Shown here: one piece after another, positions 1 through 64,000 of the stretch | How positions within the stretch are numbered: the stretch's first letter is position 1 | Layout of the letters: each line of letters begins with the position of its first letter | Assembly (NCBI GenBank): GCA_047638115.1 | Contig: JBLJBB010000048.1 | Span: 8,606 to 72,605 of the forward strand | Reading direction: 5' to 3' | DNA from: Bacteroidales bacterium | GTDB lineage: Bacteria > Bacteroidota > Bacteroidia > Bacteroidales > WCHB1-69 | DNA length: 64,000 nt | The notes under the pieces: generated by a model | What the model was told of the DNA's origin: nothing | The model's input: the letters and a program-made list of their open reading frames with translations, nothing else | Database searches by the model: none | Translations under genes and position numbers: made by a program

Positions 1-165
1 CTCACTACCTCCGGGAGCGGCACTCCATGTCGTAAAATTGTTGTTTACAACCGCAATTTTGTCTCCAACAGTATAGGAGTCAAAATTTTCTTGAAACACA
101 ATGGTTTGGGCTTGTAGCGCTAAAACCGCGCCTAAAATCCCAGAAAAAAGTAATAATTTTTTCAT
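1..165 (-). CDS. N-terminal fragment of a secreted protein (gene continues past the left edge)
   Basis: Minus-strand ATG at 163-165 opens MKKLLLFSGILGAVLALQAQTIVFQENFDSY..., a signal-peptide-like start. The frame is open to position 1. It is truncated, so it is not in the ORF track. Confidence 0.5.
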   Translation of the reverse strand, partial: MKKLLLFSGILGAVLALQAQTIVFQENFDSYTVGDKIAVVNNNFTTWSAAPGGSE

Positions 166-242
166 AGTTTATTATTTTAGTTAATAATGCCCAAATTTAC
201 AACATTTTTTAAATTGTACAACATTTTTTTATTTTTTTTTAC

Positions 243-275
243 AAAAAAAAAGGCACAATATTTGATATTGTGCCT
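243..275 (-). terminator. Rho-independent terminator downstream of the EF-G paralogue
   Basis: Perfect 11-bp inverted repeat aggcacaatat/atattgtgcct (251-261 / 265-275) with a 3-nt loop. On the minus strand it is followed by a T-run (A-run 243-250 on plus). Confidence 0.65.
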
Positions 276-311
276 TTTCTTAGGTAAATAAGAAATTTAT
301 CCAAAATATGA

Positions 312-2441
312 CTATTCGTCGTCTTTGTTTTCTTCTTCGTATTTTTTAATAATTTCGTTTTGAACATCCATTGGAACTTGTTGATATTCAGCAAATTTCA
401 TTCCGTAAGATGCACGTCCTGAAGTGATTGAACTTAATGTTGTAGAATATTTGTTCATTTCTGCTAATGGAATTTTTGCACGGATTTTTTGGAATTCTCC
501 TTCGCTATCCATTCCCATTACAACACCTCTACGTCCTTGAAGGTCAGTCATAACATCACCCATTCTGTCAGAAGGTACAAAAACTTCAACATCATAGATT
601 GGTTCCAAAATTTTTGGTCCAGCATTTTTAAAAGCTTCACGGAAAGCTTGACGACCCGCTAATTTGAAAGCCAACTCATTAGAGTCAACAGGGTGCATTT
701 TTCCATCATAAATATTGATCACGATATCACGTGCATAAGAACCTGTTAGAGGCCCCTCTTCAATTCTTTCATTGATCCCTTTAAGGATAGCTGGTAAGAA
801 TCTTGCATCAATAGCTCCCCCAACGATACAGTTGTTGAAAATCAATTTTCCACCCCATGGTAAGTCATAAGAATCTGTGCCACGAATTGGATATTTTGTT
901 TGGTTTGGCATTCCTTCATAATAAGGTTCAATCATCATGTGAACTTCACCAAATTGGCCAGCACCACCAGATTGTTTTTTATGACGATACATCGCCTCAG
1001 CAGATTTTGTAATGGTTTCGCGGTAAGGGATTTTAGGAGCATAATACTCAATCTCTACCTTATTTAGTTTTTCAATAATCCATTTCACAATATTAAGGTG
1101 TTGCTCACCTTGTCCAGAAATGATCACTTGTTTCAATTCTTTAGATTGTTCAGACAAGAAAGTTAAGTCTGTTTTGCGTAATTCATTTAAAATTGCGCCC
1201 AGTTTTTCATCTTCAGAATTGTTTTTAGCTCTAACTGCTGTACGGAATTTTGGTTCAGGATATTGAGTAGGCACAATCATTTCATCACCAGATTTTACTA
1301 AAGTATGTGAAGATTGTGTACCTTTTAATTTTATTGTTGCTACGATATCGCCAGCAATCGCTTTTTCAACTTTCTCTCTGTTTTTTCCTGCAATGCAAAG
1401 AAGAGATGTTAATCTTTCTTTAACATTGGTTTTATTGTTAACCATATCCATTGCTTCAGAGATTTCACCACCATACACTTTCATAATAGAGAGCTCTCCG
1501 ATATGTTGTTCAACAGATGTTTTAAAAATATAAGCTGTTGGGATCTCTGAAGTTTTGCAATGTAATGTTTTTCCAGATAGTGTTTCAACACCCGGCATTT
1601 CGTCTGGAGCTGGACAACTTCCTTTGATGATATCCATCATTCTGGTAACCCCTTGATCTGTTTTAGCAGACACACAAATAACAGGAATTGTTCCTCTAGT
1701 GATAATCCCCAATTTTAAACCCGTTGCGATCTCTTCTTCTGTTAGAGTTCCCTCTTCAAAGAATTTATCCATTAAAGCTTCATCGTTTTCAGCAGCAGCT
1801 TCAACAAGTGCATTATACATCTCTTCTGCTTTAGCTTTTTCTGATGCTGGGATCTCTTCTTCTATCACTTTTCCACCCCCAACTGGGAATTTCAACATTT
1901 TCATTTTCAATAAATCTATAACAGAATCGAATCCGATTCCAGCATTTACAGGATATTGAAATGGCATCACATTGTTTCCAAAATATTGTTTTAACTGACG
2001 AACAGTTTCATCAAAATTTGCTTTTTCATGATCCAATTGATTTACAACAAAAATAACAGGTACGTTCATTTTTTTTGTCCATCTCCATTGTATTTCGGCA
2101 CCTACATCTACTCCATTTTGTGCATTTACAACCATCATGGCTGTATCTGCAACTCTTAATGAACCAATTACTTCACCAATAAAATCATCAAAACCAGGAC
2201 AATCAATCATATTGATTTTGCAACCTTCATGTTCAGCATACATCACTGTAGCTTGAATGGATTGTTGTCTCTCTAATTCTACTTCACGATAGTCTGATAT
2301 CGTATTTTTATCTTCAACTGTGCCTCTTCTACTAATCACTCCGCCATGAAATGCCATTGCTTCAGCAAGAGTCGTTTTTCCAACGCGGTTACCTCCAATA
2401 AGGGCAACATTTCTAATTTCTTTGGTTTGATAAACTTTCAT
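312..2441 (-). CDS. Elongation factor G family translational GTPase (paralogue, non-canonical G1)
   Basis: 709 aa. G1 is GGNRVGKTT, G3 is DCPGFDDF, G4 is NQLD. EF-G domain IV/V-like C-terminus (GQFGEVHMMIEP...). Confidence 0.85.
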   Translation of the reverse strand: MKVYQTKEIRNVALIGGNRVGKTTLAEAMAFHGGVISRRGTVEDKNTISDYREVELERQQSIQATVMYAEHEGCKINMIDCPGFDDFIGEVIGSLRVADTAMMVVNAQNGVDVGAEIQWRWTKKMNVPVIFVVNQLDHEKANFDETVRQLKQYFGNNVMPFQYPVNAGIGFDSVIDLLKMKMLKFPVGGGKVIEEEIPASEKAKAEEMYNALVEAAAENDEALMDKFFEEGTLTEEEIATGLKLGIITRGTIPVICVSAKTDQGVTRMMDIIKGSCPAPDEMPGVETLSGKTLHCKTSEIPTAYIFKTSVEQHIGELSIMKVYGGEISEAMDMVNNKTNVKERLTSLLCIAGKNREKVEKAIAGDIVATIKLKGTQSSHTLVKSGDEMIVPTQYPEPKFRTAVRAKNNSEDEKLGAILNELRKTDLTFLSEQSKELKQVIISGQGEQHLNIVKWIIEKLNKVEIEYYAPKIPYRETITKSAEAMYRHKKQSGGAGQFGEVHMMIEPYYEGMPNQTKYPIRGTDSYDLPWGGKLIFNNCIVGGAIDARFLPAILKGINERIEEGPLTGSYARDIVINIYDGKMHPVDSNELAFKLAGRQAFREAFKNAGPKILEPIYDVEVFVPSDRMGDVMTDLQGRRGVVMGMDSEGEFQKIRAKIPLAEMNKYSTTLSSITSGRASYGMKFAEYQQVPMDVQNEIIKKYEEENKDDE

Positions 2442-2544
2442 TGTGGTACTTAAATTATTTTAAATTTTTAATATAACATGTTTTTTTTTTTGAGGCCGCA
2501 AATATAGTGAAAAAATCGTTTGGTTTGGAACCCAATTCAACAGA

Positions 2545-3831
2545 CTAAATTTTTACTATTTTTTTTACAACTGTTTGTTTTTCTGAATTTTGTATTTTCA
2601 AAATATAAAATGATGGTGGATAATCAAAAGCTTGTTTGTAAATCGAGTTTCCTGCATCAAAATAATTTGTGTGTGTTTCCAACAATTTGCCTCCCATTGA
2701 ATATATCTCAAATGTTAAATGAGTTGCCGTTTGAAGATGAAATTCAACACTCAGTTGATCTTGTATTGGATTGACAACTTGAACCAAAAATGGTGATACT
2801 AATTCTTTGACTGAAACCGTATTATCAATTGCAATTTGCATAATTACAGGAAGATGATCAGAAAAATTATACAGAGCATTCGCAATTGAATCGGGCACTA
2901 TACTATTAGAAGGATTGTTGATAGACCCATTGAATCTGTTCCCATCTTGCCCTAAAGCTCGATAAGAAGAGTTGATCGATTTCACCTTTTTACTTCCAAA
3001 ATACACATAAGGTGACACCAAAATAAAATCAAAACGATCATCCATTCCACCCGTTGAATAACAACCATTATCAGATGAAGTATGGGTAGATTGTGTGTGA
3101 ATAGCTGCAAATTGGGAGGCATTGTTCCAGTTTCCTGCTTGATTTATCGGATCATAGAAACGGTACAAAGTGTTTGAGTAGTTTATAAGGTGTTGGTAAG
3201 ATTGTTCAGAGGAGGAGTATAGGTTAAAATCGCCAGAAAAGATGTAATTATCAGCGATTTGAAGTTGTTCTAATTTGTTCATTAATGCTTGCGTTTGCTG
3301 ATATCTTGTAAGTTTATCAGAATCATAACTTCCCGCTTTTAAATGGGCGATTATGAAAGTAATAAAAATAGTATCTCCAGAAGCCAAATGTGGCGTTTTA
3401 TAAAACATTTTATAAGCATTTATATCTCTAACACTTGTAGTAATATAAAAATAAGAATGGAAACCCAGTTTTCTAGAATCATAAAACAACATATTGGCTA
3501 TAGAGCCACCAGAATAGTTTGTAAGGGGGCAATTCTGATAATAGTTGACACCATCGGTATTGAGTACATTATTTTTAATTCTATCTACATATGTGGATTG
3601 GCTTCCTATTTCGTTTACACAAAAAACATCCGGATTTTCATATTTGATAATTTTTTTTAAATTCAAATCTTTATCGTTCAAATAAGATGACGTAATTTCA
3701 CATCCACTGGGTACGGATGTTGTATAATACAACATATTGTATTGCATCATTTTAATTGTATCTGCTTGAATAAAAGAATGATAAAATAATATTGACAGTA
3801 ATATTAGACTAATTTTTTTAGAGATTTTCAT
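2545..3831 (-). CDS. Secreted endonuclease/exonuclease/phosphatase (EEP) family protein with T9SS C-terminal sorting domain
   Basis: Signal peptide. EEP motifs VFCVNE, SGDFNLY, SDHLPV. C-terminal ~80 aa beta domain ends ...FYILKIQNSEKQTVVKKIVKI, typical of Por/T9SS CTDs. Confidence 0.75.
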   Translation of the reverse strand: MKISKKISLILLSILFYHSFIQADTIKMMQYNMLYYTTSVPSGCEITSSYLNDKDLNLKKIIKYENPDVFCVNEIGSQSTYVDRIKNNVLNTDGVNYYQNCPLTNYSGGSIANMLFYDSRKLGFHSYFYITTSVRDINAYKMFYKTPHLASGDTIFITFIIAHLKAGSYDSDKLTRYQQTQALMNKLEQLQIADNYIFSGDFNLYSSSEQSYQHLINYSNTLYRFYDPINQAGNWNNASQFAAIHTQSTHTSSDNGCYSTGGMDDRFDFILVSPYVYFGSKKVKSINSSYRALGQDGNRFNGSINNPSNSIVPDSIANALYNFSDHLPVIMQIAIDNTVSVKELVSPFLVQVVNPIQDQLSVEFHLQTATHLTFEIYSMGGKLLETHTNYFDAGNSIYKQAFDYPPSFYILKIQNSEKQTVVKKIVKI

Positions 3832-3854
3832 TATTTATATAAGTTTATTAGTAT

Positions 3855-3879
3855 AAAAAAGAGGAGTTTTACCTCCTCT
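3855..3879 (-). terminator. Terminator hairpin downstream of ssb
   Basis: Stem agaggag (3860-3866) / ctcctct (3873-3879), followed by a T-run on the minus strand (A-run 3855-3859). Confidence 0.55.
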
Positions 3880-3889
3880 TTTCGATGTT

Positions 3890-4327
3890 TTAGAATGGCA
3901 AATCATCAGATACAAAATCGGGTTCTGTGTTCACAGGACTCGGTTCTGCCTGAGGGGCTTCAACTACTTTTACGGCAGTTGGTTTATCGCCATCCTCTTG
4001 TTTAGAGCCCAACATGGTAAATGTTGTAGCTTCGATTTCCGTAACATACTTTTTAACACCGTTATCTTCCCAACTTCGGGTACGTAATCTACCTTCCAAA
4101 TAGATTTGCTTCCCTTTGGTTAAGTACTTTTCGGCAATTTCAGCTAAAGTTCGCCAACACACAATTAAGTGCCATTCAGTTTGTTCAACTTTTTTGCCCT
4201 CCTTGTCTTTGTAGATTTCGGATGTTGCTAACGTGAAAGAGGCTTTCTTTGTCCCTCCTTCAAAGGCTCTGACTTCAGGATCTTTCCCTAGTCGGCCAAC
4301 GAGAATTACTTTGTTAATACCAGACAT
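3890..4327 (-). CDS. ssb: Single-stranded DNA-binding protein
   Basis: MSGINKVILVGRLGKDPE... OB fold, acidic C-terminal tip DDLPF. Confidence 0.95.
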   Translation of the reverse strand: MSGINKVILVGRLGKDPEVRAFEGGTKKASFTLATSEIYKDKEGKKVEQTEWHLIVCWRTLAEIAEKYLTKGKQIYLEGRLRTRSWEDNGVKKYVTEIEATTFTMLGSKQEDGDKPTAVKVVEAPQAEPSPVNTEPDFVSDDLPF

Positions 4328-4398
4328 AGTAGTTTGTTTTTAGTTCGCAACAAAGATATAATTTTTTATTAAATTGTCAAGAGTTTGAAAAAATTTTT

Positions 4399-5448
4399 TT
4401 ATTTTTTTATCATGGGTTTAAAGGCGGATCTATTCAATATAATCTGTAAGTCTTTGGTTTGCATAAGTTGTTCTAAAGTAACCTCAGGATTATTTTTCAT
4501 ATACTCTTTGACGATTTTCCAACCCAAAAATTGTCCCATTCTACCTGGTGATCGATTTCCAAAAGGTTTTGTAAATGGTGATTCTTCTATGAAAATTCTA
4601 ACAACATCATCATCTTTAGAAAAAAGTTTCTGTTGTTCCACGATATATCCCCATACATTTGGATAAAAATTTTCAGCCCATTGATATTTTTCCTCGGAAT
4701 AACCAATAATATCTTGTAATGGTGTTTTAGGCAACATCATCTCTGTAAAATAGAGTTTTTTCCCTTCAATAATCATATTTTCTATAAAAGTTGTGGGTTC
4801 TTGTTCTGGGAGATGTTTATAAACAATCGCTTTTTTAAAGATATCAACGGTTAAGTATTTTGATTCAAAACGTTCGCTGATATATTTTGGAATTCCCAAT
4901 TTTTGATAGTGAGAACATGTTGTTCCTAAATACATATCTAAATTTACATATACAATTTCATCAAAAATATATACTGATGGCATCTGTAAATCAATTCCAG
5001 GTATTATGGTAATAATTTTAGGAATTTTTTGATTTGGAAAATAGACTAAATAGTATGAAAATGCTTGTTGTAAATCGTTTTCAAATGGATTTAAATTTGG
5101 ATATTTTTGTTGAACTTTTTGATAAATATCTTTAATAACAGGATCTGTTAAATAGTTTTGTAACATGGCCAACAGTTCCGGATTTGTACAAATATTTTTG
5201 TCTATCAAATAGGTTGGGTATTTTTCTGCAAGTTTTAATACTTCGGTATTCAGTTGATTCATATCCATACCAAACAAATCTTGGTCATATCTTTGAATAT
5301 CAATTTGAATCCTCTTTTTAACTTCTTTCAATTCTGATTGAGAGACCTGCAATTTTCTTTCCTTTTCAGGCCAAAAGAAAACACTTACAATGGCAATAAC
5401 AAGGATTGCTATTACTGTTATAATTATAAAAATCTTTTTGTTTTTCAT
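4399..5448 (-). CDS. gldB: GldB-like gliding-motility protein
   Basis: 349 aa with an N-terminal membrane anchor. Motifs I associate with GldB: IDIQRYDQDLF near the N-terminus and SPFTKPFGNRSPGRMGQFLGWKIV near the C-terminus. Recognition from memory only. Confidence 0.55.
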   Translation of the reverse strand: MKNKKIFIIITVIAILVIAIVSVFFWPEKERKLQVSQSELKEVKKRIQIDIQRYDQDLFGMDMNQLNTEVLKLAEKYPTYLIDKNICTNPELLAMLQNYLTDPVIKDIYQKVQQKYPNLNPFENDLQQAFSYYLVYFPNQKIPKIITIIPGIDLQMPSVYIFDEIVYVNLDMYLGTTCSHYQKLGIPKYISERFESKYLTVDIFKKAIVYKHLPEQEPTTFIENMIIEGKKLYFTEMMLPKTPLQDIIGYSEEKYQWAENFYPNVWGYIVEQQKLFSKDDDVVRIFIEESPFTKPFGNRSPGRMGQFLGWKIVKEYMKNNPEVTLEQLMQTKDLQIILNRSAFKPMIKK

Positions 5449-5458
5449 TCTTTACTAA

Positions 5459-6052
5459 TTATTTTTCCCATTTCCAAGTATCTATCATCTTTAAAACATC
5501 TGATTTTAGATATTTAATAACGGGTTCCAATGAATCATTATTGGGTACAAAATTAAAATATAAGGTTGCACGAACATAATAATTTGAGCTGTCAGAAATC
5601 CAAAATTTTAAAGGTGTTGCGGCTTCTTTTCCAACAATTTCGTACAATTGACCATATATTTTTTCTTTAGAATCATTGATTATGGAATACTGAATATCAT
5701 CTGCTTTTCTTTTCTCCACGTGAAACATTAGCATTTTTTCCTCATTTACAACGTGTTCTCTCAAGTCGTTTTTAAGAGAAATCATAGTCATCTTTAAAGA
5801 TGCGTTATATTGTGGATAATAGAGGTCCATCCAATAGTTGTTTTCCACTTTTTTTACGATCGTAAACTGGGCCATTTTATTATACTGAAAAGTAAATGGG
5901 AGTATGCTATCCCAAACCTTATAGTCTGGTTCTGGAGTCGCAATTCTGAAATATCCTTGAGGTTTTGCAGAATTTGGTTCCTCTTTATGAATACAGGCAA
6001 CTCCAAGGAGTGCCTGTATTATGATGATGATGTATAAAAGTTTAAAATTCAT
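5459..6052 (-). CDS. gldD: GldD-like gliding-motility lipoprotein
   Basis: 197 aa. Signal peptide with Cys (LLGVAC), then KPQGYFRIATPEPDY, which resembles the conserved GldD N-terminus. The size fits. Confidence 0.55.
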   Translation of the reverse strand: MNFKLLYIIIIIQALLGVACIHKEEPNSAKPQGYFRIATPEPDYKVWDSILPFTFQYNKMAQFTIVKKVENNYWMDLYYPQYNASLKMTMISLKNDLREHVVNEEKMLMFHVEKRKADDIQYSIINDSKEKIYGQLYEIVGKEAATPLKFWISDSSNYYVRATLYFNFVPNNDSLEPVIKYLKSDVLKMIDTWKWEK

Positions 6053-8472
6053 TATTCTGGATCATTTTTAATTCTCATAGAATAGAATGATCTATACGCA
6101 AAGATTAACCCTATGATTAAGAAAAACCCACCAATAAATGGAGTATAATCAAAACCATCTGTTGCTTTAGATTCCTGTTTCATTAAAACTGCAATTTCAA
6201 CAGCTAACAAACCGAATAGTGTTGAAAATTTAATAATTGGGTTAATAGAAACAGAAGTGGTGTCTTTGTAAGGATCTCCAACTGTATCGCCAACAACAAC
6301 AGCTTCATGAAGATCTGTGTTTTTCTCTTTTAAGTCTACTTCAACAACTTTTTTGGCATTATCCCATGCTCCCCCTGCATTTGCCATATAAAGGGCTTGA
6401 AATAGACCAAAAACTGCTATAGAAACCAAATAAGAAACAAAGAAATTTGGATCAAAAAAGGCAAAAGCCAAAGTAAGTGTAAAAATAACAATAAAGATAT
6501 TCCACATCCCTTTTATTGCATATTGAGTACAAATTTTAACCACTGTTTTTGAATCTTCTACACTTGCCTCCGTTTTACTTAAATTGATGTTTTTCTTAAT
6601 AAACTCAACGGCCCTATATGCACCAGCAGTTACTGCTTGCATGGAAGCTCCACTAAACCAAAAAATTACAGATCCACCAGTAATAAAACCAAGAATAACT
6701 GGAGCGTCAGTCAGACTAAGGTTAAGTAATCCTTGTGTTTTTAACAATAAAATAATGGCAAAAATCATAGTCGTTGCACCAACAACTGCCGTTCCAATAA
6801 GAACTGGTTTTGCTGTTGCTTTGAAAGTGTTCCCAGCACCATCGTTTGCTTCAAGGAAGTGTTTTCCTTTTTTAAAATCTGGAGTAAAACCATAATCTTT
6901 TTCAATCTCCTCTTTTATTCCAGGTATTTTTTCCATTTGAGATAATTCAAAAACGGATTGTGCATTATCAGTAACTGGTCCGTAGCTATCCACTGCAATG
7001 GTGATGGGCCCCATTCCTAAGAACCCAAACGCAACCAATCCAAAGGCAAAAATAGATGAGTATTCTCCAAACAATTCTAGACCTGAAATGGAAACAAAAA
7101 AGGCACCTAACATTAGACCAACCATTAATAAACCAATCCAAAAAGCACTAAAGTTACCAGCAACCATACCTGAAAGAATATTTAAGGATGCCCCACCCTC
7201 TCTTGAAGAAATAACAACTTCATTAACATGAGCAGATTGTGAGCTAGTAAAAATTTTTGTAAACTCTGGAATAATGGCTGCCGCAAATGTTCCAAAACTA
7301 ATAATTGTGGCTAACCTCCACCATAAATCGGGTGTATATAAATCGTTTGTACCAACTAAAGAATTGTTGCTTAAAAGGATATAACTTATAACATAAGTTA
7401 CTATGATTGAAATAATTGATGTTACCCATACCAATGCCGTAAGTGGTCCTTCAAAATTAAATCTTTCTACATTTTCATATCTTGCTTTGGCTACAAATTG
7501 ATTGATTTTATATGAAAATATGGAAGTAAATACCATTAAAATTCTCATGGCAAATAACCAAACAATCAACAAACTTTGAAATTCAATCATACTTGGCATA
7601 ACCAAAATGATAAATGTTATTAACGCTACACCTGTTACGCCATACGTCTCAAAACCATCTGCTGTTGGTCCTACGCTATCTCCAGCATTGTCTCCAGTAC
7701 AATCGGCAATAACTCCAGGATTTCTAGGATCATCCTCCCCTATTTTGAAAACCACTTTCATCAAATCTGCACCAATATCTGCTATTTTAGTAAAAATACC
7801 ACCCGCAATTCTTAAAGCACTTGCTCCCAATGATTCTCCAATTGCAAACCCTATTAAACATGCTCCAGCACTTTTTGCTGGCATAAATAACAAAATGACT
7901 AGCATCATGATTAATTCAACAGTGATTAACAACAACCCAACGCTCATACCTGATTGTAATGGAATAGATACAACATTCCATGGTTTCCCTTTAAGAGATG
8001 CAAAAGATGTTCTACTGTTCGCTAATGTGTTTACTCTGATACCAAACCAAGCAACACCATATGAACCCAATATACCTAAAACTGTCCAAGTTAATATTAT
8101 CAAAACATCTGGTGCTGTTTTATGACTCAAAACACCAAAATAAAAAACAATGGCTGATCCAATTATTAGGAATAAAATAATTAAAAATCTTCCTTGTTGT
8201 AGAAGATATGTTTTACATGTTGCATAGATGATTTTTGCAATACTTGCCATTGAATGGTGAACGGGTTGTTTTCTAATTTGAAAAACTTGGTAAAGTCCAA
8301 AAAATAGACCGAGAAAAACTATTATAGATCCCCACATCAATAAGCTCCAACCGGTTAATAATCCATTGAAAAATGTAACATTTTTGAAATCTGGAAGCAT
8401 AATATCTGCTTCTCCTGCCTGGACTAAAAAGGGAGTCAGTAATGCTCCCAAAATGAATAAATGTTTCTTCAT
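6052..8472 (-). CDS. hppA: Membrane-integral K+/Na+/H+-translocating pyrophosphatase
   Basis: 806 aa polytopic protein. Signature acidic motifs DCTGDNAGDSVGPTADGFETY and GDTVGDPYKDT. Confidence 0.92.
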   Translation of the reverse strand: MKKHLFILGALLTPFLVQAGEADIMLPDFKNVTFFNGLLTGWSLLMWGSIIVFLGLFFGLYQVFQIRKQPVHHSMASIAKIIYATCKTYLLQQGRFLIILFLIIGSAIVFYFGVLSHKTAPDVLIILTWTVLGILGSYGVAWFGIRVNTLANSRTSFASLKGKPWNVVSIPLQSGMSVGLLLITVELIMMLVILLFMPAKSAGACLIGFAIGESLGASALRIAGGIFTKIADIGADLMKVVFKIGEDDPRNPGVIADCTGDNAGDSVGPTADGFETYGVTGVALITFIILVMPSMIEFQSLLIVWLFAMRILMVFTSIFSYKINQFVAKARYENVERFNFEGPLTALVWVTSIISIIVTYVISYILLSNNSLVGTNDLYTPDLWWRLATIISFGTFAAAIIPEFTKIFTSSQSAHVNEVVISSREGGASLNILSGMVAGNFSAFWIGLLMVGLMLGAFFVSISGLELFGEYSSIFAFGLVAFGFLGMGPITIAVDSYGPVTDNAQSVFELSQMEKIPGIKEEIEKDYGFTPDFKKGKHFLEANDGAGNTFKATAKPVLIGTAVVGATTMIFAIILLLKTQGLLNLSLTDAPVILGFITGGSVIFWFSGASMQAVTAGAYRAVEFIKKNINLSKTEASVEDSKTVVKICTQYAIKGMWNIFIVIFTLTLAFAFFDPNFFVSYLVSIAVFGLFQALYMANAGGAWDNAKKVVEVDLKEKNTDLHEAVVVGDTVGDPYKDTTSVSINPIIKFSTLFGLLAVEIAVLMKQESKATDGFDYTPFIGGFFLIIGLIFAYRSFYSMRIKNDPE

Positions 8473-8585
8473 AATGTTATTTTTTTGTTTAAATCCTAAT
8501 TCTACTTAATCGGAAATTTAGATGCAAAGTTACATATAAATATTCAAAATTTTTGTTAATTCTTTATTCTTCATCTATATAGGCC

Positions 8586-8608
8586 AAAAAAGGAGCAAAA
8601 TTGCTCCT
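8586..8608 (-). terminator. Terminator hairpin downstream of the MFS gene
   Basis: aggagc (8591-8596) / gctcct (8603-8608), flanked by A- and T-runs (bidirectional appearance). Confidence 0.55.
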
Positions 8609-8631
8609 TTTTTAACTTTTATTTTGAAAAA

Positions 8632-10476
8632 TTAACTTTTCTTGTTTGGTAATTCCAATCCAAAACCTTTCTTCTTATCTTCAACTTTTAACCACAATCC
8701 TAAAATAATAGCCATTATTCCAAAGAAAGCAAATATTAACATTGGAACTTTATAATTATACAAAGTTGGACCTTGAACCACTTCTATATTATCCAGACGC
8801 GCCTGAATTTTATTTAATTGTTCAACTGCATCTTTATCCATTTTATCAATTAATGGATTAATAATAACTTCTGTATTCGTTCTGGTTGTATCTTCATCTG
8901 ATCTTCTGTTTTTGTACTCTTTTGCTTCGTTTAAAGCCAAAAACTTATCAATATCGTTTTGGAATTTTTCAATTTGATTAGTTCTTTTCTCGTTGTTTCT
9001 ATAAATCAAACTCAAATTTTCAATGTTTTCCTCCAAATTTTTTACCATGGCATGATTGTGATACATAACCATCGCTTCAACTTTATGTTTGTACGTAAAC
9101 TCTTTTGTATTAAATTGTTCATCATACTTACACATGGTAGAATCCATTTCGTTAAATGTGATCATGTACTCTTTTTGGATGTTTTTCAGTGTATCTAATT
9201 CTGCCTTAATAACCGTTAAGTTTTTACCAACTCCTGGATTTGTAGAATCTAAAGTGGAACCAATTATCAATGGAACAACAAGTAAACCAATATTTTGAAT
9301 CCAGAAAATTACAGAATATGCTGATCCAAGAACTTTATTATCTACTAATTTTGGAACAGATGGCCAAAGAGCAGCTGGTACTAAAGAGAAAGAAACACCT
9401 AAAACTATAATGGCAACAATGGCAATAGGGTAGGAGAATAGTTCTGATGGAGTAAGCGCAAATATTAAGTGACAAATGGTCATTAAAACAGCTCCAATGA
9501 TCAACATCGTTGCTCCTTTCCCTTTTGTATCTAAAAAGAATCCTAATAGTGGTGTTAAAATCATAGCACCAATTGGAAAAAATGAAAATAAAGCACTTGC
9601 ATCTGTTGATGATATTTCTAATCTAGATGATAACATATCAGAAGCAAACTTTTGGAATGGGAAAATTGCTGAGTAATATAAAACACACAAACCTGCAACA
9701 ATTAAAAATGTTTTTGAAGTAAAAATCAATTTTAAATCTGAAACATGGAAAGGATCCTCTTTTTCTAACTCTATCTTTTCTTGAGAATCTAATTTTCTAT
9801 CCAAGAAATAATAAACAATAAAAGATAATAAACCTATTAATAAAAAGGCAGATACAAGAGCTACTGGTTTAGTAATAAATTGACCATCAGCTAAATATGG
9901 AGAAATACGAAATACTGCAAATACACCTAAACGTGCAATTGCCATCTCTAAACCCATGGCTAATGCTAATTCTCTACCTTTAAACCATTTTACAATCGTT
10001 TTAGATACCGTAATTCCAGCCATCTCAACACCCACACCAAAAATAGCAAAACCAATACATGCTAATGTTGCAGATGCAGGAAGAGGATCAATGAGTCCAA
10101 ATAAACTAAAACCATTTAATGCTTGATACAATCCTGATTCTGGTTTAAATAAATCTGAAATACCATAAAGTTTTATTAAAGCACCAAAAACCATAAGTAT
10201 TCCGGCAATTAATGCTGTTCTTCTTACACCGATTTTATCCAAAATAATACCAGAAAAAATAAGCATAAATGCAAAAACATTTAAGAAAAATTCAGATCCA
10301 CCAACTGCTCCAAAATTTTCTGATGACCAACCTTTTTGAGTTTCTAATAAATCTTTTAATGGTGCTAATACATCTACAAACATGTAGGCAAAAAACATAG
10401 TTAAAGAAACGAGAATCAAGGCAAACCATCTAGCTGTTGCCGATTCTCTTAATGATTTAGTAATTTTTTCTGTCAT
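8632..10476 (-). CDS. MFS transporter with a ~165-aa coiled-coil insertion and an extra C-terminal TM helix
   Basis: About 12 hydrophobic helices in residues 1-410. Residues ~411-575 are a K/E/N-rich helical segment. One more TM helix follows (VPMLIFAFFGIMAIILGLWL). Confidence 0.7.
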   Translation of the reverse strand: MTEKITKSLRESATARWFALILVSLTMFFAYMFVDVLAPLKDLLETQKGWSSENFGAVGGSEFFLNVFAFMLIFSGIILDKIGVRRTALIAGILMVFGALIKLYGISDLFKPESGLYQALNGFSLFGLIDPLPASATLACIGFAIFGVGVEMAGITVSKTIVKWFKGRELALAMGLEMAIARLGVFAVFRISPYLADGQFITKPVALVSAFLLIGLLSFIVYYFLDRKLDSQEKIELEKEDPFHVSDLKLIFTSKTFLIVAGLCVLYYSAIFPFQKFASDMLSSRLEISSTDASALFSFFPIGAMILTPLLGFFLDTKGKGATMLIIGAVLMTICHLIFALTPSELFSYPIAIVAIIVLGVSFSLVPAALWPSVPKLVDNKVLGSAYSVIFWIQNIGLLVVPLIIGSTLDSTNPGVGKNLTVIKAELDTLKNIQKEYMITFNEMDSTMCKYDEQFNTKEFTYKHKVEAMVMYHNHAMVKNLEENIENLSLIYRNNEKRTNQIEKFQNDIDKFLALNEAKEYKNRRSDEDTTRTNTEVIINPLIDKMDKDAVEQLNKIQARLDNIEVVQGPTLYNYKVPMLIFAFFGIMAIILGLWLKVEDKKKGFGLELPNKKS

Positions 10477-10543
10477 ATTATTATTTATTAATTATTGAAT
10501 TTTTTTTAACCTGCAAACTTAAATAAATTATCTTAATTTTTAT

Positions 10544-10756
10544 TCATTCTTTTAACCTTCTTAAAGAACTCATAATCAAATCAAAAGAGATATATCCTAA
10601 CGATAAACCAAAAGATATTATAAGAAAAATATTATTTTTTAGAATATAATCTGAATATTTTCCCACTTTATACCAATAATAAATGGAAAAAATTAATCCT
10701 AAAACCATCCCTAAAATATGGTACCAACGTACATTTTTTTTAAAAAACTGCTTCAT
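10544..10756 (-). CDS. Small two-TM membrane protein
   Basis: 70 aa with two hydrophobic helices. 4-nt start/stop overlap with the upstream gene suggests translational coupling. Confidence 0.5.
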   Translation of the reverse strand: MKQFFKKNVRWYHILGMVLGLIFSIYYWYKVGKYSDYILKNNIFLIISFGLSLGYISFDLIMSSLRRLKE

Positions 10757-11538
10757 TTTTTCTCCTCTTGTAAAATTTTATAATATTCGTATTCACTATA
10801 TTTTATTCGAATGGCCATAATGATTTGTTCTGGTGTCATTTTTATGATATCATAATATCCAAACCTACAATACATCATAAAATTTAACAAATCATCTCCC
10901 TTTAATCCTGTAATACTAGATACTAATTCTCTATTATACTTCCCTGGTACTTTATCTACTTCATCTTGATTTGCATTTAACTCTTTCGCTAACTGAATAT
11001 TCTTATATTTTTTATTGTATTTTTCATAAAAATAAGTTAACGGTGACCCCATTGGTGTTCCACTCAATACATTATAATCACCTTTGGAATATTTATTATT
11101 CATATAATCCTGTGTTGTTAGTTTTGTACCAGCTACCTGATTATATATATCTGGTAAAGAAGTATTTACAACTTCTTTTATAAACTGATCATATTGAGGT
11201 GTGATCGCATATATGGCGACTTCTTTCAAAATAATAGCTTTATAATACATGATGATCTCTGTGTTTTCTTTATTAAATATTTCTTGATCAACAAAAATCA
11301 TGATCTGTCTATATATAGATTTGGAAATAATCAATGTATCATTCAAATGAACATCTATAGAAAATTTTCCATTTTGATCCGAAAAACAATATTTTTTACT
11401 CGAATAATTGTATATATTTGCTTCCCGAATGGGATAAAAAGATAAGCCATCATAAACCGTTCCCATCATAGTTTTACTTTGCCCGAAAACAAGAAAACTT
11501 ATTGAAATAAGAAACACACTAAAAATTGTTTTTTTCAT
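10753..11538 (-). CDS. Carboxypeptidase-regulatory-like domain protein (secreted)
   Basis: Signal peptide, then GTVYDGLSFYPIREANIYN...DQNGKFSI, a CarboxypepD_reg-like beta sandwich. Remainder unknown. Confidence 0.55.
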   Translation of the reverse strand: MKKTIFSVFLISISFLVFGQSKTMMGTVYDGLSFYPIREANIYNYSSKKYCFSDQNGKFSIDVHLNDTLIISKSIYRQIMIFVDQEIFNKENTEIIMYYKAIILKEVAIYAITPQYDQFIKEVVNTSLPDIYNQVAGTKLTTQDYMNNKYSKGDYNVLSGTPMGSPLTYFYEKYNKKYKNIQLAKELNANQDEVDKVPGKYNRELVSSITGLKGDDLLNFMMYCRFGYYDIIKMTPEQIIMAIRIKYSEYEYYKILQEEKK

Positions 11539-11949
11539 GTTGCAAAATTAATCAAATTCATTGTATTATTTATTTTTTTTTAAATAAAAGTTTAAAAGAA
11601 ATAATGATATATAAGAGTGTGTATTTTGTTAAAAACTTTTTTATTTAATGATTTTTTTTTATTATAAATAGTTGATATAAATTTACATAGTTCAATAAAT
11701 ATAAGAAAAATGAGTTTGAAAATTTATTAATATTATGTTTATAACTATATTCATAATTCGTAGTAAGTTCTCATAAGTTCATGTTTTTAGAAGAAACAGA
11801 AAGTTATCAATAGTTATTAACAACGATTAACACTAAAATAAATTGTTTTTGTATAGTTATAAACAATAGAATGTTAATTGATTGATCCTTAGACACTATT
11901 TTAAACAAATATTGTTAATTTATTCATTTATAGATATTTATAATTATTT

Positions 11950-12070
11950 GGGTGTGCCCCCTCGCTTCGCTCGGGGTCGGGCTTGTTCCGGGGTTCGCTT
12001 CGCTTCCGTGCTCCATTCCGCTTCGCTCCATATCGCACCGGCTTCGCCGCCCTCCATATCCCTCACACGA
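11950..12070 (+). repeat. G+C-rich interspersed element, copy R1 (short form)
   Basis: Shares gtcgggcttgttccggggttcgcttcgct and the ...gccctcca(t/c)atccct(c/a)a... 3' block with copies at 33354, 34229(-) and 52945(-). Embedded in a 667-bp AT-rich intergenic region. Confidence 0.8.
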
Positions 12071-12175
12071 TATAGCATCTAACTTAATTTATTTCTATTC
12101 TTGGTTAGTTTTTTTTTACAATTTATTTTTTCAAAAAATAACACTCTTTTTTTAATTATATATATAAATTAATGT

Positions 12176-12183
12176 TATTTTTG
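12176..12183 (+). promoter_or_regulatory. Bacteroidota -7 box (TAnnTTTG) upstream of rpiB
   Basis: tatttttg, 24 nt upstream of the ATG at 12207. Confidence 0.45.
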
Positions 12184-12206
12184 CAAATTAACAAAATTGT
12201 GTTCAA

Positions 12207-12635
12207 ATGAAAATAGGAATAGCATCAGATCATGCTGGTTATGATTTAAAAGAGTTTATAAAAGAAACATACAAAAATCTCTATAGTTTTGAGGATTTTG
12301 GAACTTTTTCAAATGAAAGTGTTGATTATCCAGATTTTGCACATCCATTAGCCGCATCTGTTGAAAATAATATGAATACTAAAGGGATCTTAATTTGTGG
12401 TTCAGGAAATGGTGTTGCAATGACAGCTAATAAACACAAAAATGTTAGAGCAGCTCTTTGTTGGACACCTGAAATTGCACTTTTAGCAAGACAACATAAC
12501 AATGCGAATGTTCTGGTCCTTCCTGCTCGATTCGTATCTTTTGAAGAAGCAAACCTCATTATTAATATTTTTATGAATACTAATTTTGAAGGTGGAAGAC
12601 ACGAAAATAGAGTAGAAAAAATTAATATACAGTAA
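12207..12635 (+). CDS. rpiB: Ribose-5-phosphate isomerase B
   Basis: MKIGIASDHAGYDLKE..., ILICGSGNGVAMTANK, RpiB/LacAB family. Confidence 0.9.
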   Translation: MKIGIASDHAGYDLKEFIKETYKNLYSFEDFGTFSNESVDYPDFAHPLAASVENNMNTKGILICGSGNGVAMTANKHKNVRAALCWTPEIALLARQHNNANVLVLPARFVSFEEANLIINIFMNTNFEGGRHENRVEKINIQ

Positions 12636-12638
12636 GTT

Positions 12639-13727
12639 ATGTTTCAAGATTTACAATATATAAAAACAAGAGCTAATCTCATCAGACAATCCTACATTGA
12701 AGAAATGGAGAAAAATCTGTTGTCTTTTGAACAAAAATTAACCAATGCAAATATTTGTCCCGTTTGGGTACAAGATGAAGAAGAGTTAGTAACTTCTATT
12801 TTAAAATCTTTTAAAAAACCTAGCAATAACAAAATTTGTTTCGATTTAAAGCAGATCCCAAAATATTTTTTAGAGAAAAAACCCATTTTTAAATCCGTAA
12901 CAGTTCCTGATTTTTCAAAATTTAACGATTTTGCGGAACACCTAGTTATAGAAGCCAATTTTGGAATTGTTGAAAATGGTTCTTTAATTTTAATTGACAA
13001 ACCATCAAAATCTTGTTTTAATAGAATAGATAATTTACATATCATTCTGGATATTAATAATCTGATTATTAAACAGAATGATTTAGAACCACTTCTATTT
13101 TTACACAATGGAAGTGAAGGAAATTATCGATTTCCAAAAGATATTAAAATTTTAAATGGTGAAATTTCACAAATCTATAGTAGTCAAACCTATTCTTCTG
13201 ATACTAAATTTGAAACAAGAAAAGTAAAAACAACAGTTTACTTTTATGATAATGGTATTTCTACAATTTTAGCTGATCCTATTTTAAGAGAATCTCTTTA
13301 TTGTATCGATTGTGGAAGATGTCAGGAAGTTTGCCCCGTTTTTAAACAAACTCAAAAGTATTCTCCTATTGATTTGGTAATAAACAATTCTTTTGAAGAG
13401 AACAGAAGAACAACACAAATTTTTGAAAATACAACGCTATGCGGAAATTGTAATGAAGTTTGTCCTGTACTTATTCCACTTACTGATTTGATGATTTACG
13501 AAATGCAAACCATTAAAAATAAACACTCACGAGAAAAAAACATTGATTTGTTTAAATTTTTTTCTAAACGTGTAAAAATGAATAAATTGAATGGTTGGTT
13601 TTCAAAATATTTTTTTATAAAAAAACAATTTAAAAAAAATAAAAAATTTGCAAATTATGTAAAACAGCAAAAATTACCCTTTTTTAATATAACATATTCT
13701 AATAAAAATACTAATTTAAATGACTAA
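12639..13727 (+). CDS. LUD-domain / 4Fe-4S dicluster protein (LutB-like)
   Basis: Two CxxCxxCxxxCP motifs (CIDCGRCQEVCP, CGNCNEVCP) follow an N-terminal LUD-like region (GIVENGSLIL). Confidence 0.55.
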   Translation: MFQDLQYIKTRANLIRQSYIEEMEKNLLSFEQKLTNANICPVWVQDEEELVTSILKSFKKPSNNKICFDLKQIPKYFLEKKPIFKSVTVPDFSKFNDFAEHLVIEANFGIVENGSLILIDKPSKSCFNRIDNLHIILDINNLIIKQNDLEPLLFLHNGSEGNYRFPKDIKILNGEISQIYSSQTYSSDTKFETRKVKTTVYFYDNGISTILADPILRESLYCIDCGRCQEVCPVFKQTQKYSPIDLVINNSFEENRRTTQIFENTTLCGNCNEVCPVLIPLTDLMIYEMQTIKNKHSREKNIDLFKFFSKRVKMNKLNGWFSKYFFIKKQFKKNKKFANYVKQQKLPFFNITYSNKNTNLND

Positions 13728-16700
13728 TAATCAAGAAATTATAAAATCAAAAATCCATGAATTTGTAAAGAAGTTTTATTTAAACAAACTTTACAAGGGT
13801 GTTCTTGTTTTTTTAATAATTACATTGATTGTTTATCTCTCTTTTACTATACTTGAGTATTTTTCTTATTTAAATACTACGTTAAGATTGGTTCTTTTTT
13901 ATACATTTTTGCTTCTTTTCCTCTTCACAACAATAAAAAACATTTTATACCCTCTTTTTAAATTATTGGGTTTAGGCAAACAGATTGATAAAAATACAAT
14001 CGCAAAACTTATAGGAACATATTTTCCTCAAATAGACGATAAATTACTCAATGTTTTTCAACTTGAACAACTGCAACAAGAAGGGAAATTTAAGAGTTAT
14101 GATTTGTTGATTTCTGCTATAGATACTAAAATTGAAGCAATTAAACCTTTTCCTTTTGTTAAAGCAATTCCATTCAAAACAACCAAAAAATATTTGAAAT
14201 GGGCCATTTTTCCTGTTATAATTTTTATAACCATTTTTTCTATAAAAAGTGAAATTATTACAGAATCAACGAAAAGAATAATTCAGTATAACAAAGAGTT
14301 TGAAAAACCAGCTCCTTATAGTTTTGAGTTGATGAATAATAAATTATCTGCTTTTCAAAATGAAGATTACGTTTTAAAAATTAAGGTAAAAGGGGAGGAG
14401 ACACCCAAAGAAATTTATATAAGCTATGGTGACAGAACCTATAGATGTCAAAAAGAATCACCAACAATTTTCTTTTATAATTTTGTAAATTTGCAACAAA
14501 GTATTGATTTTCAATTACAAACAGAAGAAGTTCAATCAAAAAACTTTCTGTTAGAAGTGTTTCCAAAAGCGATTACTGTAAGTTTTACAATGGATTTCAT
14601 TTATCCAAGTTATCTAAATAAAACTAATGAAACGATTGAAAACAATGGAGATGCAACTGTTCCAGAAGGAACAAAGATTATTTGGAAAATCTACACCAAA
14701 AATACAGAGAAAATGGTTGTTTATATTGATCAAAAAGATTACAATATAACATCATCAAAAGATCTTTTTACGTTTTTTCAGGTTGCAAAAACACCATTTC
14801 AATATAGTTTATTAAATAGTAATCTTAACTATACAAGCAAAGACACCATACATCATCAAATAAATGTGATTAAAGACCTTTATCCAGAGGTTTTTGTTGA
14901 GAGTCAAAAAGACTCACTTTTTGCTGATAGAGTCTATTTTAAAGGTACAATAAAAGATGACTATGGTTTTAAAGGTTTAAAATTTGTATATTCTAAATCT
15001 GATTTGAATGGAAACCTATTAGAAAAATCTAAAGAGATCCCAATAGAAATAACAAATACAGCAAATATTCAGGATTTTTATTTCTATTTTGATGCTTCAA
15101 TTTTGCTTTTAAACCCAGGAGATCAAATTGAATACTATTTCGAAGTATTTGATAATGATGGATATAACGGATCAAAGTCAACAAAAACTCAAGTTCAGAA
15201 TTTTAAACTCAAAACGATAGAAGAGATAGAGAAAGAATTAGATAAATCGAATACTGATACTAAAAATGATTTAAAAAATTTAATTAAAGAATCAGAAGAG
15301 TTGGTAAAAGATATCCATAAATTTCAACAACAATTGATGCAAAACAATCAAATAACCTGGCAAGACAAAAAGAGGTTAGAGTCGTTGTTAGAGGAGTATA
15401 AAAATATAAAAAATAAAATTGAGGAGATTAAAGAGAATCAAAAAGATCAAAAGGCAAAAGAGAATAAGTATAAAAATATTCCAGAAGAAATTTTGAAGAA
15501 ACAAGAAGAATTGATGAAAAGATTTGATTCAATTCTCTCAGATGAAGTAAAACAGATGCTTGAGAAGATCCAAGAAATGATGAAGAATGAAAACAAAGAT
15601 CAGCTTCAAAAAGAGATGGATAAGATTAAAATGTCTACGCAAGATATAAATAAAGAGTTGGATCAACAAATGGAATTGTTTAAATTATTAGAGTTTGAAA
15701 AGAAATTTCAAGATATAATTGACAAGTCCAGACAACTTGCAGAAGAGCAGAAACATTTATCACGTTTAGCAGAAGAGAAGGCGATATCTAAAGAGGAACT
15801 ATTAGAAAAACAAGAGCAACTAAATCAAAAATTTGATCAACTTCAAAAAGAACTAAAAGAGTTACAAAATCTTAATAAAGGAATGGAAGATCCCATTAAG
15901 ATGCAAGATAGATCTCAACAGGAGCAAGGAATTAAAAATGACATGAAGGAAGCAAAAGATCAATTAAATAAGAACAACAGATCTAAAGCAAAAGAGAAAC
16001 AAAATTCAGCTTCTGAATCTTTAAAAAAATTAGCTGATGAACTTGAGCAGGAGAAGAATGAGGCGGAAAATGAAGATATTGGAGAGGATATTGAGTCTTT
16101 AAGACAAATAATGGATAATCTTATAAGAGTATCGTTTAAACAAGAAGATAATTTAAAGCAAACATTTTCACTTAATCCCAAATCCCCTAGAGTTACAGAA
16201 GTGATTCGTACCCAAAAAGAGATCAGTGATTATATAAAAATGATCGATGATTCTTTATCAAGTTTAGCAAAAAGACAAACCTCAATTAAGCCCTTTATTC
16301 AAAAAGAACTTCAAAAAATCAGAGAATATTTGTTGGCGGTTCAAACAAATATGACAGACAGACAATTTCCTGTTTCCTCAACGAACCAACAATTTGCTTT
16401 AACATCAATCAACAATCTAACCTTAATGTTAGCAGAATCGATGAAAGAAATGAAAGAGAAGCAAAAAGAGAGTAATGGAAAATGCAATAAAACAGGGGGT
16501 AAATCTTCTTCAAACAAAACAGGGGGTAAAAAAAGTAAACCAAAGTCGGCAAGAGAACTTCAACAACAATTGAATAGACAAATGGAGTCTTTAAAAAGAT
16601 CAATGGATCAAAAGGGGAAACCTGGACAAACCGGACAAGACAAGCAATTTAGTGAGCAGTTTGCAAAGATGGCAGCCCAACAAGAAGCTATTAGAAAGAT

Positions 16701-17070
16701 GCTCCAGGATTATAACAATGAATTAAAAGAGCAAACAGGATTTGGTGATAAATCGGTTGAACAACTCCTTAAAGAGATGGAGATGACGGAAAAAGATTTG
16801 GTAAACCGAGTTATTTCCACCCAAACCATCAATAGACAAAAACAAATAGAAACAAGATTATTAGAGAGTGAAAGAGCAGAAATGGAGAGGGAAAAGCAAG
16901 AGGAGAGAGAGTCAAAAGAAGCTCAAGAAAGATATAACCCACAACCACCCAAAGAGTGGAATTTTCAAAAGGAAAAAGTAAAACAAACAGAGATGATTAA
17001 AACAATACCACCATCTTTGCAATACTACTATAAAGAGAAAGCAAATCAATATTTTTACAACATCGAATAG
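13720..17070 (+). CDS. Large membrane-anchored protein with a long K/E/Q-rich coiled-coil region (DUF4175-like, function unknown)
   Basis: 1116 aa. N-terminal TM helices, a beta-rich middle, then ~600 aa of charged heptad-like sequence. Confidence 0.6.
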   Translation: MTNNQEIIKSKIHEFVKKFYLNKLYKGVLVFLIITLIVYLSFTILEYFSYLNTTLRLVLFYTFLLLFLFTTIKNILYPLFKLLGLGKQIDKNTIAKLIGTYFPQIDDKLLNVFQLEQLQQEGKFKSYDLLISAIDTKIEAIKPFPFVKAIPFKTTKKYLKWAIFPVIIFITIFSIKSEIITESTKRIIQYNKEFEKPAPYSFELMNNKLSAFQNEDYVLKIKVKGEETPKEIYISYGDRTYRCQKESPTIFFYNFVNLQQSIDFQLQTEEVQSKNFLLEVFPKAITVSFTMDFIYPSYLNKTNETIENNGDATVPEGTKIIWKIYTKNTEKMVVYIDQKDYNITSSKDLFTFFQVAKTPFQYSLLNSNLNYTSKDTIHHQINVIKDLYPEVFVESQKDSLFADRVYFKGTIKDDYGFKGLKFVYSKSDLNGNLLEKSKEIPIEITNTANIQDFYFYFDASILLLNPGDQIEYYFEVFDNDGYNGSKSTKTQVQNFKLKTIEEIEKELDKSNTDTKNDLKNLIKESEELVKDIHKFQQQLMQNNQITWQDKKRLESLLEEYKNIKNKIEEIKENQKDQKAKENKYKNIPEEILKKQEELMKRFDSILSDEVKQMLEKIQEMMKNENKDQLQKEMDKIKMSTQDINKELDQQMELFKLLEFEKKFQDIIDKSRQLAEEQKHLSRLAEEKAISKEELLEKQEQLNQKFDQLQKELKELQNLNKGMEDPIKMQDRSQQEQGIKNDMKEAKDQLNKNNRSKAKEKQNSASESLKKLADELEQEKNEAENEDIGEDIESLRQIMDNLIRVSFKQEDNLKQTFSLNPKSPRVTEVIRTQKEISDYIKMIDDSLSSLAKRQTSIKPFIQKELQKIREYLLAVQTNMTDRQFPVSSTNQQFALTSINNLTLMLAESMKEMKEKQKESNGKCNKTGGKSSSNKTGGKKSKPKSARELQQQLNRQMESLKRSMDQKGKPGQTGQDKQFSEQFAKMAAQQEAIRKMLQDYNNELKEQTGFGDKSVEQLLKEMEMTEKDLVNRVISTQTINRQKQIETRLLESERAEMEREKQEERESKEAQERYNPQPPKEWNFQKEKVKQTEMIKTIPPSLQYYYKEKANQYFYNIE

Positions 17071-17072
17071 CC

Positions 17073-17519
17073 ATGTTATATTTTGAATTACCCGAGTTAC
17101 CAATTAGTAAGGCCTACAATGCAAGTTTAGGTTTAATTGAAGAGATCTGCGAAGAGCACGCTTTAGAGAATTATTTTGGGAACATTAGTACTGCCACCCA
17201 TGAATTCTTACAGGCGATTAAAAAAACAACCAAAGGGGAAGATGTTTCGATTTGCATAGGGTTCATTTTAGAAAATGATACTCTATATGCACATTTTGAA
17301 ATCCATGGGACAATCATTGCTCTGCCAACATTGTTTGAAGAGGGGAAAGAGTTAACCCCGATCAAAACAATTATTTTACTGACCGATGAGATTAGTTTTA
17401 CAGAAAACAAAAAAGGGATCTCTTTTGCGTTTCACGTGAAACAGATAGTTCAAGATCGTAAGATAGAGCAAACTACAAAAACAGAACAAACCACCAACAC
17501 CCCATATAAATCTAAATGA
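17073..17519 (+). CDS. Hypothetical protein
   Basis: 148 aa. Tightly packed between neighbours, with a 4-nt overlap with the next gene. No motif recognised. Confidence 0.45.
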   Translation: MLYFELPELPISKAYNASLGLIEEICEEHALENYFGNISTATHEFLQAIKKTTKGEDVSICIGFILENDTLYAHFEIHGTIIALPTLFEEGKELTPIKTIILLTDEISFTENKKGISFAFHVKQIVQDRKIEQTTKTEQTTNTPYKSK

Positions 17520-18775
17520 AAAGAATAATTGTTGGATATCTTATATTCTTTCTGTTTCAATGTAACATCATAGCACAAACTACAAGAGTTTTGTTTATTG
17601 GAAATAGCTATACCCAAGTTAATAATTTGCCTAATTTGTTTTCAACGATTGCTTCATCCACAGGAGATGATGTCTTTGTTGATTCTAATACCCCAGGAGG
17701 GTGTACATTTCAACTACATTGTTCAAATCAATCAGCAACGATGATCCAGCAAGGAGGATGGGATTTTATTGTTTTGCAAGAGCAAAGTCAATTGCCCGCT
17801 TTTCCACTTTCACAAGTTCAATCGAGTTGTTTCCCATATGCGACACAACTTAACCAGATGATAGAAACGTTTAATCCATGTGCTGAAACAGTGTTTTATA
17901 TGACATGGGGAAGAAAGTATGGAGATCAAGATAATGCGCAGTTTTTTCCACCAATTGGAACTTATGAAGGGATGGACTCCTTGTTATTTGAGCGCTATAT
18001 GCAAATGACACAAGACAACAACGCCATAGTTTCCCCAGTTGGAAGAGTTTGGAGATATTTAAGAACAAATTCGCCAAATATAGAGCTATACTCGTCAGAT
18101 AATAGTCATCCATCATTAGCGGGAAGTTATGCAGCAGCATGTGCCATGTATGTAGCCATTTTAAGAAAGGATCCTACATCAATCACCAATTACTGTGGTT
18201 TAGACCAAAACACCGCTCAAATCATTCAAAATGCGGCTAAAATCGTAGTTTTTGACAATCAGTCAACATGGTTTATAGGAGAAAGAGCATTAAATGCTGA
18301 TTTTTTGTATACAAACTTGAATGGTTTTCAGAATACTTCATTAAATACGAACTCAACAACACATTATATTTGGAGTTTTGGAAATGGGGATTCCTCACTT
18401 GAAGAGAATCCAGCATACGTATATGACATAAATGGGACTTATTCAGTCACTTTACAAGCCATTGATGATTGTGGGCAAGAGAGTTCAATCACCAAAAATA
18501 TTGAAGTATTTCTTAATAAAATTGATCAAATTGACGCAACAAAAATCAAAGTTTTTCCAAATCCGGCAACCAATTATGTTAATCTTGATTTATCTAGACT
18601 AGAAACTCAACAAGTAAAAATTTCGATTTTAGATATTTTGGGGAAAACAATTACAACCTTTCACTATGAAGAAAAATCACCAATAATTGATATTTCTTAT
18701 TTGAATTCTGGATTATATTTTTTGAAAGTTGAACAAAGAAACTTGAACGTAATTCTAAAACTAATTGTACAATAA
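17516..18775 (+). CDS. Secreted SGNH/GDSL-like hydrolase with PKD domain and T9SS C-terminal sorting domain
   Basis: VLFIGNSYT block I. PKD-like WSFGNGDSS...GTYSVTLQAIDDCG. CTD KVFPNPATNYVNLDL...GLYFLKVE. Confidence 0.7.
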   Translation: MKRIIVGYLIFFLFQCNIIAQTTRVLFIGNSYTQVNNLPNLFSTIASSTGDDVFVDSNTPGGCTFQLHCSNQSATMIQQGGWDFIVLQEQSQLPAFPLSQVQSSCFPYATQLNQMIETFNPCAETVFYMTWGRKYGDQDNAQFFPPIGTYEGMDSLLFERYMQMTQDNNAIVSPVGRVWRYLRTNSPNIELYSSDNSHPSLAGSYAAACAMYVAILRKDPTSITNYCGLDQNTAQIIQNAAKIVVFDNQSTWFIGERALNADFLYTNLNGFQNTSLNTNSTTHYIWSFGNGDSSLEENPAYVYDINGTYSVTLQAIDDCGQESSITKNIEVFLNKIDQIDATKIKVFPNPATNYVNLDLSRLETQQVKISILDILGKTITTFHYEEKSPIIDISYLNSGLYFLKVEQRNLNVILKLIVQ

Positions 18776-18784
18776 ACACGAATC

Positions 18785-19201
18785 ATGATACTTTTTCATA
18801 AAGAGACCAATTTTGAATTGAATCAAAAAACAAAGTACAAACATTGGATTAAATCGATTATACTAGACTTAGAGAAAAGGGTAGGGGAGATCAATTATAT
18901 TTTTTGTGATGACGAATATTTGTTGGATATAAATCAAAAATATCTTAAACACGATACGTATACTGATATAATAACATTTGATTATTCTGAAAAAAACGTA
19001 ATTTCTGGAGATATTTTTATAAGTATTGAAAGAGTAAAGGAGAATAGTACACACTTTTCAAAAGGTTTTGAAGAGGAGTTGCACCGCGTTTTAGCACATG
19101 GAATTTTACATTTATGTGGCTTTAAAGACAAAACGGATAAAGAGTCAAAAGAGATGCGCGAAAAAGAAAATTGGGCGATTAAAAAGTTTGAAAATAATTA
19201 A
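18785..19201 (+). CDS. ybeY: rRNA maturation endoribonuclease YbeY
   Basis: HGILHLCGFKD zinc-binding motif; 138 aa. Confidence 0.9.
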   Translation: MILFHKETNFELNQKTKYKHWIKSIILDLEKRVGEINYIFCDDEYLLDINQKYLKHDTYTDIITFDYSEKNVISGDIFISIERVKENSTHFSKGFEEELHRVLAHGILHLCGFKDKTDKESKEMREKENWAIKKFENN

Positions 19202-19261
19202 TAAAAATTTTGTAACAAATAGATAAACAGAAACATATATAGATGTTTCACATGGAACAGT

Positions 19262-21130
19262 ATGAAAATTTCTTATGATATTGTAGTTGTTGGGGCAGGT
19301 CATGCAGGTTGTGAAGCAGCAATGGCAGCAGCAAAATTAGGGTCAAAAACTTTATTAATAACAATGAACTTGGCTCTAGTTGCTCAAATGTCATGTAATC
19401 CTGCAATGGGTGGAATTGCAAAAGGACAAATTGTTCGAGAAATTGATGCCTTAGGTGGATTTTCTGGCATAGTTACAGACAACACAATGGTTCAATTTAG
19501 GATGTTAAATAGATCCAAAGGACCAGCAATGTGGAGCCCAAGAGCCCAAAATGATAAGTATGCATTCTCTCAGTTTTGGAAAAAAATCGTTGAGAATCAA
19601 GAAAACTTAGATTTAAGACAAGATGTAGTAGATCATTTAATAATTCAGAAAAATTGTATTCTTGGGGTAAAAACGGTTCAAGGATTAGAGATATTTGCTC
19701 AAAAAGTGATATTGACTAATGGGACTTTTTTAAATGGGAAAATCCATATAGGAGATATCAATTTCCCAGGAGGAAGAATGGGTGAACAAAATTCATTACA
19801 TATTTCCGATCAATTAAAAGAATTTGGGTTAACCGTTAAGCAACTAAAAACAGGTACTCCTGTTAGGATTGATGGAAGATCTGTCGATTTTAAACAAATG
19901 CAAGAGCAACCTGGAGACGAAAATCCAGCTAAATTTTCTTTTACGAATACACCAAAACTTACTCAACAATTAAGTTGTTGGATCACATATACAGATACAA
20001 TAGTACATGAAATTTTAAGAACAGGTTTCGAAAAATCTCCCATGTTCCAAGGTAGAATTAAAGGTGTAGGCCCTAGATATTGTCCCTCTATAGAAGATAA
20101 AATTGAAAGATTTTCAGATAGAGAGAGACATCAATTATTTTTAGAACCAGAAGGAAGAGATACAAATGAGTATTATTTAAATGGATTTTCATCCTCATTA
20201 CCAGAAAATGTTCAAATTGAAGCGCTTCATAAGATTCCTGGATTACAACAAGCAAAAGTGCTTCGTCCAGGTTATGCTATTGAATACGATTATTTCGATC
20301 CTACAGAACTCTTCGTTTCCTTAGAATCTAAATTGGTTAAAAACTTGTATTTAGCTGGTCAAATAAATGGAACAACCGGTTACGAAGAGGCAGCTTGTCA
20401 AGGACTTTTAGCTGGAATTAATGCACATTTATCCCTAAAAGAAAAAGAACCTCTTGTGTTAAGTAGATCTGAAGCTTATATTGGTGTTTTAATAGATGAT
20501 TTAACAACAAAAGGGGTTCAAGATCCATATCGAATGTTTACCTCAAGAGCGGAGTATCGAATTTTATTAAGACAAGATAATGCAGATTTAAGACTTACAC
20601 CTATAGGACATCAGTTGGGTTTAATAGAAGATCAAAGATTGAAAGATTTGGAAATTAAATATGAAAAACAAAAACAGATTATTCACTTTTTAGAAAACAT
20701 TCAAATCTCACCAGAAACAATAAATTCGTATTTGGAACTAAAAGAGACTCCTCCCATAAATCAAAAGAATAAAATTGCATCAATTTTACTCAGACCTCAA
20801 GTAGATTTAAAAAGTGTTGTTGAAATTTCTATACCAACACAAGAATTTCTTAAAGAAATTGAAAGTAATGAAGAGATTCTGGAGAATGTTGAAATAGCAA
20901 TTAAGTACCAAAGTTATATCATAAAAGAGGAGGAGCTTGCAAATAGAATGAAACAATTAGACCATATTAAAATACCTGCAAATATAAACTACAAAGAGAT
21001 TCCATCTCTCTCATTGGAAGCAAGAGATAAGTTGACAAAAGTGCAACCACAAAATTTAGGGCAAGCATCACGAATCAGTGGGGTCAATCCTTCAGATATT
21101 GCTGTTTTAATGATTTTAATCAATAAATAG
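19262..21130 (+). CDS. mnmG: tRNA uridine 5-carboxymethylaminomethyl modification enzyme MnmG (GidA)
   Basis: [19 protein letters not shown] motif; [11 protein letters not shown]; 622 aa. Confidence 0.95.
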
Positions 21131-21680
21131 TTAGATAACACCTAAGTAATTGAAAACCAATACTATAAAAACATTTGATTTAAGAAACGATTTTTAAATT
21201 TTAATACTGGAATTCCAAAAAGAATGAAAATCGCTTAAAATTAAAAAAATTGAGTTTTTTCCAAATTTTGGCTTAAATCGTATTATATTTTGACTTATTA
21301 AAGTTCAAAAGAGAAAAATCTTGAGAATTTTGCTTTTCCTTCAAGTGAGATCTCAGAATCTAAAAGTTAACCATATAATTTTCCTTTTCTTTCAGAAAGT
21401 TGTATAGCTGTCATTCTTTTCAATTTTAATTTATTTGACCAAGAAGCATCTATTACATAATTTTTAATTTCCATATTTTCTATTGGTATTAAAGTGCTAA
21501 TATCGTAAAATTTTATCAAAAAAATCAGTTAATTTCACTTTTTTCATCCAAAATATTTTTGTTATAATTGATAATATATATTACGAAGAACAAAAAATTG
21601 GTTGTAAATAATTGAAAATGAAATAAGAATTTTTTTTTTAATTTCTTAAAAAAAAATTTCTCAATTTTGAAAAAATTAGT

Positions 21681-21688
21681 ATATTTGC
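21681..21688 (+). promoter_or_regulatory. -7 box (TAnnTTTG) upstream of the LytTR gene
   Basis: tatatttg, 26 nt upstream of the ATG at 21714. Confidence 0.45.
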
Positions 21689-21713
21689 ATTACAGAGTTA
21701 AAATATTCACATT

Positions 21714-22487
21714 ATGAAAAGCGTGACCGCATTCTTGTATATCGAGAGCCCAGAAACAGAAAAAATTGTTCTTGAAAGTGTTCAAAGTTTTAAATCCGTA
21801 GAGTTGTTAGAAAGTGTAAATGATAAATTTTCATTTCTTGAGAGGGCTCGTGCGCATTGTCCTGATCTTATGTTCATTGAATTTTCAGATCAAATTGAAT
21901 CAAATCTTGAACTTTTTGAGTTGCTAACTAAACCCATATTTTCCATTGCAATTTGTGACGATCCTTTATTGACTCACAAGTTTTTAGATAAAGGATATTT
22001 TGATGTTGTTTCCAAACCTTTAACAAAAGAGCAATTCACGAAGAAAATAGTTAAAGTGATGAAAATGTCTTCAGATATTGTTCAAAGATTTAAAAATGTG
22101 AACATAGTATCATCACCACCACAAACCTATTCTGTTAAAACACACTATTCTAAAGCACTTGCTAATAGTATTTATGTTAAATACAAAAACACAAGGGTAA
22201 AAGTGCCTTACAATGAAATTCTGTATATTTCAAATGTTAAAGAACTCTTGGTTATTGTAACAGATTCGGGAAATAGAATGTTTCATCAAACATCATTAAA
22301 GAAATTCTTAACTTTTTTACCGGAATCAAAGTTTATTAGAATTAATAACAACACTGTCGTCAATTTTCATAAAATTGAGACGTTAACAAATAATGTGATT
22401 TCATTAGGAAATAACATTGAATTCACAGTTTCTCGGATGTATTTAAGCAGACTCAAAGAAACATTAAGAATAAAAGCGAAGTCTTAA
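21714..22487 (+). CDS. LytTR-family DNA-binding regulator with a degenerate receiver-like N-terminus
   Basis: C-terminal LytTR pattern (IYVKYKNTRVKVPYNEILYISN...FIRINNNTVVNFHKI). In the N-terminal CheY-like fold, the usual phospho-Asp context reads DLMFIEF. Confidence 0.75.
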   Translation: MKSVTAFLYIESPETEKIVLESVQSFKSVELLESVNDKFSFLERARAHCPDLMFIEFSDQIESNLELFELLTKPIFSIAICDDPLLTHKFLDKGYFDVVSKPLTKEQFTKKIVKVMKMSSDIVQRFKNVNIVSSPPQTYSVKTHYSKALANSIYVKYKNTRVKVPYNEILYISNVKELLVIVTDSGNRMFHQTSLKKFLTFLPESKFIRINNNTVVNFHKIETLTNNVISLGNNIEFTVSRMYLSRLKETLRIKAKS

Positions 22488-22837
22488 AATCGAGAACATA
22501 CAGCAACAGACTCAACCTTGCCACCAAGAGCAGGGTTGAGTTTATGTACTGTTACTTCAGCATGGATTACTGTTGGGAAATTTGATTGAACCATTTGTAA
22601 TATTTTATAACAGATAGATTCCAAAATATTTACAGGTTGATCCATTATTTTTTTAACTTCTAGATATACTAATTGATAGTTAACAGTTTTTGTAATATCA
22701 TCATTTTGAGCAGCATAGGTGATGTCAACCGTAAGTTTTAGATCAACTTTAAAACGCGTTCCAATGATTTTTTCTTCTGCAAAACAACCATGAAGTGCAT
22801 AAAACTCCATTCCAGAAATTACAATTTCGCTATACAT
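22484..22837 (-). CDS. folB: Dihydroneopterin aldolase
   Basis: 117 aa, MEFYALHGCFAEEKIIGTRFKVDL...TVNY pattern. Confidence 0.85.
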   Translation of the reverse strand: MYSEIVISGMEFYALHGCFAEEKIIGTRFKVDLKLTVDITYAAQNDDITKTVNYQLVYLEVKKIMDQPVNILESICYKILQMVQSNFPTVIHAEVTVHKLNPALGGKVESVAVCSRF

Positions 22838-22845
22838 TTTTTGAA

Positions 22846-24654
22846 TTAGTTTTGTTGTTTACTAGCACGTTTTCTTTCATTTTCATCTAAAAGAATCTTT
22901 CTTAACCGAAGATTTCTTGGAGTGATTTCAAGATATTCATCTTTATTAATAATCTCCATATACTCTTCCAAAGACAACTTAATTGGGGGAGCAATTCTCG
23001 TTTTATCATCAGATCCAGAAGCTCTCATATTGGTCAATTTTTTTGATTTACAAACATTAACAATGAGATCGTCTTGTCTGATTGATTCACCAATAACTTG
23101 GCCAGCATATACATTATCACCTGGATCAATATAGAAAGAACCTCTATCTTGTAGTTTATCAATAGAATAAGCATAAGATTGACCTGTTTCCATAGCAATT
23201 AAAGCACCAGCATGGCGACCAGGAATATCACCTTTCCAAGGTTCAAAATTGATAAAACGGTGAGACATAATAGCTTCCCCTTCTGTAGCGGTCAAAATTT
23301 GATTTCTTAAACCAATAATACCCCTTGATGGGATTTTAAAATCTAAATGGATACGGTCATTTATGGATTCAAGAGAAATCAGATCACCTCTTCTTCTTGA
23401 AACATAGTCAATGACACGACTTTGAAACTCCTCTGGAACCAGAACTGTAAGCTGTTCAATGGGTTCATGTAGCACACCATCAACTACTTTTGTAATTACT
23501 TGAGGTTGACCAACTTGAAGTTCATAACCTTCACGACGCATCGTTTCAATTAAAATAGAAAGGTGTAGTATCCCTCTTCCGTAAACATTAAGCATATCAG
23601 GAGAGTTTGTTTCTTCAATGCGCATAGCAAGATTTTTCTCTAATTCAGAGAAGAGTCGATCACGTAAGTGTCTGGAAGTTACGTATTTCCCATCAAGACC
23701 AAAGAAAGGAGATGTGTTTATTGTAAACAACATGCTCATGGTTGGTTCATCAATTTTCAAAGGAGTAAGTTGTTCAGGGTTTTCAAAATCTGCAACAGTA
23801 TCCCCAATTTCAAAATCATCAAGACCTAAAATTGCGCAAATCTCACCAGGATAAACGGTTTCTTTCATTTTTTCTTTACCAAGACCCTCAAAAACGTAAA
23901 GTTCTTTAATTTTATTTGGAATAATTTTTCCATTTCTTTTCACTAAGGAAACGTTTTGTCCCCAAGTTAAAGTACCTCTTTTGAGTCTACCAATAGCAAT
24001 TCTTCCAACATAAGAGGAGTAGTCTAAGGAGGAGATCATCATTTGAAGGGATCCTTCTTCTGCTTTATCATCAGGAATGTGTTCAACGATTTGATCTAAT
24101 AAGTAAGCAATATCTGTTGTTGGATTTTTCCAATCAGGACCCATCCAACCATTTTTTGCAGAGCCATATACAGTTGGAAAATCTAGCTGATCATCATTTG
24201 CTCCTAGATTGAACATCAATTCAAAAACAGCTTCTTGTGCATATTCTGGATTACAATTTGGTTTATCCACTTTATTTATAACAACGATAGGTTTTAAACC
24301 TAATTCAATAGCTTTTTGAGTAACAAAACGAGTTTGAGGCATTGGCCCTTCAAAGGCATCAACAACAAGAAGAACGCCATCAGCCATATTTAAAACTCTT
24401 TCAACTTCACCACCAAAATCACTGTGACCAGGAGTATCGATCACATTTATTTTGTAGTCTTTGTATCTTACAGAAACATTTTTTGACAAAATGGTGATTC
24501 CTCTTTCTCTTTCCAAATCGTTACTATCTAAAAGTAGATCTTGAACTTCTTGATTAGCTCTAAAAAGGTTGGATTGAAATAGAATTCTGTCAACTAATGT
24601 TGTTTTGCCATGGTCAACGTGTGCAATGATGGCAATGTTTTTAATTTTTTGCAT
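22846..24654 (-). CDS. typA: Translational GTPase TypA/BipA
   Basis: IKNIAIIAHVDHGKTTLVD, DTPGHSDFGGEVER, NKVDK; 602 aa. Confidence 0.95.
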   Translation of the reverse strand: MQKIKNIAIIAHVDHGKTTLVDRILFQSNLFRANQEVQDLLLDSNDLERERGITILSKNVSVRYKDYKINVIDTPGHSDFGGEVERVLNMADGVLLVVDAFEGPMPQTRFVTQKAIELGLKPIVVINKVDKPNCNPEYAQEAVFELMFNLGANDDQLDFPTVYGSAKNGWMGPDWKNPTTDIAYLLDQIVEHIPDDKAEEGSLQMMISSLDYSSYVGRIAIGRLKRGTLTWGQNVSLVKRNGKIIPNKIKELYVFEGLGKEKMKETVYPGEICAILGLDDFEIGDTVADFENPEQLTPLKIDEPTMSMLFTINTSPFFGLDGKYVTSRHLRDRLFSELEKNLAMRIEETNSPDMLNVYGRGILHLSILIETMRREGYELQVGQPQVITKVVDGVLHEPIEQLTVLVPEEFQSRVIDYVSRRRGDLISLESINDRIHLDFKIPSRGIIGLRNQILTATEGEAIMSHRFINFEPWKGDIPGRHAGALIAMETGQSYAYSIDKLQDRGSFYIDPGDNVYAGQVIGESIRQDDLIVNVCKSKKLTNMRASGSDDKTRIAPPIKLSLEEYMEIINKDEYLEITPRNLRLRKILLDENERKRASKQQN

Positions 24655-24672
24655 TTATTTTTATGAATTAAT

Positions 24673-25566
24673 TTAAGTTCTTAGTTTTAAACCAGCAATT
24701 AATGTGTCTGGTTTTAAATTCATTACAGCTCTCATTTCTCCCGACATGCAGAAGCCACATGAATCACATAAGTTTAAAGTTTTTCCTTCGCATTCACCCC
24801 TTTTTGTACCGTCAGGATGGATAAAGTTTGAAAGATGGCAATATTTATTTGAGATATCTTTTTTCATGTATTTAAGTCCAGAAACAGAATTCATGATAGG
24901 ATATCCCATTTTTTTTAGTTTAATAACCTCATTAAGAACAGTTTCACGTTGTTCTGGTGAAAGCATTAGAGTTTCAGTTCCTGGGAAAGGAGTATGGAGG
25001 TTGATCGCAATAGATTTTAATTTTGGATTGTTTTTAACCCATTCAATGGTATCTTTAACATTAGAAAAATTCACATTATTGACCACCATATTGGTATGTA
25101 AATTGGAATGATCAGATAGAGTAATATTCTTTTCTAATTTTTCAAAAGCACCAGAACCACGAATTGCATCATGAAATGAACCAATTCCATCCAAGCTGAT
25201 CCATATTGAATCGGCAAGTGACCCTGAAATGGGGAGTTGTGCGTTAGTGGTTACTGTTGTAGAAAAAAATCCAATTTTTTTAGCAAGAAGTAAAAGATCA
25301 TTAATGTTTTTATCATTTTCTTTCCATAAAAATGGCTCACCACCTTCAAAATCAACAAATCTAGAACCCAGTTTATAAGAATATTCTAACTCCTCTTTGA
25401 TTTGATCATACGATTTGGAAATAATATGGTCTTTACTATAAACACAACAATGTCGACACTCTAAATTACATTCATTGGTTATAAAAAGAACCGTTTGTAG
25501 AGGTTTCTTTTGACCGAAAAATTTGGTTTTAACATACCAAATGGGGAGGTAGATATATGGTTTCAT
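24673..25566 (-). CDS. Radical SAM protein with a C-terminal Cys cluster (SPASM/twitch-like)
   Basis: CNLECRHC (CxxxCxxC). C-terminal CEGKTLNLCDSCGFC. The start is trimmed to the ATG at 25564-25566, which overlaps the upstream TGA (ATGA); the longer tracked ORF would overlap the prenyltransferase by 90 nt. Confidence 0.75.
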   Translation of the reverse strand: MKPYIYLPIWYVKTKFFGQKKPLQTVLFITNECNLECRHCCVYSKDHIISKSYDQIKEELEYSYKLGSRFVDFEGGEPFLWKENDKNINDLLLLAKKIGFFSTTVTTNAQLPISGSLADSIWISLDGIGSFHDAIRGSGAFEKLEKNITLSDHSNLHTNMVVNNVNFSNVKDTIEWVKNNPKLKSIAINLHTPFPGTETLMLSPEQRETVLNEVIKLKKMGYPIMNSVSGLKYMKKDISNKYCHLSNFIHPDGTKRGECEGKTLNLCDSCGFCMSGEMRAVMNLKPDTLIAGLKLRT

Positions 25567-26567
25567 AAATGGGAAAAGATTGCTATTAAAACACAGATTA
25601 AACAAAAGTAAATAATGATATTCCTTGCTGTATACCAGCGAATCATAAACCATCCAATACCTGCAGCATGAACTTCATTCCATTGTTCCATAGGATGATG
25701 AAACCATTTTCTGGGAACTTCCTTAGTCGGATTTTTTTGAAAATCAAGAATAGATAAATAAAGTGAAATGGCCAGTGGAAGAACCAACAGTGTAAGAAGA
25801 AATGGAATAGGGATCATTTTAAACACTACCGCTAAAATGATAATTAGAAATGGGGAGAAAATAAATATGAAAGAGAAAAAATTCATCCATTTTTTGTTAT
25901 TCAAAACAACAGCTAATGTTTTTTTATGGATCAATTTATCGGGTTCAAAATCAAGAATAGCGTGCGTAAACAGGACGTTAGAAACCAAGATACCTACAGG
26001 GAAAGAAATGATGAATAGCGTCATACTAAAAGTACCTGCTGCCGCAATATAAACACCTTGCATAAGGAGTGGTCCAAAAAGTAAAGCTAATGAAATCTCT
26101 CCTAATCCTCTATAACTGAATCGAAAAGGCCAAGCTGAATAGAAAAATCCAATTATTGCGGTAATTCCAACAACTACAAGAATTAATTTGATTTGATCAA
26201 AGCGAAATATTGAGATGATTATTCCAAAAAAAATGGCAATTATAGAAAATATAAAAGCAGCTTTGAACAATTGTGATAATGTTGCAGAACCGTCTGTAAG
26301 GTAGCTACATTTTGCAATTCGGGCTCGTATCCCTTTTGAAGCAAGTCGGTCCTTATATGATGAGTCATTTTTTTTAGCATCAAAATAATCATCTAATAAA
26401 TTAGAACCAAGGTGAGCAAAAGCCACACCAAATATAGCAAAAATAGCTAATAAAAAAGAAAACTGTTGACTTTGAGATGCAAAAGCAACAGCTACAAGAG
26501 CGGGGAGTAAACTTTGTGGTAATGCAGCGTATCGTGCATTTTTAAACCAAAATAAAAATGTTTTCAT
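25563..26567 (-). CDS. UbiA-superfamily (MenA-like) prenyltransferase
   Basis: 334 aa, ~8-9 TM helices. N-terminal WFKNARYAALPQS... and the Asp-rich motif NLLDDYFDAKKND. Confidence 0.7.
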   Translation of the reverse strand: MKTFLFWFKNARYAALPQSLLPALVAVAFASQSQQFSFLLAIFAIFGVAFAHLGSNLLDDYFDAKKNDSSYKDRLASKGIRARIAKCSYLTDGSATLSQLFKAAFIFSIIAIFFGIIISIFRFDQIKLILVVVGITAIIGFFYSAWPFRFSYRGLGEISLALLFGPLLMQGVYIAAAGTFSMTLFIISFPVGILVSNVLFTHAILDFEPDKLIHKKTLAVVLNNKKWMNFFSFIFIFSPFLIIILAVVFKMIPIPFLLTLLVLPLAISLYLSILDFQKNPTKEVPRKWFHHPMEQWNEVHAAGIGWFMIRWYTARNIIIYFCLICVLIAIFSHL

Positions 26568-26578
26568 TTATTAGAAAA

Positions 26579-26833
26579 CTATTCCTGTGAAGGTTTTGTT
26601 TTAGGGTGATACATTATGGCAAAAATACCAGTAATTAGCCCGATTAACATAATAATCGGAGCAACTACGATTCTACGTGTGCTGAAGATTTCTGGATTAA
26701 AAACATTAGGGTCTTCAGAACCGCCACCTGCTAATAAAATGTACCCTATAGCTAAAATAACTATTCCAACAATCATAAGGATATAGTTAAATTTTCTAAA
26801 TATTGGTGGGGAGTTTTTTTGTGAATTTGACAT
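26579..26833 (-). CDS. Small membrane protein (DUF3098-like) next to ftsX
   Basis: 84 aa with two TM helices. The position downstream of ftsX on the minus strand is conserved in Bacteroidota as far as I recall. Confidence 0.55.
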   Translation of the reverse strand: MSNSQKNSPPIFRKFNYILMIVGIVILAIGYILLAGGGSEDPNVFNPEIFSTRRIVVAPIIMLIGLITGIFAIMYHPKTKPSQE

Positions 26834-26843
26834 ATTAAAAATT

Positions 26844-27728
26844 TTATAGATATAATCGATCTGTATTAATACTAATATATTTATTTACAGAGGATAACGA
26901 AATTAAAACGGTAAAAAGTATGGAGAAAAGAAATAGCCCTCCAAGAATTGAGGAGATGTAAAGGATATTTGAGAAATCAACAAATTCAGGAAGAAGAATA
27001 TTGCCTTGATACACTAACAATGCTAAAAATATAATTGCAAAAAACCCGCCCCATACACCTTGAATAAAACCTTTGAATATAAAGGGACGACGTACGAAGT
27101 TTCTTGTTGCACCAACGAGTAACATTGATCTGATACTAAATCTTTTGGCGTAAATCGTTAATCTCAAATAGTTTCCAATGAGCAACATTGAAATGATCAT
27201 AAAAGCAGTACAAAGAACAAATATGATCACCTGGATTTTAACAAAATTGTTTAATACAGCTTTGACAATTGCATCAGAATATTGAACATCTTGAACAATA
27301 CTTGTGTTTTTTATTCTTTTAGCAACTTGTGTAAGAGAATCTCCATTTGCGTATTCTGGAGTAACACTTATGATTACAGAAGCGTTAATAGGATTAGAGA
27401 TGATTTCGGTGTAGTCATTCCCAATTGTTTTAATAGCTTCTTTTGTATTTTCAATTTGTGAAGAAAAACGAGATGATGAAATATAGTGTTCCATTTTTAG
27501 TTTTTGTTCAAAAGCCATTATATCAGCTTCTTTAACATCTGCATAAAACAAAACTTCAATTTCGATTTTTTTGGAAAGATTATTGATAAATTGATACGAA
27601 AAGAAAGCAAAGAAAACTAAAGTGCCAATAAAAAACATGGTCAAAGCAAGACTAAATATAGAGCCAAAAGCAGAAAGCTTCAATCTTGCTTTGGTTATTT
27701 TATCTATCGAATCTGAGTATCTCGTCAT
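26844..27728 (-). CDS. ftsX: Cell-division permease-like protein FtsX
   Basis: 294 aa. One N-terminal TM, a periplasmic domain, then three C-terminal TMs (FtsX fold). Confidence 0.75.
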   Translation of the reverse strand: MTRYSDSIDKITKARLKLSAFGSIFSLALTMFFIGTLVFFAFFSYQFINNLSKKIEIEVLFYADVKEADIMAFEQKLKMEHYISSSRFSSQIENTKEAIKTIGNDYTEIISNPINASVIISVTPEYANGDSLTQVAKRIKNTSIVQDVQYSDAIVKAVLNNFVKIQVIIFVLCTAFMIISMLLIGNYLRLTIYAKRFSIRSMLLVGATRNFVRRPFIFKGFIQGVWGGFFAIIFLALLVYQGNILLPEFVDFSNILYISSILGGLFLFSILFTVLISLSSVNKYISINTDRLYL

Positions 27729-27760
27729 TTTTGAAAGGTTGTTATACTTTTTAGATAATA

Positions 27761-28684
27761 TTATTTAAGTTCAAAAGCTGTTTCACCGAGTAAAAGATTG
27801 TCAGTGTAAACTTGAATAGTATATCTCCCTTTAACGGCTTTATCTTTCTCTTTAAGATCCCAAAGAAGAGTAATAACCTCAGATTTTCCAGTATAGTTTA
27901 TGGTTTTTTTAACAGAGTATTGAAGTCTTTGATCATTGTAGTTAAATGAGAAAGCATCTCCAGCTCCAGGAGTAAGTACTCTACCTGTTTCAGGTATAGC
28001 AATTCTGCAATATACATTTACAGGACCATCAGGAATAAGTGTATTTTCACTAAGGATAAAAGATGTTTTTATTTGTGTAACTCTACTCGCTTTTTCTGTG
28101 ATTACTTCTTCCCCTTTTCTTTTGAAATATAGAGGACGAGCATGAACATTATATGCTCTATGAATTGCAGCTTCATTAATTTTTTTATTTAGCGACTCTT
28201 TATCTTGTTGTAAATTAGCAGATTCCACTTTTGATTCAGCCAATTGTGTTTTTACCTGAGTGTTTTCCTCTTTTAGTCGTTTATTTTCAGTGTAAAGTTG
28301 GTCAATTTCAGTAACATATTCTTGAGCAATGTTTTGTAAACGAGCAAGTTGTTTTTTAATTTTTCTATAATCTCCTTGAGAATTGATCAATCTTTTAATC
28401 TCTTCTGCATTTGCAAGGATCAAACTATCTTTTTCTGTAAGTTGATCTGAAAGATCTCCATATTCTTGTTTGATTTTGTCATGTTCCAACAATAAAGCAT
28501 CTAATTCAGATTGTAAATTTTCTTTTTCTTCAATGGTTTGAATAAACTGTTGATTAAAAACAGGTTTTGCAAAGAAACCAAAATAGAGTGTTGTACTTAA
28601 GAAAAGTAATGATAAAACACTTAATAAAACAACCCATTTTTTTAATGGATTTTTTTCTTCATTTTGTGAGCTAAAAGTTGTCAT
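27761..28684 (-). CDS. Membrane-anchored coiled-coil protein, function unknown
   Basis: N-terminal TM, ~130 aa of heptad-rich sequence, C-terminal beta-rich domain. Confidence 0.5.
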   Translation of the reverse strand: MTTFSSQNEEKNPLKKWVVLLSVLSLLFLSTTLYFGFFAKPVFNQQFIQTIEEKENLQSELDALLLEHDKIKQEYGDLSDQLTEKDSLILANAEEIKRLINSQGDYRKIKKQLARLQNIAQEYVTEIDQLYTENKRLKEENTQVKTQLAESKVESANLQQDKESLNKKINEAAIHRAYNVHARPLYFKRKGEEVITEKASRVTQIKTSFILSENTLIPDGPVNVYCRIAIPETGRVLTPGAGDAFSFNYNDQRLQYSVKKTINYTGKSEVITLLWDLKEKDKAVKGRYTIQVYTDNLLLGETAFELK

Positions 28685-28758
28685 AATATATAATATTTGT
28701 TATATTTTTGTCTTCTACTAATTACGAACTGCAAAAGTACTAATAAAATTGCATTTAA

Positions 28759-29457
28759 ATGAAAAAAATCGCAACAATACTCGAAAACCTATTCTCTTTT
28801 TTTTATCCACGTTTATGCGTATCTTGTAACAATACATTAAGAACAAAAGAAAAGTTTTTTTGTTTACATTGCCAATGTAATCTTCCCGAGACAAATTATC
28901 ATGAATTGGATAACCACCCACTTTTGTACACCTTTATGGGTCGAGTAAACGTTCAATTCACGGCAAGTTATCTTTTTTACAGAAAAGGGAATCTCGTTCA
29001 ACACATTTTACATGAATTGAAATACAAAGGGAATAAAGAGTTAGGGGAGTATTTAGGGTTCAATTATGGGGTTCAATTAAAAGATTTTTTAAAGGATCAA
29101 AAAGTTGATTTTATTTTACCCATTCCACTTCATAAAAAAAAAGAAAAAAAGAGGGGGTATAACCAAAGCGAATGGATTGCTAAGGGATTAAGTAAAGGAT
29201 TGGAGATTCCATATTTATCTGATGTATTGTTGAGGGTCGATTTTACAGAAACTCAAACCAGAAAAAGTAGGTTTAACAGATGGGAAAATGTAAAAAATGT
29301 GTTTCAAGTTCAAAACGAAAAGTTGATAAAGAACAAGCATGTTTTAGTTTGCGATGACGTCTTAACAACAGGAGCAACCATGGAAGCAGCTCTAAAAGAG
29401 TTGATTAAAGTTGAGGGTGTTTCAGTAAGCGTAATTACTCTTGCTGTGACGGGGTAG
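28759..29457 (+). CDS. comF: ComF-family phosphoribosyltransferase-like protein
   Basis: N-terminal Cys pairs (CVSC...CLHC); PRTase motif VLVCDDVLTTGAT. Confidence 0.8.
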   Translation: MKKIATILENLFSFFYPRLCVSCNNTLRTKEKFFCLHCQCNLPETNYHELDNHPLLYTFMGRVNVQFTASYLFYRKGNLVQHILHELKYKGNKELGEYLGFNYGVQLKDFLKDQKVDFILPIPLHKKKEKKRGYNQSEWIAKGLSKGLEIPYLSDVLLRVDFTETQTRKSRFNRWENVKNVFQVQNEKLIKNKHVLVCDDVLTTGATMEAALKELIKVEGVSVSVITLAVTG

Positions 29458-30082
29458 CATCCGTTTCCAGATTTTGAGGTTGATCAGTTTTGTGGGCTGG
29501 GAAAAACCTTTTATTAAAAATGATAATACTAAAAACACCGATGGTCACACAAGAATCTGCAATGTTGAAAATGGCAGGAAAAAAGTGAGATCCTCCCCAT
29601 AATGGGATCCAATCGGGAATTTTAAACAATGGAAAATAAAACATATCTACAACGTGTCCCATCATAAACGGAGCGTAGTCATAAATAATGCCATAAAACA
29701 GACTATCAATGATGTTGCCAATGGCTCCAGCAATAATTAAGGAGAAAGTTCCCACAATTACAAAGTCAGCTTTTTTATTTTTTATGATTTTAATTAGATA
29801 ATAGATAAGAAAGCTAACGACACCTATCCGAATGAGAGTAAGTAAAATTTTCCCCAAAGATTTTCCGAAGCTGATCCCAAAAGCCATCCCTTCATTTTCA
29901 ACAAAATAGAAGAGGAACCAGTTTCCAATAACGCTAAACATTTCACCAATTTGCATATTTGACTTTACCCAAACCTTAAGAAATTGGTCTGTGACAACAA
30001 ATAAGAGAATAATTGAAATTGATAAAATGGTGTATTTATTCCACTTTTTCACGCTATTTTTTTTCATTAACTTTAGCATCAA
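29435..30082 (-). CDS. lspA: Lipoprotein signal peptidase II
   Basis: ENEGMAFG and FNIADS motifs, four TMs. The start is uncertain (Met 1, 2 or 6). Confidence 0.85.
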   Translation of the reverse strand: MMLKLMKKNSVKKWNKYTILSISIILLFVVTDQFLKVWVKSNMQIGEMFSVIGNWFLFYFVENEGMAFGISFGKSLGKILLTLIRIGVVSFLIYYLIKIIKNKKADFVIVGTFSLIIAGAIGNIIDSLFYGIIYDYAPFMMGHVVDMFYFPLFKIPDWIPLWGGSHFFPAIFNIADSCVTIGVFSIIIFNKRFFPAHKTDQPQNLETDATPSQQE

Positions 30083-30437
30083 AACTTAGTGTAGCATGAG
30101 GAACACTTTTAAGTCTCTCTTTAGCAATAAGTTCACCTGTAACCCGGCAAATACCATAAGTTTTGTTTTCAATTCTAACCAAAGCCGCTTCAAGGTTTTT
30201 GATATATTTATCTAAACGACTTGCCAGTTTACTATTTTCTTCTTTTGATAGAACTTGGTTTCCCTCTTCAAGAATTTTAAAAGTTGGCGAAGTGTCAGTA
30301 GTGTCATTTCCTGCGTTGCTATACGCTTCTAAATAAACATCTAAACCTTTTTTGGCTTCTAGAATTTTGCCTTCAATCAAGATGCGGAATTCTTCTAATT
30401 CCTCATCTGAGTATCTGTTTACAACTTTTTCTGACAT
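30054..30437 (-). CDS. DksA/TraR-family regulator (Cys-poor variant)
   Basis: MSEKVVNRYSDEELEEF... coiled coil, then YGICRVTGELI...VPHATL. Only one Cys sits where CxxC...CxxC is usual. The tracked 206-aa ORF is trimmed to Met80 because its upstream part is antisense to the tRNA. Confidence 0.75.
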   Translation of the reverse strand: MSEKVVNRYSDEELEEFRILIEGKILEAKKGLDVYLEAYSNAGNDTTDTSPTFKILEEGNQVLSKEENSKLASRLDKYIKNLEAALVRIENKTYGICRVTGELIAKERLKSVPHATLSFDAKVNEKK

Positions 30438-30493
30438 GGCAGTGTTTTTATTGATTAGAGTGCAAAGATAATAAAAAATCAAATACAAAGTTG

Positions 30494-30501
30494 TATCTTT
30501 G
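30494..30501 (+). promoter_or_regulatory. -7 box (TAnnTTTG) upstream of tRNA-Arg
   Basis: tatctttg, 14 nt upstream of the tRNA 5' end. Confidence 0.5.
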
Positions 30502-30514
30502 CAGTTATAATTAT

Positions 30515-30588
30515 GGCTCCGTAGTTCAGCTGAATAGAACGTCAGATTCCGGTTCTGAAGGTCGTGGGTTTGAATCCCGCCGGAGTCA
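30515..30588 (+). tRNA. tRNA-Arg (anticodon CCG)
   Basis: Hand-folded cloverleaf. Acceptor GGCTCCG/CGGAGTC, D stem GTTC/GAAC, anticodon stem TCAGA/TCTGA with loop TTCCGGT, T stem GTGGG/CCCGC with loop TTTGAAT. 74 nt. Confidence 0.9.
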
Positions 30589-30602
30589 CAAAACCTCTTA
30601 AA

Positions 30603-30845
30603 ATGAGAAAAATAGCACAACTTTTTGCACAAATAATAGGAGGGGTTTTTATACTTATAATCCGAATTTATCAATTTGCACTTTCACCTTTTTTTGGTAA
30701 AAGTTGCAGATTTACTCCAACATGTTCGGTTTATGGAGTTGAGGCAATCAAAAAGCATGGGCCTTTAAAAGGGGGTTGGTTAACACTCAGAAGGATTATA
30801 AGATGTAATCCCTGGGGTGGTAGTGGGTATGATCCAGTACCTTAA
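30603..30845 (+). CDS. yidD: Membrane protein insertion efficiency factor YidD
   Basis: [34 protein letters not shown]... Start trimmed to the ATG at 30603, downstream of the tRNA. Confidence 0.9.
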
Positions 30846-30848
30846 AAC

Positions 30849-31739
30849 TTAATTCTCAAAATATCCAAAACGTTTCATCATTAAATCTTGATTTCTCCAA
30901 TCTTTTAAAACTTTAACAGAGAGTTCTAAATAGACTTGTTTGCCAAGAAATTCTTCAATAGATGCACGAGAATCAATCCCTAATCGTTTGATAGCGCTAC
31001 CTTTATTTCCAATCAAGATACCCTTTTGAGTGTCTCTTTCACAGTATAACATAGCACTCATCCGTATAATATCTTCACTCTCTTTAAAACTTTCTACAAC
31101 TACTTCAACACTATAAGGGATCTCTTTTTTATATAACAATAAGATTTTCTCTCTTATAATCTCAGAAATAAAAAAACGAACGGGTTTATCTGTTAATTCG
31201 TCTTTTGGAAAAAAAGGAGGAGAAATAGGTAATTGTTCTACAATCCTTTCTAAAAGTAAATCTATGTTGATTTTTTTAAGTGCAGAAATGTTGATCCATT
31301 CCGCTTTTGGTAATAGTTCTGACCAAAATGTTGTGGTTTCAAGAAGTACTTCTTTGGTTGATTTATCAACTTTATTTAATACCAAAAGTATGGGAATGTT
31401 TGTGTTTTGTAATCTTTCAATAATGGTTTCATTATAATTCTTTTCACCACCTTCTATCATATAAAGAATCAAGTCGGCATCCTTAAGTGCTTCATTTACA
31501 AAACGCATCATCATCTCCTGCATTTTATAAGCTGGACTTAAGACACCCGGCAAATCTGAATATACAATTTGAAAATCTTCACCATTCACAATCCCTTTAA
31601 TTCTGTGCCTTGTTGTTTGTGCTTTAGGAGTAATTATGGATAATTTTTCTCCAACAAGAAGATTCATGAGTGTGCTTTTACCAACATTTGGGTTGCCAAT
31701 AATGTTTACAAAACCGGCTTTATGTGTGTTTTCTGTCAT
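30849..31739 (-). CDS. era: GTPase Era
   Basis: GFVNIIGNPNVGKSTLMN, DLPG, NKVD, C-terminal KH domain. Confidence 0.95.
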   Translation of the reverse strand: MTENTHKAGFVNIIGNPNVGKSTLMNLLVGEKLSIITPKAQTTRHRIKGIVNGEDFQIVYSDLPGVLSPAYKMQEMMMRFVNEALKDADLILYMIEGGEKNYNETIIERLQNTNIPILLVLNKVDKSTKEVLLETTTFWSELLPKAEWINISALKKINIDLLLERIVEQLPISPPFFPKDELTDKPVRFFISEIIREKILLLYKKEIPYSVEVVVESFKESEDIIRMSAMLYCERDTQKGILIGNKGSAIKRLGIDSRASIEEFLGKQVYLELSVKVLKDWRNQDLMMKRFGYFEN

Positions 31740-31765
31740 TTTTTTGTTTTTATTTATTGAAGTGG

Positions 31766-32215
31766 TTATACATTATCAGATGCATACCACTCTGCAAAAG
31801 AGTTTTCTGTTTCTTTGAGTTTTAGAGAATATAAATGCACCTCTTTGGGAAGTATAGAACCAATTTTTTCAGAAAGATAACAAAGCATATTTTCTGTAGT
31901 AGGTTGAAAAGGTACAATGATTATTCTTTCGTAACTCTCTTTCAAAAGTGCAATTAAATCTGGATTTGTGGTTTCATTAAGCATCAAAGCATGATCCCAA
32001 ACGTCCACAATTTCTGTGTTTATCAATCTTTTTAAATCTGTAAAATCAATCAGCATCCCTTTTTTAGGGGAGAAAGAATCACTTACCGGGTTTCCAACAA
32101 CCGTAACTTCAAGATGGTAAGTGTGACCATGAATATTTTTACAAAGACCATCATAACTATCCAAAGCGTGTGCCATGGCATAGGTAAAAACTTTTGTTAA
32201 TCGAATTGTAGCCAT
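31766..32215 (-). CDS. queD: 6-carboxy-5,6,7,8-tetrahydropterin synthase
   Basis: CKNIHGHTYHLEV motif; 149 aa PTPS fold. Confidence 0.85.
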   Translation of the reverse strand: MATIRLTKVFTYAMAHALDSYDGLCKNIHGHTYHLEVTVVGNPVSDSFSPKKGMLIDFTDLKRLINTEIVDVWDHALMLNETTNPDLIALLKESYERIIIVPFQPTTENMLCYLSEKIGSILPKEVHLYSLKLKETENSFAEWYASDNV

Positions 32216-32217
32216 AA

Positions 32218-33300
32218 TTATTGAACAATTAATTTGGTTGATTTTATCCCTTCAAGATATTGAAAATGAACAATATAAACTCCTTTTGGAAGTTCGGAAA
32301 TATCTACCTTTGATGGATGATTCGTAACATCTACACTTTTTAATTTATTTCCTAAAATATCAAGTATGGAGAGTGTAATATTCTGATATTCAATTAAATT
32401 AATGTCGTAAAATAGATTTAATGTGGTCGTTGCAGGATTGGTAAAGGTGATTTTGGGGATCATATTTTCTGATTCTTGAATTGAAGATGGGAGAAACAGA
32501 TTCACGGAATCGGCTCCATATATTTTCCCAACCAATTCAGGATAATCAATAAATGGATTTCTATTCCCTTGTTTTTCGTAAACAGCATTGTTCCGATTGA
32601 TCTCTTTTTGACTCACAGGATCAAGGGTGTGCCATTGAATCAATAGAGCAACTGCCCAAGGTTTTAATGAGCCATTGGTATACATTGAAGTGGTTGCTTG
32701 TCCTAAATTTTTATCCATGTAACACACAGACATATAAAACAAAGCTCTGGCAAAATCACCTTTGTAGTCATCGATAGGTTCAAAAACGGTACCTGTGTAT
32801 CCAGAAACGGCACTTGAACCCAATTTTGAACCATTATCACTTGTCCAAGAGGCACTATTAACATCTCCAAAAGGATAATTACTTCTTCTGTTGTTTACAT
32901 ATCCATCAGTAGGAACGAGATGAAACAGATCACTGTACATAGGTGATGCATCATTGAACCAACTGGCAGGCACACTATGTTCCCGATTATAGCAATCTCC
33001 TTCACCAGAGTAACTTCCACATTGATTAGAAACGAAAGTAAATTCATAAGGGGGTGTTTGGTTAGGAATATCAGAATACATATCCCAGACTTTACCATTT
33101 GGTTTCACATCTGTAGTTTGAAAAGCGGTCCATAATCCAGCATAAGAAATGGTAGTATGGCTCTTTATGATATTATATAAAGCGTATCTCAACGCATAAC
33201 CTTTCTTATTTTGAGCATTAGTGTAGTATCCAGCGGGGATCTGACCAAAGATGTAACATGCAGAAAAAAAGAGTATTAAAGCAAAAAATAGTTTTTTCAT
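32218..33300 (-). CDS. Secreted endonuclease I family nuclease with T9SS C-terminal sorting domain
   Basis: NREHSVPASWF and GNRNPFIDYPE (endonuclease I). CTD ...GVYIVHFQYLEGIKSTKLIVQ. Confidence 0.8.
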   Translation of the reverse strand: MKKLFFALILFFSACYIFGQIPAGYYTNAQNKKGYALRYALYNIIKSHTTISYAGLWTAFQTTDVKPNGKVWDMYSDIPNQTPPYEFTFVSNQCGSYSGEGDCYNREHSVPASWFNDASPMYSDLFHLVPTDGYVNNRRSNYPFGDVNSASWTSDNGSKLGSSAVSGYTGTVFEPIDDYKGDFARALFYMSVCYMDKNLGQATTSMYTNGSLKPWAVALLIQWHTLDPVSQKEINRNNAVYEKQGNRNPFIDYPELVGKIYGADSVNLFLPSSIQESENMIPKITFTNPATTTLNLFYDINLIEYQNITLSILDILGNKLKSVDVTNHPSKVDISELPKGVYIVHFQYLEGIKSTKLIVQ

Positions 33301-33353
33301 AAGTTGTTTTATTTAACCTGCAAAAATACAAAATAATTTGCTATTACTTTTTT

Positions 33354-33500
33354 GGGCATTCCGGCACCATCCATCCCACAGGCCAGCCCTGCTGCCGTCG
33401 GGCTTGTTCCGGGGTTCGCTTCGCTCCCGTACTTCGCTGCACTTCACTTCGTTCGTTCCAGCTCGTACCGCCTACGGCGCCCTCCACATCCCTAATGCAA
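33354..33500 (+). repeat. G+C-rich interspersed element, copy R2
   Basis: gggcattccggc...gccgtcgggcttgttccggggttcgcttcgctcccgt...ccgcctacggcgccctccacatccctaatgc. Alignable by eye with R1, R3(rc) and R4(rc). Confidence 0.85.
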
Positions 33501-33503
33501 AAG

Positions 33504-33698
33504 ATGTTAAGTTGCTCTTTTAATAAAACCTTAGAGAACCGCGAAGGATTTCTTCAGGTAAAAGGTGGAAAAGTTTGATGAAGTAACGGAAAACACTTTA
33601 ATGAAGTACAAAAATTTAATTCCAGAAGCTCAGTCAGTCATCATTAAAGGAGCAGCTCACATGACGATGCAAGATAATCCAGGAGAGAACAATGCAGC
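33504..33698 (+). repeat. 195-bp perfect direct repeat, left copy
   Basis: Base-for-base identical to 39031-39225, compared by eye over all lines. Confidence 0.9.
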
Positions 33699-33726
33699 AA
33701 TTTCATCTTTTCTAGTATTGGATTAA
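33504..33726 (+). pseudogene. Alpha/beta-hydrolase remnant, copy A (lacks start, carries the internal-deletion junction)
   Basis: 33504-33698 is identical to 39031-39225. The tail encodes ...IPEAQSVIIKGAAHMTMQDNPGENNAAISSFLVLD*. Confidence 0.8.
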
Positions 33727-34110
33727 AAAACTATATTAGAGATGGCGCTGCCACCCTCTCCAATTTGAATATGTTTCGTATCGAAGAGCCGATGCTAAGA
33801 AAAATGAAGAGTGAAAAATGTTTAGATTTTTTTTTAAATAAAAATTAATTCGTTTTCATTTGCGCATTAGAGACTAATAATTTTATTCTAAAGAGTTTTA
33901 ACCGCAAAGTTCGCAAAGAAATAAGCCATGAATTCAAGAATTAAAATTAGTATTTAAAATTTAGCAATTGTGCAAATTATTTTATAGTCTATCATTTGTG
34001 TGATAAAAATCGGCTTGGTTCTAAGAAAACAGAAATCGAATATTCAACAATTTGAATATTAAAACTAAAAAAAAACAAACAACATACAATTGATAGACCA
34101 TAATTCGAAG

Positions 34111-34141
34111 GACCACGGACTACGAACTACGGACTACGGAC
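34111..34141. repeat. Heptamer tandem array GAC(T/C)ACG x ~4.4
   Basis: gaccacg gactacg aactacg gactacg gac. The same unit recurs at 40707-40737. Confidence 0.85.
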
Positions 34142-34165
34142 ACAAAATTAACAAAATACAAAACT

Positions 34166-34193
34166 GATAGCCGATAGCTGACAGCTGAAAGCC
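34166..34193. repeat. Heptamer tandem array GA(T/C/A)AGC(C/T) x4
   Basis: gatagcc gatagct gacagct gaaagcc. Confidence 0.8.
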
Positions 34194-34228
34194 CTTTAGC
34201 CATTCGCCCTTAACCTTGCGCCTGCTTT

Positions 34229-34406
34229 GCGTTAGGGATTTGAAGGGCGCCGAAGGCGGTGCGAGCTGGAATGAGCGCCGCTTTTCAATTGGTGATTGGA
34301 TGATACTTGTTTAAGCGAAATGGAGCGAAGCACGGGAGCGAAGCGCACCCCGGAAAAGCCCGACGGCGGTGGGTGGGATTGTGGAAGGATGATCGCCGGA
34401 ACGCCC
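34229..34406 (-). repeat. G+C-rich interspersed element, copy R3 (inverted)
   Basis: The reverse complement reads gggcgttccggc...atcccacccaccgccgtcgggc...cgcttcgctcccgtgcttcgct...caccgccttcggcgcccttcaaatccctaacgc. Confidence 0.85.
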
Positions 34407-34425
34407 ATATAATAAAAAAAAAGAT

Positions 34426-34433
34426 TATTTTTG
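34426..34433 (+). promoter_or_regulatory. -7 box (TAnnTTTG) upstream of the 481-aa gene
   Basis: tatttttg, 35 nt upstream of the ATG at 34468. Confidence 0.45.
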
Positions 34434-34467
34434 CACTTAGAAATATTACCTTAAAAAACTAAACAAA

Positions 34468-35913
34468 ATGGCTAAAAAACAATCAATTCTGTACGAAAAG
34501 AATTCTAGTCCTGAAAGCTATATTAAGACTAGATCGAGAACCATTCCCATTTATGAAACATATATCAATTACGGATGGAAGGAAGATGGGTATGCATCAA
34601 TATTTATCTCACGAAAACATTCGAATGGAAACTTTACATTGGTTATATATAATGTTGATATTTTGTGTGTAGGTGTTCAGGACACTTATTATGCCTTTAA
34701 TATTACTGATTCTAAATATAGAGAGATCCTTGAAAAAAGAAGAAAAGACGTTGAACTAGAAAAAATCGAATATGTTTTAGCCCATAATATCATTTATGGA
34801 GCTGTTGAATATGCTGAAAGTCTGGGGATACCACAATACAAAGATTTTAATAGAATAACTAAATATTTCTTAGAAGAGGATTCAGAGGATATTGAACTTA
34901 TTGAAATAGAGTTTGGTCGTGATGGAAAACCTTTCTTTATTGGTTACGATTTTTACAACCCTATTCAGATTCAAAATATAATCAAACAACTTGAAAAATC
35001 AGTGGGTGTAGGTAATTTTGATTTTATGCTTGAAGCAGATTTTGATGAAGATGAAGAGTTGGAGGATGAAGAGAATGAAGATGTTGATGATGACGAGTAT
35101 GAAGAGATGGATGATGATGTGGATCAAGAAAAGATTAATGAAAAAAACGAGTATTATAAACAACTCACTCCTAATGAGCGGGCTGAATTGTTTTTAAATT
35201 TAATAAATCAAGAGGATGTCTCACCTCACAAAGATCATATGGAGAGTATTTTATTACTTACTAACACCATTTATGATTATGATCTAACAACTAAAGAACA
35301 GAAGGAATCCCTTATTTCAAAATGGAACCATGATTTGAATATTCAGATAGACGATGGTGTACTCGTTGAATCAATGCAATTGAGTCCAAATGATGACTTG
35401 GATCATTTTTTAGACATCGTAGATCTGATTACTGTTGAATTGGAATCGGAAGAGGAAAAAGTGAGTTCAAACGTAAAAAAATTGGTTAAGAAACATCTTG
35501 ATAATCCCTATTTCTGTTATTTTGATACAAAAATATCTGAAAAAGAGGGAGCTGGTTCAAGATATCACAATAAATTAAATAAATATTGTTCGCAGTTTCC
35601 TGATTATCCATTGCTAAAAATTGAACATTTTAGAGCACAATTTAGGAAAGGAATAAAACCAGATATTCAGGAACTATTACCAAGTAAAATATTTTATGGG
35701 AAGGAAGCGATCACATCCTTTGAAATGTATCAATATCTGTTAGTAAAAATGATTTCTGAGTGTCCGCCACATGAGTTTAATTCTTTAAGTGCCCTAGAGG
35801 AGTGGGTGTTATCATTGCCTCTTCAAGAAGAATATGTAGTGAAGTATTTGATGCTCAGTAAATTGCTAAAAATGGAATATTTACTAATCCATCTTGACCC
35901 CGAAGAAGAATAA
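34468..35913 (+). CDS. Hypothetical protein with a central poly-acidic linker
   Basis: 481 aa with an EADFDEDEELEDEENEDVDDDEYEEMDDDVD tract between two globular-looking halves. No motif recognised. Confidence 0.6.
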   Translation: MAKKQSILYEKNSSPESYIKTRSRTIPIYETYINYGWKEDGYASIFISRKHSNGNFTLVIYNVDILCVGVQDTYYAFNITDSKYREILEKRRKDVELEKIEYVLAHNIIYGAVEYAESLGIPQYKDFNRITKYFLEEDSEDIELIEIEFGRDGKPFFIGYDFYNPIQIQNIIKQLEKSVGVGNFDFMLEADFDEDEELEDEENEDVDDDEYEEMDDDVDQEKINEKNEYYKQLTPNERAELFLNLINQEDVSPHKDHMESILLLTNTIYDYDLTTKEQKESLISKWNHDLNIQIDDGVLVESMQLSPNDDLDHFLDIVDLITVELESEEEKVSSNVKKLVKKHLDNPYFCYFDTKISEKEGAGSRYHNKLNKYCSQFPDYPLLKIEHFRAQFRKGIKPDIQELLPSKIFYGKEAITSFEMYQYLLVKMISECPPHEFNSLSALEEWVLSLPLQEEYVVKYLMLSKLLKMEYLLIHLDPEEE

Positions 35914-36045
35914 ACAAATGAAAATTTTGACTAGAGACAAGGGACTAAAGATTAGGAATATGGATAACAACAATTTTTTTAAATGAGATATATAAAATTA
36001 GGTGCCAGTTGATCACTAAAATGTTTAAAATGAAATGGTTTTATT

Positions 36046-36726
36046 ATGAAAATTCTTATTATTGAAGATCAAGCTGAACTTCTTGATTCAATTTATAATG
36101 CATTAACGAAAGAAAATTTTATTTGTGAAATCGTTGAGACAAAGCGAAAAGCTGAATATAAGATATATACATTTGATTATGATATACTTATTGTGGATAT
36201 TAATCTCCCCGATGGTTCAGGATTAGATATTATAAAACAAATAAAAAACATAAATAGTCGTGTTGGAGTAATTATTATTTCTGCCAGAAACTCTTTAAAT
36301 CATAAAATTGAAGGATTGGAAATAGGTGCTGATGATTATATTACAAAACCTTTTGATATGTCAGAATTGATAGCTCGGGTTAAATCATTGATTAGAAGAC
36401 GTAAGTTTAGTGGTGAAGAGCGGGTAACCTTTGGAAATATTACTATAAATACTTCAAAAAGAGAGGTTTTTGTTGATGAAATATTAGTGGATCTTACTAA
36501 AAGTGAATACCAAATATTGCTATTTTTCTTTTCAAATCCTAATAGAGTCATCTCTAAAGAAACCATAGCAGAACATATTTGGGGAGATAATATGGATATC
36601 TCTGATTCTTTCGACTTTATTTATTCCCATATCAAAAATCTAAGAAAAAAAATTGTTCCCAAAGGGGAAGTAAATCCTATAAAAGTAGTATATGGTATTG
36701 GTTATAAATTTGAAACAATCATTTAA
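36046..36726 (+). CDS. OmpR/PhoB-type response regulator
   Basis: MKILIIEDQ...DILIVDINLPDGSG receiver. Winged-helix C-terminus ...VYGIGYKF. Confidence 0.9.
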   Translation: MKILIIEDQAELLDSIYNALTKENFICEIVETKRKAEYKIYTFDYDILIVDINLPDGSGLDIIKQIKNINSRVGVIIISARNSLNHKIEGLEIGADDYITKPFDMSELIARVKSLIRRRKFSGEERVTFGNITINTSKREVFVDEILVDLTKSEYQILLFFFSNPNRVISKETIAEHIWGDNMDISDSFDFIYSHIKNLRKKIVPKGEVNPIKVVYGIGYKFETII

Positions 36727-37953
36727 ATGAAACTTTTAACGAAAACCAACCGGTTGTCATTTATTTGGATCATTCCTGTTATTATTATAGGAAGTTTATT
36801 TTGTTATTATATGATTCAATATATAGTTTACGAAGAAGCTGATGAATATTTGAAATATGAAATGAATCGAATTGTAGCTTATTATAATGAATTTGAGGAT
36901 CTTCCAGACAATCATTCAGTTGTTACTATAATTGATGATTTAAAATATGATAAACCTAAATTTAAAGACACTTTGATCTTAGAAACAGAAGATAATGAGA
37001 TGGTTCCTTATCGAGAATTATACTTCACAATACAACATAAAGGGATCTATAAAACCATATTATTAAGACATTTACTGGTTGGGAACGACGATATTTTTGA
37101 AGGTACAATATTTATTATTATTGGTTTAATTTTACTGATTACAAGTGCATTTTTATTCATGACGAATTACACCTCTCAAAAAGTGTGGAAACCTTTTTAT
37201 GATACTTTACACAAAATTGTAGGATATAAAACCAACGATTCCATTCCAAATTTCGAAAAAACATCAATTGATGAATTTAATAGTTTAAATCAAACACTTG
37301 AGAACTTACTAAATAAAATCCAGAGTGATTTTAAAAGAACCAAAGAGTTCAATGAAAATGCATCTCATGAGTTACAAACACATTTATCTGTAATTAGGGC
37401 AAATTCAGAATTGTTATTAAATGATGCTGATTTTAAAAATCATCAAATTATTGAAAAGATTTTTCAAACAACCCTTAAACTTTCAAGAACTCAAAGTTCT
37501 TTGTTGTTGCTAAGTAAAATTGGTAATCAAGAGTTTAGTAATCAAGATCGGGTAAATTTTAAAGAATCTATTGATTCTTCTTTAGCTCTTTTTATGGAAT
37601 TAATTCATATCAGAAAGATTAATTTAGAACTTTCTCTAAAAGATTGTTTTACAATAATTGATTCTGGATTAGCTGAAATTTTGATCAATAATTTAATCAA
37701 AAATGCTGTTAAACACAATATTGAAGGTGGGTTTATCTCAATATCTACCACCACCAACACAATCTGTATAGAAAATAGTGGAAACTATTATACACAATTT
37801 CCAAATCAACTTATGGAGCGGTTTCAAACTGGATACCAAGGAAATATGGGTATAGGGTTGGCGATTGTTAAACAAATTTGCGATTTATATAACTTTAAGA
37901 TCTTCTATAATATATCTGAGAATAATGTTCATCGTTTTGAAATTATTTTGTAA
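36727..37953 (+). CDS. Sensor histidine kinase
   Basis: Two TMs, H-box NASHELQTHLS, N-box LINNLIKNAVKHN, G-box GNMGIGLAIV. Abuts the regulator gene. Confidence 0.88.
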   Translation: MKLLTKTNRLSFIWIIPVIIIGSLFCYYMIQYIVYEEADEYLKYEMNRIVAYYNEFEDLPDNHSVVTIIDDLKYDKPKFKDTLILETEDNEMVPYRELYFTIQHKGIYKTILLRHLLVGNDDIFEGTIFIIIGLILLITSAFLFMTNYTSQKVWKPFYDTLHKIVGYKTNDSIPNFEKTSIDEFNSLNQTLENLLNKIQSDFKRTKEFNENASHELQTHLSVIRANSELLLNDADFKNHQIIEKIFQTTLKLSRTQSSLLLLSKIGNQEFSNQDRVNFKESIDSSLALFMELIHIRKINLELSLKDCFTIIDSGLAEILINNLIKNAVKHNIEGGFISISTTTNTICIENSGNYYTQFPNQLMERFQTGYQGNMGIGLAIVKQICDLYNFKIFYNISENNVHRFEIIL

Positions 37954-38073
37954 AAAGAAGAAATTCAGAATTTCTACAAAATCATAGTTTACTTTTGTCC
38001 CATAAAGATTGAAAACAATCGAGGAGGTTACTGAAAATCCTAAAAAGAGTAAGACAAAAATAAACAAATAATC

Positions 38074-38499
38074 ATGAAAAAACTATTTTTAATTTTAACC
38101 ACGATTATCCTTTTAACAGGATGTGAAAAAGAAACGATTATTCAAGGCAATCAAGTTCCTGAAAAAATTAAAACCTATTTGGAAACCCATTTTTTAAATT
38201 ACTCTGTTTTGCAACTACTTGAAGATAGAGAAGGGTTTAATTTAACATACGATGTTACCTTAGAACAAGGTTATTTTCTTGAATTTAACAGGAAAATGGA
38301 AATTATTGAAGTCACAGGAACACAAACTATTCCACATTCTGTAATTCCATCTGTTATTTTAACTTATGTTCAAACTCATTTTGTAGAAGAATCTATACTC
38401 TCTTGGGATTTAAGTGATAGAATTCAAGAAGTAACTTTAGATAATGGATTGCAATTGGAATTTGACAAAGAGGGAAATTTTTTAAGAATTGATAACTAA
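38074..38499 (+). CDS. PepSY-like (DUF2874-type) lipoprotein
   Basis: Lipobox LLTGC. Two repeats of the P..I..Y....F...........Y.V.L..G..LEF pattern. Confidence 0.6.
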   Translation: MKKLFLILTTIILLTGCEKETIIQGNQVPEKIKTYLETHFLNYSVLQLLEDREGFNLTYDVTLEQGYFLEFNRKMEIIEVTGTQTIPHSVIPSVILTYVQTHFVEESILSWDLSDRIQEVTLDNGLQLEFDKEGNFLRIDN

Positions 38500-38505
38500 A
38501 AAACT

Positions 38506-38862
38506 ATGAAAAAAATAATTTTAATAATCAGCGCATTTTTATTCATTCAAATGGGTTATGGGCAATATGTAGGACCCAAAAGCACGAATAAAACATTTAC
38601 GGTTAAAGAAGTGAGGGATAATGGTGCCAAATTAGATCGATCAGATCAGCAAGTTAAATTAAAGGGATTTATTATTTCTCAAATCAATAACAATACTTAC
38701 GAATTTAGAGATTCAACAGGAATCATTAGAGTAGATATAAAACCGTATTTACTTCAAAATAAAAAATTTGATGATAAACTGGAGATCACCATTATCGGAG
38801 AGGTTGATTATGATCTTTTAGAAGGAACGGAGATCGATGTTGATCAAGTGATATTCCCTTAA
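38506..38862 (+). CDS. YgiW/YdeI-family bacterial OB-fold (BOF) periplasmic protein
   Basis: Signal peptide. FTVKEVRDN..., NNNTYEFRDSTGIIRVDI, EITIIGEVDYD. Confidence 0.7.
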   Translation: MKKIILIISAFLFIQMGYGQYVGPKSTNKTFTVKEVRDNGAKLDRSDQQVKLKGFIISQINNNTYEFRDSTGIIRVDIKPYLLQNKKFDDKLEITIIGEVDYDLLEGTEIDVDQVIFP

Positions 38863-38891
38863 TTTTGAGGGAATATCACTTGATTTATTTT
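38843..38891 (+). terminator. Strong terminator hairpin overlapping the BOF gene stop
   Basis: Perfect 17-bp arms atcaagtgatattccct (38843-38859) / agggaatatcacttgat (38868-38884), followed by ttatttt. Confidence 0.7.
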
Positions 38892-38942
38892 GTAAGGGAA
38901 AAACGATTTTTAGCGTAATTTTTGAAACTTGTAGTTTTTATG

Positions 38943-38950
38943 TATATTTG
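38943..38950 (+). promoter_or_regulatory. -7 box retained upstream of the hydrolase pseudogene
   Basis: tatatttg, 21 nt upstream of the ATG at 38971. Confidence 0.4.
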
Positions 38951-38970
38951 TGGGTTAAAAAGCTCATTAT

Positions 38971-39250
38971 ATGAAAAATCTGAAATTTCAAATCTTTAAA
39001 TTGTTTATTATGATTTCATTATTAGTTTCAATGTTAAGTTGCTCTTTTAATAAAACCTTAGAGAACCGCGAAGGATTTCTTCAGGTAAAAGGTGGAAAAG
39101 TTTGATGAAGTAACGGAAAACACTTTAATGAAGTACAAAAATTTAATTCCAGAAGCTCAGTCAGTCATCATTAAAGGAGCAGCTCACATGACGATGCAAG
39201 ATAATCCAGGAGAGAACAATGCAGCCATATCCTCTTTTATGGGTAAATAA
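38971..39250 (+). pseudogene. Alpha/beta-hydrolase (proline-iminopeptidase-like) pseudogene, copy B, with large internal deletion
   Basis: The ATG opens the lipoprotein-like MKNLKFQIFKLFIMISLLVSMLSCSFNKTLENREGFLQVKGGKV, then TGA. A different frame continues EVTENTLMKYKNLIPEAQSVIIKGAAHMTMQDNPGENNAAISSFMGK* (catalytic-His C-terminus). About 200 codons of core are missing. Confidence 0.8.
39031..39225 (+). repeat. 195-bp perfect direct repeat, right copy
   Basis: Identical to 33504-33698. Confidence 0.9.
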
Positions 39251-39339
39251 TTTTAATAAAAATCTTTTATAGTAAATTGAAAAAGTGATAATCAACTATC
39301 ACCTTAATTGGCTCATGATCACATTAGCTTATTATTCCG

Positions 39340-39347
39340 TATTTTTG
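39340..39347 (+). promoter_or_regulatory. -7 box upstream of the UPF0597 gene
   Basis: tatttttg, 33 nt upstream of the ATG at 39380. Confidence 0.45.
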
Positions 39348-39379
39348 CAGAAAAATTTCTTCTATCTAATTTTTGATTT

Positions 39380-40705
39380 ATGACGTCTGAAAGAATTGCG
39401 CAAATTATACAACTTGTTAAGAACGAAGTGAAACCAGCTCTCGGGTGTACCGAACCGATTGCAGTGGCTCTAGCTGTAGCAAAATCTTGTGAAATCATGA
39501 GAGAAAACGGCCACAATCCTGAGTTTCTTGAGGTGGAAGTGAGTGCCAATATTTTGAAAAATGGGATGGGAGTGGGGATCCCTGGTACCGGTATGGTTGG
39601 GCTCGATATTGCAGCCGCTTTGGCCATGGTGTGTGGTAAAACTGAGTATAACCTCGAAGTACTGAGAGAGATCAATCACGAGGCAATTGTTAAAGCACAA
39701 GAGATTGTCTCCTCGGGCAAAGTTTCCATCGCAATGGCTCAGACTACAAAGAAACTGTATATAAATGCGATTGCAAAAAATCAAAACCACACAGCTTCAA
39801 CCATCATCCAGGATCAACACGATAAAATTACCTATTTCGATTTTGATGGATCCATTTTGTTTAATGATTGCTCGGGAAGCGTAGAGAAAAATCACTGTAA
39901 ACTTCACGAAAAAGAGGAGTCGAATGCCATTCTGGATCTCAAATTGGATGTTCAAACCATCTGGGATTTTGTACATGAAGTGGAGTATAAAGAGATAGAT
40001 TTTATTTTAGAATCTGTGGAGCTTAACAAAGCACTCGCCAAAGAGGGAATTAAACATGAGTATGGGTTACAAGTTGGAAAAACCATCCATACAAATATCC
40101 ATAAACATATTTTAGGGTTTGGGTTGCTCACCAATTCTATGGCCATGACTGCTGCGGCATCGGATGCCAGAATGGCGGGAAGTATTTTGCCTGCGATGAG
40201 TAATACCGGAAGTGGAAATCAGGGAATTACGGCAACTTTACCAGTGGTAGCTGCCTCGGAAACCTTTTTAAGCTCTCAAGAAGAGTTAGCCAGAGCGTTG
40301 ATGTTGAGCCATTTGGTTACAATTCATATCAAAGGGCAACTGGGCAGATTGTCGGCATTGTGTGGCGCTGTTGTTGCTTCCATTGGATCTGCTTGCGGTA
40401 TTGTGTATCTGGCAGAAGGGAACTACGAACAGGTGTGTTATGCCATTAAAAATATGATCGGAAACATGACGGGGATGGTGTGCGATGGGGCAAAAATTGG
40501 TTGTGCCCTTAAAGTGGCCTCAGGGGTATCTTCTGCAGTTCAATCTGTTTTGTTAGCTATGGACAATATATGCATCTCCGAAAATGATGGGATTATTGAT
40601 CGCGATATTGAAAAAACCATTAAAAACCTTGCCAAGATTGGCTCCACCGGGATGCAGGAAACAGATGATATGATTCTGAAAATTATGGTATCGAAGTTGA
40701 ATTAA
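39380..40705 (+). CDS. UPF0597 / YhaM-like protein (serine-dehydratase-alpha-like; putative L-cysteine desulfidase)
   Basis: 441 aa. VKPALGCTEPIAVALA near the N-terminus, SNTGSGNQGIT, CDGAKIGCALK. Size and motifs match the YhaM/CdsB-type family as I recall it. Confidence 0.7.
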   Translation: MTSERIAQIIQLVKNEVKPALGCTEPIAVALAVAKSCEIMRENGHNPEFLEVEVSANILKNGMGVGIPGTGMVGLDIAAALAMVCGKTEYNLEVLREINHEAIVKAQEIVSSGKVSIAMAQTTKKLYINAIAKNQNHTASTIIQDQHDKITYFDFDGSILFNDCSGSVEKNHCKLHEKEESNAILDLKLDVQTIWDFVHEVEYKEIDFILESVELNKALAKEGIKHEYGLQVGKTIHTNIHKHILGFGLLTNSMAMTAAASDARMAGSILPAMSNTGSGNQGITATLPVVAASETFLSSQEELARALMLSHLVTIHIKGQLGRLSALCGAVVASIGSACGIVYLAEGNYEQVCYAIKNMIGNMTGMVCDGAKIGCALKVASGVSSAVQSVLLAMDNICISENDGIIDRDIEKTIKNLAKIGSTGMQETDDMILKIMVSKLN

Positions 40706-40706
40706 G

Positions 40707-40737
40707 GACTACGGACTGCAGACTACGGACTGCGGAC
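40707..40737. repeat. Heptamer tandem array GACT(A/G)C(G/A) x ~4.4
   Basis: gactacg gactgca gactacg gactgcg gac, starting 2 nt after the stop codon. Same unit as 34111-34141. Confidence 0.85.
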
Positions 40738-40788
40738 ATGTAAATATTTGAATAATAGCCAAATAGAAACACTATTCAATTTATTTTT

Positions 40789-40816
40789 CATTATTCACTA
40801 TTCATTATTCATTATT
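40789..40816. repeat. Heptamer tandem array CA(T/C)TATT x4, abutting R5
   Basis: cattatt cactatt cattatt cattatt. The reverse-complement array lies at 53126-53160. Confidence 0.85.
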
Positions 40817-40817
40817 T

Positions 40818-41028
40818 GGGCGTTCCCCTTTGGCTGCACTCTATTCAATTCACAACACTATATAAAATAAGGAGCGTCGCTGGCCAAAGGGTCGGCCTTT
40901 CGCTTCAAGTCCGCAGGTAAAAGCCTAGTGACTGCAAAGTCGTAAAAGTAGCTCACAAGTTCGCTCTTTTACTCCTTGCATCACTACGACTTTTACCTTT
41001 GCGGGCTTTCACGCTTTCGGCCTAACGC
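40818..41028 (+). repeat. G+C-rich element R5 (family termini, divergent hairpin-rich interior)
   Basis: Starts gggcgttcc and ends cctaacgc like R2-R4. The interior has a 9-bp stem 40826-40834/40883-40891 and a ~90-nt imperfect hairpin 40912-41004. Confidence 0.75.
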
Positions 41029-41030
41029 GA

Positions 41031-41047
41031 AAAAACCTTCGGTTTTT
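41031..41047 (+). terminator. Hairpin with T-run at the inner end of R5
   Basis: aaaaacc ttc ggttttt. Analogous to the hairpin at 52923-52944 next to R4. Confidence 0.4.
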
Positions 41048-41252
41048 GAATAAAAAGAGAATAACAAACAATAAATCTTGATCACAAAATGAAATTTTTA
41101 TAGAATATTTTTTGTAATAAGATTAAAAATATTCCATTTTTAAATACTGATTTTTACAAGGTAAATAAAAAATATTAAAGACTTTTATTATTTTGTAGCC
41201 CATATACTTAAAAATAATTTCAAAAAAACTTGACAATTTGAATTTTTTGTTG

Positions 41253-41260
41253 TACTTTTG
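41253..41260 (+). promoter_or_regulatory. -7 box upstream of the Type I R-M operon
   Basis: tacttttg, 5 nt upstream of the ATG at 41265 (near-leaderless). A ttgaca-like hexamer lies at 41230-41235. Confidence 0.45.
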
Positions 41261-41264
41261 TAGA

Positions 41265-41843
41265 ATGATTACTAAAGAAAATATTTTGAAAACATTAATA
41301 AAGGAAATCACAAACATTCAAACAGGATTATTTGCAAAACCATCCGGTTCGGGTGATTTGGTTTATCTGCAATCCAAACATTTTGACGAATCTGGTCAAC
41401 TGCTTGCTGTTTTACATCCAGACCTTAAATCTATTAATATTTCTGAAAAACACCTATTAAAAGAGGGTGATGTACTTTTTGCTGCTAAAGGGAATAAAAA
41501 TTTTGCTACCGTTTTTGAAAACCATAATGAAGCAGCTGTAGCTTCAACCTCTTTTTTTGTTATTAGAATAACCGACAAAAAAATAGCACCCCATTATTTA
41601 GTATGGCTTCTTAATAGTCACTCTATTCAAAAAGAATTGAAAGGTCAGGCATTAGGAACTTCAATTCTTTCCATATCAAAACAAGTCTTAGAAAATTTAG
41701 AAATTTTAGTTCCAAGTATTGAAACACAAAAAATTATTCTACAAATTACTGAACTTCGAAATAGGGAAAAAACTTTGAAGCAAAAAATTGAAACACTTAG
41801 AGATAACCAAATTCAAAAACAAATTTTTAATATAATAAAATAA
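41265..41843 (+). CDS. hsdS: Half-size (single-TRD) Type I R-M specificity subunit
   Basis: 192 aa. One target-recognition domain, then a conserved helix ...LENLEILVPSIETQKIILQITELRNREKTLKQKIETL. Start trimmed from the tracked TTG at 41238 to the ATG behind the promoter box. Confidence 0.7.
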   Translation: MITKENILKTLIKEITNIQTGLFAKPSGSGDLVYLQSKHFDESGQLLAVLHPDLKSINISEKHLLKEGDVLFAAKGNKNFATVFENHNEAAVASTSFFVIRITDKKIAPHYLVWLLNSHSIQKELKGQALGTSILSISKQVLENLEILVPSIETQKIILQITELRNREKTLKQKIETLRDNQIQKQIFNIIK

Positions 41844-41845
41844 AT

Positions 41846-43408
41846 ATGATGACTAAAATAACTCAGAAAGAGATTAACGATGCTGTTTGGAAAGCGTGCG
41901 ATACCTTTAGAGGAAGTATTGATCCCAGCGTTTACAAAGACTATGTTCTTACTATGCTTTTTATCAAATATCTTAGTGATGTTCATGATGATAAAATGGA
42001 AAGCTACTTAAAAAAATATGATGGTGATATAGAACGTGCTAAAAGAGCCATGCAACACGAAAGATTTCTAGTTCCGAATCAAAGTCATTATAAATTTTTG
42101 TATGAACATCGCAATGAAGCCAACATTGGAGAACTGATCAACATAGCACTTACCGACTTGGAAGAAGCCAATCGTGAAAAACTATATAGTGAAGATGGAG
42201 CAGGAATTTTCCAGAATATAGATTTTAACAGTAGCAAACTGGGTGAACCCAAAGACAAAAACCAACGTTTGAAAACCCTTTTGATCGATTTTAAATCGGA
42301 TAAATTGGACTTACGTCCTTCCCATTTGGATGGAAACGACATCATTGGAGGAGCTTACATGTTCTTGATTGAAAATTTTGCCAGTGATGCAGGAAAAAAA
42401 GCGGGTGAATTTTTTACCCCAAAAGAAGTTTCTACCCTTATTGCCAAGCTTACCAAATCTAAACCAGGTTCACGCATTTGCGATCCAACTTGCGGATCAG
42501 CTTCACTCTTGATTAAAGCCGGTGAAGAGGTAGGTTCAGACAATTTTTCACTCTACGGACAAGAAGCCAACGGAAGTACATGGGCTTTAGCGGTTATGAA
42601 TATGTTTTTGCATGGTTTTGATAATGCAACCATTCGTTGGGGCGATACCATTCGCAATCCAAAATTGAAAGAAGGTGATACTTTAATGAAGTTTGATACC
42701 GTTGTGGCAAATCCACCATTTTCATTAGATAAATGGGGAAAAATTGAAGACAAAGAGGGAGACAAAACAACCATAAGTTATGACCCTGAAACCGATAAAT
42801 ATAATCGTTTTTGGAGAGGTGTTCCACCCAAAAGCAAAGGGGACTGGGCATTTATCAGTCACATGATTGAAACACTGAATGAGCAAGGAAAAGCGGGTGT
42901 AGTAGTACCACACGGTGTATTGTTTCGTGGCAGTAGTGAAGGACGGATTCGTCAACGTACCATTGAAGATAATTTACTTGAAGCTGTGATTGGGCTTCCT
43001 TCTAATCTATTTTTTGGTACAGGTATTCCCGCTGCCATTATGATCTTTAACAAACTAAAAAGCAGTAATAACGTATTATTTATAGATGCCAGTAAACAAT
43101 ATGAAAGTGCTAAAAACCAAAACAGACTCCGCGAGGGTGACATTGAACATATTGTAAACACCTATCGTGATTTTTCATTAGGTAATTTACAAGTAGGGGT
43201 AGCGGAAGAAAAATTCAGTTATGTGGCAACTTTCGAGGAGATACAAGAAAACGATTTTAATTTGAACATTCCCCGTTATGTGGACACCTTTGAAGAGGAA
43301 GCCGAAGTGGACATTGCTGCGGTGCAACAAGAGATTGAAAAGCTTGAAGAGGAATTGGTACATGTTCAGAATGAAATTGAAGTTTATTTAAAGCAATTAA
43401 TAAAATAG
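41846..43408 (+). CDS. hsdM: Type I R-M N6-adenine DNA methyltransferase
   Basis: HsdM_N-like start, FFTPKEV, DPTCGSASLL (motif I), VVANPPFS (motif IV). Confidence 0.93.
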   Translation: MMTKITQKEINDAVWKACDTFRGSIDPSVYKDYVLTMLFIKYLSDVHDDKMESYLKKYDGDIERAKRAMQHERFLVPNQSHYKFLYEHRNEANIGELINIALTDLEEANREKLYSEDGAGIFQNIDFNSSKLGEPKDKNQRLKTLLIDFKSDKLDLRPSHLDGNDIIGGAYMFLIENFASDAGKKAGEFFTPKEVSTLIAKLTKSKPGSRICDPTCGSASLLIKAGEEVGSDNFSLYGQEANGSTWALAVMNMFLHGFDNATIRWGDTIRNPKLKEGDTLMKFDTVVANPPFSLDKWGKIEDKEGDKTTISYDPETDKYNRFWRGVPPKSKGDWAFISHMIETLNEQGKAGVVVPHGVLFRGSSEGRIRQRTIEDNLLEAVIGLPSNLFFGTGIPAAIMIFNKLKSSNNVLFIDASKQYESAKNQNRLREGDIEHIVNTYRDFSLGNLQVGVAEEKFSYVATFEEIQENDFNLNIPRYVDTFEEEAEVDIAAVQQEIEKLEEELVHVQNEIEVYLKQLIK

Positions 43409-43410
43409 AA

Positions 43411-43863
43411 ATGAAAAACGAACTATCAAATCTACACAAAACTTTGTTTGAGCAGATCAAACAAGTTGATAAAGAAGGTAATGAATGGTGGTCAGCAAGA
43501 CAACTTGGTAAAGTACTGGAATACTCAGAATATCGTCATTTTAAACCAGTAATTGATAAAGCCAAGGAAGCCTGTGTAAATAGCTCTCAAGAAGTATCAG
43601 ACCATTTCGAGGAGTTCCTCGAAATGGTTGACATTGGATCTGGCGCTCAACGTCCTATGGGAGATGGTGTAAAACTTTCTCGTTATGCTTGTTACCTGAT
43701 TGTTCAAAATGCTGATCCAAGTAAAGAGGTTGTTGCACAAGGACAAACCATTGAAGAGATTGGGGGTACGATGCCTGAAGATCTCCCTGTTGCCGAAAGT
43801 ATCAAAAAGCTGGAAAAAGCAAAAGAGCCGAAGATGTTAAATACACCCAAAAAGAAAAAATAA
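43411..43863 (+). CDS. DinD-like (DNA-damage-inducible protein D family) protein, short form
   Basis: GNEWWSARQLGKVLEYSEYRHFKPVIDKAKEAC...LSRYACYLIVQNADPSK matches the DinD N-terminal half. It jumps directly to a TMPEDLPVAESIKKLEK-type C-terminus. Confidence 0.65.
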   Translation: MKNELSNLHKTLFEQIKQVDKEGNEWWSARQLGKVLEYSEYRHFKPVIDKAKEACVNSSQEVSDHFEEFLEMVDIGSGAQRPMGDGVKLSRYACYLIVQNADPSKEVVAQGQTIEEIGGTMPEDLPVAESIKKLEKAKEPKMLNTPKKKK

Positions 43864-44969
43864 TGACTGAAACAAAAAACATGACAATACCATCTGATTG
43901 GGAAATTTTACATTTAGGAGAAATTTTTAAACTTACTTCAGGAAAGACAAAACCCAGTGAGTTATTTGATGAACATGTTGATGAATATATTTATCCTGTT
44001 TATGGTGGAAATGGAATAATTGGGTTTGCTAAAGAATTTAATTCAGAAGGTGAAAATATTTTAATTGGAAGGGTTGGTGAGTATTGCGGGATTACTCGAT
44101 TTTTAAATGAAAAGTGTTGGATTACAGATAATGCATTATACTCAAAAGATTTTTTAATTGACATTGATGCAAAGTTCTTAGTATACAAATTACAATTAGA
44201 CGATTTGTCAAAACTTAGGAACAAAGGAGGCCAACCACTAATTAGTCAAGGACCAATTAGTCTTAACAAAGTTTGTATACCAAGATCACTTCCTGAGCAA
44301 AAAGCGATAGCTCGGGTTCTCAGCACTTGGGATGAAGCGATCCACAAAACCGAACAACTCATTGCCCAAAAAGAACTCCGCAAAAAATGGCTGATGCAAA
44401 ATCTTCTAACCGGGAAAATGAGATTGAAGGGGTTTGATGGGGAGTGGGAAGATATTGAATTAGGTGAACTGTTGAATTATGAGCAACCTACAAAATACTT
44501 AGTTAAGGATACTCTTTACAGCAATTTGTATTCTATTCCTGTTTTAACAGCGGGTAAGACATTTATTTTAGGTTATACTAATGAAGAAAATGATATTTGT
44601 GATGATTTGCCTGTTGTGATTTTTGACGATTTTACTACTGCCTCAAAATATGTTGATTTTCCGTTTAAGGCAAAATCCTCGGCGATGAAGCTTCTAAGAC
44701 CTAAGCAAAACGTTAATTTAAAGTTTGTTTTTGAAGCTATGAAATTAATAAATTATGTTGTTGGTAACCATGAAAGACATTGGATTTCAAAATTTGTTTA
44801 CCTAACAATTCCTTGTCCTTTCATTGATGAACAAACCGCTATTGCTGAAGTATTACAAGCTGCAGATAAAGAGATAAGCTTGCTCAAAGCCAAAGTGGAG
44901 AAATTAAAGGAACAGAAAAAGGGGTTGATGCAGGTGTTGTTGACAGGGAAAAAACGATTAAAAGCATAA
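43863..44969 (+). CDS. hsdS: Full-length (two-TRD) Type I R-M specificity subunit
   Basis: Two variable domains separated by the conserved helices LPEQKAIARVLSTWDEAIHKTEQLIAQKELRKKWLMQNLLTGKMRL and DEQTAIAEVLQAADKEISLLKAKVEKLKEQKKGLMQVLLTGKKRL. Confidence 0.9.
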   Translation: MTETKNMTIPSDWEILHLGEIFKLTSGKTKPSELFDEHVDEYIYPVYGGNGIIGFAKEFNSEGENILIGRVGEYCGITRFLNEKCWITDNALYSKDFLIDIDAKFLVYKLQLDDLSKLRNKGGQPLISQGPISLNKVCIPRSLPEQKAIARVLSTWDEAIHKTEQLIAQKELRKKWLMQNLLTGKMRLKGFDGEWEDIELGELLNYEQPTKYLVKDTLYSNLYSIPVLTAGKTFILGYTNEENDICDDLPVVIFDDFTTASKYVDFPFKAKSSAMKLLRPKQNVNLKFVFEAMKLINYVVGNHERHWISKFVYLTIPCPFIDEQTAIAEVLQAADKEISLLKAKVEKLKEQKKGLMQVLLTGKKRLKA

Positions 44970-44981
44970 TAAAAATTACAC

Positions 44982-46283
44982 ATGAATACAGCAGAAATAT
45001 TTAAAGATTTTCTTACTAATATAAAAATTAGTGATGATAAAGCTGAAGAAATTTCGTATCGATATGGTCGAATTACAAAAGCATTAAACAAAGAGTTTCG
45101 TGATACTGATTCAAAAACATCCAATAGTTTACAAGTAGGATCTTATGGTAGATATACTGGAATAAATGGAATTTCAGACTTGGATATGCTTTATATAATG
45201 CCTGCCTCCAAATGGGATAACTATAACAAAACAGGCGGACAATTAAAACTACTCCAAGATACTAAAACAGCAATTTCAAACACTTATTCTTCATCTGATA
45301 TAAAAGTTGACAGATGCGTAGTTACAGTTAAATTTTCAGATTCTCATATCGATATACAACCTGTATTTGAAATAGAAGACCAAGATTATAAATATCCTGA
45401 CACTTATAGAGATGGATCTTGGAAAATTACCAAGCCAAGAAAAGAAATGGACGCGATGGTAGAATTTTCTGACAATAAGAACAAAAATCTTAGGCGGCTA
45501 TGTAAGATGGCAAGAGCATGGAAAAATAAGCATGGAGTTTGTATGAATGGACTTTTAATTGATACACTAGCATACAATTTTCTAAAGGCAACTACATATT
45601 TTGACGAAAAAACTTTTTCTTTTTATGATGAAATGTGTAAAGATTTTTTTAAATATTTATATGAACTGCCTAAAGACCAAACAGAATTTGGAGCATTAGG
45701 GAGTAAACAAAGAGTAAAAGTTAAGAAATCTTTTAATCGAAAAGCAAAAAAAGCCTATGATTTATCTTTAGATGCGTTTGATGCCACAACGGATAAACTA
45801 AAACACAACAAATGGAGAGATGTTTTTGGAAAGGATTTTCCAAAATTTGAAAGCGAAGAGAATGAAGCAAGGGAAATAAATGAAAGTTATCATAATACGG
45901 AAGAATTTATTGAATCAAAATACCCAATAGATATTCGTTATGATTTAAAAATAGATTGTGATATAAAACAAAGTGGGTTTAGAGAAGGATCATTGAGAGA
46001 GTATTTGTTTAAAAAAATTAAATTGATGCCAAATAAATCACTAAGATTTTTCATTGAAAGAATTGATGTACCACCTCCTTATGAGGTGAAGTGGAAAGTA
46101 ACTAATAGAGGTGAACAAGCAATTAAAAGAGATTGTATAAGAGGGCAGATTATTGACGACCATGGTTCTCAAGAAAGAAAAGAAAATACAAATTTTAAAG
46201 GAAGTCATTTTGTAGAGTGTTACATAATAAAAAATAATTTTGTAGTAGCAAGAGATTTGATTGATGTTCCAATTTCAGAATAA
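44982..46283 (+). CDS. SMODS-type pol-beta nucleotidyltransferase with a ~200-aa beta-rich C-terminal extension
   Basis: VGSYGRYTGINGISDLDMLYIMP (G-S, 11 residues, D-x-D). Third acidic strand SHIDIQPVF. C-terminal ...YEVKWKVTNRGEQAIKRDCIRGQIID... Confidence 0.7.
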   Translation: MNTAEIFKDFLTNIKISDDKAEEISYRYGRITKALNKEFRDTDSKTSNSLQVGSYGRYTGINGISDLDMLYIMPASKWDNYNKTGGQLKLLQDTKTAISNTYSSSDIKVDRCVVTVKFSDSHIDIQPVFEIEDQDYKYPDTYRDGSWKITKPRKEMDAMVEFSDNKNKNLRRLCKMARAWKNKHGVCMNGLLIDTLAYNFLKATTYFDEKTFSFYDEMCKDFFKYLYELPKDQTEFGALGSKQRVKVKKSFNRKAKKAYDLSLDAFDATTDKLKHNKWRDVFGKDFPKFESEENEAREINESYHNTEEFIESKYPIDIRYDLKIDCDIKQSGFREGSLREYLFKKIKLMPNKSLRFFIERIDVPPPYEVKWKVTNRGEQAIKRDCIRGQIIDDHGSQERKENTNFKGSHFVECYIIKNNFVVARDLIDVPISE

Positions 46284-46298
46284 TTTAAAAACATAAAT

Positions 46299-46856
46299 AT
46301 GAACGAGCAAAAAAAAATACTTGAATCTCAAATAAGAGAAATATACGGAAGGGTGGTTTACACTCATAAAACACATGAAAAATGTGCTGATGTTCTTAAG
46401 AAAAGAAGTGATTATTTGAAGTTTGGTGAAATATTTCTGTCAGCCGTAACGACCACGAGTATTCTAGTAGTTCTTTTTGGAGATGGACAAATATTTCAGT
46501 TTTTAGCCGCATTATTTTCAACAATACTACTCGCATTAACACTCTATACTAAAGATTTCAACTTGTTGGGAATTGCTGAAAAACATAAACAAGCAGCATT
46601 AAATATTCTTGAAATAAGAGAAAAGCTTCTATCTTTACTTGTGGATATCAAGATTGGAAATAAAGAAATCGAAACACTTCAGCATAAAAGAGATGAACTA
46701 AACGAGCAACTTATAAATACTTACAGAGGTGCCCCAAAAACAATTAATAAAGCTTACCAAATTGCATCTATAGCATTAAAAGAAAATGAAGAATTTACTT
46801 TCTCTGACGAAGAAATTGATAAATTTTTACCGGATAGTTTAAAGAAAAATATTTAG
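46299..46856 (+). CDS. SLATT-like two-TM effector protein
   Basis: 185 aa. A helix, then adjacent TM helices FGEIFLSAVTTTSILVVLFG and IFQFLAALFSTILLALTLYT, then an amphipathic helical tail. Lies 15 nt after the NTase gene. Confidence 0.65.
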   Translation: MNEQKKILESQIREIYGRVVYTHKTHEKCADVLKKRSDYLKFGEIFLSAVTTTSILVVLFGDGQIFQFLAALFSTILLALTLYTKDFNLLGIAEKHKQAALNILEIREKLLSLLVDIKIGNKEIETLQHKRDELNEQLINTYRGAPKTINKAYQIASIALKENEEFTFSDEEIDKFLPDSLKKNI

Positions 46857-46867
46857 AATTTAAAATT

Positions 46868-48601
46868 ATGACCATATCAGAATTAAAACAGCTTAAAGAA
46901 AGCGAAGATAAAGTTGAGTTTAAAGCCGCCACACATAACTTTTCTTATGCAGGAAGCGACCACAGAGACCAGGAAGAAAGACGCAAGTGTTTTTTAGGGT
47001 ATGTGGTTGCATTCTCGAATGAGGGTGGTGGAAGGCTTATCTTAGGGATGTCAGACAATGAACCACATGATGTAGTGGGGAGTGATTTCGCACAGGGAAA
47101 AGTTGGAGCATTAGAAGATGAAACGTACAGCCGATTGGGCATCAGGGTGCGAATGGAAGAACACTCTGAAAATGAATTGCGGGTTTTAATTGCTCACATT
47201 CCCCCACGACCTGTTGGCAAGATGATGAAATTTGAAGGAGTGCCATTAATGAGAGTGGGTGAAAGTTTACGCAACATGAGCGATGAAGAGATGTTTGCCA
47301 TTCTTTCAGAACAAGAACCCGACTTTTCAGCCAAATTTTGCAAAGGCATCAACATAGCAGATTTAGATGATGCTGCAATTAAAAAAATGAAAGAGAGTTA
47401 TGCCCGCAAGCAAAAGAATCCGGGCTTCCTGCAGCTCAGCACTGAACAAGTTTTAACTGATTTAAAATTGCTCGAAAAGGGTAAACTTACCTATGCTGCA
47501 CTGGTTTTATTGGCAAAAAAAGAGGTTATTCACAATAAATTACCACAATGCAAAACCATTTGGGAGTTACGCAATAGCGAAGCACAAATACACTACGATA
47601 GCCGTGAGGTAATTGATGAACCTTTGTTTATAGCCATAGAAAGCATTTGGAAATTGATAAACCAACCTACACTCAACAAAAAACATCCAGTACAATCGGG
47701 AGCTTATATTTTCGATTTGTATGATTTTAACGAAGAAGTAATTCGCGAAGCTGTTCTCAATGCCATTGCCCATCGGGATTACACTATCACCAGCGAAACG
47801 GTTATAAAACAATATCCCAACAAAATTATCATTACCAACCCGGGAGGTTTCCCTAAAGGCGTAAATATTGAAAATATTCTTACGGTGAGTAGTACACCCA
47901 GAAGCCGTTTAATGACCGAAATTTTGGAAAAAACCGGCTTGGTAGAACGCAGTGGACAAGGAGTAGATAAAATTTTTTCTATCACTTTAACTGAAGGAAA
48001 GGCAGAACCCGACTATAAAAATTCAGACATGTTTCAGGTTTCGATTATGCTCCGAACAGAAATTATTGACAAGGCATTTCACGTATTTATAAGCCAATAT
48101 CAAAACAGCGATAAAGAACCTAAATTGGGCGTTGAGCAAATCATTACTCTATACAAAATCCACAACGGCATATTTCAAAACTTAAAATCAGAAATCGTAA
48201 GTCAGCTAGAAAAATCAGGGTTAATTGATAAAATTTCAGGACACACCACCCGATATACCTTGTCGCAAGAATACCATGCATTGGTAAATGATGATTTAAA
48301 GATTGGGAAAAGATATTTGGTAAAAGAGATAGAACTCATTCTTATGGCATTGCAAGGAAATGCTTTAAAAATGGGTAATCTAGAGGAAAATCTTAAATCT
48401 TCATTGAATCGAAATCAGATAAAGTACCTTACAGGAAAGTTATTTGAAGATGAGGTATTGAGCAAAGACGGCATAGGAAGTGGAACTTCCTATGCTATCC
48501 ATAAATCATTTTCTTCTCTTAGGGGCGAAGTTCTAATTCAAAATGTGATTTCATTTTTAAACAGTAAGTATGGGTCGGGCAATTCTCCAAAAGCAACTTA
48601 A
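46868..48601 (+). CDS. AlbA_2 (Schlafen-like) + HATPase_c_4 + wHTH protein (RecG-C-terminal-like putative regulator)
   Basis: ESEDKVEFKAA...GGGRLILGMSD (AlbA_2). REAVLNAIAHRDY, ITNPGGFP, ERSGQGVDKI (HATPase_c_4-type). Confidence 0.75.
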   Translation: MTISELKQLKESEDKVEFKAATHNFSYAGSDHRDQEERRKCFLGYVVAFSNEGGGRLILGMSDNEPHDVVGSDFAQGKVGALEDETYSRLGIRVRMEEHSENELRVLIAHIPPRPVGKMMKFEGVPLMRVGESLRNMSDEEMFAILSEQEPDFSAKFCKGINIADLDDAAIKKMKESYARKQKNPGFLQLSTEQVLTDLKLLEKGKLTYAALVLLAKKEVIHNKLPQCKTIWELRNSEAQIHYDSREVIDEPLFIAIESIWKLINQPTLNKKHPVQSGAYIFDLYDFNEEVIREAVLNAIAHRDYTITSETVIKQYPNKIIITNPGGFPKGVNIENILTVSSTPRSRLMTEILEKTGLVERSGQGVDKIFSITLTEGKAEPDYKNSDMFQVSIMLRTEIIDKAFHVFISQYQNSDKEPKLGVEQIITLYKIHNGIFQNLKSEIVSQLEKSGLIDKISGHTTRYTLSQEYHALVNDDLKIGKRYLVKEIELILMALQGNALKMGNLEENLKSSLNRNQIKYLTGKLFEDEVLSKDGIGSGTSYAIHKSFSSLRGEVLIQNVISFLNSKYGSGNSPKAT

Positions 48602-48755
48602 AATTCTCCAAAATATGGAAATCGTAAATAATTTAAATTCTCCAAAACAGATATTTATTTCTCCAAAATCATATACTAAATTTGTTTATTATGTTGTATA
48701 ACATTTATTTAAAAATTTATAATAATTCTCCAAAACAGGATTTCTATTCTCCAAA
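48582..48755 (+). promoter_or_regulatory. Six direct ATTCTCCAAA(A/G) repeats arranged as three pairs with 21-bp spacing
   Basis: Copies start at 48582, 48603, 48637, 48658 (TTTCTCC variant), 48724 and 48745. The first lies in the last codons of the upstream gene. Confidence 0.6.
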
Positions 48756-48893
48756 GAGGATGAAAACCATGCAGGATTCAATTCTCTGTATTGGATAATT
48801 TAGTATCTAAAAAATGGAAGAATTGAAAATATAGGGAGTTTTGTAAACCAAAATGGTCTCTTAAAAAGTAAAATTGAAAAAATTTAAGAGAGA

Positions 48894-48937
48894 ATTTATT
48901 AGAGGATTATTAGAGATTTATTAGAGGATTATTAGAG
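48894..48937 (+). repeat. Perfect 2 x 22-bp tandem (= 4 x TTATTAGAG at exact 11-bp spacing) upstream of hsdR
   Basis: atttattagaggattattagag occurs twice and ends 29 nt before the ATG at 48967. Confidence 0.85.
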
Positions 48938-48966
48938 ATTCAATTCTCAAAAAAAATTAAAAAATT

Positions 48967-51900
48967 ATGAATATACCAAGCTTTAAAGAAGATCATATCA
49001 GTCAAATTCCGGCTCTGCAAATGCTGGTGAATTTGGGTTATATTTATTTAAGTCCGGATGAAGCGGACAGACAAAGAGGGGGTAAAACAACCAACGTTTT
49101 ACTGGAAGATGTTTTACGAAAGCAGTTAAAGGAGATCAATAGCATCAAAGTGAGTGCTACTAAAACGGGCATTTTTACTGACGAAAATATCGAACGTGGA
49201 ATTTTAGCTTTGAAGAACCTTCCTTTGAATGATGGTTATATTGCAGCCAGCGAAAGAGCGTATAATCTTCTTACTTTAGGGCACTCTTTGGAACAAAGTA
49301 TTGATGGTGACAAAAAAAGTTTTACGCTTCAATATATTGACTGGAAAAACATCAACAACAATGTGTTTCATGTAACAGAAGAATACAGCGTAATGCGTAG
49401 CACAAGCAAAGAGCATTATCGTCCAGATTTGGTGCTATTTATAAATGGAATCCCCTTATGTATTATCGAATGCAAAAGACCGGATATGAAAGACCCATTG
49501 AAACAAGCGATTAGCCAGCATCTTCGGAGTCAACAGGAAGATGGAATTCGTAATTTATATATGTATTCTCAATTCATACTGAGTATTGCATCACAAGAAG
49601 CCTCTTTTGCAACCAATGCAACACCAGAGAAGTTTTGGGCAAAGTGGGAGGAGAAATTTAATAACAAAGAAGAAGAAGAACAATACAAATCAAATTTGAA
49701 TAAACTCAAAAACAAAGCGATTTCTAATGCAGTCAAGGAACAAATTTTTAAAGATCGATTCAGATATGTACGTCAATATTTTGACGCATTAGAGCAAGAG
49801 GATATCCAATTAACAGAACAGGATGTGTATTTATATGGATTGTGCAGACCTGAGAGATTGATAGAAATTGTTTTTAATTTTATTTTGTTCGACAATGGAG
49901 AGAAGAAAATTGCTCGTTACCAACAGTTTTTTGCAGTCAAAAAATCTATACAACGGATCAGAAACATGGAACATGGAAAACGAAAAGGGGGTGTAATCTG
50001 GCATACACAAGGGAGTGGAAAATCTCTAACTATGGTGATGCTCGCACAAGCTATTGCTTTAGAACCAACTATTCGTAATCCCAAAATTGTTTTGGTAACC
50101 GATCGTACCGATTTGGATAATCAGATTACAAGTACATTCCGTAAATGTGGCAAATTTGTTGAGAACGCGACAACAGGGCAGCGCTTGGTTGAATTATTGG
50201 AAAGTAAAAGTGATGCTGTTGTTACTACCATCATCAACAAATTTGTGGCTGCGGTTAAAAAAATAAGTAACCCCTTAGATAGCCCCGATATTTTTGTTTT
50301 AGTTGATGAAGGACACAGAACTCAGCATGGCATTTTTAATATCGATATGCAAAAGACTTTACCCAACGCATGTTTCATTGCCATGACCGGAACACCTCTT
50401 TTTAAAAAAGATAAAAGTACGGCAGAAAAATTTGGTGGATTAATTGATGACTACACCGTGGACAAAGCGGTCACTGACAAAGCGGTTGTCCCATTGCTCT
50501 ATGAAGGAAGGTTAGCATTACAAGATGTGAATGCAAATCCAATTGATACTTTTTTCGGGATGGTTGCTGAACCACTTAATGAATACCAAAAAGCAGACAT
50601 CAAAAAGAAGTTCGCCCGTTATGACCACTTGAACTCAGCGGAGCAGAAAATGCGCATGATTGCTTGGGATATCAGTTATCATTTTCGTGATAACTGGCAA
50701 GATAGTACCCCATTTAAAGGTCAATTGGTTTGCGATAAAAAAGTGAATGCCATCAAATACAAAGAATACTTGGATGAAATTAACATTGTGAGTAGCGAAG
50801 TATTGATATCATCTATTGATGAAAGGGAGGGAGAAGATAGTGCCTATGAAAAATCATCCGAAAAAGTGAATCAATTTTGGAAAAAAATGATGAATGAGCA
50901 TGGGAATGCTAAAAGTTATGAGAAGAATATCATCAATCGTTTTAAAAATCAGAAAGATCCTGAAATCATTATTGTTGTCGATAAACTCCTTACAGGATTT
51001 GACGAACCCAAAAACACTGTTTTATATCTCACCAGAAATTTACAAAATCATAAATTACTGCAAGCCATTGCACGGGTAAACCGAATTTATCCCGATAAAG
51101 AATTTGGGTATATTATTGATTATTATGGAGTTATTGAAAATCTAGATGATGCATTGTTGTTGTATTCCTCTTTTAAAGATTTTGATGACGATGATTTGGA
51201 AGGGACACTTACCAATATTAATGAGGAGATAAAAAAATTACCTCAAAACCATTCAAACCTTTGGGATATTTTTAAAACAATTGCTAACAAACGAGATGTC
51301 GAAGCATATCAACAACTATTGAAAGATGAAGCAATACGAGTTTTATTTTACGATAAATTAGCTGCCTTTGCTAAAAGCCTCAAAATAGCTTTATCTTCTA
51401 TTCAATTCCACAAAGAGGTTGAAGAAAAAACGATCAATCGTTATAAAGAAGATTTGACTATGTTTATGAAACTTCGTATTGCTGTAGCAAAAAGATATAG
51501 TGATACCATTGACTATAAACAATATGAAGGACAAATTCAAAAATTAATAGATACCCATATCACTACTGAGAAAATAGAAACCATCACGGAATTAGTGAAC
51601 ATTTTTGACAAGGATAAGTTTCAACAAGAAGTCGAAAACACAACCGGTAAAGTTGCCAAGGCAGATAAAATTGCCAGCAGAACTTCCAAACACATCAGTG
51701 AAAAGATGGATGAAGATCCGGCATTCTATAAAAAATTCTCACAAATGTTAAAAGAGACTATTGCAGAATATGAAGCTAAAAGAATTAGTGAAGCACTCTA
51801 TCTAAGTAGGGTTCAAGATATCATGAACCATGTTTTAGCTCATACAGACGATGATATTCCGGAGCAATTAAAAAATCGAGATGTAGCAAAAGCTTTTTTC

Positions 51901-52194
51901 GGGTTGACTGTTGAAGCACTTGCAGAAAAAATTCAAGATAATGTTATACGCAAAGAAGTATCAACACAAACAGCTTTGCAAATTGACAATATAATTCAAC
52001 AAACAATATTGGATAATGGCCAGCCTATAGTTGATTGGCAATATAAAACTAACATTACAGGAAAATTGTTTATTGAAATTGGGGACTATCTCATTGACGA
52101 AGTAAGAAATAAATATGATATAAACATCTCTTTTTCCGAAATGGACAAGATTGTTGACGACTGTATTGAAGTAGCAAAAATTCGTTATAAGTAA
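48967..52194 (+). CDS. hsdR: Type I restriction endonuclease, R subunit
   Basis: N-terminal PD-(D/E)xK (RPDLVLFINGIPLCIIECKRP). Helicase motifs HTQGSGKSLTM, VLVDEGHRTQ, MTGTPL. 1075 aa. Confidence 0.93.
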   Translation: MNIPSFKEDHISQIPALQMLVNLGYIYLSPDEADRQRGGKTTNVLLEDVLRKQLKEINSIKVSATKTGIFTDENIERGILALKNLPLNDGYIAASERAYNLLTLGHSLEQSIDGDKKSFTLQYIDWKNINNNVFHVTEEYSVMRSTSKEHYRPDLVLFINGIPLCIIECKRPDMKDPLKQAISQHLRSQQEDGIRNLYMYSQFILSIASQEASFATNATPEKFWAKWEEKFNNKEEEEQYKSNLNKLKNKAISNAVKEQIFKDRFRYVRQYFDALEQEDIQLTEQDVYLYGLCRPERLIEIVFNFILFDNGEKKIARYQQFFAVKKSIQRIRNMEHGKRKGGVIWHTQGSGKSLTMVMLAQAIALEPTIRNPKIVLVTDRTDLDNQITSTFRKCGKFVENATTGQRLVELLESKSDAVVTTIINKFVAAVKKISNPLDSPDIFVLVDEGHRTQHGIFNIDMQKTLPNACFIAMTGTPLFKKDKSTAEKFGGLIDDYTVDKAVTDKAVVPLLYEGRLALQDVNANPIDTFFGMVAEPLNEYQKADIKKKFARYDHLNSAEQKMRMIAWDISYHFRDNWQDSTPFKGQLVCDKKVNAIKYKEYLDEINIVSSEVLISSIDEREGEDSAYEKSSEKVNQFWKKMMNEHGNAKSYEKNIINRFKNQKDPEIIIVVDKLLTGFDEPKNTVLYLTRNLQNHKLLQAIARVNRIYPDKEFGYIIDYYGVIENLDDALLLYSSFKDFDDDDLEGTLTNINEEIKKLPQNHSNLWDIFKTIANKRDVEAYQQLLKDEAIRVLFYDKLAAFAKSLKIALSSIQFHKEVEEKTINRYKEDLTMFMKLRIAVAKRYSDTIDYKQYEGQIQKLIDTHITTEKIETITELVNIFDKDKFQQEVENTTGKVAKADKIASRTSKHISEKMDEDPAFYKKFSQMLKETIAEYEAKRISEALYLSRVQDIMNHVLAHTDDDIPEQLKNRDVAKAFFGLTVEALAEKIQDNVIRKEVSTQTALQIDNIIQQTILDNGQPIVDWQYKTNITGKLFIEIGDYLIDEVRNKYDINISFSEMDKIVDDCIEVAKIRYK

Positions 52195-52889
52195 TGAAAG
52201 ATTCAATTCAATTTGGAAGCAAAACCATTGTTTTTCAGTTAGAATATTCCGACAGAAAATCACTAGGTATTACAATAACACCGGAAATGGATGTACTAGT
52301 AAAAGTTCCTTTCGACTCTTCTATAGAAAAGGTAACAGAGAAAATCAGAAAGAAAGCACCTTGGATCATAAAACAACAAAGTTACTTTCTTTCATTTCAA
52401 CCAAGGACACCCCAACGCAAATATATCAGTGGAGAAACACATTTATATTTAGGAAGACAATATCGGTTGCAGGTTGAAATTGGTCACGAGGAATCGGTAA
52501 AGTTAAAAGGGAAATTCATTATTGTAATAGCAAAAGAAAAATCAAGAGCAAAAGAATTATTGCAAGATTGGTATCTAGAACACGCAAAAGCCAAATTTAA
52601 AGCCATTGCTACACCACTCATAGAAAAATTCAAAAAGTACAAAATCGAACCAACTTCAATTGTACTTCGAGATATGCCGACACGATGGGGTAGTTGTACG
52701 CCTTTAGGAAAAATTATGTTAAATCCCGAATTGATTAAAGCCCCAAAAGGGTGTATTGAATATGTTATCATTCACGAACTGTGCCATTTAATTCACCATT
52801 CCCACTCACAGAAATTTTTTGATTTACAAACAAAAGAAATGAAAGACTGGGAAAAGTGGAAAATAAAGTTGGAAAAATTATTAGCTTAA
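52194..52889 (+). CDS. DUF45/YgjP-like (M48-type, SprT-like) zinc metallopeptidase
   Basis: RWGSCTPLGKIMLNPELI...YVIIHELCHLIHHSHSQKFF. TAATG overlap with hsdR. Confidence 0.8.
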   Translation: MKDSIQFGSKTIVFQLEYSDRKSLGITITPEMDVLVKVPFDSSIEKVTEKIRKKAPWIIKQQSYFLSFQPRTPQRKYISGETHLYLGRQYRLQVEIGHEESVKLKGKFIIVIAKEKSRAKELLQDWYLEHAKAKFKAIATPLIEKFKKYKIEPTSIVLRDMPTRWGSCTPLGKIMLNPELIKAPKGCIEYVIIHELCHLIHHSHSQKFFDLQTKEMKDWEKWKIKLEKLLA

Positions 52890-52922
52890 TTGATAATAAA
52901 TCCAAGTTGTCAATTATATTAA

Positions 52923-52944
52923 AAAACCGCGTCAGCGGTTTTTT
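52923..52944 (+). terminator. Terminator of the R-M operon
   Basis: aaccgc gtca gcggtt followed by tttt. It abuts the inner end of R4. Confidence 0.65.
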
Positions 52945-53122
52945 GCGTGAGGGATGCGAAAGGCGCCGAAGGCGGTGCGAACTGGAACGAGCGCCGTGAT
53001 GAATGATCCATGATGACGATCTTATCTTAAGCGTAGTGCAGTGAAGCACGGGAGCGAAGCGAACCCTGGAGCAAGCCCGACGGCGTGGGTGGGATTCGTG
53101 TGTCGGGAAAGCCGGCACGCCC
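52945..53122 (-). repeat. G+C-rich interspersed element, copy R4 (inverted)
   Basis: The reverse complement reads gggcgtgccggc...atcccacccacgccgtcgggcttgctccagggttcgcttcgctcccgtgcttcactgca...caccgccttcggcgcctttcgcatccctcacgc. Confidence 0.85.
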
Positions 53123-53125
53123 AAA

Positions 53126-53160
53126 AATAGTGAATAACTAATAGTGAATAATGAATAATA
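53126..53160. repeat. Heptamer tandem array AATA(G/A)(T/C)(G/T/A) x5 (reverse complement of the CAYTATT array)
   Basis: aatagtg aataact aatagtg aataatg aataata, directly outside R4. Confidence 0.8.
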
Positions 53161-53163
53161 TTG

Positions 53164-53184
53164 TCTGTTGACCGTTGACTGATT
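53164..53184. repeat. Degenerate heptamer array (T/A)C(T/C)GTTG x ~3
   Basis: tctgttg accgttg actgatt, ending at the mutS stop. Confidence 0.5.
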
Positions 53185-55791
53185 TTACTTCTTTTTCGTG
53201 AGCAAACTTTTAATATCGTTAAGCTTCATCAGTGCTTCGACAGGAGTTAAAGTGTTGATGTCGATATCCATGATTTGATCTTTGATGTCTAACAACAATG
53301 GATCATCTAAAGCGATGAAACTTAACTGGTAGCCGGGATCTTTTTTGAGAGATTTTGTAGTTTTGTGATCTTTGGGAGCCCTGGTACTTTCAAGAGTTTG
53401 TAAAACCTCCTCTGCTCTATGAAGAACTTGGTAAGGCATTCCAGCCATACGAGCCACATGAATACCAAAGCTGTGCTCGCTTCCTCCAGGTTCTAACTTT
53501 CTGAGAAAAAGAACTTTGTTATTCATCTCCTTGACGGCAACATGGTAATTTTTAATTCTTGGAAACTGTTCAGCCATGTTGTTCAATTCATGATAGTGCG
53601 TTGCAAAAAGTACTTTTGCTTTAAAATTTCTATGTTCGTGAAGATATTCAGCGATAGACCAAGCAATGGAAACTCCATCGTAAGTACTTGTTCCTCTTCC
53701 AATTTCGTCAAGTAAAATTAAACTTCTATCAGAGATATTATTTAAGATACTTGCTGTTTCATTCATTTCAACCATAAATGTTGACTCTCCTGTACTTATG
53801 TTATCGGAAGCACCTACACGTGTAAAAATTTTATCCACGATGGAGATATGTGCCTCTTCGGCCGGAACAAAACAACCCATTTGGGCCATGAGAACGATCA
53901 AAGCTGTTTGACGAAGTAGGGCAGATTTTCCGGACATGTTTGGCCCAGTAATGATGATAATTTGTTGGTGTTCATTATCCAAATACACATCATTAGCAAT
54001 ATATTTTTCACCAGGAGGAAGATTTTTTTCAATAACTGGGTGTCTTCCATTTTTAATTTTGATCGCAGACCCCTCTTCAAAGATTGGTTTGGTGTAGTTG
54101 TTTTCAGATGAAACCACAGAAAAACACAACAACACATCCAAACGAGCGATTAATCTTGCATTTAACTGGATCATAGGAATATAATCTAACATACTAATGA
54201 TGAGGTCATTCAATAGTTTTGTTTCTATGTCTAGTATTTTATCTTCAGCACCTAAGATTTTGGTTTCTAACTCTTTAAGTTCTTCTGTAATATATCTTTC
54301 TCCGCTAGTAAGTGTTTGTTTTCGGATCCAAGTGTCGGGAACTCTGTTTTTATGGGTGTTGGTAACTTCAAGATAGTAACCAAAAACGTTATTAAACCCA
54401 ATTTTTAAAGAATTTATTCCAGTATTGATCGCTTCACGTTGCTGAATGTTTGCCAAAATGGTTTTACTGTTTGTAGCCAAAGAATTTAACTCATCGAGTG
54501 TTTCATCAACACCAGATTGGAACACTCTCCCTTTATTGACGGCAATGGGGGCATCTTCTAGTATTTCTGTTTCAATTTTGTGGCAGAGAGAAATAATTGG
54601 ATTTAATTGATCAGCAATTTTAATCAGTTCTTTAAGGTTTACTGATTTACACTCTTTTTGAAGTGCTTCAACAGCTCTTAAAGAGCGTGCTAATTGTAAA
54701 ATCTCACGAGGATTTATTTTTGAAGTTGCAATTTTTGAAACCAATCTTTCTAAATCGCCAATATGTTTGATGATTTGAAGTAAATTTTTTGAAAGTTCTT
54801 CATTTTCAATGAAATATTTAACGATGGCTAATCGCTCTTCAATCATCACTTTTTCTTTTAAGGGGAGCACTAACCATTTTCTAAGCATTCTAGAACCCAT
54901 GGGGGTTAGTGTTTTATCTAAGATTTGAAGTAAAGTTACAGCATTTTCATTCGAAGAATGTATCAATTCCAAATTTCGAACTGTAAATCGGTCTAACCAA
55001 ACATAATGTTCCTCTTCAATCCTATTTAGTTTGTTAATATGCTGAATTTTATGGTGTTGTGTTTCATACAAATAGTGTAATGCAGCACCAGCAGCAATAG
55101 TTCCAAGAGTTAGATCTTCAACGCCAAAACCTTTAAGGGTATTTGTTTGGAAATGTTTAGTTAACAATTCATAAGTGAAGTCTGTTGTAAAAACCCAATC
55201 TTCAAAAGTGGTCAATAATATTTTATTTCCAAATTGTTCTTTAAAAAAAGGCACCTTACTTTTTAGAATAACAATTTCAGAGGGTTTAAAGTTTTGAAGT
55301 AGTTTGTCAATATATTCGAGATTTCCTTCTGCAACATAAAACTCACCGGTTGAGATATCAACAAAAGCAATTCCACTAGTTTTTTCACCAAGATAGATAG
55401 ATGCAAGAAAGTTATTCTCTTTTTGATTCAGTACTTTATCATTCATCGAAACACCAGGCGTAACCAATTCAGTAACGCCACGTTTTACAATGGTTTTTGT
55501 TAATTTTGGATCTTCTAATTGTTCACAAATAGCAACTCTGTAGCCAGCACGCACTAGTTTAGGAAGATAAAGATCCACAGAATGATGAGGAAATCCAGCT
55601 AATTCAATAAATTGTGCTGCTCCATTCGCTCTTTTGGTAAGAACAATCCCAAGAACCTGCGAGGTTTTGATGGCATCCTCTCCAAATGTTTCATAAAAAT
55701 CTCCAATTCTGAAAAGTAAAATTGCATCAGGGTGTTTTGATTTGAACTGATTATACTGTTTCATTAAAGGGGTTTCCGCATGTTTAGTCAT
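53185..55791 (-). CDS. mutS: DNA mismatch repair protein MutS
   Basis: TPLMKQYNQFK start, GPNMSGKS Walker A, DEIGRGTSTYDG. Start set at Met15 of the tracked ORF (MTKHAETPLMKQY). Confidence 0.93.
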   Translation of the reverse strand: MTKHAETPLMKQYNQFKSKHPDAILLFRIGDFYETFGEDAIKTSQVLGIVLTKRANGAAQFIELAGFPHHSVDLYLPKLVRAGYRVAICEQLEDPKLTKTIVKRGVTELVTPGVSMNDKVLNQKENNFLASIYLGEKTSGIAFVDISTGEFYVAEGNLEYIDKLLQNFKPSEIVILKSKVPFFKEQFGNKILLTTFEDWVFTTDFTYELLTKHFQTNTLKGFGVEDLTLGTIAAGAALHYLYETQHHKIQHINKLNRIEEEHYVWLDRFTVRNLELIHSSNENAVTLLQILDKTLTPMGSRMLRKWLVLPLKEKVMIEERLAIVKYFIENEELSKNLLQIIKHIGDLERLVSKIATSKINPREILQLARSLRAVEALQKECKSVNLKELIKIADQLNPIISLCHKIETEILEDAPIAVNKGRVFQSGVDETLDELNSLATNSKTILANIQQREAINTGINSLKIGFNNVFGYYLEVTNTHKNRVPDTWIRKQTLTSGERYITEELKELETKILGAEDKILDIETKLLNDLIISMLDYIPMIQLNARLIARLDVLLCFSVVSSENNYTKPIFEEGSAIKIKNGRHPVIEKNLPPGEKYIANDVYLDNEHQQIIIITGPNMSGKSALLRQTALIVLMAQMGCFVPAEEAHISIVDKIFTRVGASDNISTGESTFMVEMNETASILNNISDRSLILLDEIGRGTSTYDGVSIAWSIAEYLHEHRNFKAKVLFATHYHELNNMAEQFPRIKNYHVAVKEMNNKVLFLRKLEPGGSEHSFGIHVARMAGMPYQVLHRAEEVLQTLESTRAPKDHKTTKSLKKDPGYQLSFIALDDPLLLDIKDQIMDIDINTLTPVEALMKLNDIKSLLTKKK

Positions 55792-55871
55792 GGAGTAAAA
55801 TTCGTTTAAAGATGAACCATTTGATCTATTCAAAAATGGGAATGCAAATATAAGAAAAAATAGGAAGAATT

Positions 55872-57230
55872 TTAAGGGTACATTAACAAATATGCTTCAT
55901 ATCTTTCCACAACTTCATTTGCATATTTTACAGCATGTTTTCCAGGGAAAAATCCAGATTTTACGACAGGATCGTTAGCATATTCACTTTTCGATTTTAA
56001 TATTAAATATTTTGAAACGAAATCCCATTGTGTTGAGTTTTCTAAATATTTTTCACACAATCTTTGAGCATCCAGAACATGTCCACGGCCAGCATTATAT
56101 GAAGCAGCAATAAAGTGGTATTGTTCAATTTTATTGGTAATATTTTGAAAACTTTTTGCTATCAAAGATATATATTTTATTCCTGCTGCTATGTGTTCTT
56201 CATCGGACGAAAATTCATTGATCCCAAAGTGTTCCATTGTTTCTGGCATGAGTTGCATTAATCCAAAACTACCACCTAATCCGACTAATCCATTTTGAAA
56301 TTTACTTTCTTGAAAGATGATGGATGCTGCAAATCTCCAATCCACATTATATATTGATGCATATTTTTTAATAATATGATCATAGGTGGAAATAGAATTG
56401 CGAGTTGATTTTGTAAAAGATCCACTAATAACAGCTGAATGGGGAGAAAAATACTTTTTAATAAGATGAGTGTACTTTTTTGTTTTAGAAAAGGTTGCAA
56501 TCCAATTGTTTATCTCTTGATTTAATTCATTGTTTTTTTTATTTAAAACCCAACTTCTTTCATAAGTTGGACCTGCGGATTCAATAATTTTTAAAGTGGA
56601 ATAAAATGGTAACAGAGTAACAGCTAAATGATAATCACAAACCATATAGTCAATTTTTTTGTCTTGAATAAGATCAAATAGTTCTTCACTATTGTTCTCT
56701 TTTTGAAAAACCAAATTAAAATTTTTCTGTTTAAGCTCTTCTGTAGAGATGAAATGATGGTAGTAGTTGGGTACAAAAACTTTTTTATCAACACTATCCA
56801 TTACTTTGACCTCTTTTCTGGTAATAAGTACAGGATAAGTAAAGGAATGAGGATAGGAGAAAGTCACTAATGGGGCAACGATACCAGACCTTCTAAAGTC
56901 TAAAGCTATAATATCATATTGATCTTTAAACACTTCAGTATAAACGGAGTCAAAATTTGACATTACCTTAATATCTATCGGTTTTCCAATTGCCTTTTTC
57001 AGTTCTTTGAGTAGTTCATATTGAAAACCGATGGGGGTTCCTTTGTAGATAAAATAGTCAGAAGCATGAAAAGTTAATAGGACTTTGAGAGTATCTTTTT
57101 CATGTGAAAAAAAAGCAACTGTCTCATTTTCATTTTTTTTAATCTCAAAAGGACTCCAGAAAAACTGAATTATTAAAATAATAATTGCGGAAACAATTAT
57201 AAAAAGGTAAGAAGACAAGAATCTCTTCAA
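55872..57230 (-). CDS. MltF-like lytic transglycosylase (solute-binding-like domain + SLT domain)
   Basis: N-terminal TM, SBP_bac_3-like half, SLT motif ESKFQN...GLMQLMPET. Confidence 0.75.
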   Translation of the reverse strand: MKRFLSSYLFIIVSAIIILIIQFFWSPFEIKKNENETVAFFSHEKDTLKVLLTFHASDYFIYKGTPIGFQYELLKELKKAIGKPIDIKVMSNFDSVYTEVFKDQYDIIALDFRRSGIVAPLVTFSYPHSFTYPVLITRKEVKVMDSVDKKVFVPNYYHHFISTEELKQKNFNLVFQKENNSEELFDLIQDKKIDYMVCDYHLAVTLLPFYSTLKIIESAGPTYERSWVLNKKNNELNQEINNWIATFSKTKKYTHLIKKYFSPHSAVISGSFTKSTRNSISTYDHIIKKYASIYNVDWRFAASIIFQESKFQNGLVGLGGSFGLMQLMPETMEHFGINEFSSDEEHIAAGIKYISLIAKSFQNITNKIEQYHFIAASYNAGRGHVLDAQRLCEKYLENSTQWDFVSKYLILKSKSEYANDPVVKSGFFPGKHAVKYANEVVERYEAYLLMYP

Positions 57231-57263
57231 AACCGAGTATTTTGGTTAATAATATATGATGAA

Positions 57264-57647
57264 CTATTGTTGTTCTATCATCAAAATCGTTTTCTCAACT
57301 AATTGATCTGGCATAAGTTTTATTTGTCCAGCACCAATATAAGTACGAGTTACACCATCTTCAATATATGTGTATGTGGTAGTTATGTCAAGGAGAGCTT
57401 CATATTGAAATGTGTATTTAAAAGCACCTGTAGCATCTGTTAATCCAGTTGCTTGTGCAAATGGGGCGTAGTTGTCTTTCCCAATAGTAACCGTTGCTCC
57501 AACAATCACAGCACCAGTATCAATCCCTGTTTCAGAAAAATTACAAATTACTTTTACAGGATATGTAACCTCTTTCTCACAACGAGAAAATAGAAAAATT
57601 AATACGGCTGCAATAACAATAGGAATAAAAACAAAATACTTTTTCAT
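57264..57647 (-). CDS. Small lipoprotein, function unknown
   Basis: Signal peptide with Cys (LFSRC), beta-rich, 127 aa. Confidence 0.5.
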   Translation of the reverse strand: MKKYFVFIPIVIAAVLIFLFSRCEKEVTYPVKVICNFSETGIDTGAVIVGATVTIGKDNYAPFAQATGLTDATGAFKYTFQYEALLDITTTYTYIEDGVTRTYIGAGQIKLMPDQLVEKTILMIEQQ

Positions 57648-57720
57648 GTTCTACTAATTTAGAATGCAAAAATATAAAAAATCTTTTATTATAATACTAA
57701 TATTAAGTGAAAAAAAATAT

Positions 57721-57728
57721 TATTTTTG
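57721..57728 (+). promoter_or_regulatory. -7 box upstream of dprA
   Basis: tatttttg, 22 nt upstream of the ATG at 57750. Confidence 0.45.
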
Positions 57729-57749
57729 CGTTACTAAAAAACTACTACA

Positions 57750-58856
57750 ATGCTCGACGAACTTTATTACAGATTAGCTTTAAATTTTACCCCCCATCTA
57801 AGTAATTTTAACATTAAAAAACTGATTCAATACTACGAATCTGCAGCAGAGGTTTTTAATCCAAATAACAAAAAGCCCCATATCTCAAACAAAGTTACAT
57901 TTAAACATCCATTTCCAAAGATTGATAATAGCATCGATGGATTAGTTAAAAAAGAGTTAGAGATTATACAAAAAAAATCGATACAAGTTTGTTTTTTTGA
58001 TCAACCAGACTATCCAACACGATTAAGAAGTTGTTCAAATGCCCCCAATATTTTTTACTATAAAGGAGATGGTGTTTTTAATCATTCCAAGATGTTATCA
58101 ATTATTGGAACTAGAAATGCATCATCTTACGGGGCGGATGTAGTGCATAAAATTATTTCTGAAATAGCATCAGATGATATAGTAATTGTAAGTGGTTTAG
58201 CTTCAGGAATTGACACTTTAGCACATGAAGCTGCTTTGCATTATGGATTAAAAACCATAGGTGTTATGGGGTCAGGATTTAGTAGAGTTTATCCTGATTC
58301 AAATATAAAGTTGGTAAAAAAAATGATTGAATCAGGAAGTACTGTAATGACGGAGTACAATTATGAAGTCAAACCAGATCGGGTTAATTTTCCTATAAGA
58401 AATAGAATTATTGCCAGCATATCTGATGCAACGTTAGTTGTGGAGTCTAAAAACAGAGGGGGAAGTATTATTACAGCAGAAATGGCACACACATTTAACC
58501 GTGATGTATTTGCAATACCTGGATCCATTTTTGATGAAAATCAAGAGGGTTGTCATGAATTGATTGCTCAAAAAAAAGCTTCAATCATAACTTCAGGGGA
58601 GGAGATGTTAAAAAAAATGGGATGGAATTCAACGCAACCGCAGTGGGTGCAACCGAAATTGTTTTATGATTTTTCAGAAGATGAAGAGTTTGTATATAAG
58701 TTATTAAAGAGTATTCCACAAATGACGATTGATGAACTTGTTGCTCTTTGTCCATTGTTTACACCCTCAAAAATTGCATCTATACTATTGGGTTTAGAGT
58801 TTAATGGAATTATTGAATGTAAACCAGGGAAAGTGTATCGAATAATTCGAAAATAA
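57750..58856 (+). CDS. dprA: DNA-processing protein DprA (Smf)
   Basis: IIGTRNASSYG, VSGLASGIDTLAHEAAL, GGSIITAE Rossmann-like DprA core, C-terminal wHTH. Confidence 0.9.
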   Translation: MLDELYYRLALNFTPHLSNFNIKKLIQYYESAAEVFNPNNKKPHISNKVTFKHPFPKIDNSIDGLVKKELEIIQKKSIQVCFFDQPDYPTRLRSCSNAPNIFYYKGDGVFNHSKMLSIIGTRNASSYGADVVHKIISEIASDDIVIVSGLASGIDTLAHEAALHYGLKTIGVMGSGFSRVYPDSNIKLVKKMIESGSTVMTEYNYEVKPDRVNFPIRNRIIASISDATLVVESKNRGGSIITAEMAHTFNRDVFAIPGSIFDENQEGCHELIAQKKASIITSGEEMLKKMGWNSTQPQWVQPKLFYDFSEDEEFVYKLLKSIPQMTIDELVALCPLFTPSKIASILLGLEFNGIIECKPGKVYRIIRK

Positions 58857-59352
58857 TATCAGTGTCGGGGATCATAGGTTTATTGCCAAAAGAAAACAAG
58901 GAGGGAATGCGAGATGTTAAAGGGAGGACTCCCCGACGACCTGATAGGTAACAAAGATAGTTTCAAAAAAGTGTAAAAAAACGTGTGTAAAGAATTTTGA
59001 AAAAACATTTATTAATTTTATGAACACAATTGTGAAAATCAAGTAGATAAAATTTAAAAACAGATATAAAATAGGAAATAGCAATCCATAAATTTTGTTA
59101 AAAAATGGCACTAAAAAGTTGAATAGTGTTAAAAAAAATCTACAAAAATGAAGAAAAATAAACTTTTTTTTCTTGAGTGTATAAAATATTGAAATTGTTT
59201 TGTATATTTGTCCACTTATCATATAATATGTTGGAAAAGGTTTTTAACATAGGTGTGTAGTGTTAATGTATTATAAATCAACAACATAAAAGTTGTAAAA
59301 AAATAGAATTTAAAAAATTAAAAACAATATTATTCACTAAAACATTTCAAAA

Positions 59353-62300
59353 ATGAAAAAAATTGACTTTTTCAAGAGGGCATTTCTTAGTCTAATGCTC
59401 GTTTTTGCTATGGTTTGTACCACTTTTGGGCAAACAACAATAGCATCGTGGAACTTTGATGGATTGACAGCATTGAACACTATTAATGTGATCCCTGCCA
59501 ATACTGGAACAGGAACCATTTATTTAGATGGAACCAATGGTTCATCTTACTGGGATACTACATCTACAAATTTGCAATTAACTGCATTTGGAGGATCACC
59601 AAGTTCGGGAAAAGCTCTTTCAGTTGCGAATAATTCAGCAAATGGTTATAGTGTTGTTATGGTCGTTCCAACAACTGGGTTAGAAAACATTAATATAGCT
59701 TTTAAAACCAGAGGAACTTCTGCAGGGTTTAATACTCATACTTGGGGATATAGTACAGATGGTATTACTTTTACGGATTTAGCTGGAAACAATACTGCTG
59801 TTACATCAAGTACTTTTTTAGTAAAAACTGTTGATTTTTCTTCAATAACAACTATAAATAATTTACCAACTGTTTATATTAGATTGACTGTTAGTGGTGC
59901 AACTGCTGCAAATGGTAATAACAGAATTGATAGTTTAGAAATTACTGGAACTATACCAACAGTAGTATCTAACACTGCAACACCAACATTTACTCTAGCT
60001 TCAGGCGTTTTATATGCACCTGCAATGGTTACACTTGAGTGTGCAACTCCAGCTTCAACTATTTATTATACTATAGATGGAACTACACCAACGATAACCT
60101 CTACTGTTTATACAACTCCAATTGATGTAACTTCAGCAATGACTATTAAAGCGATTGCTGCTGCAACCGGCTTTAACTTAAGTAATGAGGCATCTGCAAC
60201 CTATACATTCCCAATTGAAGTTGCCAATATTGCAGCTTTCAAAGCAGCTAATACTGCTACAAATTCTACTGTTTATAAAATCACAGGTGATCTTACTTTC
60301 GTTCACAGAGCTGGAAGAAACATTTTTGTTAAAGATGCTACTGGTGGTTTATTAATATACGATTTCTCTACACCTGTAATTGCAAACACGTACAACAATG
60401 GAGATATTATCTCTGGTGGAGTTTTTGGAACATACACTTTATACAATGGATTGAGTGAATTAATCCCAACTCAACCAACAGCTGTTGGAACTCCTGGAAC
60501 CCCAGTTCAACCTATAGCAATCACTGTTACTCAACTTTTGAATAACTATGCAACATACGAATCTCAACTTGTTAAATTAAGTGAAGTAACTTTTGCTACT
60601 GGTACATATGGAACGGGTGCAGCTGCTAATATCAATATTTATCAAGGTGTTGATTCTACTGTTTGTAGAAACCATTTTGGAACATTAACAGGTGTTGTTA
60701 CTCCAACCATTCCTCAAGATGTTGTGGGTTTTGCAATCACATTTAATACAACACGTCAAGTTGCTCCAAGAGATGCAGCCGATATCGTTCAACATAGATA
60801 TGCTCCAACCATTGTTACAAATCCAATAGCTGATTTTGGTGCACAAAACCAACCTTTATCATCTGTTGTATTATTAGAAGGTTCTGCGGCATATTTGGGA
60901 ACTCCAGTTCCAGGTACTTTTGCATGGACAACACCCTCAACTATGATTACAGCAACAGGAACCCAAAACTTTAGTGTTACTTTTACTCCTTCAGATACAG
61001 TTTCCTATTTACCAGTAATGTTTGATTTACCTGTAACAGTTCTTACGGCTTGTACTTCTCAAGCTCCTTGGATATATGGTTTTGAAGATGGAACAAACGG
61101 ATCAACTTTAAGTGGATGTTTCTCTCAAGCATATGTTTCTGGATCAAGAAATTGGACATACAATTCAAGTAACACATCTTATAATAGAACACCAAGAACA
61201 GGTTCATTTAACGCAACCTTACAGTATGGTTGTAATACTTGGTTGTTTAGACAATTTTATTTACCTGAAGGTACTTATTCTTTTTCCATGTTTGCTAGAC
61301 AAGATTACGAATCAACATCTCATTCTAATATTACTGTAAAACTTGGAACGGCTAATACAACGGCAGCTATGGATGCAGGTACAATAATTGTACCTGAAAC
61401 AGGTATTACTTGGGGTGATTATCAAAATCTTACAGGATCAATAACCATTACTACAGCCGGAATTTATTCTGTTGGAATCAAAGGTTATATGAATTATTCT
61501 CCTTATTATATTAGTATTGATGATATTTCAATTTTACCAATTGGTGGAGTTGGATGTCAAACTCCATCCGCAATAACTGTGACTAATGTTGGTACCACTA
61601 CTGCCGATGTAGCATGGACTCCAGCAGGAACAGAAACTGCATGGATTTTGAAATATAAAGAGATCTCTGCAACATCATGGACAGTTATTAATGCAACAAC
61701 ACCTTCTTATAGCTTAACTGGATTAAATCCTTCAGCAACTTATGAAGTAAGCGTTAAAGCTTCTTGCGGTGCTAGTCAATATAGTGGTTATATCTCTTCT
61801 ACTTTTGTAACAAAATGTAATCCTTTAGTTGTTTTACCTTATGTTGAAGATTTTGAAGCTGTTGCAGTAAATGGATTCCCATATTGTTTTGAAAAAATTA
61901 CAACTGGGAATGCTTACGTTAAAGTAGTACAAATGACCGGAACCAAAGGTATTGAAATGAGCACAGGTGGTGTAGAAACCAGTATGCTTATTTTACCAAG
62001 CACTCAAGCTTATGTAAATACATTAAGATTAAAATTCAAATATAACGGTGGTGCAAACCATAAATTTAAATTTGGATACATTACAAACATCAATGATGCA
62101 TCAACCTTTGTTCAATTAAAACAAGATAGTTTAACCGTTAATGATTGGTATTATTACGATCTATTTACATCTAATACATTAACTGGAACAGAAAGAATGG
62201 CGATTGTTTTCGATATGGGAAGTGGTTTTAGTGCAAGATTAGATAGTGTTACTTTAATGTCACAACCTGCTTGTTATGAACCTATTAACTTAGCTGTGAC

Positions 62301-64000
62301 TGCTTTCACTTTAACATCAGCTACATTAAATTGGGCTTATCCAACAACTTCTTTGCCAACTAATTACACTGTAAATTTCAGATTGGTAGGTGATACAACT
62401 TGGACTGTAAGAGCAAATGTTGCAAGACCTTATAACCTAACTGGCTTAACCAAAAACAATGTTTACGAATATAGAGTAAAAGCAAATTGTTCAGGTGGTG
62501 GTAGTGATTGGTCTCAAACCTTTACTTTCCGCACACAATATCAAGTGCCATATTATCAAGGATTTAATGCTCCAACTTTACCTTTTGCATGGACAAATAT
62601 TAAAACCGCTGGAACATCAACACCAGGTATTTTTGATTTTGTTACAACAGGATCTTCTCCAACATGTACTCCACAAGCGGGAACACACATGGCAAGATTT
62701 AATGCTTTTAACATATATTCTGGTGGTGTTGCAGAATTAACAACTCCTCAAATTTTAGGGATGGCAGCAGGATCACTTATTAAATTCTGGATGTATAGAG
62801 ATGATGGTTATTTGACAAATGCAGAAAATATTACTGTAATTTTGAAAGACTCAATCAACTCTGTAAATCCAACTCAAATACTTACAGTTAATAGAAGTAA
62901 AGATTTAACTCCAACTGTAACTGCTAATGGATGGTATCAATATATTGCCAGAGTTCCTGCTGCTGGTTTTAACTATGTTGTATTCCAAGGAACTAGTTTC
63001 TATGGAAACAATATTTTCTTTGATGAAATTGAAATTACAGCTCCTGTTTTAATTCCTGTTACCATTACTAACGGACCTAATGGAACATCAACTCCTACAG
63101 GCCTTCAAAATATATTAAATGGAACAACACGTTTAATTAACTTTACACCTTCTGTAGGATATAGAGTTGCTTCAATTACAATTAATGGAACAGAGGTACA
63201 AGGTTCAGATTTAACAAATTCAAGACCTTTTGCTTATACATTAAATGTTGGTTTAGATACTCTTGCAGTTCATGCAACTTATGAAAAAATTCCTTATACA
63301 ATTACACCTTCTATCACAAACTTCCATGGTGCTAACTATTTAGATAATGGTAATATGCCTGGAACAATCACTCCTAATACTCCTACAATTGTACTTCATG
63401 GTGAGTCAACTACATTTACCATCAACGTAAATCAAAACTTCCATTTATACAAACTAATGGTTGATGGGGTTAGTGCACCATTCGTAACTACTGGAAACAA
63501 TACTTTTACATATACATTTAACAATGTAACTGCAAACCATACTATTGAAGCCATTGTTAAAATTGACACTGTTGCTATCGTTTATAATGTAATTGGCGGT
63601 GCTGGCGTTCTTGATGGTGTTACCGTTACTGGACCTACAACACATTCAACTTATGTTAATTATGGTGATGACTTTTTAGCAACTATGCCAGCTGCTCCAG
63701 GTTATGAAAACGTATCTACAACCGTTAATGGATTATTCTTAGGTGCTGCTACTCAGTATCAATTCTACAACATTACAACTCCTCAAAATGTTAATGTAGT
63801 TTATGCTCCAAAAACAATTACTATAGCTACTCAAGCATATGGTAATGGTACAATAACACCTGGTACAACTTTCAGTTATACTCCAACATATACTTATAAT
63901 TATACTGTAGTTCCAACCATTGGAAATTATATCTCAGCTATTCTTGTTAATGAAGTTCCTGTTGTTGTTGCAAACCCATTGAACTTTACTGGTCAATTAA
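59353..64000 (+). CDS. Giant secreted multidomain surface/adhesin-like protein, 5' part (open to the window end)
   Basis: ATG at 59353 opens MKKIDFFKRAFLSLMLVFAMVCTTFGQ. I translated several stretches (61081-61260, 63961-63999) in this frame without stops, and the tracked + ORFs in this span lie in another frame. Visible domains: a chitobiase-C-like unit (STIYYTIDGTTP), two FN3-like units (CQTPSAITVTN..., CYEPINLAVTA...), choice-of-anchor-J-like regions and repeated Ig-like units. Confidence 0.75.
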   Translation, partial: MKKIDFFKRAFLSLMLVFAMVCTTFGQTTIASWNFDGLTALNTINVIPANTGTGTIYLDGTNGSSYWDTTSTNLQLTAFGGSPSSGKALSVANNSANGYSVVMVVPTTGLENINIAFKTRGTSAGFNTHTWGYSTDGITFTDLAGNNTAVTSSTFLVKTVDFSSITTINNLPTVYIRLTVSGATAANGNNRIDSLEITGTIPTVVSNTATPTFTLASGVLYAPAMVTLECATPASTIYYTIDGTTPTITSTVYTTPIDVTSAMTIKAIAAATGFNLSNEASATYTFPIEVANIAAFKAANTATNSTVYKITGDLTFVHRAGRNIFVKDATGGLLIYDFSTPVIANTYNNGDIISGGVFGTYTLYNGLSELIPTQPTAVGTPGTPVQPIAITVTQLLNNYATYESQLVKLSEVTFATGTYGTGAAANINIYQGVDSTVCRNHFGTLTGVVTPTIPQDVVGFAITFNTTRQVAPRDAADIVQHRYAPTIVTNPIADFGAQNQPLSSVVLLEGSAAYLGTPVPGTFAWTTPSTMITATGTQNFSVTFTPSDTVSYLPVMFDLPVTVLTACTSQAPWIYGFEDGTNGSTLSGCFSQAYVSGSRNWTYNSSNTSYNRTPRTGSFNATLQYGCNTWLFRQFYLPEGTYSFSMFARQDYESTSHSNITVKLGTANTTAAMDAGTIIVPETGITWGDYQNLTGSITITTAGIYSVGIKGYMNYSPYYISIDDISILPIGGVGCQTPSAITVTNVGTTTADVAWTPAGTETAWILKYKEISATSWTVINATTPSYSLTGLNPSATYEVSVKASCGASQYSGYISSTFVTKCNPLVVLPYVEDFEAVAVNGFPYCFEKITTGNAYVKVVQMTGTKGIEMSTGGVETSMLILPSTQAYVNTLRLKFKYNGGANHKFKFGYITNINDASTFVQLKQDSLTVNDWYYYDLFTSNTLTGTERMAIVFDMGSGFSARLDSVTLMSQPACYEPINLAVTAFTLTSATLNWAYPTTSLPTNYTVNFRLVGDTTWTVRANVARPYNLTGLTKNNVYEYRVKANCSGGGSDWSQTFTFRTQYQVPYYQGFNAPTLPFAWTNIKTAGTSTPGIFDFVTTGSSPTCTPQAGTHMARFNAFNIYSGGVAELTTPQILGMAAGSLIKFWMYRDDGYLTNAENITVILKDSINSVNPTQILTVNRSKDLTPTVTANGWYQYIARVPAAGFNYVVFQGTSFYGNNIFFDEIEITAPVLIPVTITNGPNGTSTPTGLQNILNGTTRLINFTPSVGYRVASITINGTEVQGSDLTNSRPFAYTLNVGLDTLAVHATYEKIPYTITPSITNFHGANYLDNGNMPGTITPNTPTIVLHGESTTFTINVNQNFHLYKLMVDGVSAPFVTTGNNTFTYTFNNVTANHTIEAIVKIDTVAIVYNVIGGAGVLDGVTVTGPTTHSTYVNYGDDFLATMPAAPGYENVSTTVNGLFLGAATQYQFYNITTPQNVNVVYAPKTITIATQAYGNGTITPGTTFSYTPTYTYNYTVVPTIGNYISAILVNEVPVVVANPLNFTGQL

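Follow-up and report, generated by a model that had tools for sequence, protein, structure and literature searches.

The repeat described here is closest in its properties to the REP, BIME and REPIN sequences of Proteobacteria, which are moved by RAYT, a Y1 HUH transposase. These are high-copy, extragenic, chromosomal, G+C-rich and fold-forming sequences that plasmids lack and viral contigs nearly lack, that often occur as inverted doublets, and whose orientation is independent of genes. The present repeat resembles them on these points, tentatively so for the doublets: its four closest pairs are 5′-outward, but most copies are solo. However, REPs are single imperfect palindromes of 20-40 nt with a 5′ GTAG, whereas the present repeat is 84-181 nt long, contains eight helices and begins with 5′ GGGC; its copies are neither short palindromes nor headed by GTAG. 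REPs are also usually species-specific, whereas the core of this repeat is common to several phyla, and the repeat can, unlike REPs, bracket kilobases of cargo.

Other systems are similar in part. Integron attC sites, including the Vibrio VCRs, likewise conserve structure over sequence, fold as DNA on one strand, as is proposed here, vary in length at the centre and lie beside accessory cassettes. However, attC sites carry RYYYAAC/GTTRRRY boxes, run in one direction and have an integrase adjacent, whereas here the closing helix varies freely (GCGTG, GCATG, GCGGC), and the dispersed, inverted copies have no integrase nearby. In the pdif modules of Acinetobacter plasmids, inverse sites bound toxin-antitoxin or resistance modules, and the copies studied here alternate likewise (R2+, R3-, R5+, R4-); pdif sites are 28-bp XerC/D sites on plasmids, whereas these repeats are structured, 84-181 nt long and chromosomal. 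BOX, Correia and ERIC-type repeats are modular, fold-forming, intergenic and multi-copy, as is the repeat here, but they do not extend beyond a genus, they possess long terminal repeats or a known transposase partner, and a core common to several phyla is missing. A further likeness is to d(GCGAAGC) mini-hairpins and G4-type single-strand initiation signals: the strand complementary to the written one has C(GNA)G triloops, a GCGAAGC core and side-by-side hairpins, and one subfamily lies just upstream of ssb in a putative conjugative element. High copy number in chromosomes is not a known feature of single-strand initiation signals. Heptanucleotide tandem repeats, for which the examples given in PMC4679880 include the STRR of cyanobacteria, TAACTGA repeats and long simple sequence repeats (Mrazek 2007, as cited there), are matched by the heptamer arrays found here in their period of 7, several unrelated units, intergenic position and strain-variable copy number (PMC4679880), but the latter differ in being tied to a G+C-rich structured element.

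The window is the whole stretch of DNA analysed, 64 kb in length. A covariance model (CM) built from 20 related copies was used to place copies of the repeat in it; loci compared from other genomes carry numbers with an L. R1, R2, R3 and R4 belong to one repeat family under this model, while R5 matches the type-A model at its ends only. The copies and the relatives of R5 are as follows:

11950-12068, + strand: R1, a short type-A copy with P1 GUGUG/CACAC, CM 90.7 bits
33354-33498, + strand: R2, a degenerate type-A structured repeat, CM 152.3 bits over the full model
34229-34406, - strand: R3, a full-length type-A structured repeat with helices P1-P6 all present, CM 178.4 bits
40818-41028, + strand: R5, a type-B element with the outer frame of type A (P1, P2, 3′ CCTAACGC) and a different interior
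52945-53122, - strand: R4, a full-length type-A repeat, CM 189.6 bits
L038:2682-2870, L028:4635-4814, L025:3148-3328 and L068:860-1036: type-B relatives of R5

The first-pass annotation had picked out R2 and R3 by eye as an inverted pair, and their matches at 152 and 178 bits establish both as real copies of the repeat. Its limits for R3 are exact, while R2 ends at 33498 under the model and not at 33500; its by-eye consensus agrees with the covariance-model consensus, and the T-rich 5′ flank and A-rich 3′ flank that it described are real for the window copies. G+C content peaks at 0.52-0.58 over R2 and R3 (33.35 and 34.3 kb) against a background of about 0.30. The CCCTAAYGC 3′ ends of the two copies (CCCTAATGC and CCCTAACGC) face inward, as had been seen, with 730 bp between them (33499-34228), and a like geometry recurs in R5/R4, L025, L038, L068 and L089. 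R2 is degenerate in that its P5 apex is shortened from about 45 to 9 nt and it is without the usual 3′ mini-hairpin and array tail. Identity between R2 and R3 is 81%, against 95.6% between R2 and L082, a copy in the closed metagenomic chromosome OW818690.1; judged by sequence, R2 and R3 are separate sub-lineages and not sister copies. ORFs lying over the elements (33338-33523 and 34232-34408) were rejected as spurious, since copies vary in length between 84 and 181 nt, their indels are not multiples of three and their substitutions are paired.

Type-B elements share with type A the frame GGGCRTTCC, P2, GTCGG ... CCCTAAYGC and have a conserved interior of their own that contains GGCTTCAAGTCCGC. 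In pairs they are usually the left arm, with type A on the right, as in L038, L068 and R5/R4. Outside the R2/R3 pair, TATTTTTGCA occurs at 33322-33329 (-) and 34425-34432 (+), 19-25 nt beyond the 5′ ends of the elements, for both genes pointing outward; we take it to fit the Bacteroidetes -7 promoter box TAnnTTTG. The product of the gene to the left of R2 (32218-33300) is an Endonuclease_1 protein that ends in a type IX secretion tail, which confirms that the host belongs to Bacteroidota. The 481-aa ORF adjoining R3 (34468-35913) has no Pfam match and contains an acidic repeat of 24-nt period at 35043-35129.

Beyond the window, the core TCCNGGGTNCGCTTCGCTNCCGT was scanned in one genome per species, which gave at least 98 matches; the first 98 were examined, and about 90 of these loci were confirmed by the covariance model. 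Among the matches listed, the confirmed loci are mostly in Bacteroidota: Schleiferia has at least 25 copies and OW818690.1 at least 15, and Thermaurantimonas, Chitinophagaceae, Cyclobacteriaceae, Saprospiraceae, Pedobacter and Moheibacter are other carriers in that phylum. A few of the listed carriers belong to Planctomycetota (e.g., Limnoglobus roseus), Spirochaetota (Leptospira) and a Fibrobacter MAG. In metagenomes with the organism of the window, the depth of the core is about 60-140 times that of single-copy flanks, as a sum over all organisms in the sample. PLSDB plasmids gave no match to the repeat, and two of 2.9 million viral contigs contain it. The repeat is high-copy, extragenic and chromosomal, absent from plasmids and nearly absent from viral contigs. 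Rfam 15, where the first-pass annotation had proposed to look, does not contain the family: the elements, R5 and 18 loci have no match there at the gathering threshold or at E up to 10. Nothing relevant came up in the literature when its text was searched for the core sequence or for repeats and MITEs of Bacteroidetes.

One subfamily of 102 nt is near-identical across several genera of Chitinophagaceae (L001:6072-6173, L011, L030, L049, L060, L076, L092), where it sits between the gene of a 1069-aa protein and ssb plus a DUF932-like gene, the latter named from its translation. This ssb/DUF932 site looks like the leading region of a conjugative element.

The element is modular, with lengths from 84 nt in the smallest copy to 181 nt, and about 178 nt in the window's kind. 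Read from the 5′ end, GG is followed by the 5-bp closing helix P1 and, in some copies, a P2 hairpin; next come P3 (GGG/CCC), the 3-bp P3b, a UCC/UCC internal loop and the 3-bp P4. The invariant stretch GTNCGCTTCGCTNCC then leads to P5, which always begins with GT and finishes with AC, to an optional P6 hairpin and to the 3′ end. The whole is a branched fold of eight short helices and 31 base pairs, which was derived by hand and then tested on a MAFFT alignment of 20 copies made without regard to structure; default RNAalifold did not recover it. Standard pairs fill 96.9% of the pair cells in this alignment, 11 of the 31 pairs change on both sides, and a single cell has a one-sided change. The score for two-sided changes was reached by none of 500 shuffles, and slid controls give 0-1 such pairs. 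Among 101 model matches, 96.2% of cells are paired, all 31 pairs covary and 462 cells are compensated against 122 in shuffles, in an alignment that was made with the model and leans towards it. Both alignments bear out the earlier suggestion of a conserved secondary structure with compensatory changes. On neither strand does the fold exceed dinucleotide shuffles in stability (z 0.44 and -0.01); it is therefore kept by selection on pairing and not by G+C content. Helix P1 itself covaries (GCGTT/AACGC, GCATT/AATGC, GCGTG/CACGC, GCATG/CATGC, GCGGC/GCCGC), and what had been described as a weak terminal inverted repeat, TTTGGGCGT/ACGCAAA, proves to be this 5-bp closing helix and not a transposon terminus. 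Pairing between the upstream and downstream flanks beats shuffles in some copies (z to -4.9) and not in most, with values of -0.9 for R2 and -0.3 for R3.

Two copies (L089:2800-2900; L081) carry insertions of about 100-110 nt exactly at the tip of the P2 hairpin, and it seems that DNA is inserted at hairpin tips on several levels of the nesting. In the window's subfamily, three or four G3 tracts, e.g., GGGTTGGGTTGTGGGTGGG, lie in the P2 loop of the G-rich strand; these are absent from the Schleiferia subfamily. Such a loop could possibly form a G-quadruplex. It is found at these places:

34350-34400 of the window, + strand, and L002, L007, L086: P2 loops with G3 tracts

Wobble pairs and loops bear on whether the fold forms in DNA or RNA, and on which strand. 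Transcribed RNA normally accepts G.U many times more often than A.C. Among 2579 pair cells, 32 hold G.U and 30 hold A.C, so wobble is not favoured on either strand and the preference general to structured RNAs is absent. Of the triloops closed by C-G, 85 are TNC on the written strand and 4 are GNA; of the tetraloops there, 20 are TYNC and 1 is GNRA. The GNA and GNRA loops therefore lie on the complementary strand. The core CGCTTCGC is the complement of GCGAAGC, which in the complementary-strand core is presumably an unusually stable DNA mini-hairpin. Of the two strands, the complementary one has the more stable fold in 95 of 98 copies. The written strand is the locally C-rich strand in 51 cases against 25 (non-independent copies, 8-kb flanks), a bias that puts the G-rich strand, the one that would fold, on the presumed template of the lagging strand. 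With respect to genes, copies are oriented almost at random. No recurrent neighbour gene was found within 3 kb of 77 copies, where clustering gave spurious ORFs and the one ssb/DUF932 context. We think that the repeat, when single-stranded, folds as DNA on the G-rich strand complementary to the earlier consensus, and a DNA-level, REP-like element is somewhat favoured over an RNA.

Several features count against this DNA reading. Helices of 3-5 bp with about 30 unpaired bases conserved across phyla are RNA-like, a hairpin and T-run that could end a transcript lie downstream of many copies of the window's subfamily, and copies occur at low depth in metatranscriptome contigs (unstranded Logan contigs). 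Among the genes near the copies, moreover, no cognate enzyme was found. The element might accordingly be a gene, or part of a processed transcript, for a structured RNA of a new class, such as a small RNA, a ribozyme or a protein-binding RNA; R2 and R3 would then be two such genes, and their inverted arrangement would have no meaning of its own. Strong covariation across all eight helices, unpaired stretches conserved from Bacteroidota to Planctomycetota, Spirochaetota and Fibrobacter, and the GNRA and GNA loops of the complementary strand would suit an RNA, as would the hairpin with T-run and the copies in metatranscriptome contigs. However, the strand with the RNA-like loops has the hairpin and T-run on its 5′ and not its 3′ side, position relative to genes is inconsistent, and tens of copies per genome are indicated by the depth of the core, a sum that includes other organisms in the sample. 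R2, moreover, is without the P5 apex and hairpin, Rfam gives no match, and G.U is not favoured over A.C on either strand. A structured RNA is on balance rather unlikely. The DNA-level reading is followed below.

The DNA between R2 and R3 comprises the following features, listed with the second copy of the duplicated fragment:

33504-33711, + strand: hydrolase-pseudogene fragment copy A, 208 bp, 99% identical to 39031-39238
39031-39238, + strand: hydrolase-pseudogene fragment copy B, which retains the gene's own start at 38972
33712-34109: A+T-rich filler of G+C 0.22-0.28, with a short strain-variable tandem containing CGCAAAG at about 33903-33918
34110-34141: heptamer array of GGACTAC, 4.6 units, TRF score 50
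34166-34193: imperfect heptamer array of GAYAGCY, four units, read from the sequence and below TRF 30, with a similar array after the L034 copy
34191-34222, - strand: third, imperfect heptamer array of AAGGGCG/AATGGCT/AAAGGGC, which adjoins the 3′ end of R3 and has a homologous tail in L034 and L025

Copy A begins 5 nt past the last base of R2, in place of R2's normal 3′ tail, so that a rearrangement joint lies 5 nt from the inner end of R2. Its frame is weakly like the extreme C-terminus of alpha/beta-hydrolases (best PDB matches E 0.14-1.6), and a Pfam scan of the fragment gave no match. The hydrolase remnant of the first-pass annotation accordingly stands as a 99% duplicate, while its hydrolase label comes down to weak C-terminal matches. 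The patch, described there as without a credible ORF, indeed contains no ORF of 60 aa or more. Both heptamer arrays named there are present, one found by TRF and one by eye, and the third had been overlooked. Period-7 arrays of at least four copies were found by TRF within the 64 kb beside R3, R5 and R4 only. Tails matching the three arrays follow the L034 and L025 copies; the arrays belong to R3 and not to the patch. The present content of the R2-R3 slot would then be a converted piece of a hydrolase pseudogene 5.5 kb away, A+T-rich filler and the array tail of R3.

R1, R2 and R3 are present in all four metagenome strains compared, and no empty site for any of them was seen in these four metagenomes, which counts against mobility at this time scale. 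The GGACTAC array is one unit shorter at 34119 in runs X2 and X7, and a 22-nt tandem insertion follows 33902 in runs X7 and X25; the loss of an array unit and the tandem insertion fit the slippage-prone behaviour of heptanucleotide simple repeats (PMC4679880). In runs X2 and X4, a near-single-copy contig joins 34418, 12 nt outside the 5′ end of R3, to 38935 in the hydrolase promoter region. This joint has six extra bases (TCCTCT) and skips the 4.5-kb block of ORF481, two-component, PepSY and BOF genes, and it may be either an allele or a paralogous place. In run X2, the first 380 bases of the 481-aa ORF are absent or too divergent to place. The joints 33499>33922 and 33923>35921 were set aside, as their sides of 21-22 nt look like paralogues.

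Most copies of the repeat are solo. All four pairs less than 1 kb apart (R2/R3, L038, L068, L089) have their 5′ ends outward, as do the L025 and R5/R4 pairs; counted over all neighbouring pairs, the 8 inverted against 4-5 tandem ones make no significant difference. The arms of the L038 pair have 41 of 45 outer bases in common together with 9 flanking bases, and the L025 pair encloses an RHS-type toxin tail and a neighbouring ORF. Elsewhere, 5′-outward pairs enclose toxin-antitoxin or defence genes. Heptamer arrays stand as inverted blocks on both sides of many copies, e.g., L094, L082 and the spacers of the imuB-dnaE2 operon. The filling of such a site was compared in the imuB-dnaE2 spacer of related Cyclobacteriaceae at four loci:

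L105:4995-5145: an inverted heptamer-array pair alone
L102:4990-5150: the arrays with a 21-nt element remnant, GGGCGTGTCCCACCCGGCCGC; the ImuB of this locus is 94% identical to that of L089
L089:2690-4100: array, type-A element (+), mazE and a PemK-type toxin gene (mazEF), type-A element (-), inverted array
L104:4860-6700: array, frame element with another interior, the toxin-antitoxin pair of L089, parDE, type-A element (-), inverted array

The spacer is a hotspot: in this series a nested palindrome has the cargo in its middle, and close relatives differ in what it holds. R2/R3 is without the outer arrays found in other pairs, which counts against reading it as a slot.

Two other accounts of the pair have to be weighed against a slot. 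In one, R2 and R3 are chance neighbours, two solo repeats in a long decaying intergenic region, and inverted pairs are what is seen because direct repeats around dispensable DNA delete each other. The different sub-lineages of the two copies (81% alike, with R2 95.6% like L082), the lack of outer arrays and of a target duplication at R2/R3, the 8 inverted and 4-5 tandem pairs overall and the absence of visible function in the patch all accord with this account, which nevertheless leaves the 5′-outward geometry of four out of four pairs under 1 kb to a chance of about 0.25 to the fourth power (in a post hoc test). It also sits poorly with the imuB-dnaE2 series, in which cargo lies exactly between such a pair and inside an operon. 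Chance neighbourhood is unlikely on this evidence. In the other account, R2, the patch and R3 make up a non-autonomous DNA transposon of the classical type, either a MITE or a composite; the elements would serve as its terminal inverted repeats, and a DDE transposase would move it. Although the inverted, 5′-outward geometry and the agreement of the L038 arms at 41 of 45 outer bases plus 9 flanking bases would fit, a check of the borders for such a transposon found no target-site duplication at R2, at R3 or around the whole pair; the flanks ACTTTTTT and ATATAATA are not duplicated. Each element offers just its 5-bp closing helix, the arms are 81% alike, and the majority of copies are solo. In addition, the helices inside the element covary, which terminal repeats do not need, 77 copies have no transposase nearby, and a match among PLSDB plasmids is absent. 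A transposon of this kind is disfavoured and highly improbable.

R2/R3 looks like a decayed "gene slot", and not a transposon or a proven RNA gene. The account that we prefer, though tentatively and at somewhat less than even confidence, is that R2 and R3 are old, independent copies of a chromosomal non-coding fold repeat that is REP/BIME/REPIN-like in DNA, and that they bound a slot filled with debris. Copies with their 5′ ends outward make up the two arms of a nested palindrome, frequently with inverted heptamer arrays around it, and comparison of related genomes shows that accessory DNA is gained and lost at its centre. The repeat itself may have spread through a trans-acting single-strand DNA enzyme or through breakage and repair at hairpin tips. 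A broader proposal, which is speculative and unlikely, is that frame elements (type A, type B and others) and inverted heptamer arrays together make up a recombinase-free gene-capture platform of Bacteroidota and neighbouring phyla. The nested palindrome would fold on the lagging-strand template, and its tip would be cut and repaired; foreign or nearby DNA would then be copied into the centre, such as toxin-antitoxin pairs, restriction and CBASS genes, toxin tails or, as in R2/R3, a piece of a pseudogene.

With 31 covarying pairs across several phyla, and with wobble and loop statistics that speak against RNA, the family offers a clean case for method development and shows that covariation by itself is no proof of an RNA gene. 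If the repeats mark accessory-gene slots and help to create them, they would provide a simple sequence handle for finding defence and toxin-antitoxin islands in Bacteroidota chromosomes. If true, this would also add to integrons and REPINs a second case in which gene flux is organised by folded DNA.

Follow-up and report, generated by a model that had tools for sequence, protein, structure and literature searches.

A perfect 195-bp direct repeat of hydrolase pseudogene fragments at a variable Bacteroidales locus

Genes and repeats of the locus

The window (the whole stretch of DNA analysed, 64,000 nucleotides) contains two fragments, here called copies A and B, of a lipoprotein hydrolase gene of the proline iminopeptidase family, recognised by alignment with intact 314/315-aa orthologues (G005 and L040). 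The features of the region are as follows.

32218-33300, reverse strand: left flank, core gene for a secreted endonuclease I carrying a T9SS sorting domain
33322-33502, reverse strand: R2, copy of a dispersed intergenic G+C-rich repeat that lies in the opposite orientation to R3 and forms inverted repeats I1/I2 with it
33504-33726, forward strand: copy A, hydrolase pseudogene, codons 21-44 joined to ~265-315 (alignment with L040 and G005)
33504-33698, forward strand: 195-bp repeat of copy A, exactly identical to 39031-39225
33572-33577, forward strand: deletion junction of copy A with AGTTTG microhomology (orthologue alignment)
33727-34225, no strand: 'rep', a non-coding patch of several dispersed repeat modules and heptamer arrays
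34226-34430, forward strand: R3, second G+C-rich repeat copy, always directly upstream of the 481-aa gene, sister lineage included
34468-35913, forward strand: 481-aa acidic protein of unknown function; core at the locus, mosaic between strains
36046-38862, forward strand: accessory cassette RR-HK-PepSY-BOF (Pfam, NCBIfam), made up of the next four genes
36046-36726, forward strand: OmpR-type response regulator (Pfam, NCBIfam)
36727-37953, forward strand: histidine kinase (Pfam, NCBIfam)
38074-38499, forward strand: PepSY-like lipoprotein (Pfam, NCBIfam)
38506-38862, forward strand: BOF/YgiW-YdeI-type OB-fold protein (Pfam, NCBIfam)
38935-39030, forward strand: native hydrolase head, in copy B only (36 bp upstream, ATG at 38971, codons 1-20)
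39031-39225, forward strand: 195-bp repeat of copy B; the reading frame from the N-terminus ends at TGA 39103-39105
39099-39104, forward strand: deletion junction of copy B; L035 and L049 run here into the undeleted gene middle
39226-39313, forward strand: tail B, comprising 15 nt from the hydrolase 3' end (3 synonymous differences), then MGK* and 60-odd bp
39380-40705, forward strand: right flank, SDH_alpha/UPF0597-type gene (SDH); core in the genus, mosaic between strains

The 481-aa protein belongs to a family that is widespread in Bacteroidota and has no match in Pfam, NCBIfam, PADLOC or the PDB. Pfam finds only the two-component system, PepSY_like and BOF between the repeats, with no genes for replication, integration or mobilisation. 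The sequence-only reading took the enclosed 5.3 kb to be accessory throughout, and this is right in part. The RR-HK-PepSY-BOF cassette is absent from the sister lineage L052/L053 and from L040, and the accessory part (cassette plus hydrolase) is ~99.9% identical across strains whereas the flanking genes differ by 4-13%; the 481-aa gene and R3, by contrast, are core, and occupy the same place in L052/L053 and L040. Between structural types the cassette has at most 3 differences in 3.1 kb, and G003 carries a 79% identical cassette in a different context. The 481-aa and SDH genes are mosaic between strains, which points to frequent inter-strain recombination at the locus.

The hydrolase remnants and the limits of their identity

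Pairwise comparison of 33504-33698 with 39031-39225 gives 195 matches in 195 bp, in direct orientation, confirming base for base what had been read from the sequence alone, and the repeat occurs exactly twice in its own 2.91-Mb, 121-contig assembly. To the left there are 0 bases of identity between the copies. To the right 15 nt can be aligned with 3 mismatches (GCA ATT TCA TCT TTT versus GCC ATA TCC TCT TTT), all of them synonymous and at third codon positions (AISSF in both; p=0.022 for all three falling there by chance), and beyond these there is no similarity, copy A ending LVLD* and copy B MGK*. Because three substitutions would all fall within the last 15 of 210 bp with p ~3.6e-4 under uniform mutation, the discontinuity between identity and divergence is real, and a tract of identity bounded by divergence inside a longer homologous block is the pattern of gene conversion. 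The data support the 33698/39225 boundary as a real recombination breakpoint joining two different 3' ends of the same gene, so that the earlier description of the repeat as a footprint of homologous recombination holds. That the tails evolved under selection had been concluded from the same synonymous differences; the three mismatches are indeed synonymous, but the homologous tail is just five codons, very little sequence for such a conclusion.

Relative to G005 and L040 both copies have the same 665-bp internal deletion, which removes codons ~45-264, shifts the frame and has two AGTTTG microhomologies as its endpoints; the presence of this junction in both repeat copies had also been read correctly. 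Kinship with the proline iminopeptidase family (TIGR01250) is evident from the alignment of the fragments at both ends with the G005 and L040 proteins, the G005 orthologue scoring 269 bits against the model (cut-off 167.65). The GQSWG nucleophile elbow lies within the deleted codons, so neither fragment is an intact member, and a Pfam search with the fragments alone matched no model. By themselves the remnants are a pseudogene scar with no function to discover.

Copy A lacks codons 1-20 and has no start codon or promoter of its own. It ends in the native C-terminus ...AISSFLVLD* (tail A), and tail A and the DNA downstream are collinear with L040; because this layout is identical to L040 and the FL.D* ending is as in G005, tail A is the ancestral 3' end. 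Copy B as a whole (38971-39250) has a native head and a foreign 3' end. Its codons 1-20 encode a lipoprotein signal peptide (MKNLKFQIFKLFIMISLLVS) and the head aligns collinearly with L040 575-745 and the N-terminus of G005; the 60-odd bp of tail B have no relatives anywhere besides two contigs of the same layout.

Layouts in other strains

Comparison with ~30 public contigs of the locus reveals at least five layouts, which coexist in wastewater and groundwater communities. The sister lineage L052/L053 has endonuclease I-R3-481aa-SDH, without either hydrolase copy or the two-component cassette. Relative to this empty site, only 35919-39361 and 33344-34227 are extra in the window. The commonest layout (11 contigs) has a single deleted hydrolase gene with the head of copy B and tail A, followed by rep-R3-SDH.

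Contig L036, from another sample and free of Ns, has both copies on one contig in the order tail A-rep-R3-481aa-cassette-head-repeat-tail B-SDH. Contig L035 (15 kb, 98.6% identical) runs endonuclease-R2-copy A-...-BOF-head and then into 225 bp of undeleted hydrolase middle; its linkage is unambiguous because the stretches shared between its copies (74 and 121 bp) are shorter than the assembly k of 141. The R2|copy A junction recurs in further samples (L054, L063 and L064). In L035 and L049 copy A is deleted and copy B is not, and 3.4 kb of either contig shows only 2-3 differences from the window; the copy-B deletion is therefore recent. Both contigs end at the same base after codon 119, neither reaching the 3' terminus of the undeleted copy B, and the database contains no matching protein fragment.

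Repeat site 123 is A in both copies of the window and G in both copies of L036. The two copies thus agree within each genome at a site that is polymorphic between genomes, as in concerted evolution, in the two genomes with both copies on one contig. Among the contigs all four combinations of this site (A/G) with tail type (A/B) occur.

In the window's own run, Logan unitigs are interrupted exactly at the repeat boundaries (34783-39060; start 39196), the behaviour expected of a repeat truly present in two copies. One unitig of this run also ends at 34783, a repeat-free position in the genome, and this hints at strain variation.

Origin of the identical tract

The perfect identity is best explained by a recent RecA-type non-reciprocal homologous exchange between the copies (ectopic gene conversion or gap repair), which we consider probable. 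In the simplest version a double-strand gap in copy B would have been repaired with copy A as template; the exchange would have given one copy the 665-bp deletion of the other and halted with 15 bp of homology still to go, sparing the older, diverged tails. Because two very close strains have copy B undeleted and copy A deleted, the shared deletion junction cannot be just an old feature at which a crossover happened; most likely one copy received it from the other. We infer that the direction was A to B, although the inter-strain recombination that is clearly frequent here could have brought an undeleted copy B back in. For the origin of copy A our preferred guess is an insertion, anchored by homology at R3 on one side, of the 3' part of the deleted allele that most strains have as a single gene; other routes that would account for it are a tandem duplication between R3 copies with later trimming and the re-insertion of an R3 x R3 circle. 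A simple tandem duplication by unequal crossing-over was rejected: the border before copy B is native, with an uninterrupted signal peptide like that of L040 and G005, and the new join is at the outer left edge (R2|codon 21), not between units.

The deletion may have arisen in the commonest, single-gene layout. Copy A would then be a recent partial copy of that gene, and part of the identity would reflect how recent the duplication is, not later conversion. A stronger form of this explanation dispenses with conversion: a young partial copy of an already deleted gene would have been set upstream of R3 by repeat-mediated or illegitimate recombination, tail B would have been swapped in later from a diverged allele beside SDH, and the identity would mean youth only. 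The single deleted gene of the commonest layout does have only 0-3 differences from the window repeat, its tail A-rep-R3 is at least 99% like copy A of L036 (22-bp unit included), and mosaicism between strains is rampant. We nevertheless think this unlikely, because A,A versus G,G at site 123 with the same junctions still demands conversion or parallel mutation, the strains with an undeleted copy B demand an extra event, and tail B has no relative elsewhere that could be its source. Still less probable to us is that the hydrolase and RR-HK-PepSY-BOF genes form a non-autonomous cassette moving between strains and positions around the 481-aa gene by homologous recombination at the R repeats. This would involve R3 x R3 excision and then re-insertion or one-sided-homology capture, with the R elements as portable recombination sites of a 'swap slot' system and the 195-bp repeat as a re-insertion scar later homogenised by conversion.

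The sequence-only reading had favoured Campbell-type integration, in which a circle of head-repeat-tail A-rep-R3-481aa-cassette enters an endonuclease-R2-repeat-tail B-SDH chromosome by a single crossover and the identity marks the crossover partners. The involvement of homologous recombination stands and the layout formally equals such a product. The expected circle junction, copy-B head plus repeat plus tail A, is present in 11 public contigs, whose direct-orientation R3 copies could excise such a circle; however, in the four that reach far enough (L044, L048, L060 and L061) the junction is chromosomal and runs into R3-SDH, not into the 481-aa gene. The recipient that it needs, a single-copy R2-repeat-tail B-SDH form without the 481-aa gene, had been expected as the empty site in relatives and is not found among the ~30 locus contigs from public assemblies; the empty relatives are endonuclease-R3-481aa-SDH, and L052/L053 have no repeat. 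The enclosed segment includes a core gene and encodes no replication or integration functions, each partner would have needed the same rare 665-bp deletion beforehand, and strains with copy A deleted and copy B undeleted are left unexplained, so that we now regard this integration as distinctly improbable. An assembly artefact, in which one true copy is threaded twice by the contig (from a strain mixture, or a chromosome plus its excised circle), had been named as the outcome that would overturn the repeat. The assembly is a draft in 121 contigs that probably derives from a community sample, the repeat is longer than common k-mer sizes, and the unitig break at the repeat-free position 34783 hints at strain variation; but the same order of parts in L036, from an independent sample, and in L035 with its unambiguous k-mer linkage, together with recurrence of the tail A-rep-R3-481aa adjacency and the R2|copy A junction in several samples, makes it very improbable indeed.

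Comparison with known systems

Ectopic gene conversion and concerted evolution are familiar among dispersed bacterial paralogues such as rRNA operons and the tufA/tufB pair. Among papers on the subject, PMC8022953 treats conversions between the rRNA operons of E. coli and PMC6053082 concerted evolution in prokaryotes. As in those systems, copies within a genome are more alike than orthologous copies between genomes, the identity tract ends within a homologous region, and no mobile-element machinery is needed. Unlike them, the hydrolase partners are dead fragments of only 74+121 bp that are not selected for function, and the tract transfers a 665-bp deletion and so inactivates a gene instead of maintaining one. 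The textbook case of pseudogene-templated inactivation by conversion is human CYP21A2/CYP21A1P, where likewise a defective donor passes its lesion to a neighbour by non-reciprocal homologous exchange; the hydrolase case differs in being bacterial, in its much shorter homology, in that its direction is inferred, and in that the recipient may already be damaged elsewhere, the undeleted contigs ending after codon 119. With Campbell insertion-duplication the locus shares direct gene-fragment repeats that flank DNA, one without its 5' end, and that can loop out; it departs from it in the enclosed core gene, the missing recipient form, the lack of plasmid or phage functions and the strains with one copy deleted.

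Homology-facilitated illegitimate recombination during natural transformation is a candidate mechanism that would explain copy A. The term is used in papers on Acinetobacter baylyi (PMC3410848, PMC8116780). A putative likeness lies in the right side of copy A, which is seamless via rep-R3 into the 481-aa gene (the homologous anchor), and in its left end, truncated at an arbitrary codon and fused with unrelated DNA. That this left junction falls exactly at the end of a repeat element is unlike such events and may indicate another mechanism.

We regard the repeat pair as an ordinary, though well documented, instance of repeat-driven genome reshuffling. The locus is valuable because it documents, in nature and over multiple samples, how a bacterial locus is reshaped by short dispersed homologies: a two-component stress cassette stays ~99.9% identical over backgrounds whose flanking genes differ by 4-13%, and a dead, 5'-truncated fragment has apparently handed its deletion to a second copy. 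There is also a practical warning, in that MAG contigs crossing such repeats and the adjoining R elements are likely sites of strain chimeras or alternative resolutions.

The R repeats

The R2 family ends at 33498-33502 and copy A begins 1-2 nt on, so that the inner end of R2 adjoins copy A. R2 and R3 resemble REP/BIME/REPIN or MITE repeats: they are short, folded non-coding units rich in G+C that occupy intergenic positions, number in the tens per genome and lie at the borders of variable segments; they differ in having no Rfam family and in their phylum, Bacteroidota and not Proteobacteria. The segment 33300-34470 gives 166 HSPs in its own genome, with many partial and full R copies, and R3 alone matches 43 places, 12 of them over at least 150 bp. 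The neighbouring 'rep' patch has a 22-bp tandem-unit polymorphism near 33917, and copies of the R repeat are also present in the congeners G001 and G003-G006.

The 195-bp repeat and its boundary

A repeat search of window positions 30000-42000 finds a single long direct repeat, pairing 33504-33711 with 39031-39238, and these are the only two copies in the whole assembly (2.91 Mb, 121 contigs). Base-by-base comparison bears out the 195-bp identity and synonymously diverged tails described in the sequence-only reading: 33504-33698 and 39031-39225 match at exactly 195 of 195 bases, there is no identity leftward of 33504/39031, and to the right 15 further bases align with three mismatches before the sequences become unrelated. 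The mismatches (GCA/GCC, ATT/ATA and TCA/TCC) are all synonymous and at third positions (p = 0.022), and the frames end differently, as LVLD* in the tail of the left copy (tail A of copy A) and as MGK* in that of the right copy (tail B of copy B). With uniform mutation, the probability that all three substitutions would be confined to the final 15 of the 210 aligned bases is ~3.6e-4, and the boundary at 33698/39225 is therefore real. The divergence of the tails is genuine, but the further claim that they evolved under selection has a basis of just five codons.

Copy B opens with an ATG of its own (38971) followed by a lipoprotein signal peptide; past a TGA stop at 39103-39105, the reading resumes in the +1 frame as far as 39250. 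Intact orthologues of 314/315 aa are present in the congener genome G005 and in the metagenome contig L040, and the one in G005 scores 269 bits against TIGR01250 (cut-off 167.65), which identifies it as a hydrolase of the proline iminopeptidase family. Set against L040, both window copies are missing codons ~45-264 (665 bp), and with them the GQSWG nucleophile elbow; the deletion is flanked by two AGTTTG microhomologies and shifts the frame. R2, which precedes copy A, is a member, like its inverted counterpart R3, of a modular family of G+C-rich intergenic repeats; tens of copies are present in the window's own genome, the family occurs in congeners too, and Rfam contains no match to it. The 500 bp 3' of copy A are dispersed repeat modules too (rep). 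In this patch, at window ~33917, a 22-bp tandem unit (CGCAAAGTTCGCAAAGAAATTT) is polymorphic, with one unit fewer in the window and L063 than in L035, L036, L040 and all contigs with a single hydrolase gene. Left of the window, C48:3618-7522 contains three 133-bp copies at 1886-bp spacing, ~81% identical to window 33979-34111.

Layouts of the locus

About 30 contigs of the locus were gathered through exact-protein look-ups and two pattern scans, and were sorted into five layouts.

Layouts of the hydrolase locus, with contigs, identity to the window where given, and gene order. The endonuclease gene is the left flank and SDH the SDH_alpha/UPF0597-type right flank; 481aa is the acidic-protein gene, RR-HK-PepSY-BOF the cassette, and head the native 5' part of copy B.
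(i) Empty: L052 (NCBI MAG 'HGW-Bacteroidetes-19') and L053; 93-95%; endonuclease-~130 bp-R3-481aa-SDH-MutS
(ii) Outgroup: L040 and L042; ~84%; rep-R3'-intact hydrolase with tail A-rep-R3-481aa-DUF4402-SDH
(iii) Single dead gene: 11 contigs (L044, L046-L048, L055, L057-L062); 481aa-RR-HK-PepSY-BOF-head-repeat-tail A-rep-R3
(iv) The window's own: the window and L036, with L056 for repeat-tail B-SDH
(v) As (iv), with copy B undeleted for at least 225 bp beyond the junction: L035 and L049

Layout (i) is without the hydrolase, the cassette and the defence island. In layout (iii), SDH comes next in the four contigs long enough to show it, and Logan unitigs cross the repeat without branching. The GTDB species representatives are 72-80% identical with different neighbours on both sides, and provide no empty site.

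Several independent contigs and unitig breaks give good indirect evidence that the duplication in the window is real. Logan unitigs of run SRR27295040, which has the exact sequence, end at 39060 and start at 39196, 30 bases inside either edge of copy B, as expected of a k=31 graph at a true two-context repeat. L036, from another sample (6.1 kb, 98% identical, no Ns), reads repeat-tail A-rep-R3-481aa-RR-HK-PepSY-BOF-head-repeat-tail B-SDH. L035, from a third sample (15 kb, 98.6%), runs from Era-QueD-endonuclease-R2-copy A through to BOF-head and then into the undeleted middle of the gene; the stretches shared between its copies are just 74 and 121 bp, shorter than the assembler k of 141, and both copies are therefore linked unambiguously on one molecule. 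The junction of R2 with copy A is seen again in L054, L063 and L064.

Tail A is the ancestral gene end: its layout is as in L040 and an FL.D* ending is also found in G005. Tail B has no relatives in its own genome or in any fetched locus, and an exact-pattern scan of JGI metagenomes gave zero matches to it; the second scan, with the hydrolase 3' part, gave two short contigs. It varies among close strains (MGK* versus ISK*), as is expected of DNA free of constraint. A 12-mer (ATAAGTAAATAA) is common to tail B of L036 and the sequence after R3 in L044, which we judge compatible with chance, the DNA being A+T-rich. Derivation of tail B by a deletion from tail A to the R3 end was rejected because the sequences past the putative junction do not match.

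The undeleted copy B of layout (v) is cut short in both of its contigs: L035:14862 and L049:4396 end at the very same base, in different samples assembled with different k, 225 bp into the undeleted middle and with the last 300 bp identical. The coincidence points to another structural branch beyond codon 119. A search for its 3' end with the full-length hydrolase protein found nothing above 74% identity save the L040 type, a cluster look-up of the 119-aa fragment found no record in protein clusters, and a C-terminal 196-aa query found no close match or fragment of the 3' half in a collection of 15 billion proteins. Undeleted copy B probably has another lesion or branch. A 665-aa DnaG-like protein (P0235) in the small-ORF cluster is a clustering artefact and was ignored.

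Core and accessory DNA

The 481-aa gene and R3 are found in every layout, with the same flanking genes in L053, and are therefore core. The proposal that the DNA between the repeats is one accessory unit does not survive this observation. An empty site in relatives was also anticipated; L052 and L053 keep R3-481aa-SDH with neither hydrolase nor cassette, and the predicted loop-out product (R2-repeat-tail B) is absent among the ~30 contigs. The 481-aa protein belongs to a family found widely across Bacteroidota; it has no Pfam, NCBIfam, PADLOC or PDB match, and a role as a plasmid, replication or defence gene was discarded on that ground. In the 5' third of the window's gene (34568-34868) there are 13-32 substitutions per 100 bp relative to every other strain, including the 84% outgroup, and over its 3' 450 bp the gene matches L035/L036 exactly; this allele may be either a sharp mosaic or a hypervariable patch. 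A Logan unitig of SRR27295040 is likewise interrupted at 34783, a position that is not repeated in the genome.

The accessory DNA comprises two segments:
33344-34227, R2, copy A and rep
35919-39361, the cassette and copy B

Compared with the window, layout (iii) shows 3 differences in the ~3100 positions of cassette and hydrolase head, whereas the adjacent 481-aa gene is 91% identical and SDH 96.5% (87% in L044). Congener G003 has the cassette at 79% identity in another genomic context. Recombination has therefore carried the cassette recently into diverged backgrounds, and the genes that flank it are mosaics too. Cassette SNP trees do not resolve the structural types: 1.1 kb contains 5 variable sites, and no more than 3 differences occur across 3.1 kb.

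The G+C-rich SDH_alpha/UPF0597 gene (39380-40705) has orthologues in four congeners at 80-83% amino-acid identity and is present in every layout, and is therefore core rather than recently imported; among close strains it is a mosaic, with 4-7% differences and 13% in L044/L051. Just 5' of the PepSY-like gene, 38021-38055 (+) matches the Rfam DUF805b RNA motif at 33.2 bits (E 1.9e-6), below the gathering score of 35.6.

Origin of the identity between the copies

Over 3.4 kb, layouts (iv) and (v) are separated by only 1-3 sites. Both have a deleted copy A, yet copy B is deleted in (iv) and undeleted in (v). It is not credible that an identical 665-bp deletion arose twice independently, and the junction was therefore transferred through homologous exchange. 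At repeat site 123 the two window copies share an A and the two copies of L036 a G, and all four combinations of site 123 with tail type occur; thus no history works without one or more conversions, or else a parallel mutation. Mechanistically, break repair of copy B from copy A is simplest. A break in mid-copy B followed by resection would have been repaired with copy A as template, using homologous arms of 74 bp (left) and 121 bp (right) with loss of the middle, and the tract would have stopped at 39225, retaining the last 15 homologous bases of B.

We infer that transfer ran from copy A to copy B. The undeleted copy-B allele may instead have been re-imported, the locus being so recombinogenic, and the deletion may have originated in layout (iii), with copy A a partial copy of that allele; tail A-rep-R3 in that layout is at least 99% like that of L036 copy A. 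How copy A itself arose admits several accounts. It is cut on the left at codon 21 exactly at R2, starting 1-2 nt past the canonical R2 end, and on the right it passes seamlessly via rep-R3 into the 481-aa gene. Simple tandem duplication was rejected, the junction before copy B being native; three accounts fit, namely insertion by one-sided homology with R3 as the anchor, a tandem duplication between R3 copies that was later trimmed, and re-insertion of an R3 x R3 circle.

The two-copy arrangement behaves like ectopic gene conversion between dispersed paralogues. Bacterial rRNA operons, among other genes, are well-known cases of concerted evolution (PMC8022953 and PMC6053082). Pseudogene-templated inactivation, as found in eukaryotes, is a second parallel. 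The segment differs from a Campbell-integrated element in lacking an empty site, wholly accessory enclosed DNA and element functions. Recombination and diverged tails thus stand from the sequence-only reading, but integration of a 5.3-kb accessory segment as a circle does not. The interest of the case is mainly that it offers an unusually complete population snapshot of the locus.

Rearrangements around the locus

From 'TGCAAAAATACGAAATAAT...' onward, across R3, the 481-aa gene, SDH and MutS, L052 and L053 match without a difference, but their left flanks are not the same: in L053 the flank is the endonuclease gene, and in L052 it consists of GTP cyclohydrolase I, Lactamase_B and a 430-aa gene, all of which are located on contig C117 in the window's own genome. 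The point where their identity starts is either a rearrangement breakpoint or a MAG mis-join. An LPS/sugar-nucleotide cluster, whose first gene encodes a 258-aa NTP-transferase, adjoins the hydrolase in an L040-type strain (L041) and the endonuclease-I gene in G003 (L015), which tentatively points to an inversion or translocation, bordered by R repeats, in the hydrolase/endonuclease-I neighbourhood. The Type I R-M / SMODS-SLATT / AlbA_2 defence island at 40724-53156 is a strain-specific insertion; in L052/L053, L044/L051 and L056 the MutS gene (window 53157 onward) directly follows the SDH-like gene, and an R-type repeat lies at window 52942-53159.

Follow-up and report, generated by a model that had tools for sequence, protein, structure and literature searches.

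Convergent structured repeats border a horizontally transferred defence island in a Bacteroidales genome

The restriction-modification and defence island lying between a yhaM-like gene and mutS in a Bacteroidales bacterium is bordered by two structured intergenic repeats, R5 and R4, from separate subfamilies of one large superfamily whose copies are 85-230 nt long. Since convergent pairs of these elements repeatedly enclose accessory genes, R5 and R4 look like recombination-prone borders of a slot into which cargo is swapped, and not like the ends of one rigid composite transposon. From comparison of sequences among strains and lineages, we give a probability of about 0.45 to the reading that convergent elements form a slot for accessory DNA exchanged by recombination at their 3' ends.

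Results

We looked at a stretch of 64,000 nt (64 kb), called the window below, which holds five element copies (R1-R5). In each copy, the first nucleotides pair with the last ones to give a helix, P1. The features at the island boundaries and the three other copies are the following.

40706-40737, + strand: GGACTRC heptamer array (TRF period 7, 4.6 copies), directly 3' of the yhaM-like stop codon
40738-40781, + strand: AT-rich start (44 nt) of the inserted DNA, the junction being mapped against the L101 empty site and also by blastn
40782-40817, + strand: CAYTATT array (40782-40816) and T-tract, the 5' flank of R5
40818-41028, + strand: R5, type-B structured element, ends TTGGGCGTTCC...GCCTAACGC, core GGCTTCAAGTCCGCAG, P1 GCGTT/AACGC
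41029-41048, + strand: R5-side A-tract, hairpin and T-tract, GAAAAAACCTTCGGTTTTTG, hairpin AAAAAACC-TTC-GGTTTTT
41151-52889, + strand: island core, hsdS fragment to YgjP (Pfam, PADLOC, blastn)
52921-52944, - strand: R4-side A6, CCGC-GTCA-GCGG hairpin and T6, AAAAAACCGC-GTCA-GCGGTTTTTT, abutting the R4 3' end
52945-53122, - strand: R4, type-A structured element, ends TTGGGCGTGCC...CCCTCACGC, core TCCAGGGTTCGCTTCGCTCCCGT, P1 GCGTG/CACGC
53123-53160, - strand: T-tract and inverted CAYTATT array (53126-53160), the 5' flank of R4
53161-53184, + strand: TGTCTGT/TGACYGT degenerate heptamers, reaching the mutS stop codon
11950-12068, + strand: R1, short type-A copy in an ordinary intergenic region, P1 GTGTG/CACAC
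33354-33498, + strand: R2, type-A copy, P1 GCATT/AATGC, missing in L100, convergent with R3
34229-34408, - strand: R3, type-A copy, P1 GCGTT/AACGC, kept in L100

As the original prediction had it, R5 and R4 were found at these positions on opposite strands with their 3' ends facing the island, and no recombinase was detected between them among the island genes by Pfam and PADLOC. Nor was a candidate recombination enzyme seen in the window genes checked or in the cargo of any pair described below. Both have a CAYTATT array outside and a hairpin inside, the "matching" flanks being generic to single elements. R5 and R4 themselves are of different types, and their common parts are limited to the end modules. 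Identity over the first 50 nt is 56%, no relationship is seen between the interiors, and the G+C contents are ~50% (R5) and ~63% (R4). The outward-facing 5' ends have TTTGGGCGTKCC in common. The two CAYTATT arrays form a 36-nt inverted repeat, 89% complementary and the longest of the region. Pattern searches gave seven matches to CAYTATT against 0.11 expected and seven to GGACTRC against 0 expected; period-7 arrays detected by TRF in the window start at 34110, 40706, 40779 and 53126. A short inverted repeat, TTGAATA...TATTCAA, lies within 40738-40781.

A single copy has, from 5' to 3', heptamer arrays, a T-tract, GGGCRTK with a variable hairpin after it, a conserved core, more variable hairpins and a CCCTNAYGC end. 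In the window lineage, an A-tract, a hairpin and a T-tract come directly 3' of that end, with the consensus GAAAAA, hairpin, T-run. The order array, element, hairpin is the normal anatomy of a single copy, so that the mirror image at the island arises from convergent orientation alone. Every lineage has the T-rich tract on the 5' side of the element, without fixed sequence, and many copies elsewhere are preceded by ATTCAYT-type arrays. Altogether, 61 of 96 non-coding period-7 arrays are located at most 150 nt from an element, a zone that makes up 19% of non-coding bases. The R5-side hairpin is weak (-4.3 kcal/mol, z -1.5) and resembles a weak bidirectional terminator; the stronger one on the R4 side (-11.9 kcal/mol, z -3.8) resembles a bidirectional terminator. 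Neither was called by a simple terminator scan. The R5-side A-tract, hairpin and T-tract are identical in L117 and L120. As to the outermost heptamer arrays, which had been taken as part of the island ends, both are already native to the spacer and are seen at empty sites. The GGACTRC-type array follows yhaM at the same place in L101, L111, L110, L123 and L120 (GGACNNN across species), and the TGTCTGT/TGACYGT heptamers also occur at the L101 empty site, with a different copy number in L114 and L115.

The covariation observed among copies supports a nested, conserved fold of the elements. With ends anchored independently, 65% of copies had all five P1 positions paired, compared with 24% (sd 4%) when partners were shuffled, and the P1 sequence varies (GCGTG, GCGGC and others; GCGGC/GCCGC in other lineages). 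The pair named Pc is G-C in 36 copies and A-U in eight, with zero exceptions, and the helix Pj covaries at all three of its pairs. R5, detected by nhmmer with an E-value of 4e-46, has a minimum free energy of -76.8 kcal/mol (z -6.8), and its predicted fold recovers P1. Type-A copies, with z +0.6 and -0.4, have a fold of ordinary thermodynamic stability. Since G.U and A.C mismatches tie at five each, the wobble asymmetry favours neither strand; the reverse strand gave the better fold in 45 of 50 copies, and the conserved triloops are GNA when read on that strand. GNA loops occur as a motif in stable DNA mini-hairpins. Most copies are solo, and relative to the neighbouring gene copies point almost at random, 36 in the same and 29 in the opposite direction. 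No extra divergent copies or stubs were found with a 5'-module profile search. When judged by eye, no consistent promoter was seen at the elements, and a Bacteroidetes -7 box (TAnnTTTG) abuts the 5' end at R4 only.

The superfamily was found across Bacteroidota and also in Spirochaetota, Planctomycetota and Fibrobacterota. Its 23-nt core, matched four times in the window against 0 expected, gave more than 98 matches in species-representative genomes of several phyla. Carriers outside the window have many copies per genome; among the cultured ones are Schleiferia thermophila, Thermaurantimonas aggregans, Limnoglobus roseus and Leptospira idonii. Further type-B copies were detected in L039, L029, L026 and L108. 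Carriage by phages amounts to two matches among 2.9 million viral contigs, and carriage by plasmids to a single weak Pontibacter match. Rfam 15 detected only tRNA over the window and, in scans of both boundaries at E <= 10, nothing relevant; the 16 copy-bearing loci from diverse taxa gave 0 matches to its families, which include Flavo-1, HEARO and known ribozymes. In the searchable literature, we found no description of the 23-nt core sequence and nothing specific in the way of MITE or REP accounts for Bacteroidota. A repeat family with an invariant 23-nt core, covarying helices and a multi-phylum range that is absent from both Rfam 15 and this literature merits description.

Relatives in which the yhaM-like gene lies beside mutS had been proposed as a check, and the whole block, both elements included, is missing from close relatives. 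Empty sites at 94-95% nucleotide identity were found in L100, L101 and L102, the two stop codons being 46 nt apart in relatives at this identity. Others were found in L108 and L109 (86%) and in L104-L107 (74%), all empty sites having 15-46 nt between the stops. The inserted DNA is ~12.4 kb long, from 40738 to ~53150-53153, and comprises R5 and R4. At its junctions (GGAC|...|AAT(A/T)TTGTCTG), no clear target duplication and no terminal inverted repeat were found. Likewise, there was no target-site duplication at single copies, where the value for the longest word shared by the flanks, 1.81, did not exceed what shuffled partners give, 1.59 (sd 0.26). Without the island, the yhaM-mutS spacer is without any element in every such lineage, so a pre-existing slot cannot account for the first arrival in this spacer.

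The island core encodes an hsdS fragment, HsdM, a Bro-N protein, HsdS, a CBASS cyclase (SMODS+AGS_C), a SLATT 2TM effector, a Schlafen/AlbA_2 protein, HsdR and YgjP. The comparison shows horizontal transfer of this core, which occupies the same spacer in a distant lineage. Its ends, 41151-43401 and 48565-52887, match L117 and L120 at 94.4-94.8% by blastn, and the flanks of these loci are only 76-80% (yhaM-like) and 77% (mutS) identical. On the left, this 94% identity extends as far as the hairpin, and on the right as far as the stop codon of YgjP. Both island-bearing lineages have elements at both borders; in the distant one, the left element is divergent and the right one truncated. The island was located in the yhaM-mutS spacer only, with ends that vary among strains and lineages. 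A search of JGI metagenomes for relatives returned four loci, one of them informative.

In independent comparisons, strain differences start at most 1 nt from element 3' ends. L116 and the window agree at 100% as far as 52945, beyond which they are unrelated. Within the window's own species, R4 is present in full, as a 9-nt stub, or parted from the island by other DNA. On the other side, an identical run of 27 nt, from the 3' end of the left element through the hairpin, is common to the window and L117, the element interiors being diverged. Away from the island, L100 becomes homologous to the window again at 34228, the 3' end of R3, where the variable DNA begins. Of the three indels that distinguish L100 from the window, the one at 35919-39361 shows arrays and no element at the junctions.

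Convergent pairs were in excess in a small sample, and accessory genes lie inside them. Among 16 neighbouring pairs, many of them from one genome (OW818690.1), eight are convergent, six tandem and two divergent. Within 4 kb, the numbers are seven, two and one, so that 7/10 are convergent against 25% expected. A type-B copy faces a type-A copy in L039, L069, L026 and L035 as in the window, and compact pairs of this arrangement, ~200 nt apart, exist elsewhere. The cargo of other pairs comprises a PemK/MazF toxin, DUF3307 with SatD, a TPR protein and proteins without known function, one of which has a toxin-metallopeptidase match below the Pfam cut-off. We also considered whether the two partners of a convergent pair are matched to each other in their 5' modules and rejected this, as partners (0.78-0.88) were no better than the background of random OW818690.1 pairs (0.78, sd 0.09).

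Discussion

The original prediction had offered two readings of the island borders, and they fared differently. "Preferred recombination or insertion sites" fits, because the block is absent in relatives, pairs with cargo recur and junctions fall at 3' ends. In the slot reading, a convergent pair would mark a place for accessory DNA, whose cargo would be gained, lost and swapped via recombination at or beside the element 3' ends and hairpins. The elements themselves would be replaceable or truncatable, and the recombining enzyme or pathway would act in trans. We infer that the elements cause or guide this recombination and that their active form may be single-stranded DNA or RNA, one or the other. 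A wider proposal, which we hold to be unlikely, is that the elements of all these phyla are paired sites, 3' ends inward, for a trans-acting enzyme that captures and exchanges accessory and defence genes; such sites would probably be read as a folded single strand. Guided recombination, if true, would explain how defence islands lacking mobility genes reach the same intergenic spot despite flanks too diverged for homology, and would address the question of defence hotspots without mobile-element genes.

The elements could also be incidental passengers, that is, selfish MITE- or REP-like repeats or non-coding RNA genes without any part in island gain or exchange. They would have settled independently in AT-rich, array-rich non-coding DNA, much of it contributed by islands. 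Most copies are indeed solo at ordinary intergenic sites such as that of R1, in near-random orientation; arrays and hairpins are generic to single copies, R5 and R4 differ in type, and one local indel has no element. Passengers, however, would not be expected at both borders in both island lineages and in none of the empty spacers, nor would they place junctions at most 1 nt from 3' ends or make 7/10 of the pairs within 4 kb convergent against 25%, and we regard this explanation as rather doubtful. The other reading offered at the outset, termini of one composite unit, does not stand well against the differing types of R5 and R4, the lack of a clear duplication or terminal repeat, and a core shared between lineages with altered ends. 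In its strict form, arrays, R5, island, R4 and arrays would have moved together by means of a transposase from elsewhere that recognises the outward 5' modules. The entire 12.4 kb, with elements and inner arrays, is an indel relative to empty sites, as expected for such a unit, and the outward 5' ends with TTTGGGCGTKCC, the inverted CAYTATT arrays and the compact type-B/type-A pairs elsewhere also agree with it. Yet the junctions have no clear duplication or matching termini, and none was found at single copies either; the 5' modules are just 56% identical, and the unit is known from one spacer. Moreover, the identity to L117 and L120 reaches no further than the hairpin and the YgjP stop, and the elements of those loci have diverged or truncated interiors; we hold a composite unit to be quite improbable.

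A role at the RNA level only, in which transcribed structured RNAs with bidirectional terminators insulate adjacent transcripts or keep them stable and the island carries or acquires such insulators, would account for the covarying conserved fold, the z of -6.8 of type B and the terminator-like hairpins 3' of the elements, both facing the island. We consider it very unlikely, given that neither a consistent promoter (by eye), a consistent gene orientation nor a favoured strand was seen, that the reverse strand folds better in 45/50 copies with GNA triloops on it, and that junctions at element 3' ends are left unexplained. Coming back to the wider proposal of paired sites in several phyla, a dispersed cassette system of this kind, if real, would be integron-like, without an integrase at the site and with another site architecture. 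Integrons are distributed in phyla that include Spirochaetota and Planctomycetota. Like attC sites, the elements conserve structure over sequence, with paired ends, a variable interior and adjoining accessory cargo. In contrast to integron cassettes, neither the island nor the checked neighbours encode an integrase, and convergent pairs replace co-oriented arrays. Identity with attC was rejected, since the elements lack RYYYAAC...GTTRRRY core sites and show the reverse order, GCGTK...MACGC (GTT 5', AAC 3').

Pairs of MITEs, e.g., integron mobilization units and MITE-flanked integrons, mobilise intervening DNA. The island resembles them in having two small non-coding inverted repeats around cargo without a transposase. 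In MITE pairs, however, the two copies are almost the same and come with terminal inverted repeats and target duplications, whereas the partners here are unlike and without duplication, and the cargo moves without the ends. Single elements, being small, non-coding, multi-copy and intergenic, recall classical MITEs, which we rejected because each end offers only five complementary nt (P1), the remainder is asymmetric and no target-site duplication was found. IS200/IS605-derived elements (PATE) lack terminal repeats and duplications and have a short conserved target on the 5' flank only; here, too, no duplication was found, and the 5' T-rich tract is not fixed in sequence. A tRNA-derived SINE was also rejected, as the T-arm-like stretch is variable where tRNA is invariant. 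In Neisseria, which has NIME/dRS3 and Correia repeats and "minimal mobile elements", exchange proceeds via transformation and homology of flanking genes. Strain-variable cassettes between conserved genes, dispersed-repeat borders and the lack of mobility genes are common to both cases, but the repeat families are unrelated and the flanking genes here are just 76-80% identical.

REP sequences are 20-40-nt palindromes with a GTAG or CGTC tag and compensated stem changes (PMC3733652). The REP/BIME/REPIN family of Proteobacteria, mobilised by RAYT, is alike in comprising high-copy intergenic structured repeats with compensated stem changes, often beside terminators or, here, terminator-like hairpins. 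REP repeats often form inverted doublets; here eight of 16 neighbouring pairs are convergent and most copies are solo. Unlike the simple palindromes of REP, the elements here are 85-230 nt long, have a multi-helix junction and keep an invariant core that is not palindromic, and no RAYT (TnpA-REP) gene was seen among the window genes checked. Heptanucleotide tandem repeats such as long simple sequence repeats, the cyanobacterial STRR and TAACTGA arrays are intergenic, strain-variable in copy number, present in some Bacteroidetes and of unknown function (PMC4679880). The arrays described here are likewise made of tandem 7-nt units in non-coding DNA, but differ in having many unit sequences clustered around one repeat family and in the post-yhaM position that is kept across species.

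Borders of the defence island

The prediction that the R-M/defence island is bracketed by an inverted pair of G+C-rich elements, with heptamer arrays and hairpins, was borne out, and we located all of these features at both boundaries.

Features at the island boundaries, from left to right
Stop codon of the yhaM-like gene (SDH_alpha family): outermost feature, left boundary
40706-40737: GGACTRC array x4.6, left boundary, after the yhaM-like stop codon
44-nt spacer: left boundary, between the GGACTRC and CAYTATT arrays
40782-40816: CAYTATT array, left boundary, 5' of R5
40818-41028, plus strand: R5, left border element
Directly after R5: left hairpin, GAAAAAACC-TTC-GGTTTTTG
52921-52944: right hairpin, AAAAAACCGC-GTCA-GCGGTTTTTT, preceding R4 on the forward reading
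52945-53122, minus strand: R4, right border element
53126-53160: inverted CAYTATT array, right boundary
From this array to the mutS stop codon: TGTCTGT/TGACYGT heptamers, right boundary

The GGACTRC and CAYTATT arrays were both well beyond chance expectation. The window has a G+C content of 32.5%, and its nearest relatives are uncultured Bacteroidales-like MAGs. The island encodes a type I R-M system with an embedded CBASS cyclase and 2TM effector, a Schlafen/AlbA_2 protein and YgjP; as had been proposed, no recombinase was found among the genes between both boundaries. The CBASS-like type I pair (cyclase with AGS_C sensor and SLATT 2TM effector) and Schlafen/AlbA_2 are nested between hsdS and hsdR (44982-48601). 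At the cyclase/Schlafen position, the related locus L117 has small ORFs, including a DUF2188 protein, and elsewhere in its operon Bro-N is replaced by KilA-N. Dense repeats, consisting of AATTCTCCAAA motifs and an 11-nt array of ATTTATTAGAG x5, lie upstream of hsdR (48581-48940).

The mirror-image boundaries are the generic anatomy of the elements. A T-rich tract was present 5' of GGGCG in all lineages, ATTCAYT-type units were common 5' of elements, and the 3' flank consensus in the window lineage was GAAAAA, hairpin and T-run. Period-7 arrays, which are known to occur sporadically in some Bacteroidetes (PMC4679880), lay within 150 nt of an element in 61 of 96 non-coding cases, this zone being 19% of non-coding DNA. 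We found neither target duplications flanking the elements nor an orientation bias relative to neighbouring genes.

Element family and fold

The window contains five copies: R1 at 11950, R2 at 33354, R3 at 34229 (minus strand), R5 and R4. R1-R4 have in common the core TCCNGGGTNCGCTTCGCTNCCGT (4 matches against 0 expected), which defines type A, while R5 has only two end modules in common with them; its core, GGCTTCAAGTCCGCAG, was found again in other genomes and defines type B. Species-representative genomes held more than 98 stretches of the type-A core as a lower bound, at high copy number in Schleiferia thermophila, Thermaurantimonas and chromosome OW818690.1, with members also in Chitinophagaceae, Cyclobacteriaceae, Chryseobacterium and Pedobacter and, beyond Bacteroidota, in Leptospira, Sediminispirochaeta, Limnoglobus and other Planctomycetota, and Fibrobacter. 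The core was rare in both viral contigs and plasmids. Rfam 15 gave no match to the elements, the sole Rfam match in the window being a single tRNA gene (30515-30588). A recurrent form of ~52 nt is the 3' part alone of a type-B-like element, fused directly to ATTCACT arrays (L035 3319-3368, L086 7022-7071).

The element ends are joined by helix P1, in which nt 3-7 pair with the last five nt. With the two ends anchored independently of each other, P1 paired at all five positions in 65% of 65 copies, versus 24% (sd 4%) with shuffled partners. Its variants (GCGTG/CACGC, GCATT/AATGC, GCGTT/AACGC, GCGGC/GCCGC, GTGTG/CACAC) were essentially never mixed within one copy. Nested within P1 are three short helices, with variable hairpins emerging between them: Pb (GGN/N'CC, identified by eye), Pj (UGY/RCA, covariation at 3/3 pairs) and Pc (RGG/CCY, 36 G-C and 8 A-U, zero exceptions). 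Type B is highly stable (-76.8 kcal/mol, z -6.8), and P1 was recovered in its predicted fold. Type A showed no excess stability over shuffled sequence, and therefore the evidence for its fold is covariation, not folding energy. The reverse strand was the better folder in 45 of 50 copies, and G.U-type and A.C-type mismatches tied at 5 each. The conserved triloops are TNC with C-G closure, which read GNA on the reverse strand; stable DNA mini-hairpins, d(GCGAAGC) among them, have this motif.

The yhaM-mutS spacer in relatives

The empty sites suggested as a check, with the yhaM-like gene next to mutS, were found: the two stop codons are just 15-46 nt apart in L100-L102 (94-95% nucleotide identity), L108 and L109 (86%) and L104-L107 (74%). 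The L101 spacer reads TAA-GGACTACGGACTACGGAC-AATTTTGTCTGTTGTCTGTTGACTGATT-TTA; therefore the outermost arrays are native to the spacer and the insertion spans about 40738-53150 (12.4 kb). Of the heptamer arrays proposed as island flanks, the CAYTATT arrays belong to the insertion and the outermost ones do not. No clear duplication or matching termini were found at the insertion junctions in the comparison with L101. In the window, L101, L111, L117/L120 and L123, a GGACNNN array with variable units (GGACTAC, GGACGAA, GGACGGC/GGACAAC) and copy number occupies one and the same place downstream of the yhaM stop codon; this constant placement in different species suggests maintenance of the array.

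In the lineage of L117 and L120, the yhaM-like gene is 76-80% and mutS 77% identical to those of the window, whereas 41151-43401 and 48565-52887 match at 94.4-94.8%, in the same spacer. The island core moves independently of its borders. The left border of L117 is a diverged type-B relative, with 27 nt identical to the window running from its 3' end through the hairpin; its right border is a stub, GGAATGCCC, with AGTGAAT arrays. Within the window's own species, L113 retains R4 in full, GGCACGCCC and arrays are all that remains of it in L114 and L115, and L116 matches the window at 100% identity as far as 52945, with unrelated DNA beyond. In L116 (one sample), this DNA (916-1091) follows the island's terminal hairpin in place of R4, and an ORF beginning MKAIHNNKKIIMWYKVTELNSKGLNK opens in it; an insertion precisely at the R4 3' end could account for this arrangement.

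Convergent pairs and other variable DNA

Profile searches over the collected loci gave, in a small sample, 8 convergent, 6 tandem and 2 divergent neighbouring pairs, or 7, 2 and 1 at ≤4 kb. Type B facing type A recurred, with 192 nt, 228 nt, 1.7 kb, 3.7 kb or 11.9 kb between the two elements. Convergent pairs enclose cargo of an accessory kind: a PemK/MazF toxin, DUF3307 with SatD, a TPR protein, and function-unassigned proteins, one with a sub-threshold toxin-metallopeptidase match. Partner 5' modules were no more similar than background. These results fit a family of structured repeats, dispersed through the genome, in which convergent pairs form the borders of slots where accessory DNA would be exchanged at the element 3' ends. 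The elements could still be passengers. The number of pairs is small, and no candidate enzyme turned up in the window or in any cargo. The results do not fit a fixed composite transposon, and the idea that the elements are termini of a composite unit was not supported.

Three segments of the window are absent from L100: 33344-34227, 35919-39361 and the island. The first includes R2 and part of a hydrolase pseudogene; its end coincides exactly with the R3 3' end. The second (3.4 kb) encodes a response regulator and histidine kinase, which form a two-component system, along with PepSY-like and BOF proteins. Its junctions carry heptamer-like arrays, GACTAGA-type on the left and CACATTAGCTTATTATT on the right, with no G+C-rich element at either. 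A 208-nt direct repeat (33504-33711 and 39031-39238, 99% identity), an alpha/beta-hydrolase-like pseudogene fragment, has both copies in segments missing from L100, one beginning 5 nt past the R2 3' end, which hints at recent DNA capture beside an element 3' end. Finally, in L007 1-6639 (also L053, L071), one repeated spacer of 0.35-0.75 kb lies between mutually unrelated SDR, nitroreductase-like and arginine-deiminase-family genes, and two of its copies contain a type-A element, in a layout resembling a cassette array.

Follow-up and report, generated by a model that had tools for sequence, protein, structure and literature searches.

An AGS-C domain is found in about 40% of the Type I CBASS cyclases; operons with a SLATT effector defend E. 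coli, and Type I CBASS operons of the AGS-C type do so when they are cloned alone (bioRxiv 10.1101/2023.05.21.541620). SLATT4 belongs to the listed CBASS effector classes (PMC12480259), and a lactococcal plasmid pair, made of a SLATT protein of the PF18186 family (190 aa) and a nucleotidyltransferase (NTase) with AGS-C (408 aa), is listed in one study among the plasmid-encoded antiphage systems that it identified (PMC11381338). As to how such effectors respond, the literature states that SLATT proteins are "thought to" be activated by the CBASS signal, without demonstration (bioRxiv 10.64898/2025.12.03.692087). The pair of genes described here resembles both E. coli CdnF04/F05-SLATT6 and the lactococcal pUCCL631_167/168 in being a two-gene operon that encodes a SMODS core with the GS...DxD...D motif, a C-terminal AGS-C domain and a small SLATT effector, with no accessory Cap2/3 or HORMA genes; it moreover shares the PF18186 effector family with the lactococcal pair. 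Unlike the E. coli and Lactococcus pairs, it is embedded in a restriction-modification (R-M) operon, and it apparently comes from a low-G+C host within the Bacteroidota. The effector is listed first in Lactococcus whereas the cyclase comes first here, and the sequences have diverged, the best plasmid relatives being 46-59% identical.

SLATT-type or other small membrane effectors are also found under the control of nucleotide-derived ligands outside CBASS. In Type VII Thoeris ThsH and in DRT10, a SLATT membrane effector likewise depends on such a ligand made by its partner enzyme, the signal generator being a TIR domain (cADPR) in the former and a reverse transcriptase in the latter, as compared to a CD-NTase here. 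Hailong, which associates the NTase HalB with the DNA-gated channel HalA, is also a system of two genes coding for a nucleotidyltransferase and a small membrane effector, and the opening of its effector depolarises the cell, the same effect as the one proposed below. Its logic is however the opposite one, since a constitutive, tyrosine-primed and inhibitory oligo-dA keeps the channel shut (PMC13434031), and the enzyme of the present pair is of the CD-NTase/SMODS family.

Regarding genomic context, defence genes inserted in Type I R-M operons have been the subject of a systematic survey (bioRxiv 10.1101/2024.01.29.577857), and the hsdS-hsdR junction was already proposed as a recombination hotspot for such genes (PMC12255303). 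[quoted passage not shown] The cargo itself differs: an anticodon nuclease, a toxin-antitoxin pair and a Type IV restriction enzyme, respectively, as opposed to CBASS. In addition, PrrC is functionally coupled to its own R-M enzyme, whereas no coupling is indicated for the present pair.

The locus lies in a stretch of 64,000 nucleotides, referred to as the window, whose relevant features are collected in Table 1. The pair is very probably a Type I CBASS that occupies, as exchangeable cargo, the slot between hsdS and hsdR in a Type I R-M operon. Both of its open reading frames are intact and adjacent on the same strand, with a spacer of 15 nt between them and 12 nt between the hsdS stop codon and the start of the cyclase gene. 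The coordinates of the two reading frames and the 15-nt spacer, as well as the position within the R-M operon, with hsdM and hsdS upstream and hsdR downstream, had been read correctly in the original prediction, whose SMODS, AGS-C and SLATT assignments were all upheld by the profile searches (Pfam, PADLOC and NCBIfam).

Table 1. Features of the R-M operon and of its embedded cargo, in window coordinates.
Feature	Coordinates	Strand	Support
First operon gene: half-size HsdS-like, with a single target-recognition domain	41238..41843	+	Pfam Methylase_S 3.4e-9
hsdM, Type I methyltransferase	41846..43408	+	Pfam N6_Mtase 1.1e-100, HsdM_N; PADLOC MTase_I 2.2e-129
Bro-N / DinD-like embedded gene, 150 aa, apparently truncated	43411..43863	+	Pfam Bro-N 1.4e-11
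hsdS, specificity subunit	43863..44969	+	Pfam Methylase_S 3.9e-25 (two stretches); PADLOC Specificity_I 9.1e-68
Variable cargo segment relative to L035 (CD-NTase, SLATT_4 and AlbA_2/HATPase_c_4 genes)	44952..48564	+	blastn of the window
CD-NTase (CBASS oligonucleotide cyclase) with C-terminal AGS-C, 433 aa	44982..46283	+	Pfam, PADLOC, PDB profile, Foldseek
Catalytic G53-S54 ... D66-x-D68, pol-beta fold	45138..45185	+	Read from the translation
D124 codon, third catalytic acidic residue (H-I-D-I-Q)	45351..45353	+	Alignment with the PaCdnD V-D-A strand
AGS-C (Ig-like) domain, residues 305-432	45894..46277	+	Pfam PF18134
SLATT_4 two-transmembrane CBASS effector, 185 aa	46299..46856	+	Pfam, PADLOC, NCBIfam
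Two transmembrane helices, about residues 43-60 and 64-84, with a short G-D-G-Q turn between	46425..46550	+	Kyte-Doolittle, AF2
AlbA_2 (Schlafen) + HATPase_c_4 co-embedded cargo gene, 577 aa	46868..48601	+	Pfam
hsdR, restriction subunit	48967..52194	+	PADLOC REase_I 9e-212
YgjP/SprT-like metallopeptidase, last gene of the operon	52194..52889	+	Pfam YgjP-like 1.5e-51

The identification of the first protein as a CBASS cyclase arises from a full-length match to the PADLOC model Cyclase PDLC00796 (4e-193, positions 1-432 of 432) and from a match of residues 1-161 to Pfam SMODS (2.5e-48; 164.8 bits for a cut-off of 26.5). Its pol-beta signature is complete, comprising GS, a spacer within the usual range (about 10-12 residues), [DE]x[DE] and the third acidic residue: G53-S54 is separated by eleven residues from D66-L-D68, the same motif being present in an alignment with P. 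aeruginosa CdnD, and the strand SHIDIQPVF begins at residue 121. These motifs were correctly located from the outset, and G53-S54, D66-L-D68, H122 and D124 are invariant among 27 homologues. The match to PF18134 (1e-51) covers profile positions 2-129 of 129, thereby confirming the AGS-C identity that had been suggested for the C-terminal extension; the latter is nevertheless not a beta-rich region of about 200 aa, as was first described, but an AGS-C domain of about 130 aa that follows a helical NTase C-lobe. Sequence and profile searches of the PDB retrieved CD-NTases only, with PaCdnD (6p8u) at 2.4e-12 in the profile search, and the nearest solved structures, CdnD and CdnC, are weak matches. 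The AF2 model of the cyclase, for which close homologues only (74-91% identity) were supplied, is poor (mean pLDDT of 60.8) as a consequence of that narrow alignment, and displays beta strands in the AGS-C region at low confidence. When it was submitted to Foldseek, the best 50 matches were all bacterial CD-NTases, with E-values down to 4e-10 and TM-scores of 0.26-0.37, although this fold evidence is weak given the quality of the model. The protein also falls below the NCBIfam equivalog cut-offs, reaching 112.7 bits against the 200 required for CBASS_cyclase_b and 63 bits for CBASS_cyclase_a; since these two models cover other sub-clades, membership in the wider CD-NTase family is still allowed. 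By analogy with the published CdnF-AGS-C-SLATT6 operons, and in view of a relative (L010) in which the effector is swapped to SLATT_6, one may guess that the cyclase belongs to clade F.

The second protein matches Pfam PF18186 over the whole profile (1e-67, positions 1-165 of 165), the PADLOC model Effector 2TM PDLC00696 (3.6e-76) and NCBIfam SLATT_4 NF033632 (141.9 bits, cut-off 55). Kyte-Doolittle windows of at least 1.6 occur only at the two transmembrane helices, with a maximum of 2.03, and the AF2 model is all-helical, including helices at residues 53-60 and 64-86, with a moderate pLDDT of 70.7 that again reflects an alignment of close homologues. Hydropathy and model thus agree with the initial description of two adjacent transmembrane helices followed by a tail, which is helical. 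We infer an N-in topology, since the N-terminal 41 residues carry a net charge of +4. Sequence, profile and fold searches of the PDB gave no significant match for this protein, Foldseek with the moderate model returning only generic helical hairpins (E-values of at least 0.065).

With respect to the CBASS type, the flanking genes, when scanned with Pfam and PADLOC, yielded only hsdS, the AlbA_2/HATPase_c_4 gene, hsdM, the Bro-N gene, hsdR and YgjP, and none of the Cap2/Cap3 (type II), HORMA/TRIP13 (type III) or type IV accessory genes. The pair is assigned to Type I because Cap2/3, HORMA/TRIP13 and other accessory genes are not adjacent to it, and the earlier hesitation between an orthologue, a CBASS-like variant and something new is settled, on the basis of the two PADLOC matches, in favour of an ordinary Type I CBASS. 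Models of PADLOC, Pfam and NCBI already cover this architecture, and experimental tests of similar pairs exist from other hosts. The AlbA_2/HATPase_c_4 gene was considered as a putative third component and rejected, as it is missing beside the pair in L001, L002, L012, L016 and L051. It stands outside the CBASS since it is absent from several relatives and common in the slot without CBASS, being the commonest slot cargo (13/36 loci, with or without CBASS).

By reference to the known CBASS systems, the cyclase would be inactive in uninfected cells and would be switched on by a cue of phage infection, the Ig-like AGS-C domain probably shaping the choice of the cue that is sensed. Once active, it would convert NTPs into a cyclic di- or oligonucleotide, whose binding to the cytoplasmic helical parts of SLATT_4 may lead to oligomerisation of the effector in the inner membrane and to breach or depolarisation of the latter, so that the cell would die or arrest ahead of the release of phage progeny. 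The matches to CBASS family profiles support, at the level of sequence, the prediction of a nucleotide-signalling abortive-infection cassette.

A gating of the opposite sign has to be weighed against this scheme. As in Hailong, the NTase could constitutively make a linear oligonucleotide that keeps the SLATT channel shut; opening would follow when this ligand is removed by nucleases or binding proteins of the phage. The layout of an NTase next to a small membrane protein indeed resembles HalB/HalA (PMC13434031), SLATT proteins of DRT10 are regulated by DNA products (PMC13276650), and the activation mode of CBASS SLATT effectors is, as mentioned above, not directly demonstrated in the literature. 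However, a CBASS cyclase model matches the enzyme over its full length, the sequence, profile and fold searches of the PDB retrieved only CD-NTases for it, and nothing significant was returned for the two-transmembrane protein, so that the Hailong parallel drawn in the original prediction is not supported. None of these three kinds of PDB search detected a similarity to Hailong proteins, a result obtained with models of modest quality and with the presence of HalA/HalB entries in the searched PDB copies being unconfirmed. Taken together, a Hailong-like gating is regarded as very improbable, and activation of the effector by a CBASS signal is retained as the preferred reading.

Conservation bears on whether the pair functions in defence at all. 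The pair could alternatively be an inactive remnant, or its NTase could have a role other than defence, for instance as an MNT-type antitoxin or as an aminoglycoside NTase, and happen to lie beside a small membrane protein. This is regarded as very improbable: each of the two open reading frames is matched by its family models over the whole length, the catalytic residues do not vary, the MNT and ANT families are absent from the Pfam results, and conservation of the pair amounts to 70-91% over many genera. The association of cyclase and effector is kept in 18 of the 19 close relatives of the cyclase. Besides the exchange of SLATT_4 for SLATT_6 noted above (L010), a cyclase devoid of AGS-C was observed together with the same SLATT_4.

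The 19 relatives (69-85% identity) come from many Bacteroidota genera and from one Chlorobium MAG, and 18/19 of them reside in the very same hsdS-hsdR slot. The surrounding operon is also maintained, as the half-size HsdS-like gene precedes hsdM in 18/18 R-M-embedded relatives and the YgjP/SprT-like gene follows hsdR in relatives too. The Bro-N gene, for its part, is matched by the NCBIfam DinD model over positions 1-112 of 288, compared to a length of about 285 aa in relatives. Viewed from the side of the R-M operon, the picture is that of a bay with changing contents: among 36 sister operons, the slot measures from 3 nt to 6.3 kb, the pair is present in only 4, and the others contain different defence cargo, including patatin/DncV-type CBASS, Fic, DUF3800, TIR, AbiTii and Pycsar-type effector genes. 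In L006 and L007, pAgo genes lie beside the pair. The most direct comparison is provided by L035, whose R-M operon is 94.5% identical at the nucleotide level and located at the same chromosomal site, but lacks the pair: in a blastn alignment of the window, homology at 94-98% ends at position 44951 and restarts at 48565, and 1.1 kb of unrelated open reading frames stand in L035 in place of the variable segment.

The recurrence of one position in 18 of the 19 relatives is compatible with a degree of functional coupling to the R-M system. PrrC, which is embedded in EcoPrrI and activated by inhibition of the R-M enzyme, offers a precedent (PMC12707154): the AGS-C cyclase could sense an inhibited or altered HsdRMS, for instance upon the action of a phage anti-restriction protein, and set off membrane killing, which would then act as a second defence line. 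If this were true, failure of restriction would lead to membrane suicide, in the manner of a PrrC-style backup built from CBASS. In the same line, an Aeromonas plasmid shows the arrangement again, its cyclase being 57% identical and the stop and start codons overlapping, and the sensor role of AGS-C is still unexplained. On the other hand, occurrence almost only within Type I R-M operons, as for a PrrC-like element, is not what the pair displays, since it stands alone next to the threonine operon in Flavobacterium hibisci and also lacks R-M neighbours on Sulfitobacter and Klebsiella plasmids, as well as in candidate-phyla bacteria. Furthermore, the AGS-C-type Type I CBASS operons that were cloned alone are protective in E. 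coli, many unrelated cargo genes use the same slot, and the pair is confined to 4/36 of the sister operons. CBASS and R-M identity are also uncoupled: L006 has a cyclase that is 81% identical, together with hsdM and hsdR at 61% and 52%, whereas L035 has an hsdM that is 98% identical and no CBASS. A PrrC-like sensing of the R-M enzyme by the cyclase is therefore considered highly unlikely, and there is equally little reason to believe that a Bacteroidota lineage of AGS-C cyclase and SLATT_4 became specialised, as a guardian, to one family of Type I R-M operons, its AGS-C domain reading either the state of HsdRMS or the phage anti-restriction factors directed against it. As exchangeable cargo, the pair would owe its place in the operon to co-transcription and co-transfer, a location from which no dependence of the CBASS on the R-M enzyme follows, and the conserved hsdS 3' end and the region upstream of hsdR probably serve as homology arms for the swapping of cassettes.

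That the cassette arrived separately from the R-M genes, as was first proposed from base composition, is thus borne out by comparative evidence, namely L035 without the pair and its presence in 4/36 sister operons, and not by composition. The G+C content had been estimated at 17-28% for the cassette, about 42% for the conserved parts of hsdS and about 45% for the next gene; the measured values are 29.7% for the NTase gene and 30.3% for the two-transmembrane gene, 33.7% for hsdS and 38.0% for the next gene, with 37.6% for hsdM and 34.7% for hsdR. The 60-nt lines of the cassette range from 18 to 40% G+C, with a median of 30%. Compared to the 38 long open reading frames of the window (mean 32.5%, sd 3.5), the two genes have z-scores of -0.8 and -0.6 and are consequently no G+C outliers. 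Composition as a sign of foreign origin was accordingly rejected, the cassette being within one sd of the window genes and the R-M genes slightly high. Scans for sigma-70 type promoters and terminators gave counts equal to the shuffled expectation, and a scan for the Bacteroidota-type TTTG...TAnnTTTG motif gave 8 matches for 7.3 expected; both were uninformative.

By itself, the annotation matters little, as it adds one more Type I CBASS of known architecture. The near-isogenic R-M operon devoid of the pair, the effector swap to SLATT_6 and the AGS-C-less cyclase with the same SLATT_4 nonetheless form a natural comparison set, which can be used to ask what cue AGS-C senses and how SLATT effectors read their signal. 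At the level of the family, this group of Bacteroidota Type I R-M operons constitutes a compact, co-oriented bay for many defence systems, which illustrates the proposed hsdS-hsdR recombination hotspot and could be mined for cargo genes that are as yet unannotated.

The two ORFs of the pair, separated by a 15-nt spacer, were found exactly where the original prediction had placed them (see the table), and its coordinates for the catalytic motif of the first product were likewise exact, G53-S54 being followed by eleven residues and D66-L-D68 (nt 45138-45185). Since the SHIDIQPVF stretch starts at residue 121 of the translation, the third acidic residue is D124, and none of G53-S54, D66, D68 and D124 varies among 27 aligned homologues. 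The reading of the domains as SMODS, AGS-C and SLATT is borne out by profile matches from Pfam, PADLOC and NCBIfam. Residues 1-161 match Pfam SMODS (2.5e-48) and residues 305-432 match the whole AGS_C profile (1e-51); of the beta-rich C-terminal extension of ~200 aa that had been proposed, what stands is an AGS-C domain of ~130 aa, and the rest is the NTase's helical C-lobe. The protein covers the PADLOC CBASS cyclase model PDLC00796 from end to end (1-432/432, 4e-193), so that the pair is not something new, as had been considered. As it scores under the cut-offs of the two NCBIfam CBASS_cyclase models (112.7 bits vs 200 for the equivalog), the cyclase belongs to a sub-clade outside them. Sequence and profile searches of the PDB retrieved bacterial CD-NTases only, the best being P. 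aeruginosa CdnD (2.4e-12); the top 50 Foldseek hits were all CD-NTases as well (CdnD, CdnC, CdnB, DncV, CdnE), with low TM-scores and a poor AF2 model (mean pLDDT 60.8). At an E-value of 1e-5 or better, 4,845 proteins match the cyclase, and the best 120 of them are 74-85% identical and come from many Bacteroidota genera.

The 185-aa product is a full-length SLATT_4 protein (Pfam 1e-67; NCBIfam 141.9 bits vs a cut-off of 55) and matches the PADLOC CBASS "2TM effector" model PDLC00696 at 3.6e-76. The two adjacent hydrophobic helices expected in it are seen by hydropathy only at residues ~43-60 and 64-84, and its AF2 model consists of helices throughout, the hairpin being preceded and followed by long cytoplasmic ones; searches of the PDB with its sequence, profile and fold gave no significant match. 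Its homologues display the same conservation pattern across Bacteroidota as those of the cyclase. The domain architecture, the intact catalytic site and the two-helix membrane hairpin with its cytoplasmic helices are thereby established, and a dead or non-defence NTase is contradicted both by profile matches along the full length and by how well the pair is conserved.

No Cap2/3, HORMA or TRIP13 gene flanks the pair, whose neighbours are hsdS and the AlbA_2/HATPase_c_4 gene, and it is therefore a Type I CBASS, an ordinary one of catalogued architecture in a known hotspot. SLATT4 and SLATT6 are listed classes of CBASS membrane effectors (PMC12480259), and about 40% of Type I CBASS operons encode a CD-NTase-AGS-C fusion, found almost throughout clades B and H and in parts of F and G (bioRxiv 10.1101/2023.05.21.541620). 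In the same work, EcCdnF04-SLATT6 and similar operons protect E. coli, and the phage families restricted correlate with AGS-C. A lactococcal plasmid pair that combines the two Pfam families seen in the window (a 190-aa PF18186 SLATT and a 408-aa NTase/AGS-C) appears in a listing of identified plasmid-encoded antiphage systems in PMC11381338. The original prediction had also drawn a parallel with Hailong, whose NTase constitutively produces poly-dA that keeps the channel shut (PMC13434031). The pair is probably not a Hailong relative, and negative gating of the SLATT channel by the NTase product is extremely unlikely, none of the PDB searches, whether with sequences, profiles or predicted folds, having lent it support.

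In the light of CBASS biology, this candidate abortive-infection system would hold its cyclase off until an infection cue, the AGS-C domain probably tuning which cue is sensed. Once activated, the cyclase would make a cyclic oligonucleotide, which would lead to SLATT_4 oligomerisation, lost membrane integrity and abortive infection; that SLATT effectors are activated by the CBASS signal we infer here, as the field does.

Coordinates of the features in the window and of modules in comparison loci (L-numbers)
Feature	Locus	Position	Strand	Remarks
tRNA gene	window	30515-30588	+	
Gene of highest G+C	window	39380-40705		
Inverted repeat, 36 nt	window	40782-40817 / 53125-53160		imperfect
Half-size hsdS	window	41238-41843	+	HsdS-like, 201 aa, one target-recognition domain
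hsdM	window	41846-43408	+	
Bro-N/DinD-like fragment	window	43411-43863	+	150 aa
hsdS	window	43863-44969	+	
CD-NTase	window	44982-46283	+	433 aa
SLATT_4	window	46299-46856	+	185 aa
AlbA_2/HATPase_c_4 gene	window	46868-48601	+	577 aa, Schlafen AlbA_2 and HATPase_c_4 domains
Repeats	window	48583-48755; 48894-48937		near or within the gap 5' of hsdR
hsdR	window	48967-52194	+	
YgjP-like peptidase	window	52194-52889	+	
Metallophos three-gene module	L002; L005; L004	11877-14506; 7967-10596; 4713-7322		conserved
pAgo gene and partner	L006; L007; L049	13037-16209; 6889-10061; 13625-16797		R-M operon slot

All genes of the operon share one strand, with gaps of 11-15 nt around the cassette. The half-size HsdS-like gene, which may encode an alternative specificity subunit, precedes hsdM in all related operons, besides the full-length hsdS downstream. 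Between hsdM and hsdS lies the N-terminal half of a Bro-N/DinD-like protein (NCBIfam DinD positions 1-112 of 288; PADLOC PDC-S13), a copy that looks truncated because relatives in the same position have ~285 aa. In PADLOC, the AlbA_2/HATPase_c_4 protein partially resembles the pAgo-associated SIR2-PNTD model. Six copies of TTCTCCAAA, arranged as three pairs, and four tandem copies of the 11-nt unit ATTTATTAGAG lie in the 365-nt gap that precedes hsdR; over the whole window, TTCTCCAAA occurs 7 times vs 2.2 expected, a count reached by none of 100 shuffles. The six-copy layout is kept in L035 (14749-14921), a locus at the same chromosomal site, and several other loci have one or two copies just 5' of hsdR; the repeats are possibly operator sites. 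Rfam yields a single match in the window, the tRNA gene.

A G+C content of 17-28% had been attributed to the cassette; the measured values are higher, 29.7% for the NTase and 30.3% for the SLATT_4 gene. Among the neighbours, hsdM measures 37.6% and hsdR 34.7%, ~38% having been given for both, and hsdS 33.7% and the next gene 38.0%, for which ~42% (conserved parts of hsdS) and ~45% had been given. Relative to the genes next to it the cassette is truly lower in G+C, if modestly so, and with a window mean of 32.5% and z-scores of -0.8 and -0.6 against 38 long ORFs it is no compositional outlier. The gene of highest G+C (42.2%, GC3 41.9% vs the mean of 32.5%) lies just upstream of the island.

The cassette did arrive separately from the R-M genes, as proposed; what shows it is comparative evidence, namely L035 and uncoupled identities, and not composition. 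L035 lacks the CBASS pair; its R-M genes are 94.5% identical in nucleotides to those of the window (as proteins, HsdM is 98% and HsdR 96% identical) and the flanking genes, including mutS, 75-76%, so that the island seems to be exchanged here in one piece. Homology ends at 44951, eighteen nt short of the hsdS stop, and restarts at 48565; in between, L035 holds 1.1 kb of unrelated small ORFs and the window the CD-NTase, SLATT_4 and AlbA_2 genes. Identity in L006 and L007 is 81% for the cyclase and 84% for SLATT_4, but only 61% for HsdM and 52-53% for HsdR. Modules are shuffled within CBASS as well, as seen from a 74%-identical cyclase paired with a SLATT_6 effector (L010 11314-11919) and an 80%-identical SLATT_4 paired with a 292-aa SMODS cyclase lacking AGS-C (L064 4390-5809). 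At L087 (5444-7536), the slot, that is the hsdS-hsdR interval, holds a patatin and DncV-like CBASS instead. The arms of the inverted repeat, 89% complementary and extendable to ~42 nt, bracket the whole 12.3-kb R-M island, each adjoining a GC-rich stretch, and the right arm also occurs 3' of the YgjP gene in L035.

A census of a genome collection from the cyclase side retrieved 19 relatives at 69-85% identity, 18 of which occupy precisely this slot in an operon of this type (Mariniradius, Ferruginibacter, Chryseobacterium, Pedobacter, Flavobacterium, Kaistella, Algoriphagus and a Chlorobium MAG among others), the sole exception being Flavobacterium hibisci, with the pair alone beside a threonine-biosynthesis operon and a transporter. 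Besides, full-length relatives at 46-59% identity are found on plasmids of Proteobacteria: the pair stands alone in Sulfitobacter and Klebsiella, and in the gammaproteobacterium Aeromonas veronii the conjugative plasmid pAV1812-2 (L116 4277-13695; cyclase 57% identical) has the gene order hsdM-hsdS-NTase-SLATT-hsdR-SprT, in which stop and start codons overlap, behind a WYL-domain gene. More distant relatives (29-45%) have no R-M genes, and some, in candidate-phyla bacteria, have a SLATT_4 neighbour. The pair is hence established as co-oriented with hsdS, tightly spaced and autonomous elsewhere. Co-location in 18 of 19 cases and its recurrence in Aeromonas would fit a PrrC-like guardian functionally wired to its R-M enzyme; this is nevertheless very unlikely given the stand-alone copies, the diverse alternative cargo of the slot, the uncoupled identities, and the AGS-C CBASS operons published as functioning by themselves in E. 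coli. For an ordinary CBASS, the embedded position would most simply reflect co-expression and co-transfer with the R-M genes.

Among the cyclase-based loci, other genes beside the pair encode pAgo, TIR-DUF1883, a kinase and a PDDEXK nuclease. The slots of L006, L007 and L049 contain a gene for a Piwi-domain protein (pAgo, 761 aa) together with its 299-aa partner, directly adjoining the pair in the first two, and L006 also has a DUF1883-TIR gene. From the hsdM side, a metagenome collection yielded 80 operons with 79-98% identical HsdM, of which 36 include the end of hsdS as well as the start of hsdR; their gap spans 3 nt to 6.3 kb, and only 4 of these sister operons hold the CBASS pair. Across 121 slot ORFs, many without any Pfam family match, the census recorded HATPase_c_4 with AlbA_2 (13 ORFs), SMODS (7, of which 4 with AGS_C, alongside 4 SLATT_4 and 3 SLATT_5 effectors), DUF3800 (7), Metallophos (7), Fic (5), Patatin (4), and DncV-like NTase, AbiTii, ThsB-TIR and PycTM (2 each). 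The AlbA_2/HATPase_c_4 gene is the commonest cargo (13/36 operons), usually directly 5' of hsdR, with or without CBASS. The same modules are seen in either the hsdM-hsdS or the hsdS-hsdR interval. A three-gene module embedded in either one, consisting of a Metallophos phosphoesterase and of 340-aa and 259-aa proteins without Pfam match, is a candidate uncharacterised defence system.

An earlier proposal makes the hsdS-hsdR junction a hotspot at which defence genes recombine, its example being DarTG2 between both (PMC12255303); TgvAB (PMC11411939) and PrrC (PMC12707154) are further defence genes that lie inside Type I R-M loci, and 96.7% of surveyed embedded genes are co-oriented with their host system (bioRxiv 10.1101/2024.01.29.577857). 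The conserved 3' end of hsdS and the region upstream of hsdR probably act as homology arms for cassette exchange. The value of the locus lies mostly in the tidy natural swap set that it offers around the still-unexplained AGS-C domain and in the fact that this family of R-M operons behaves as a cargo bay.
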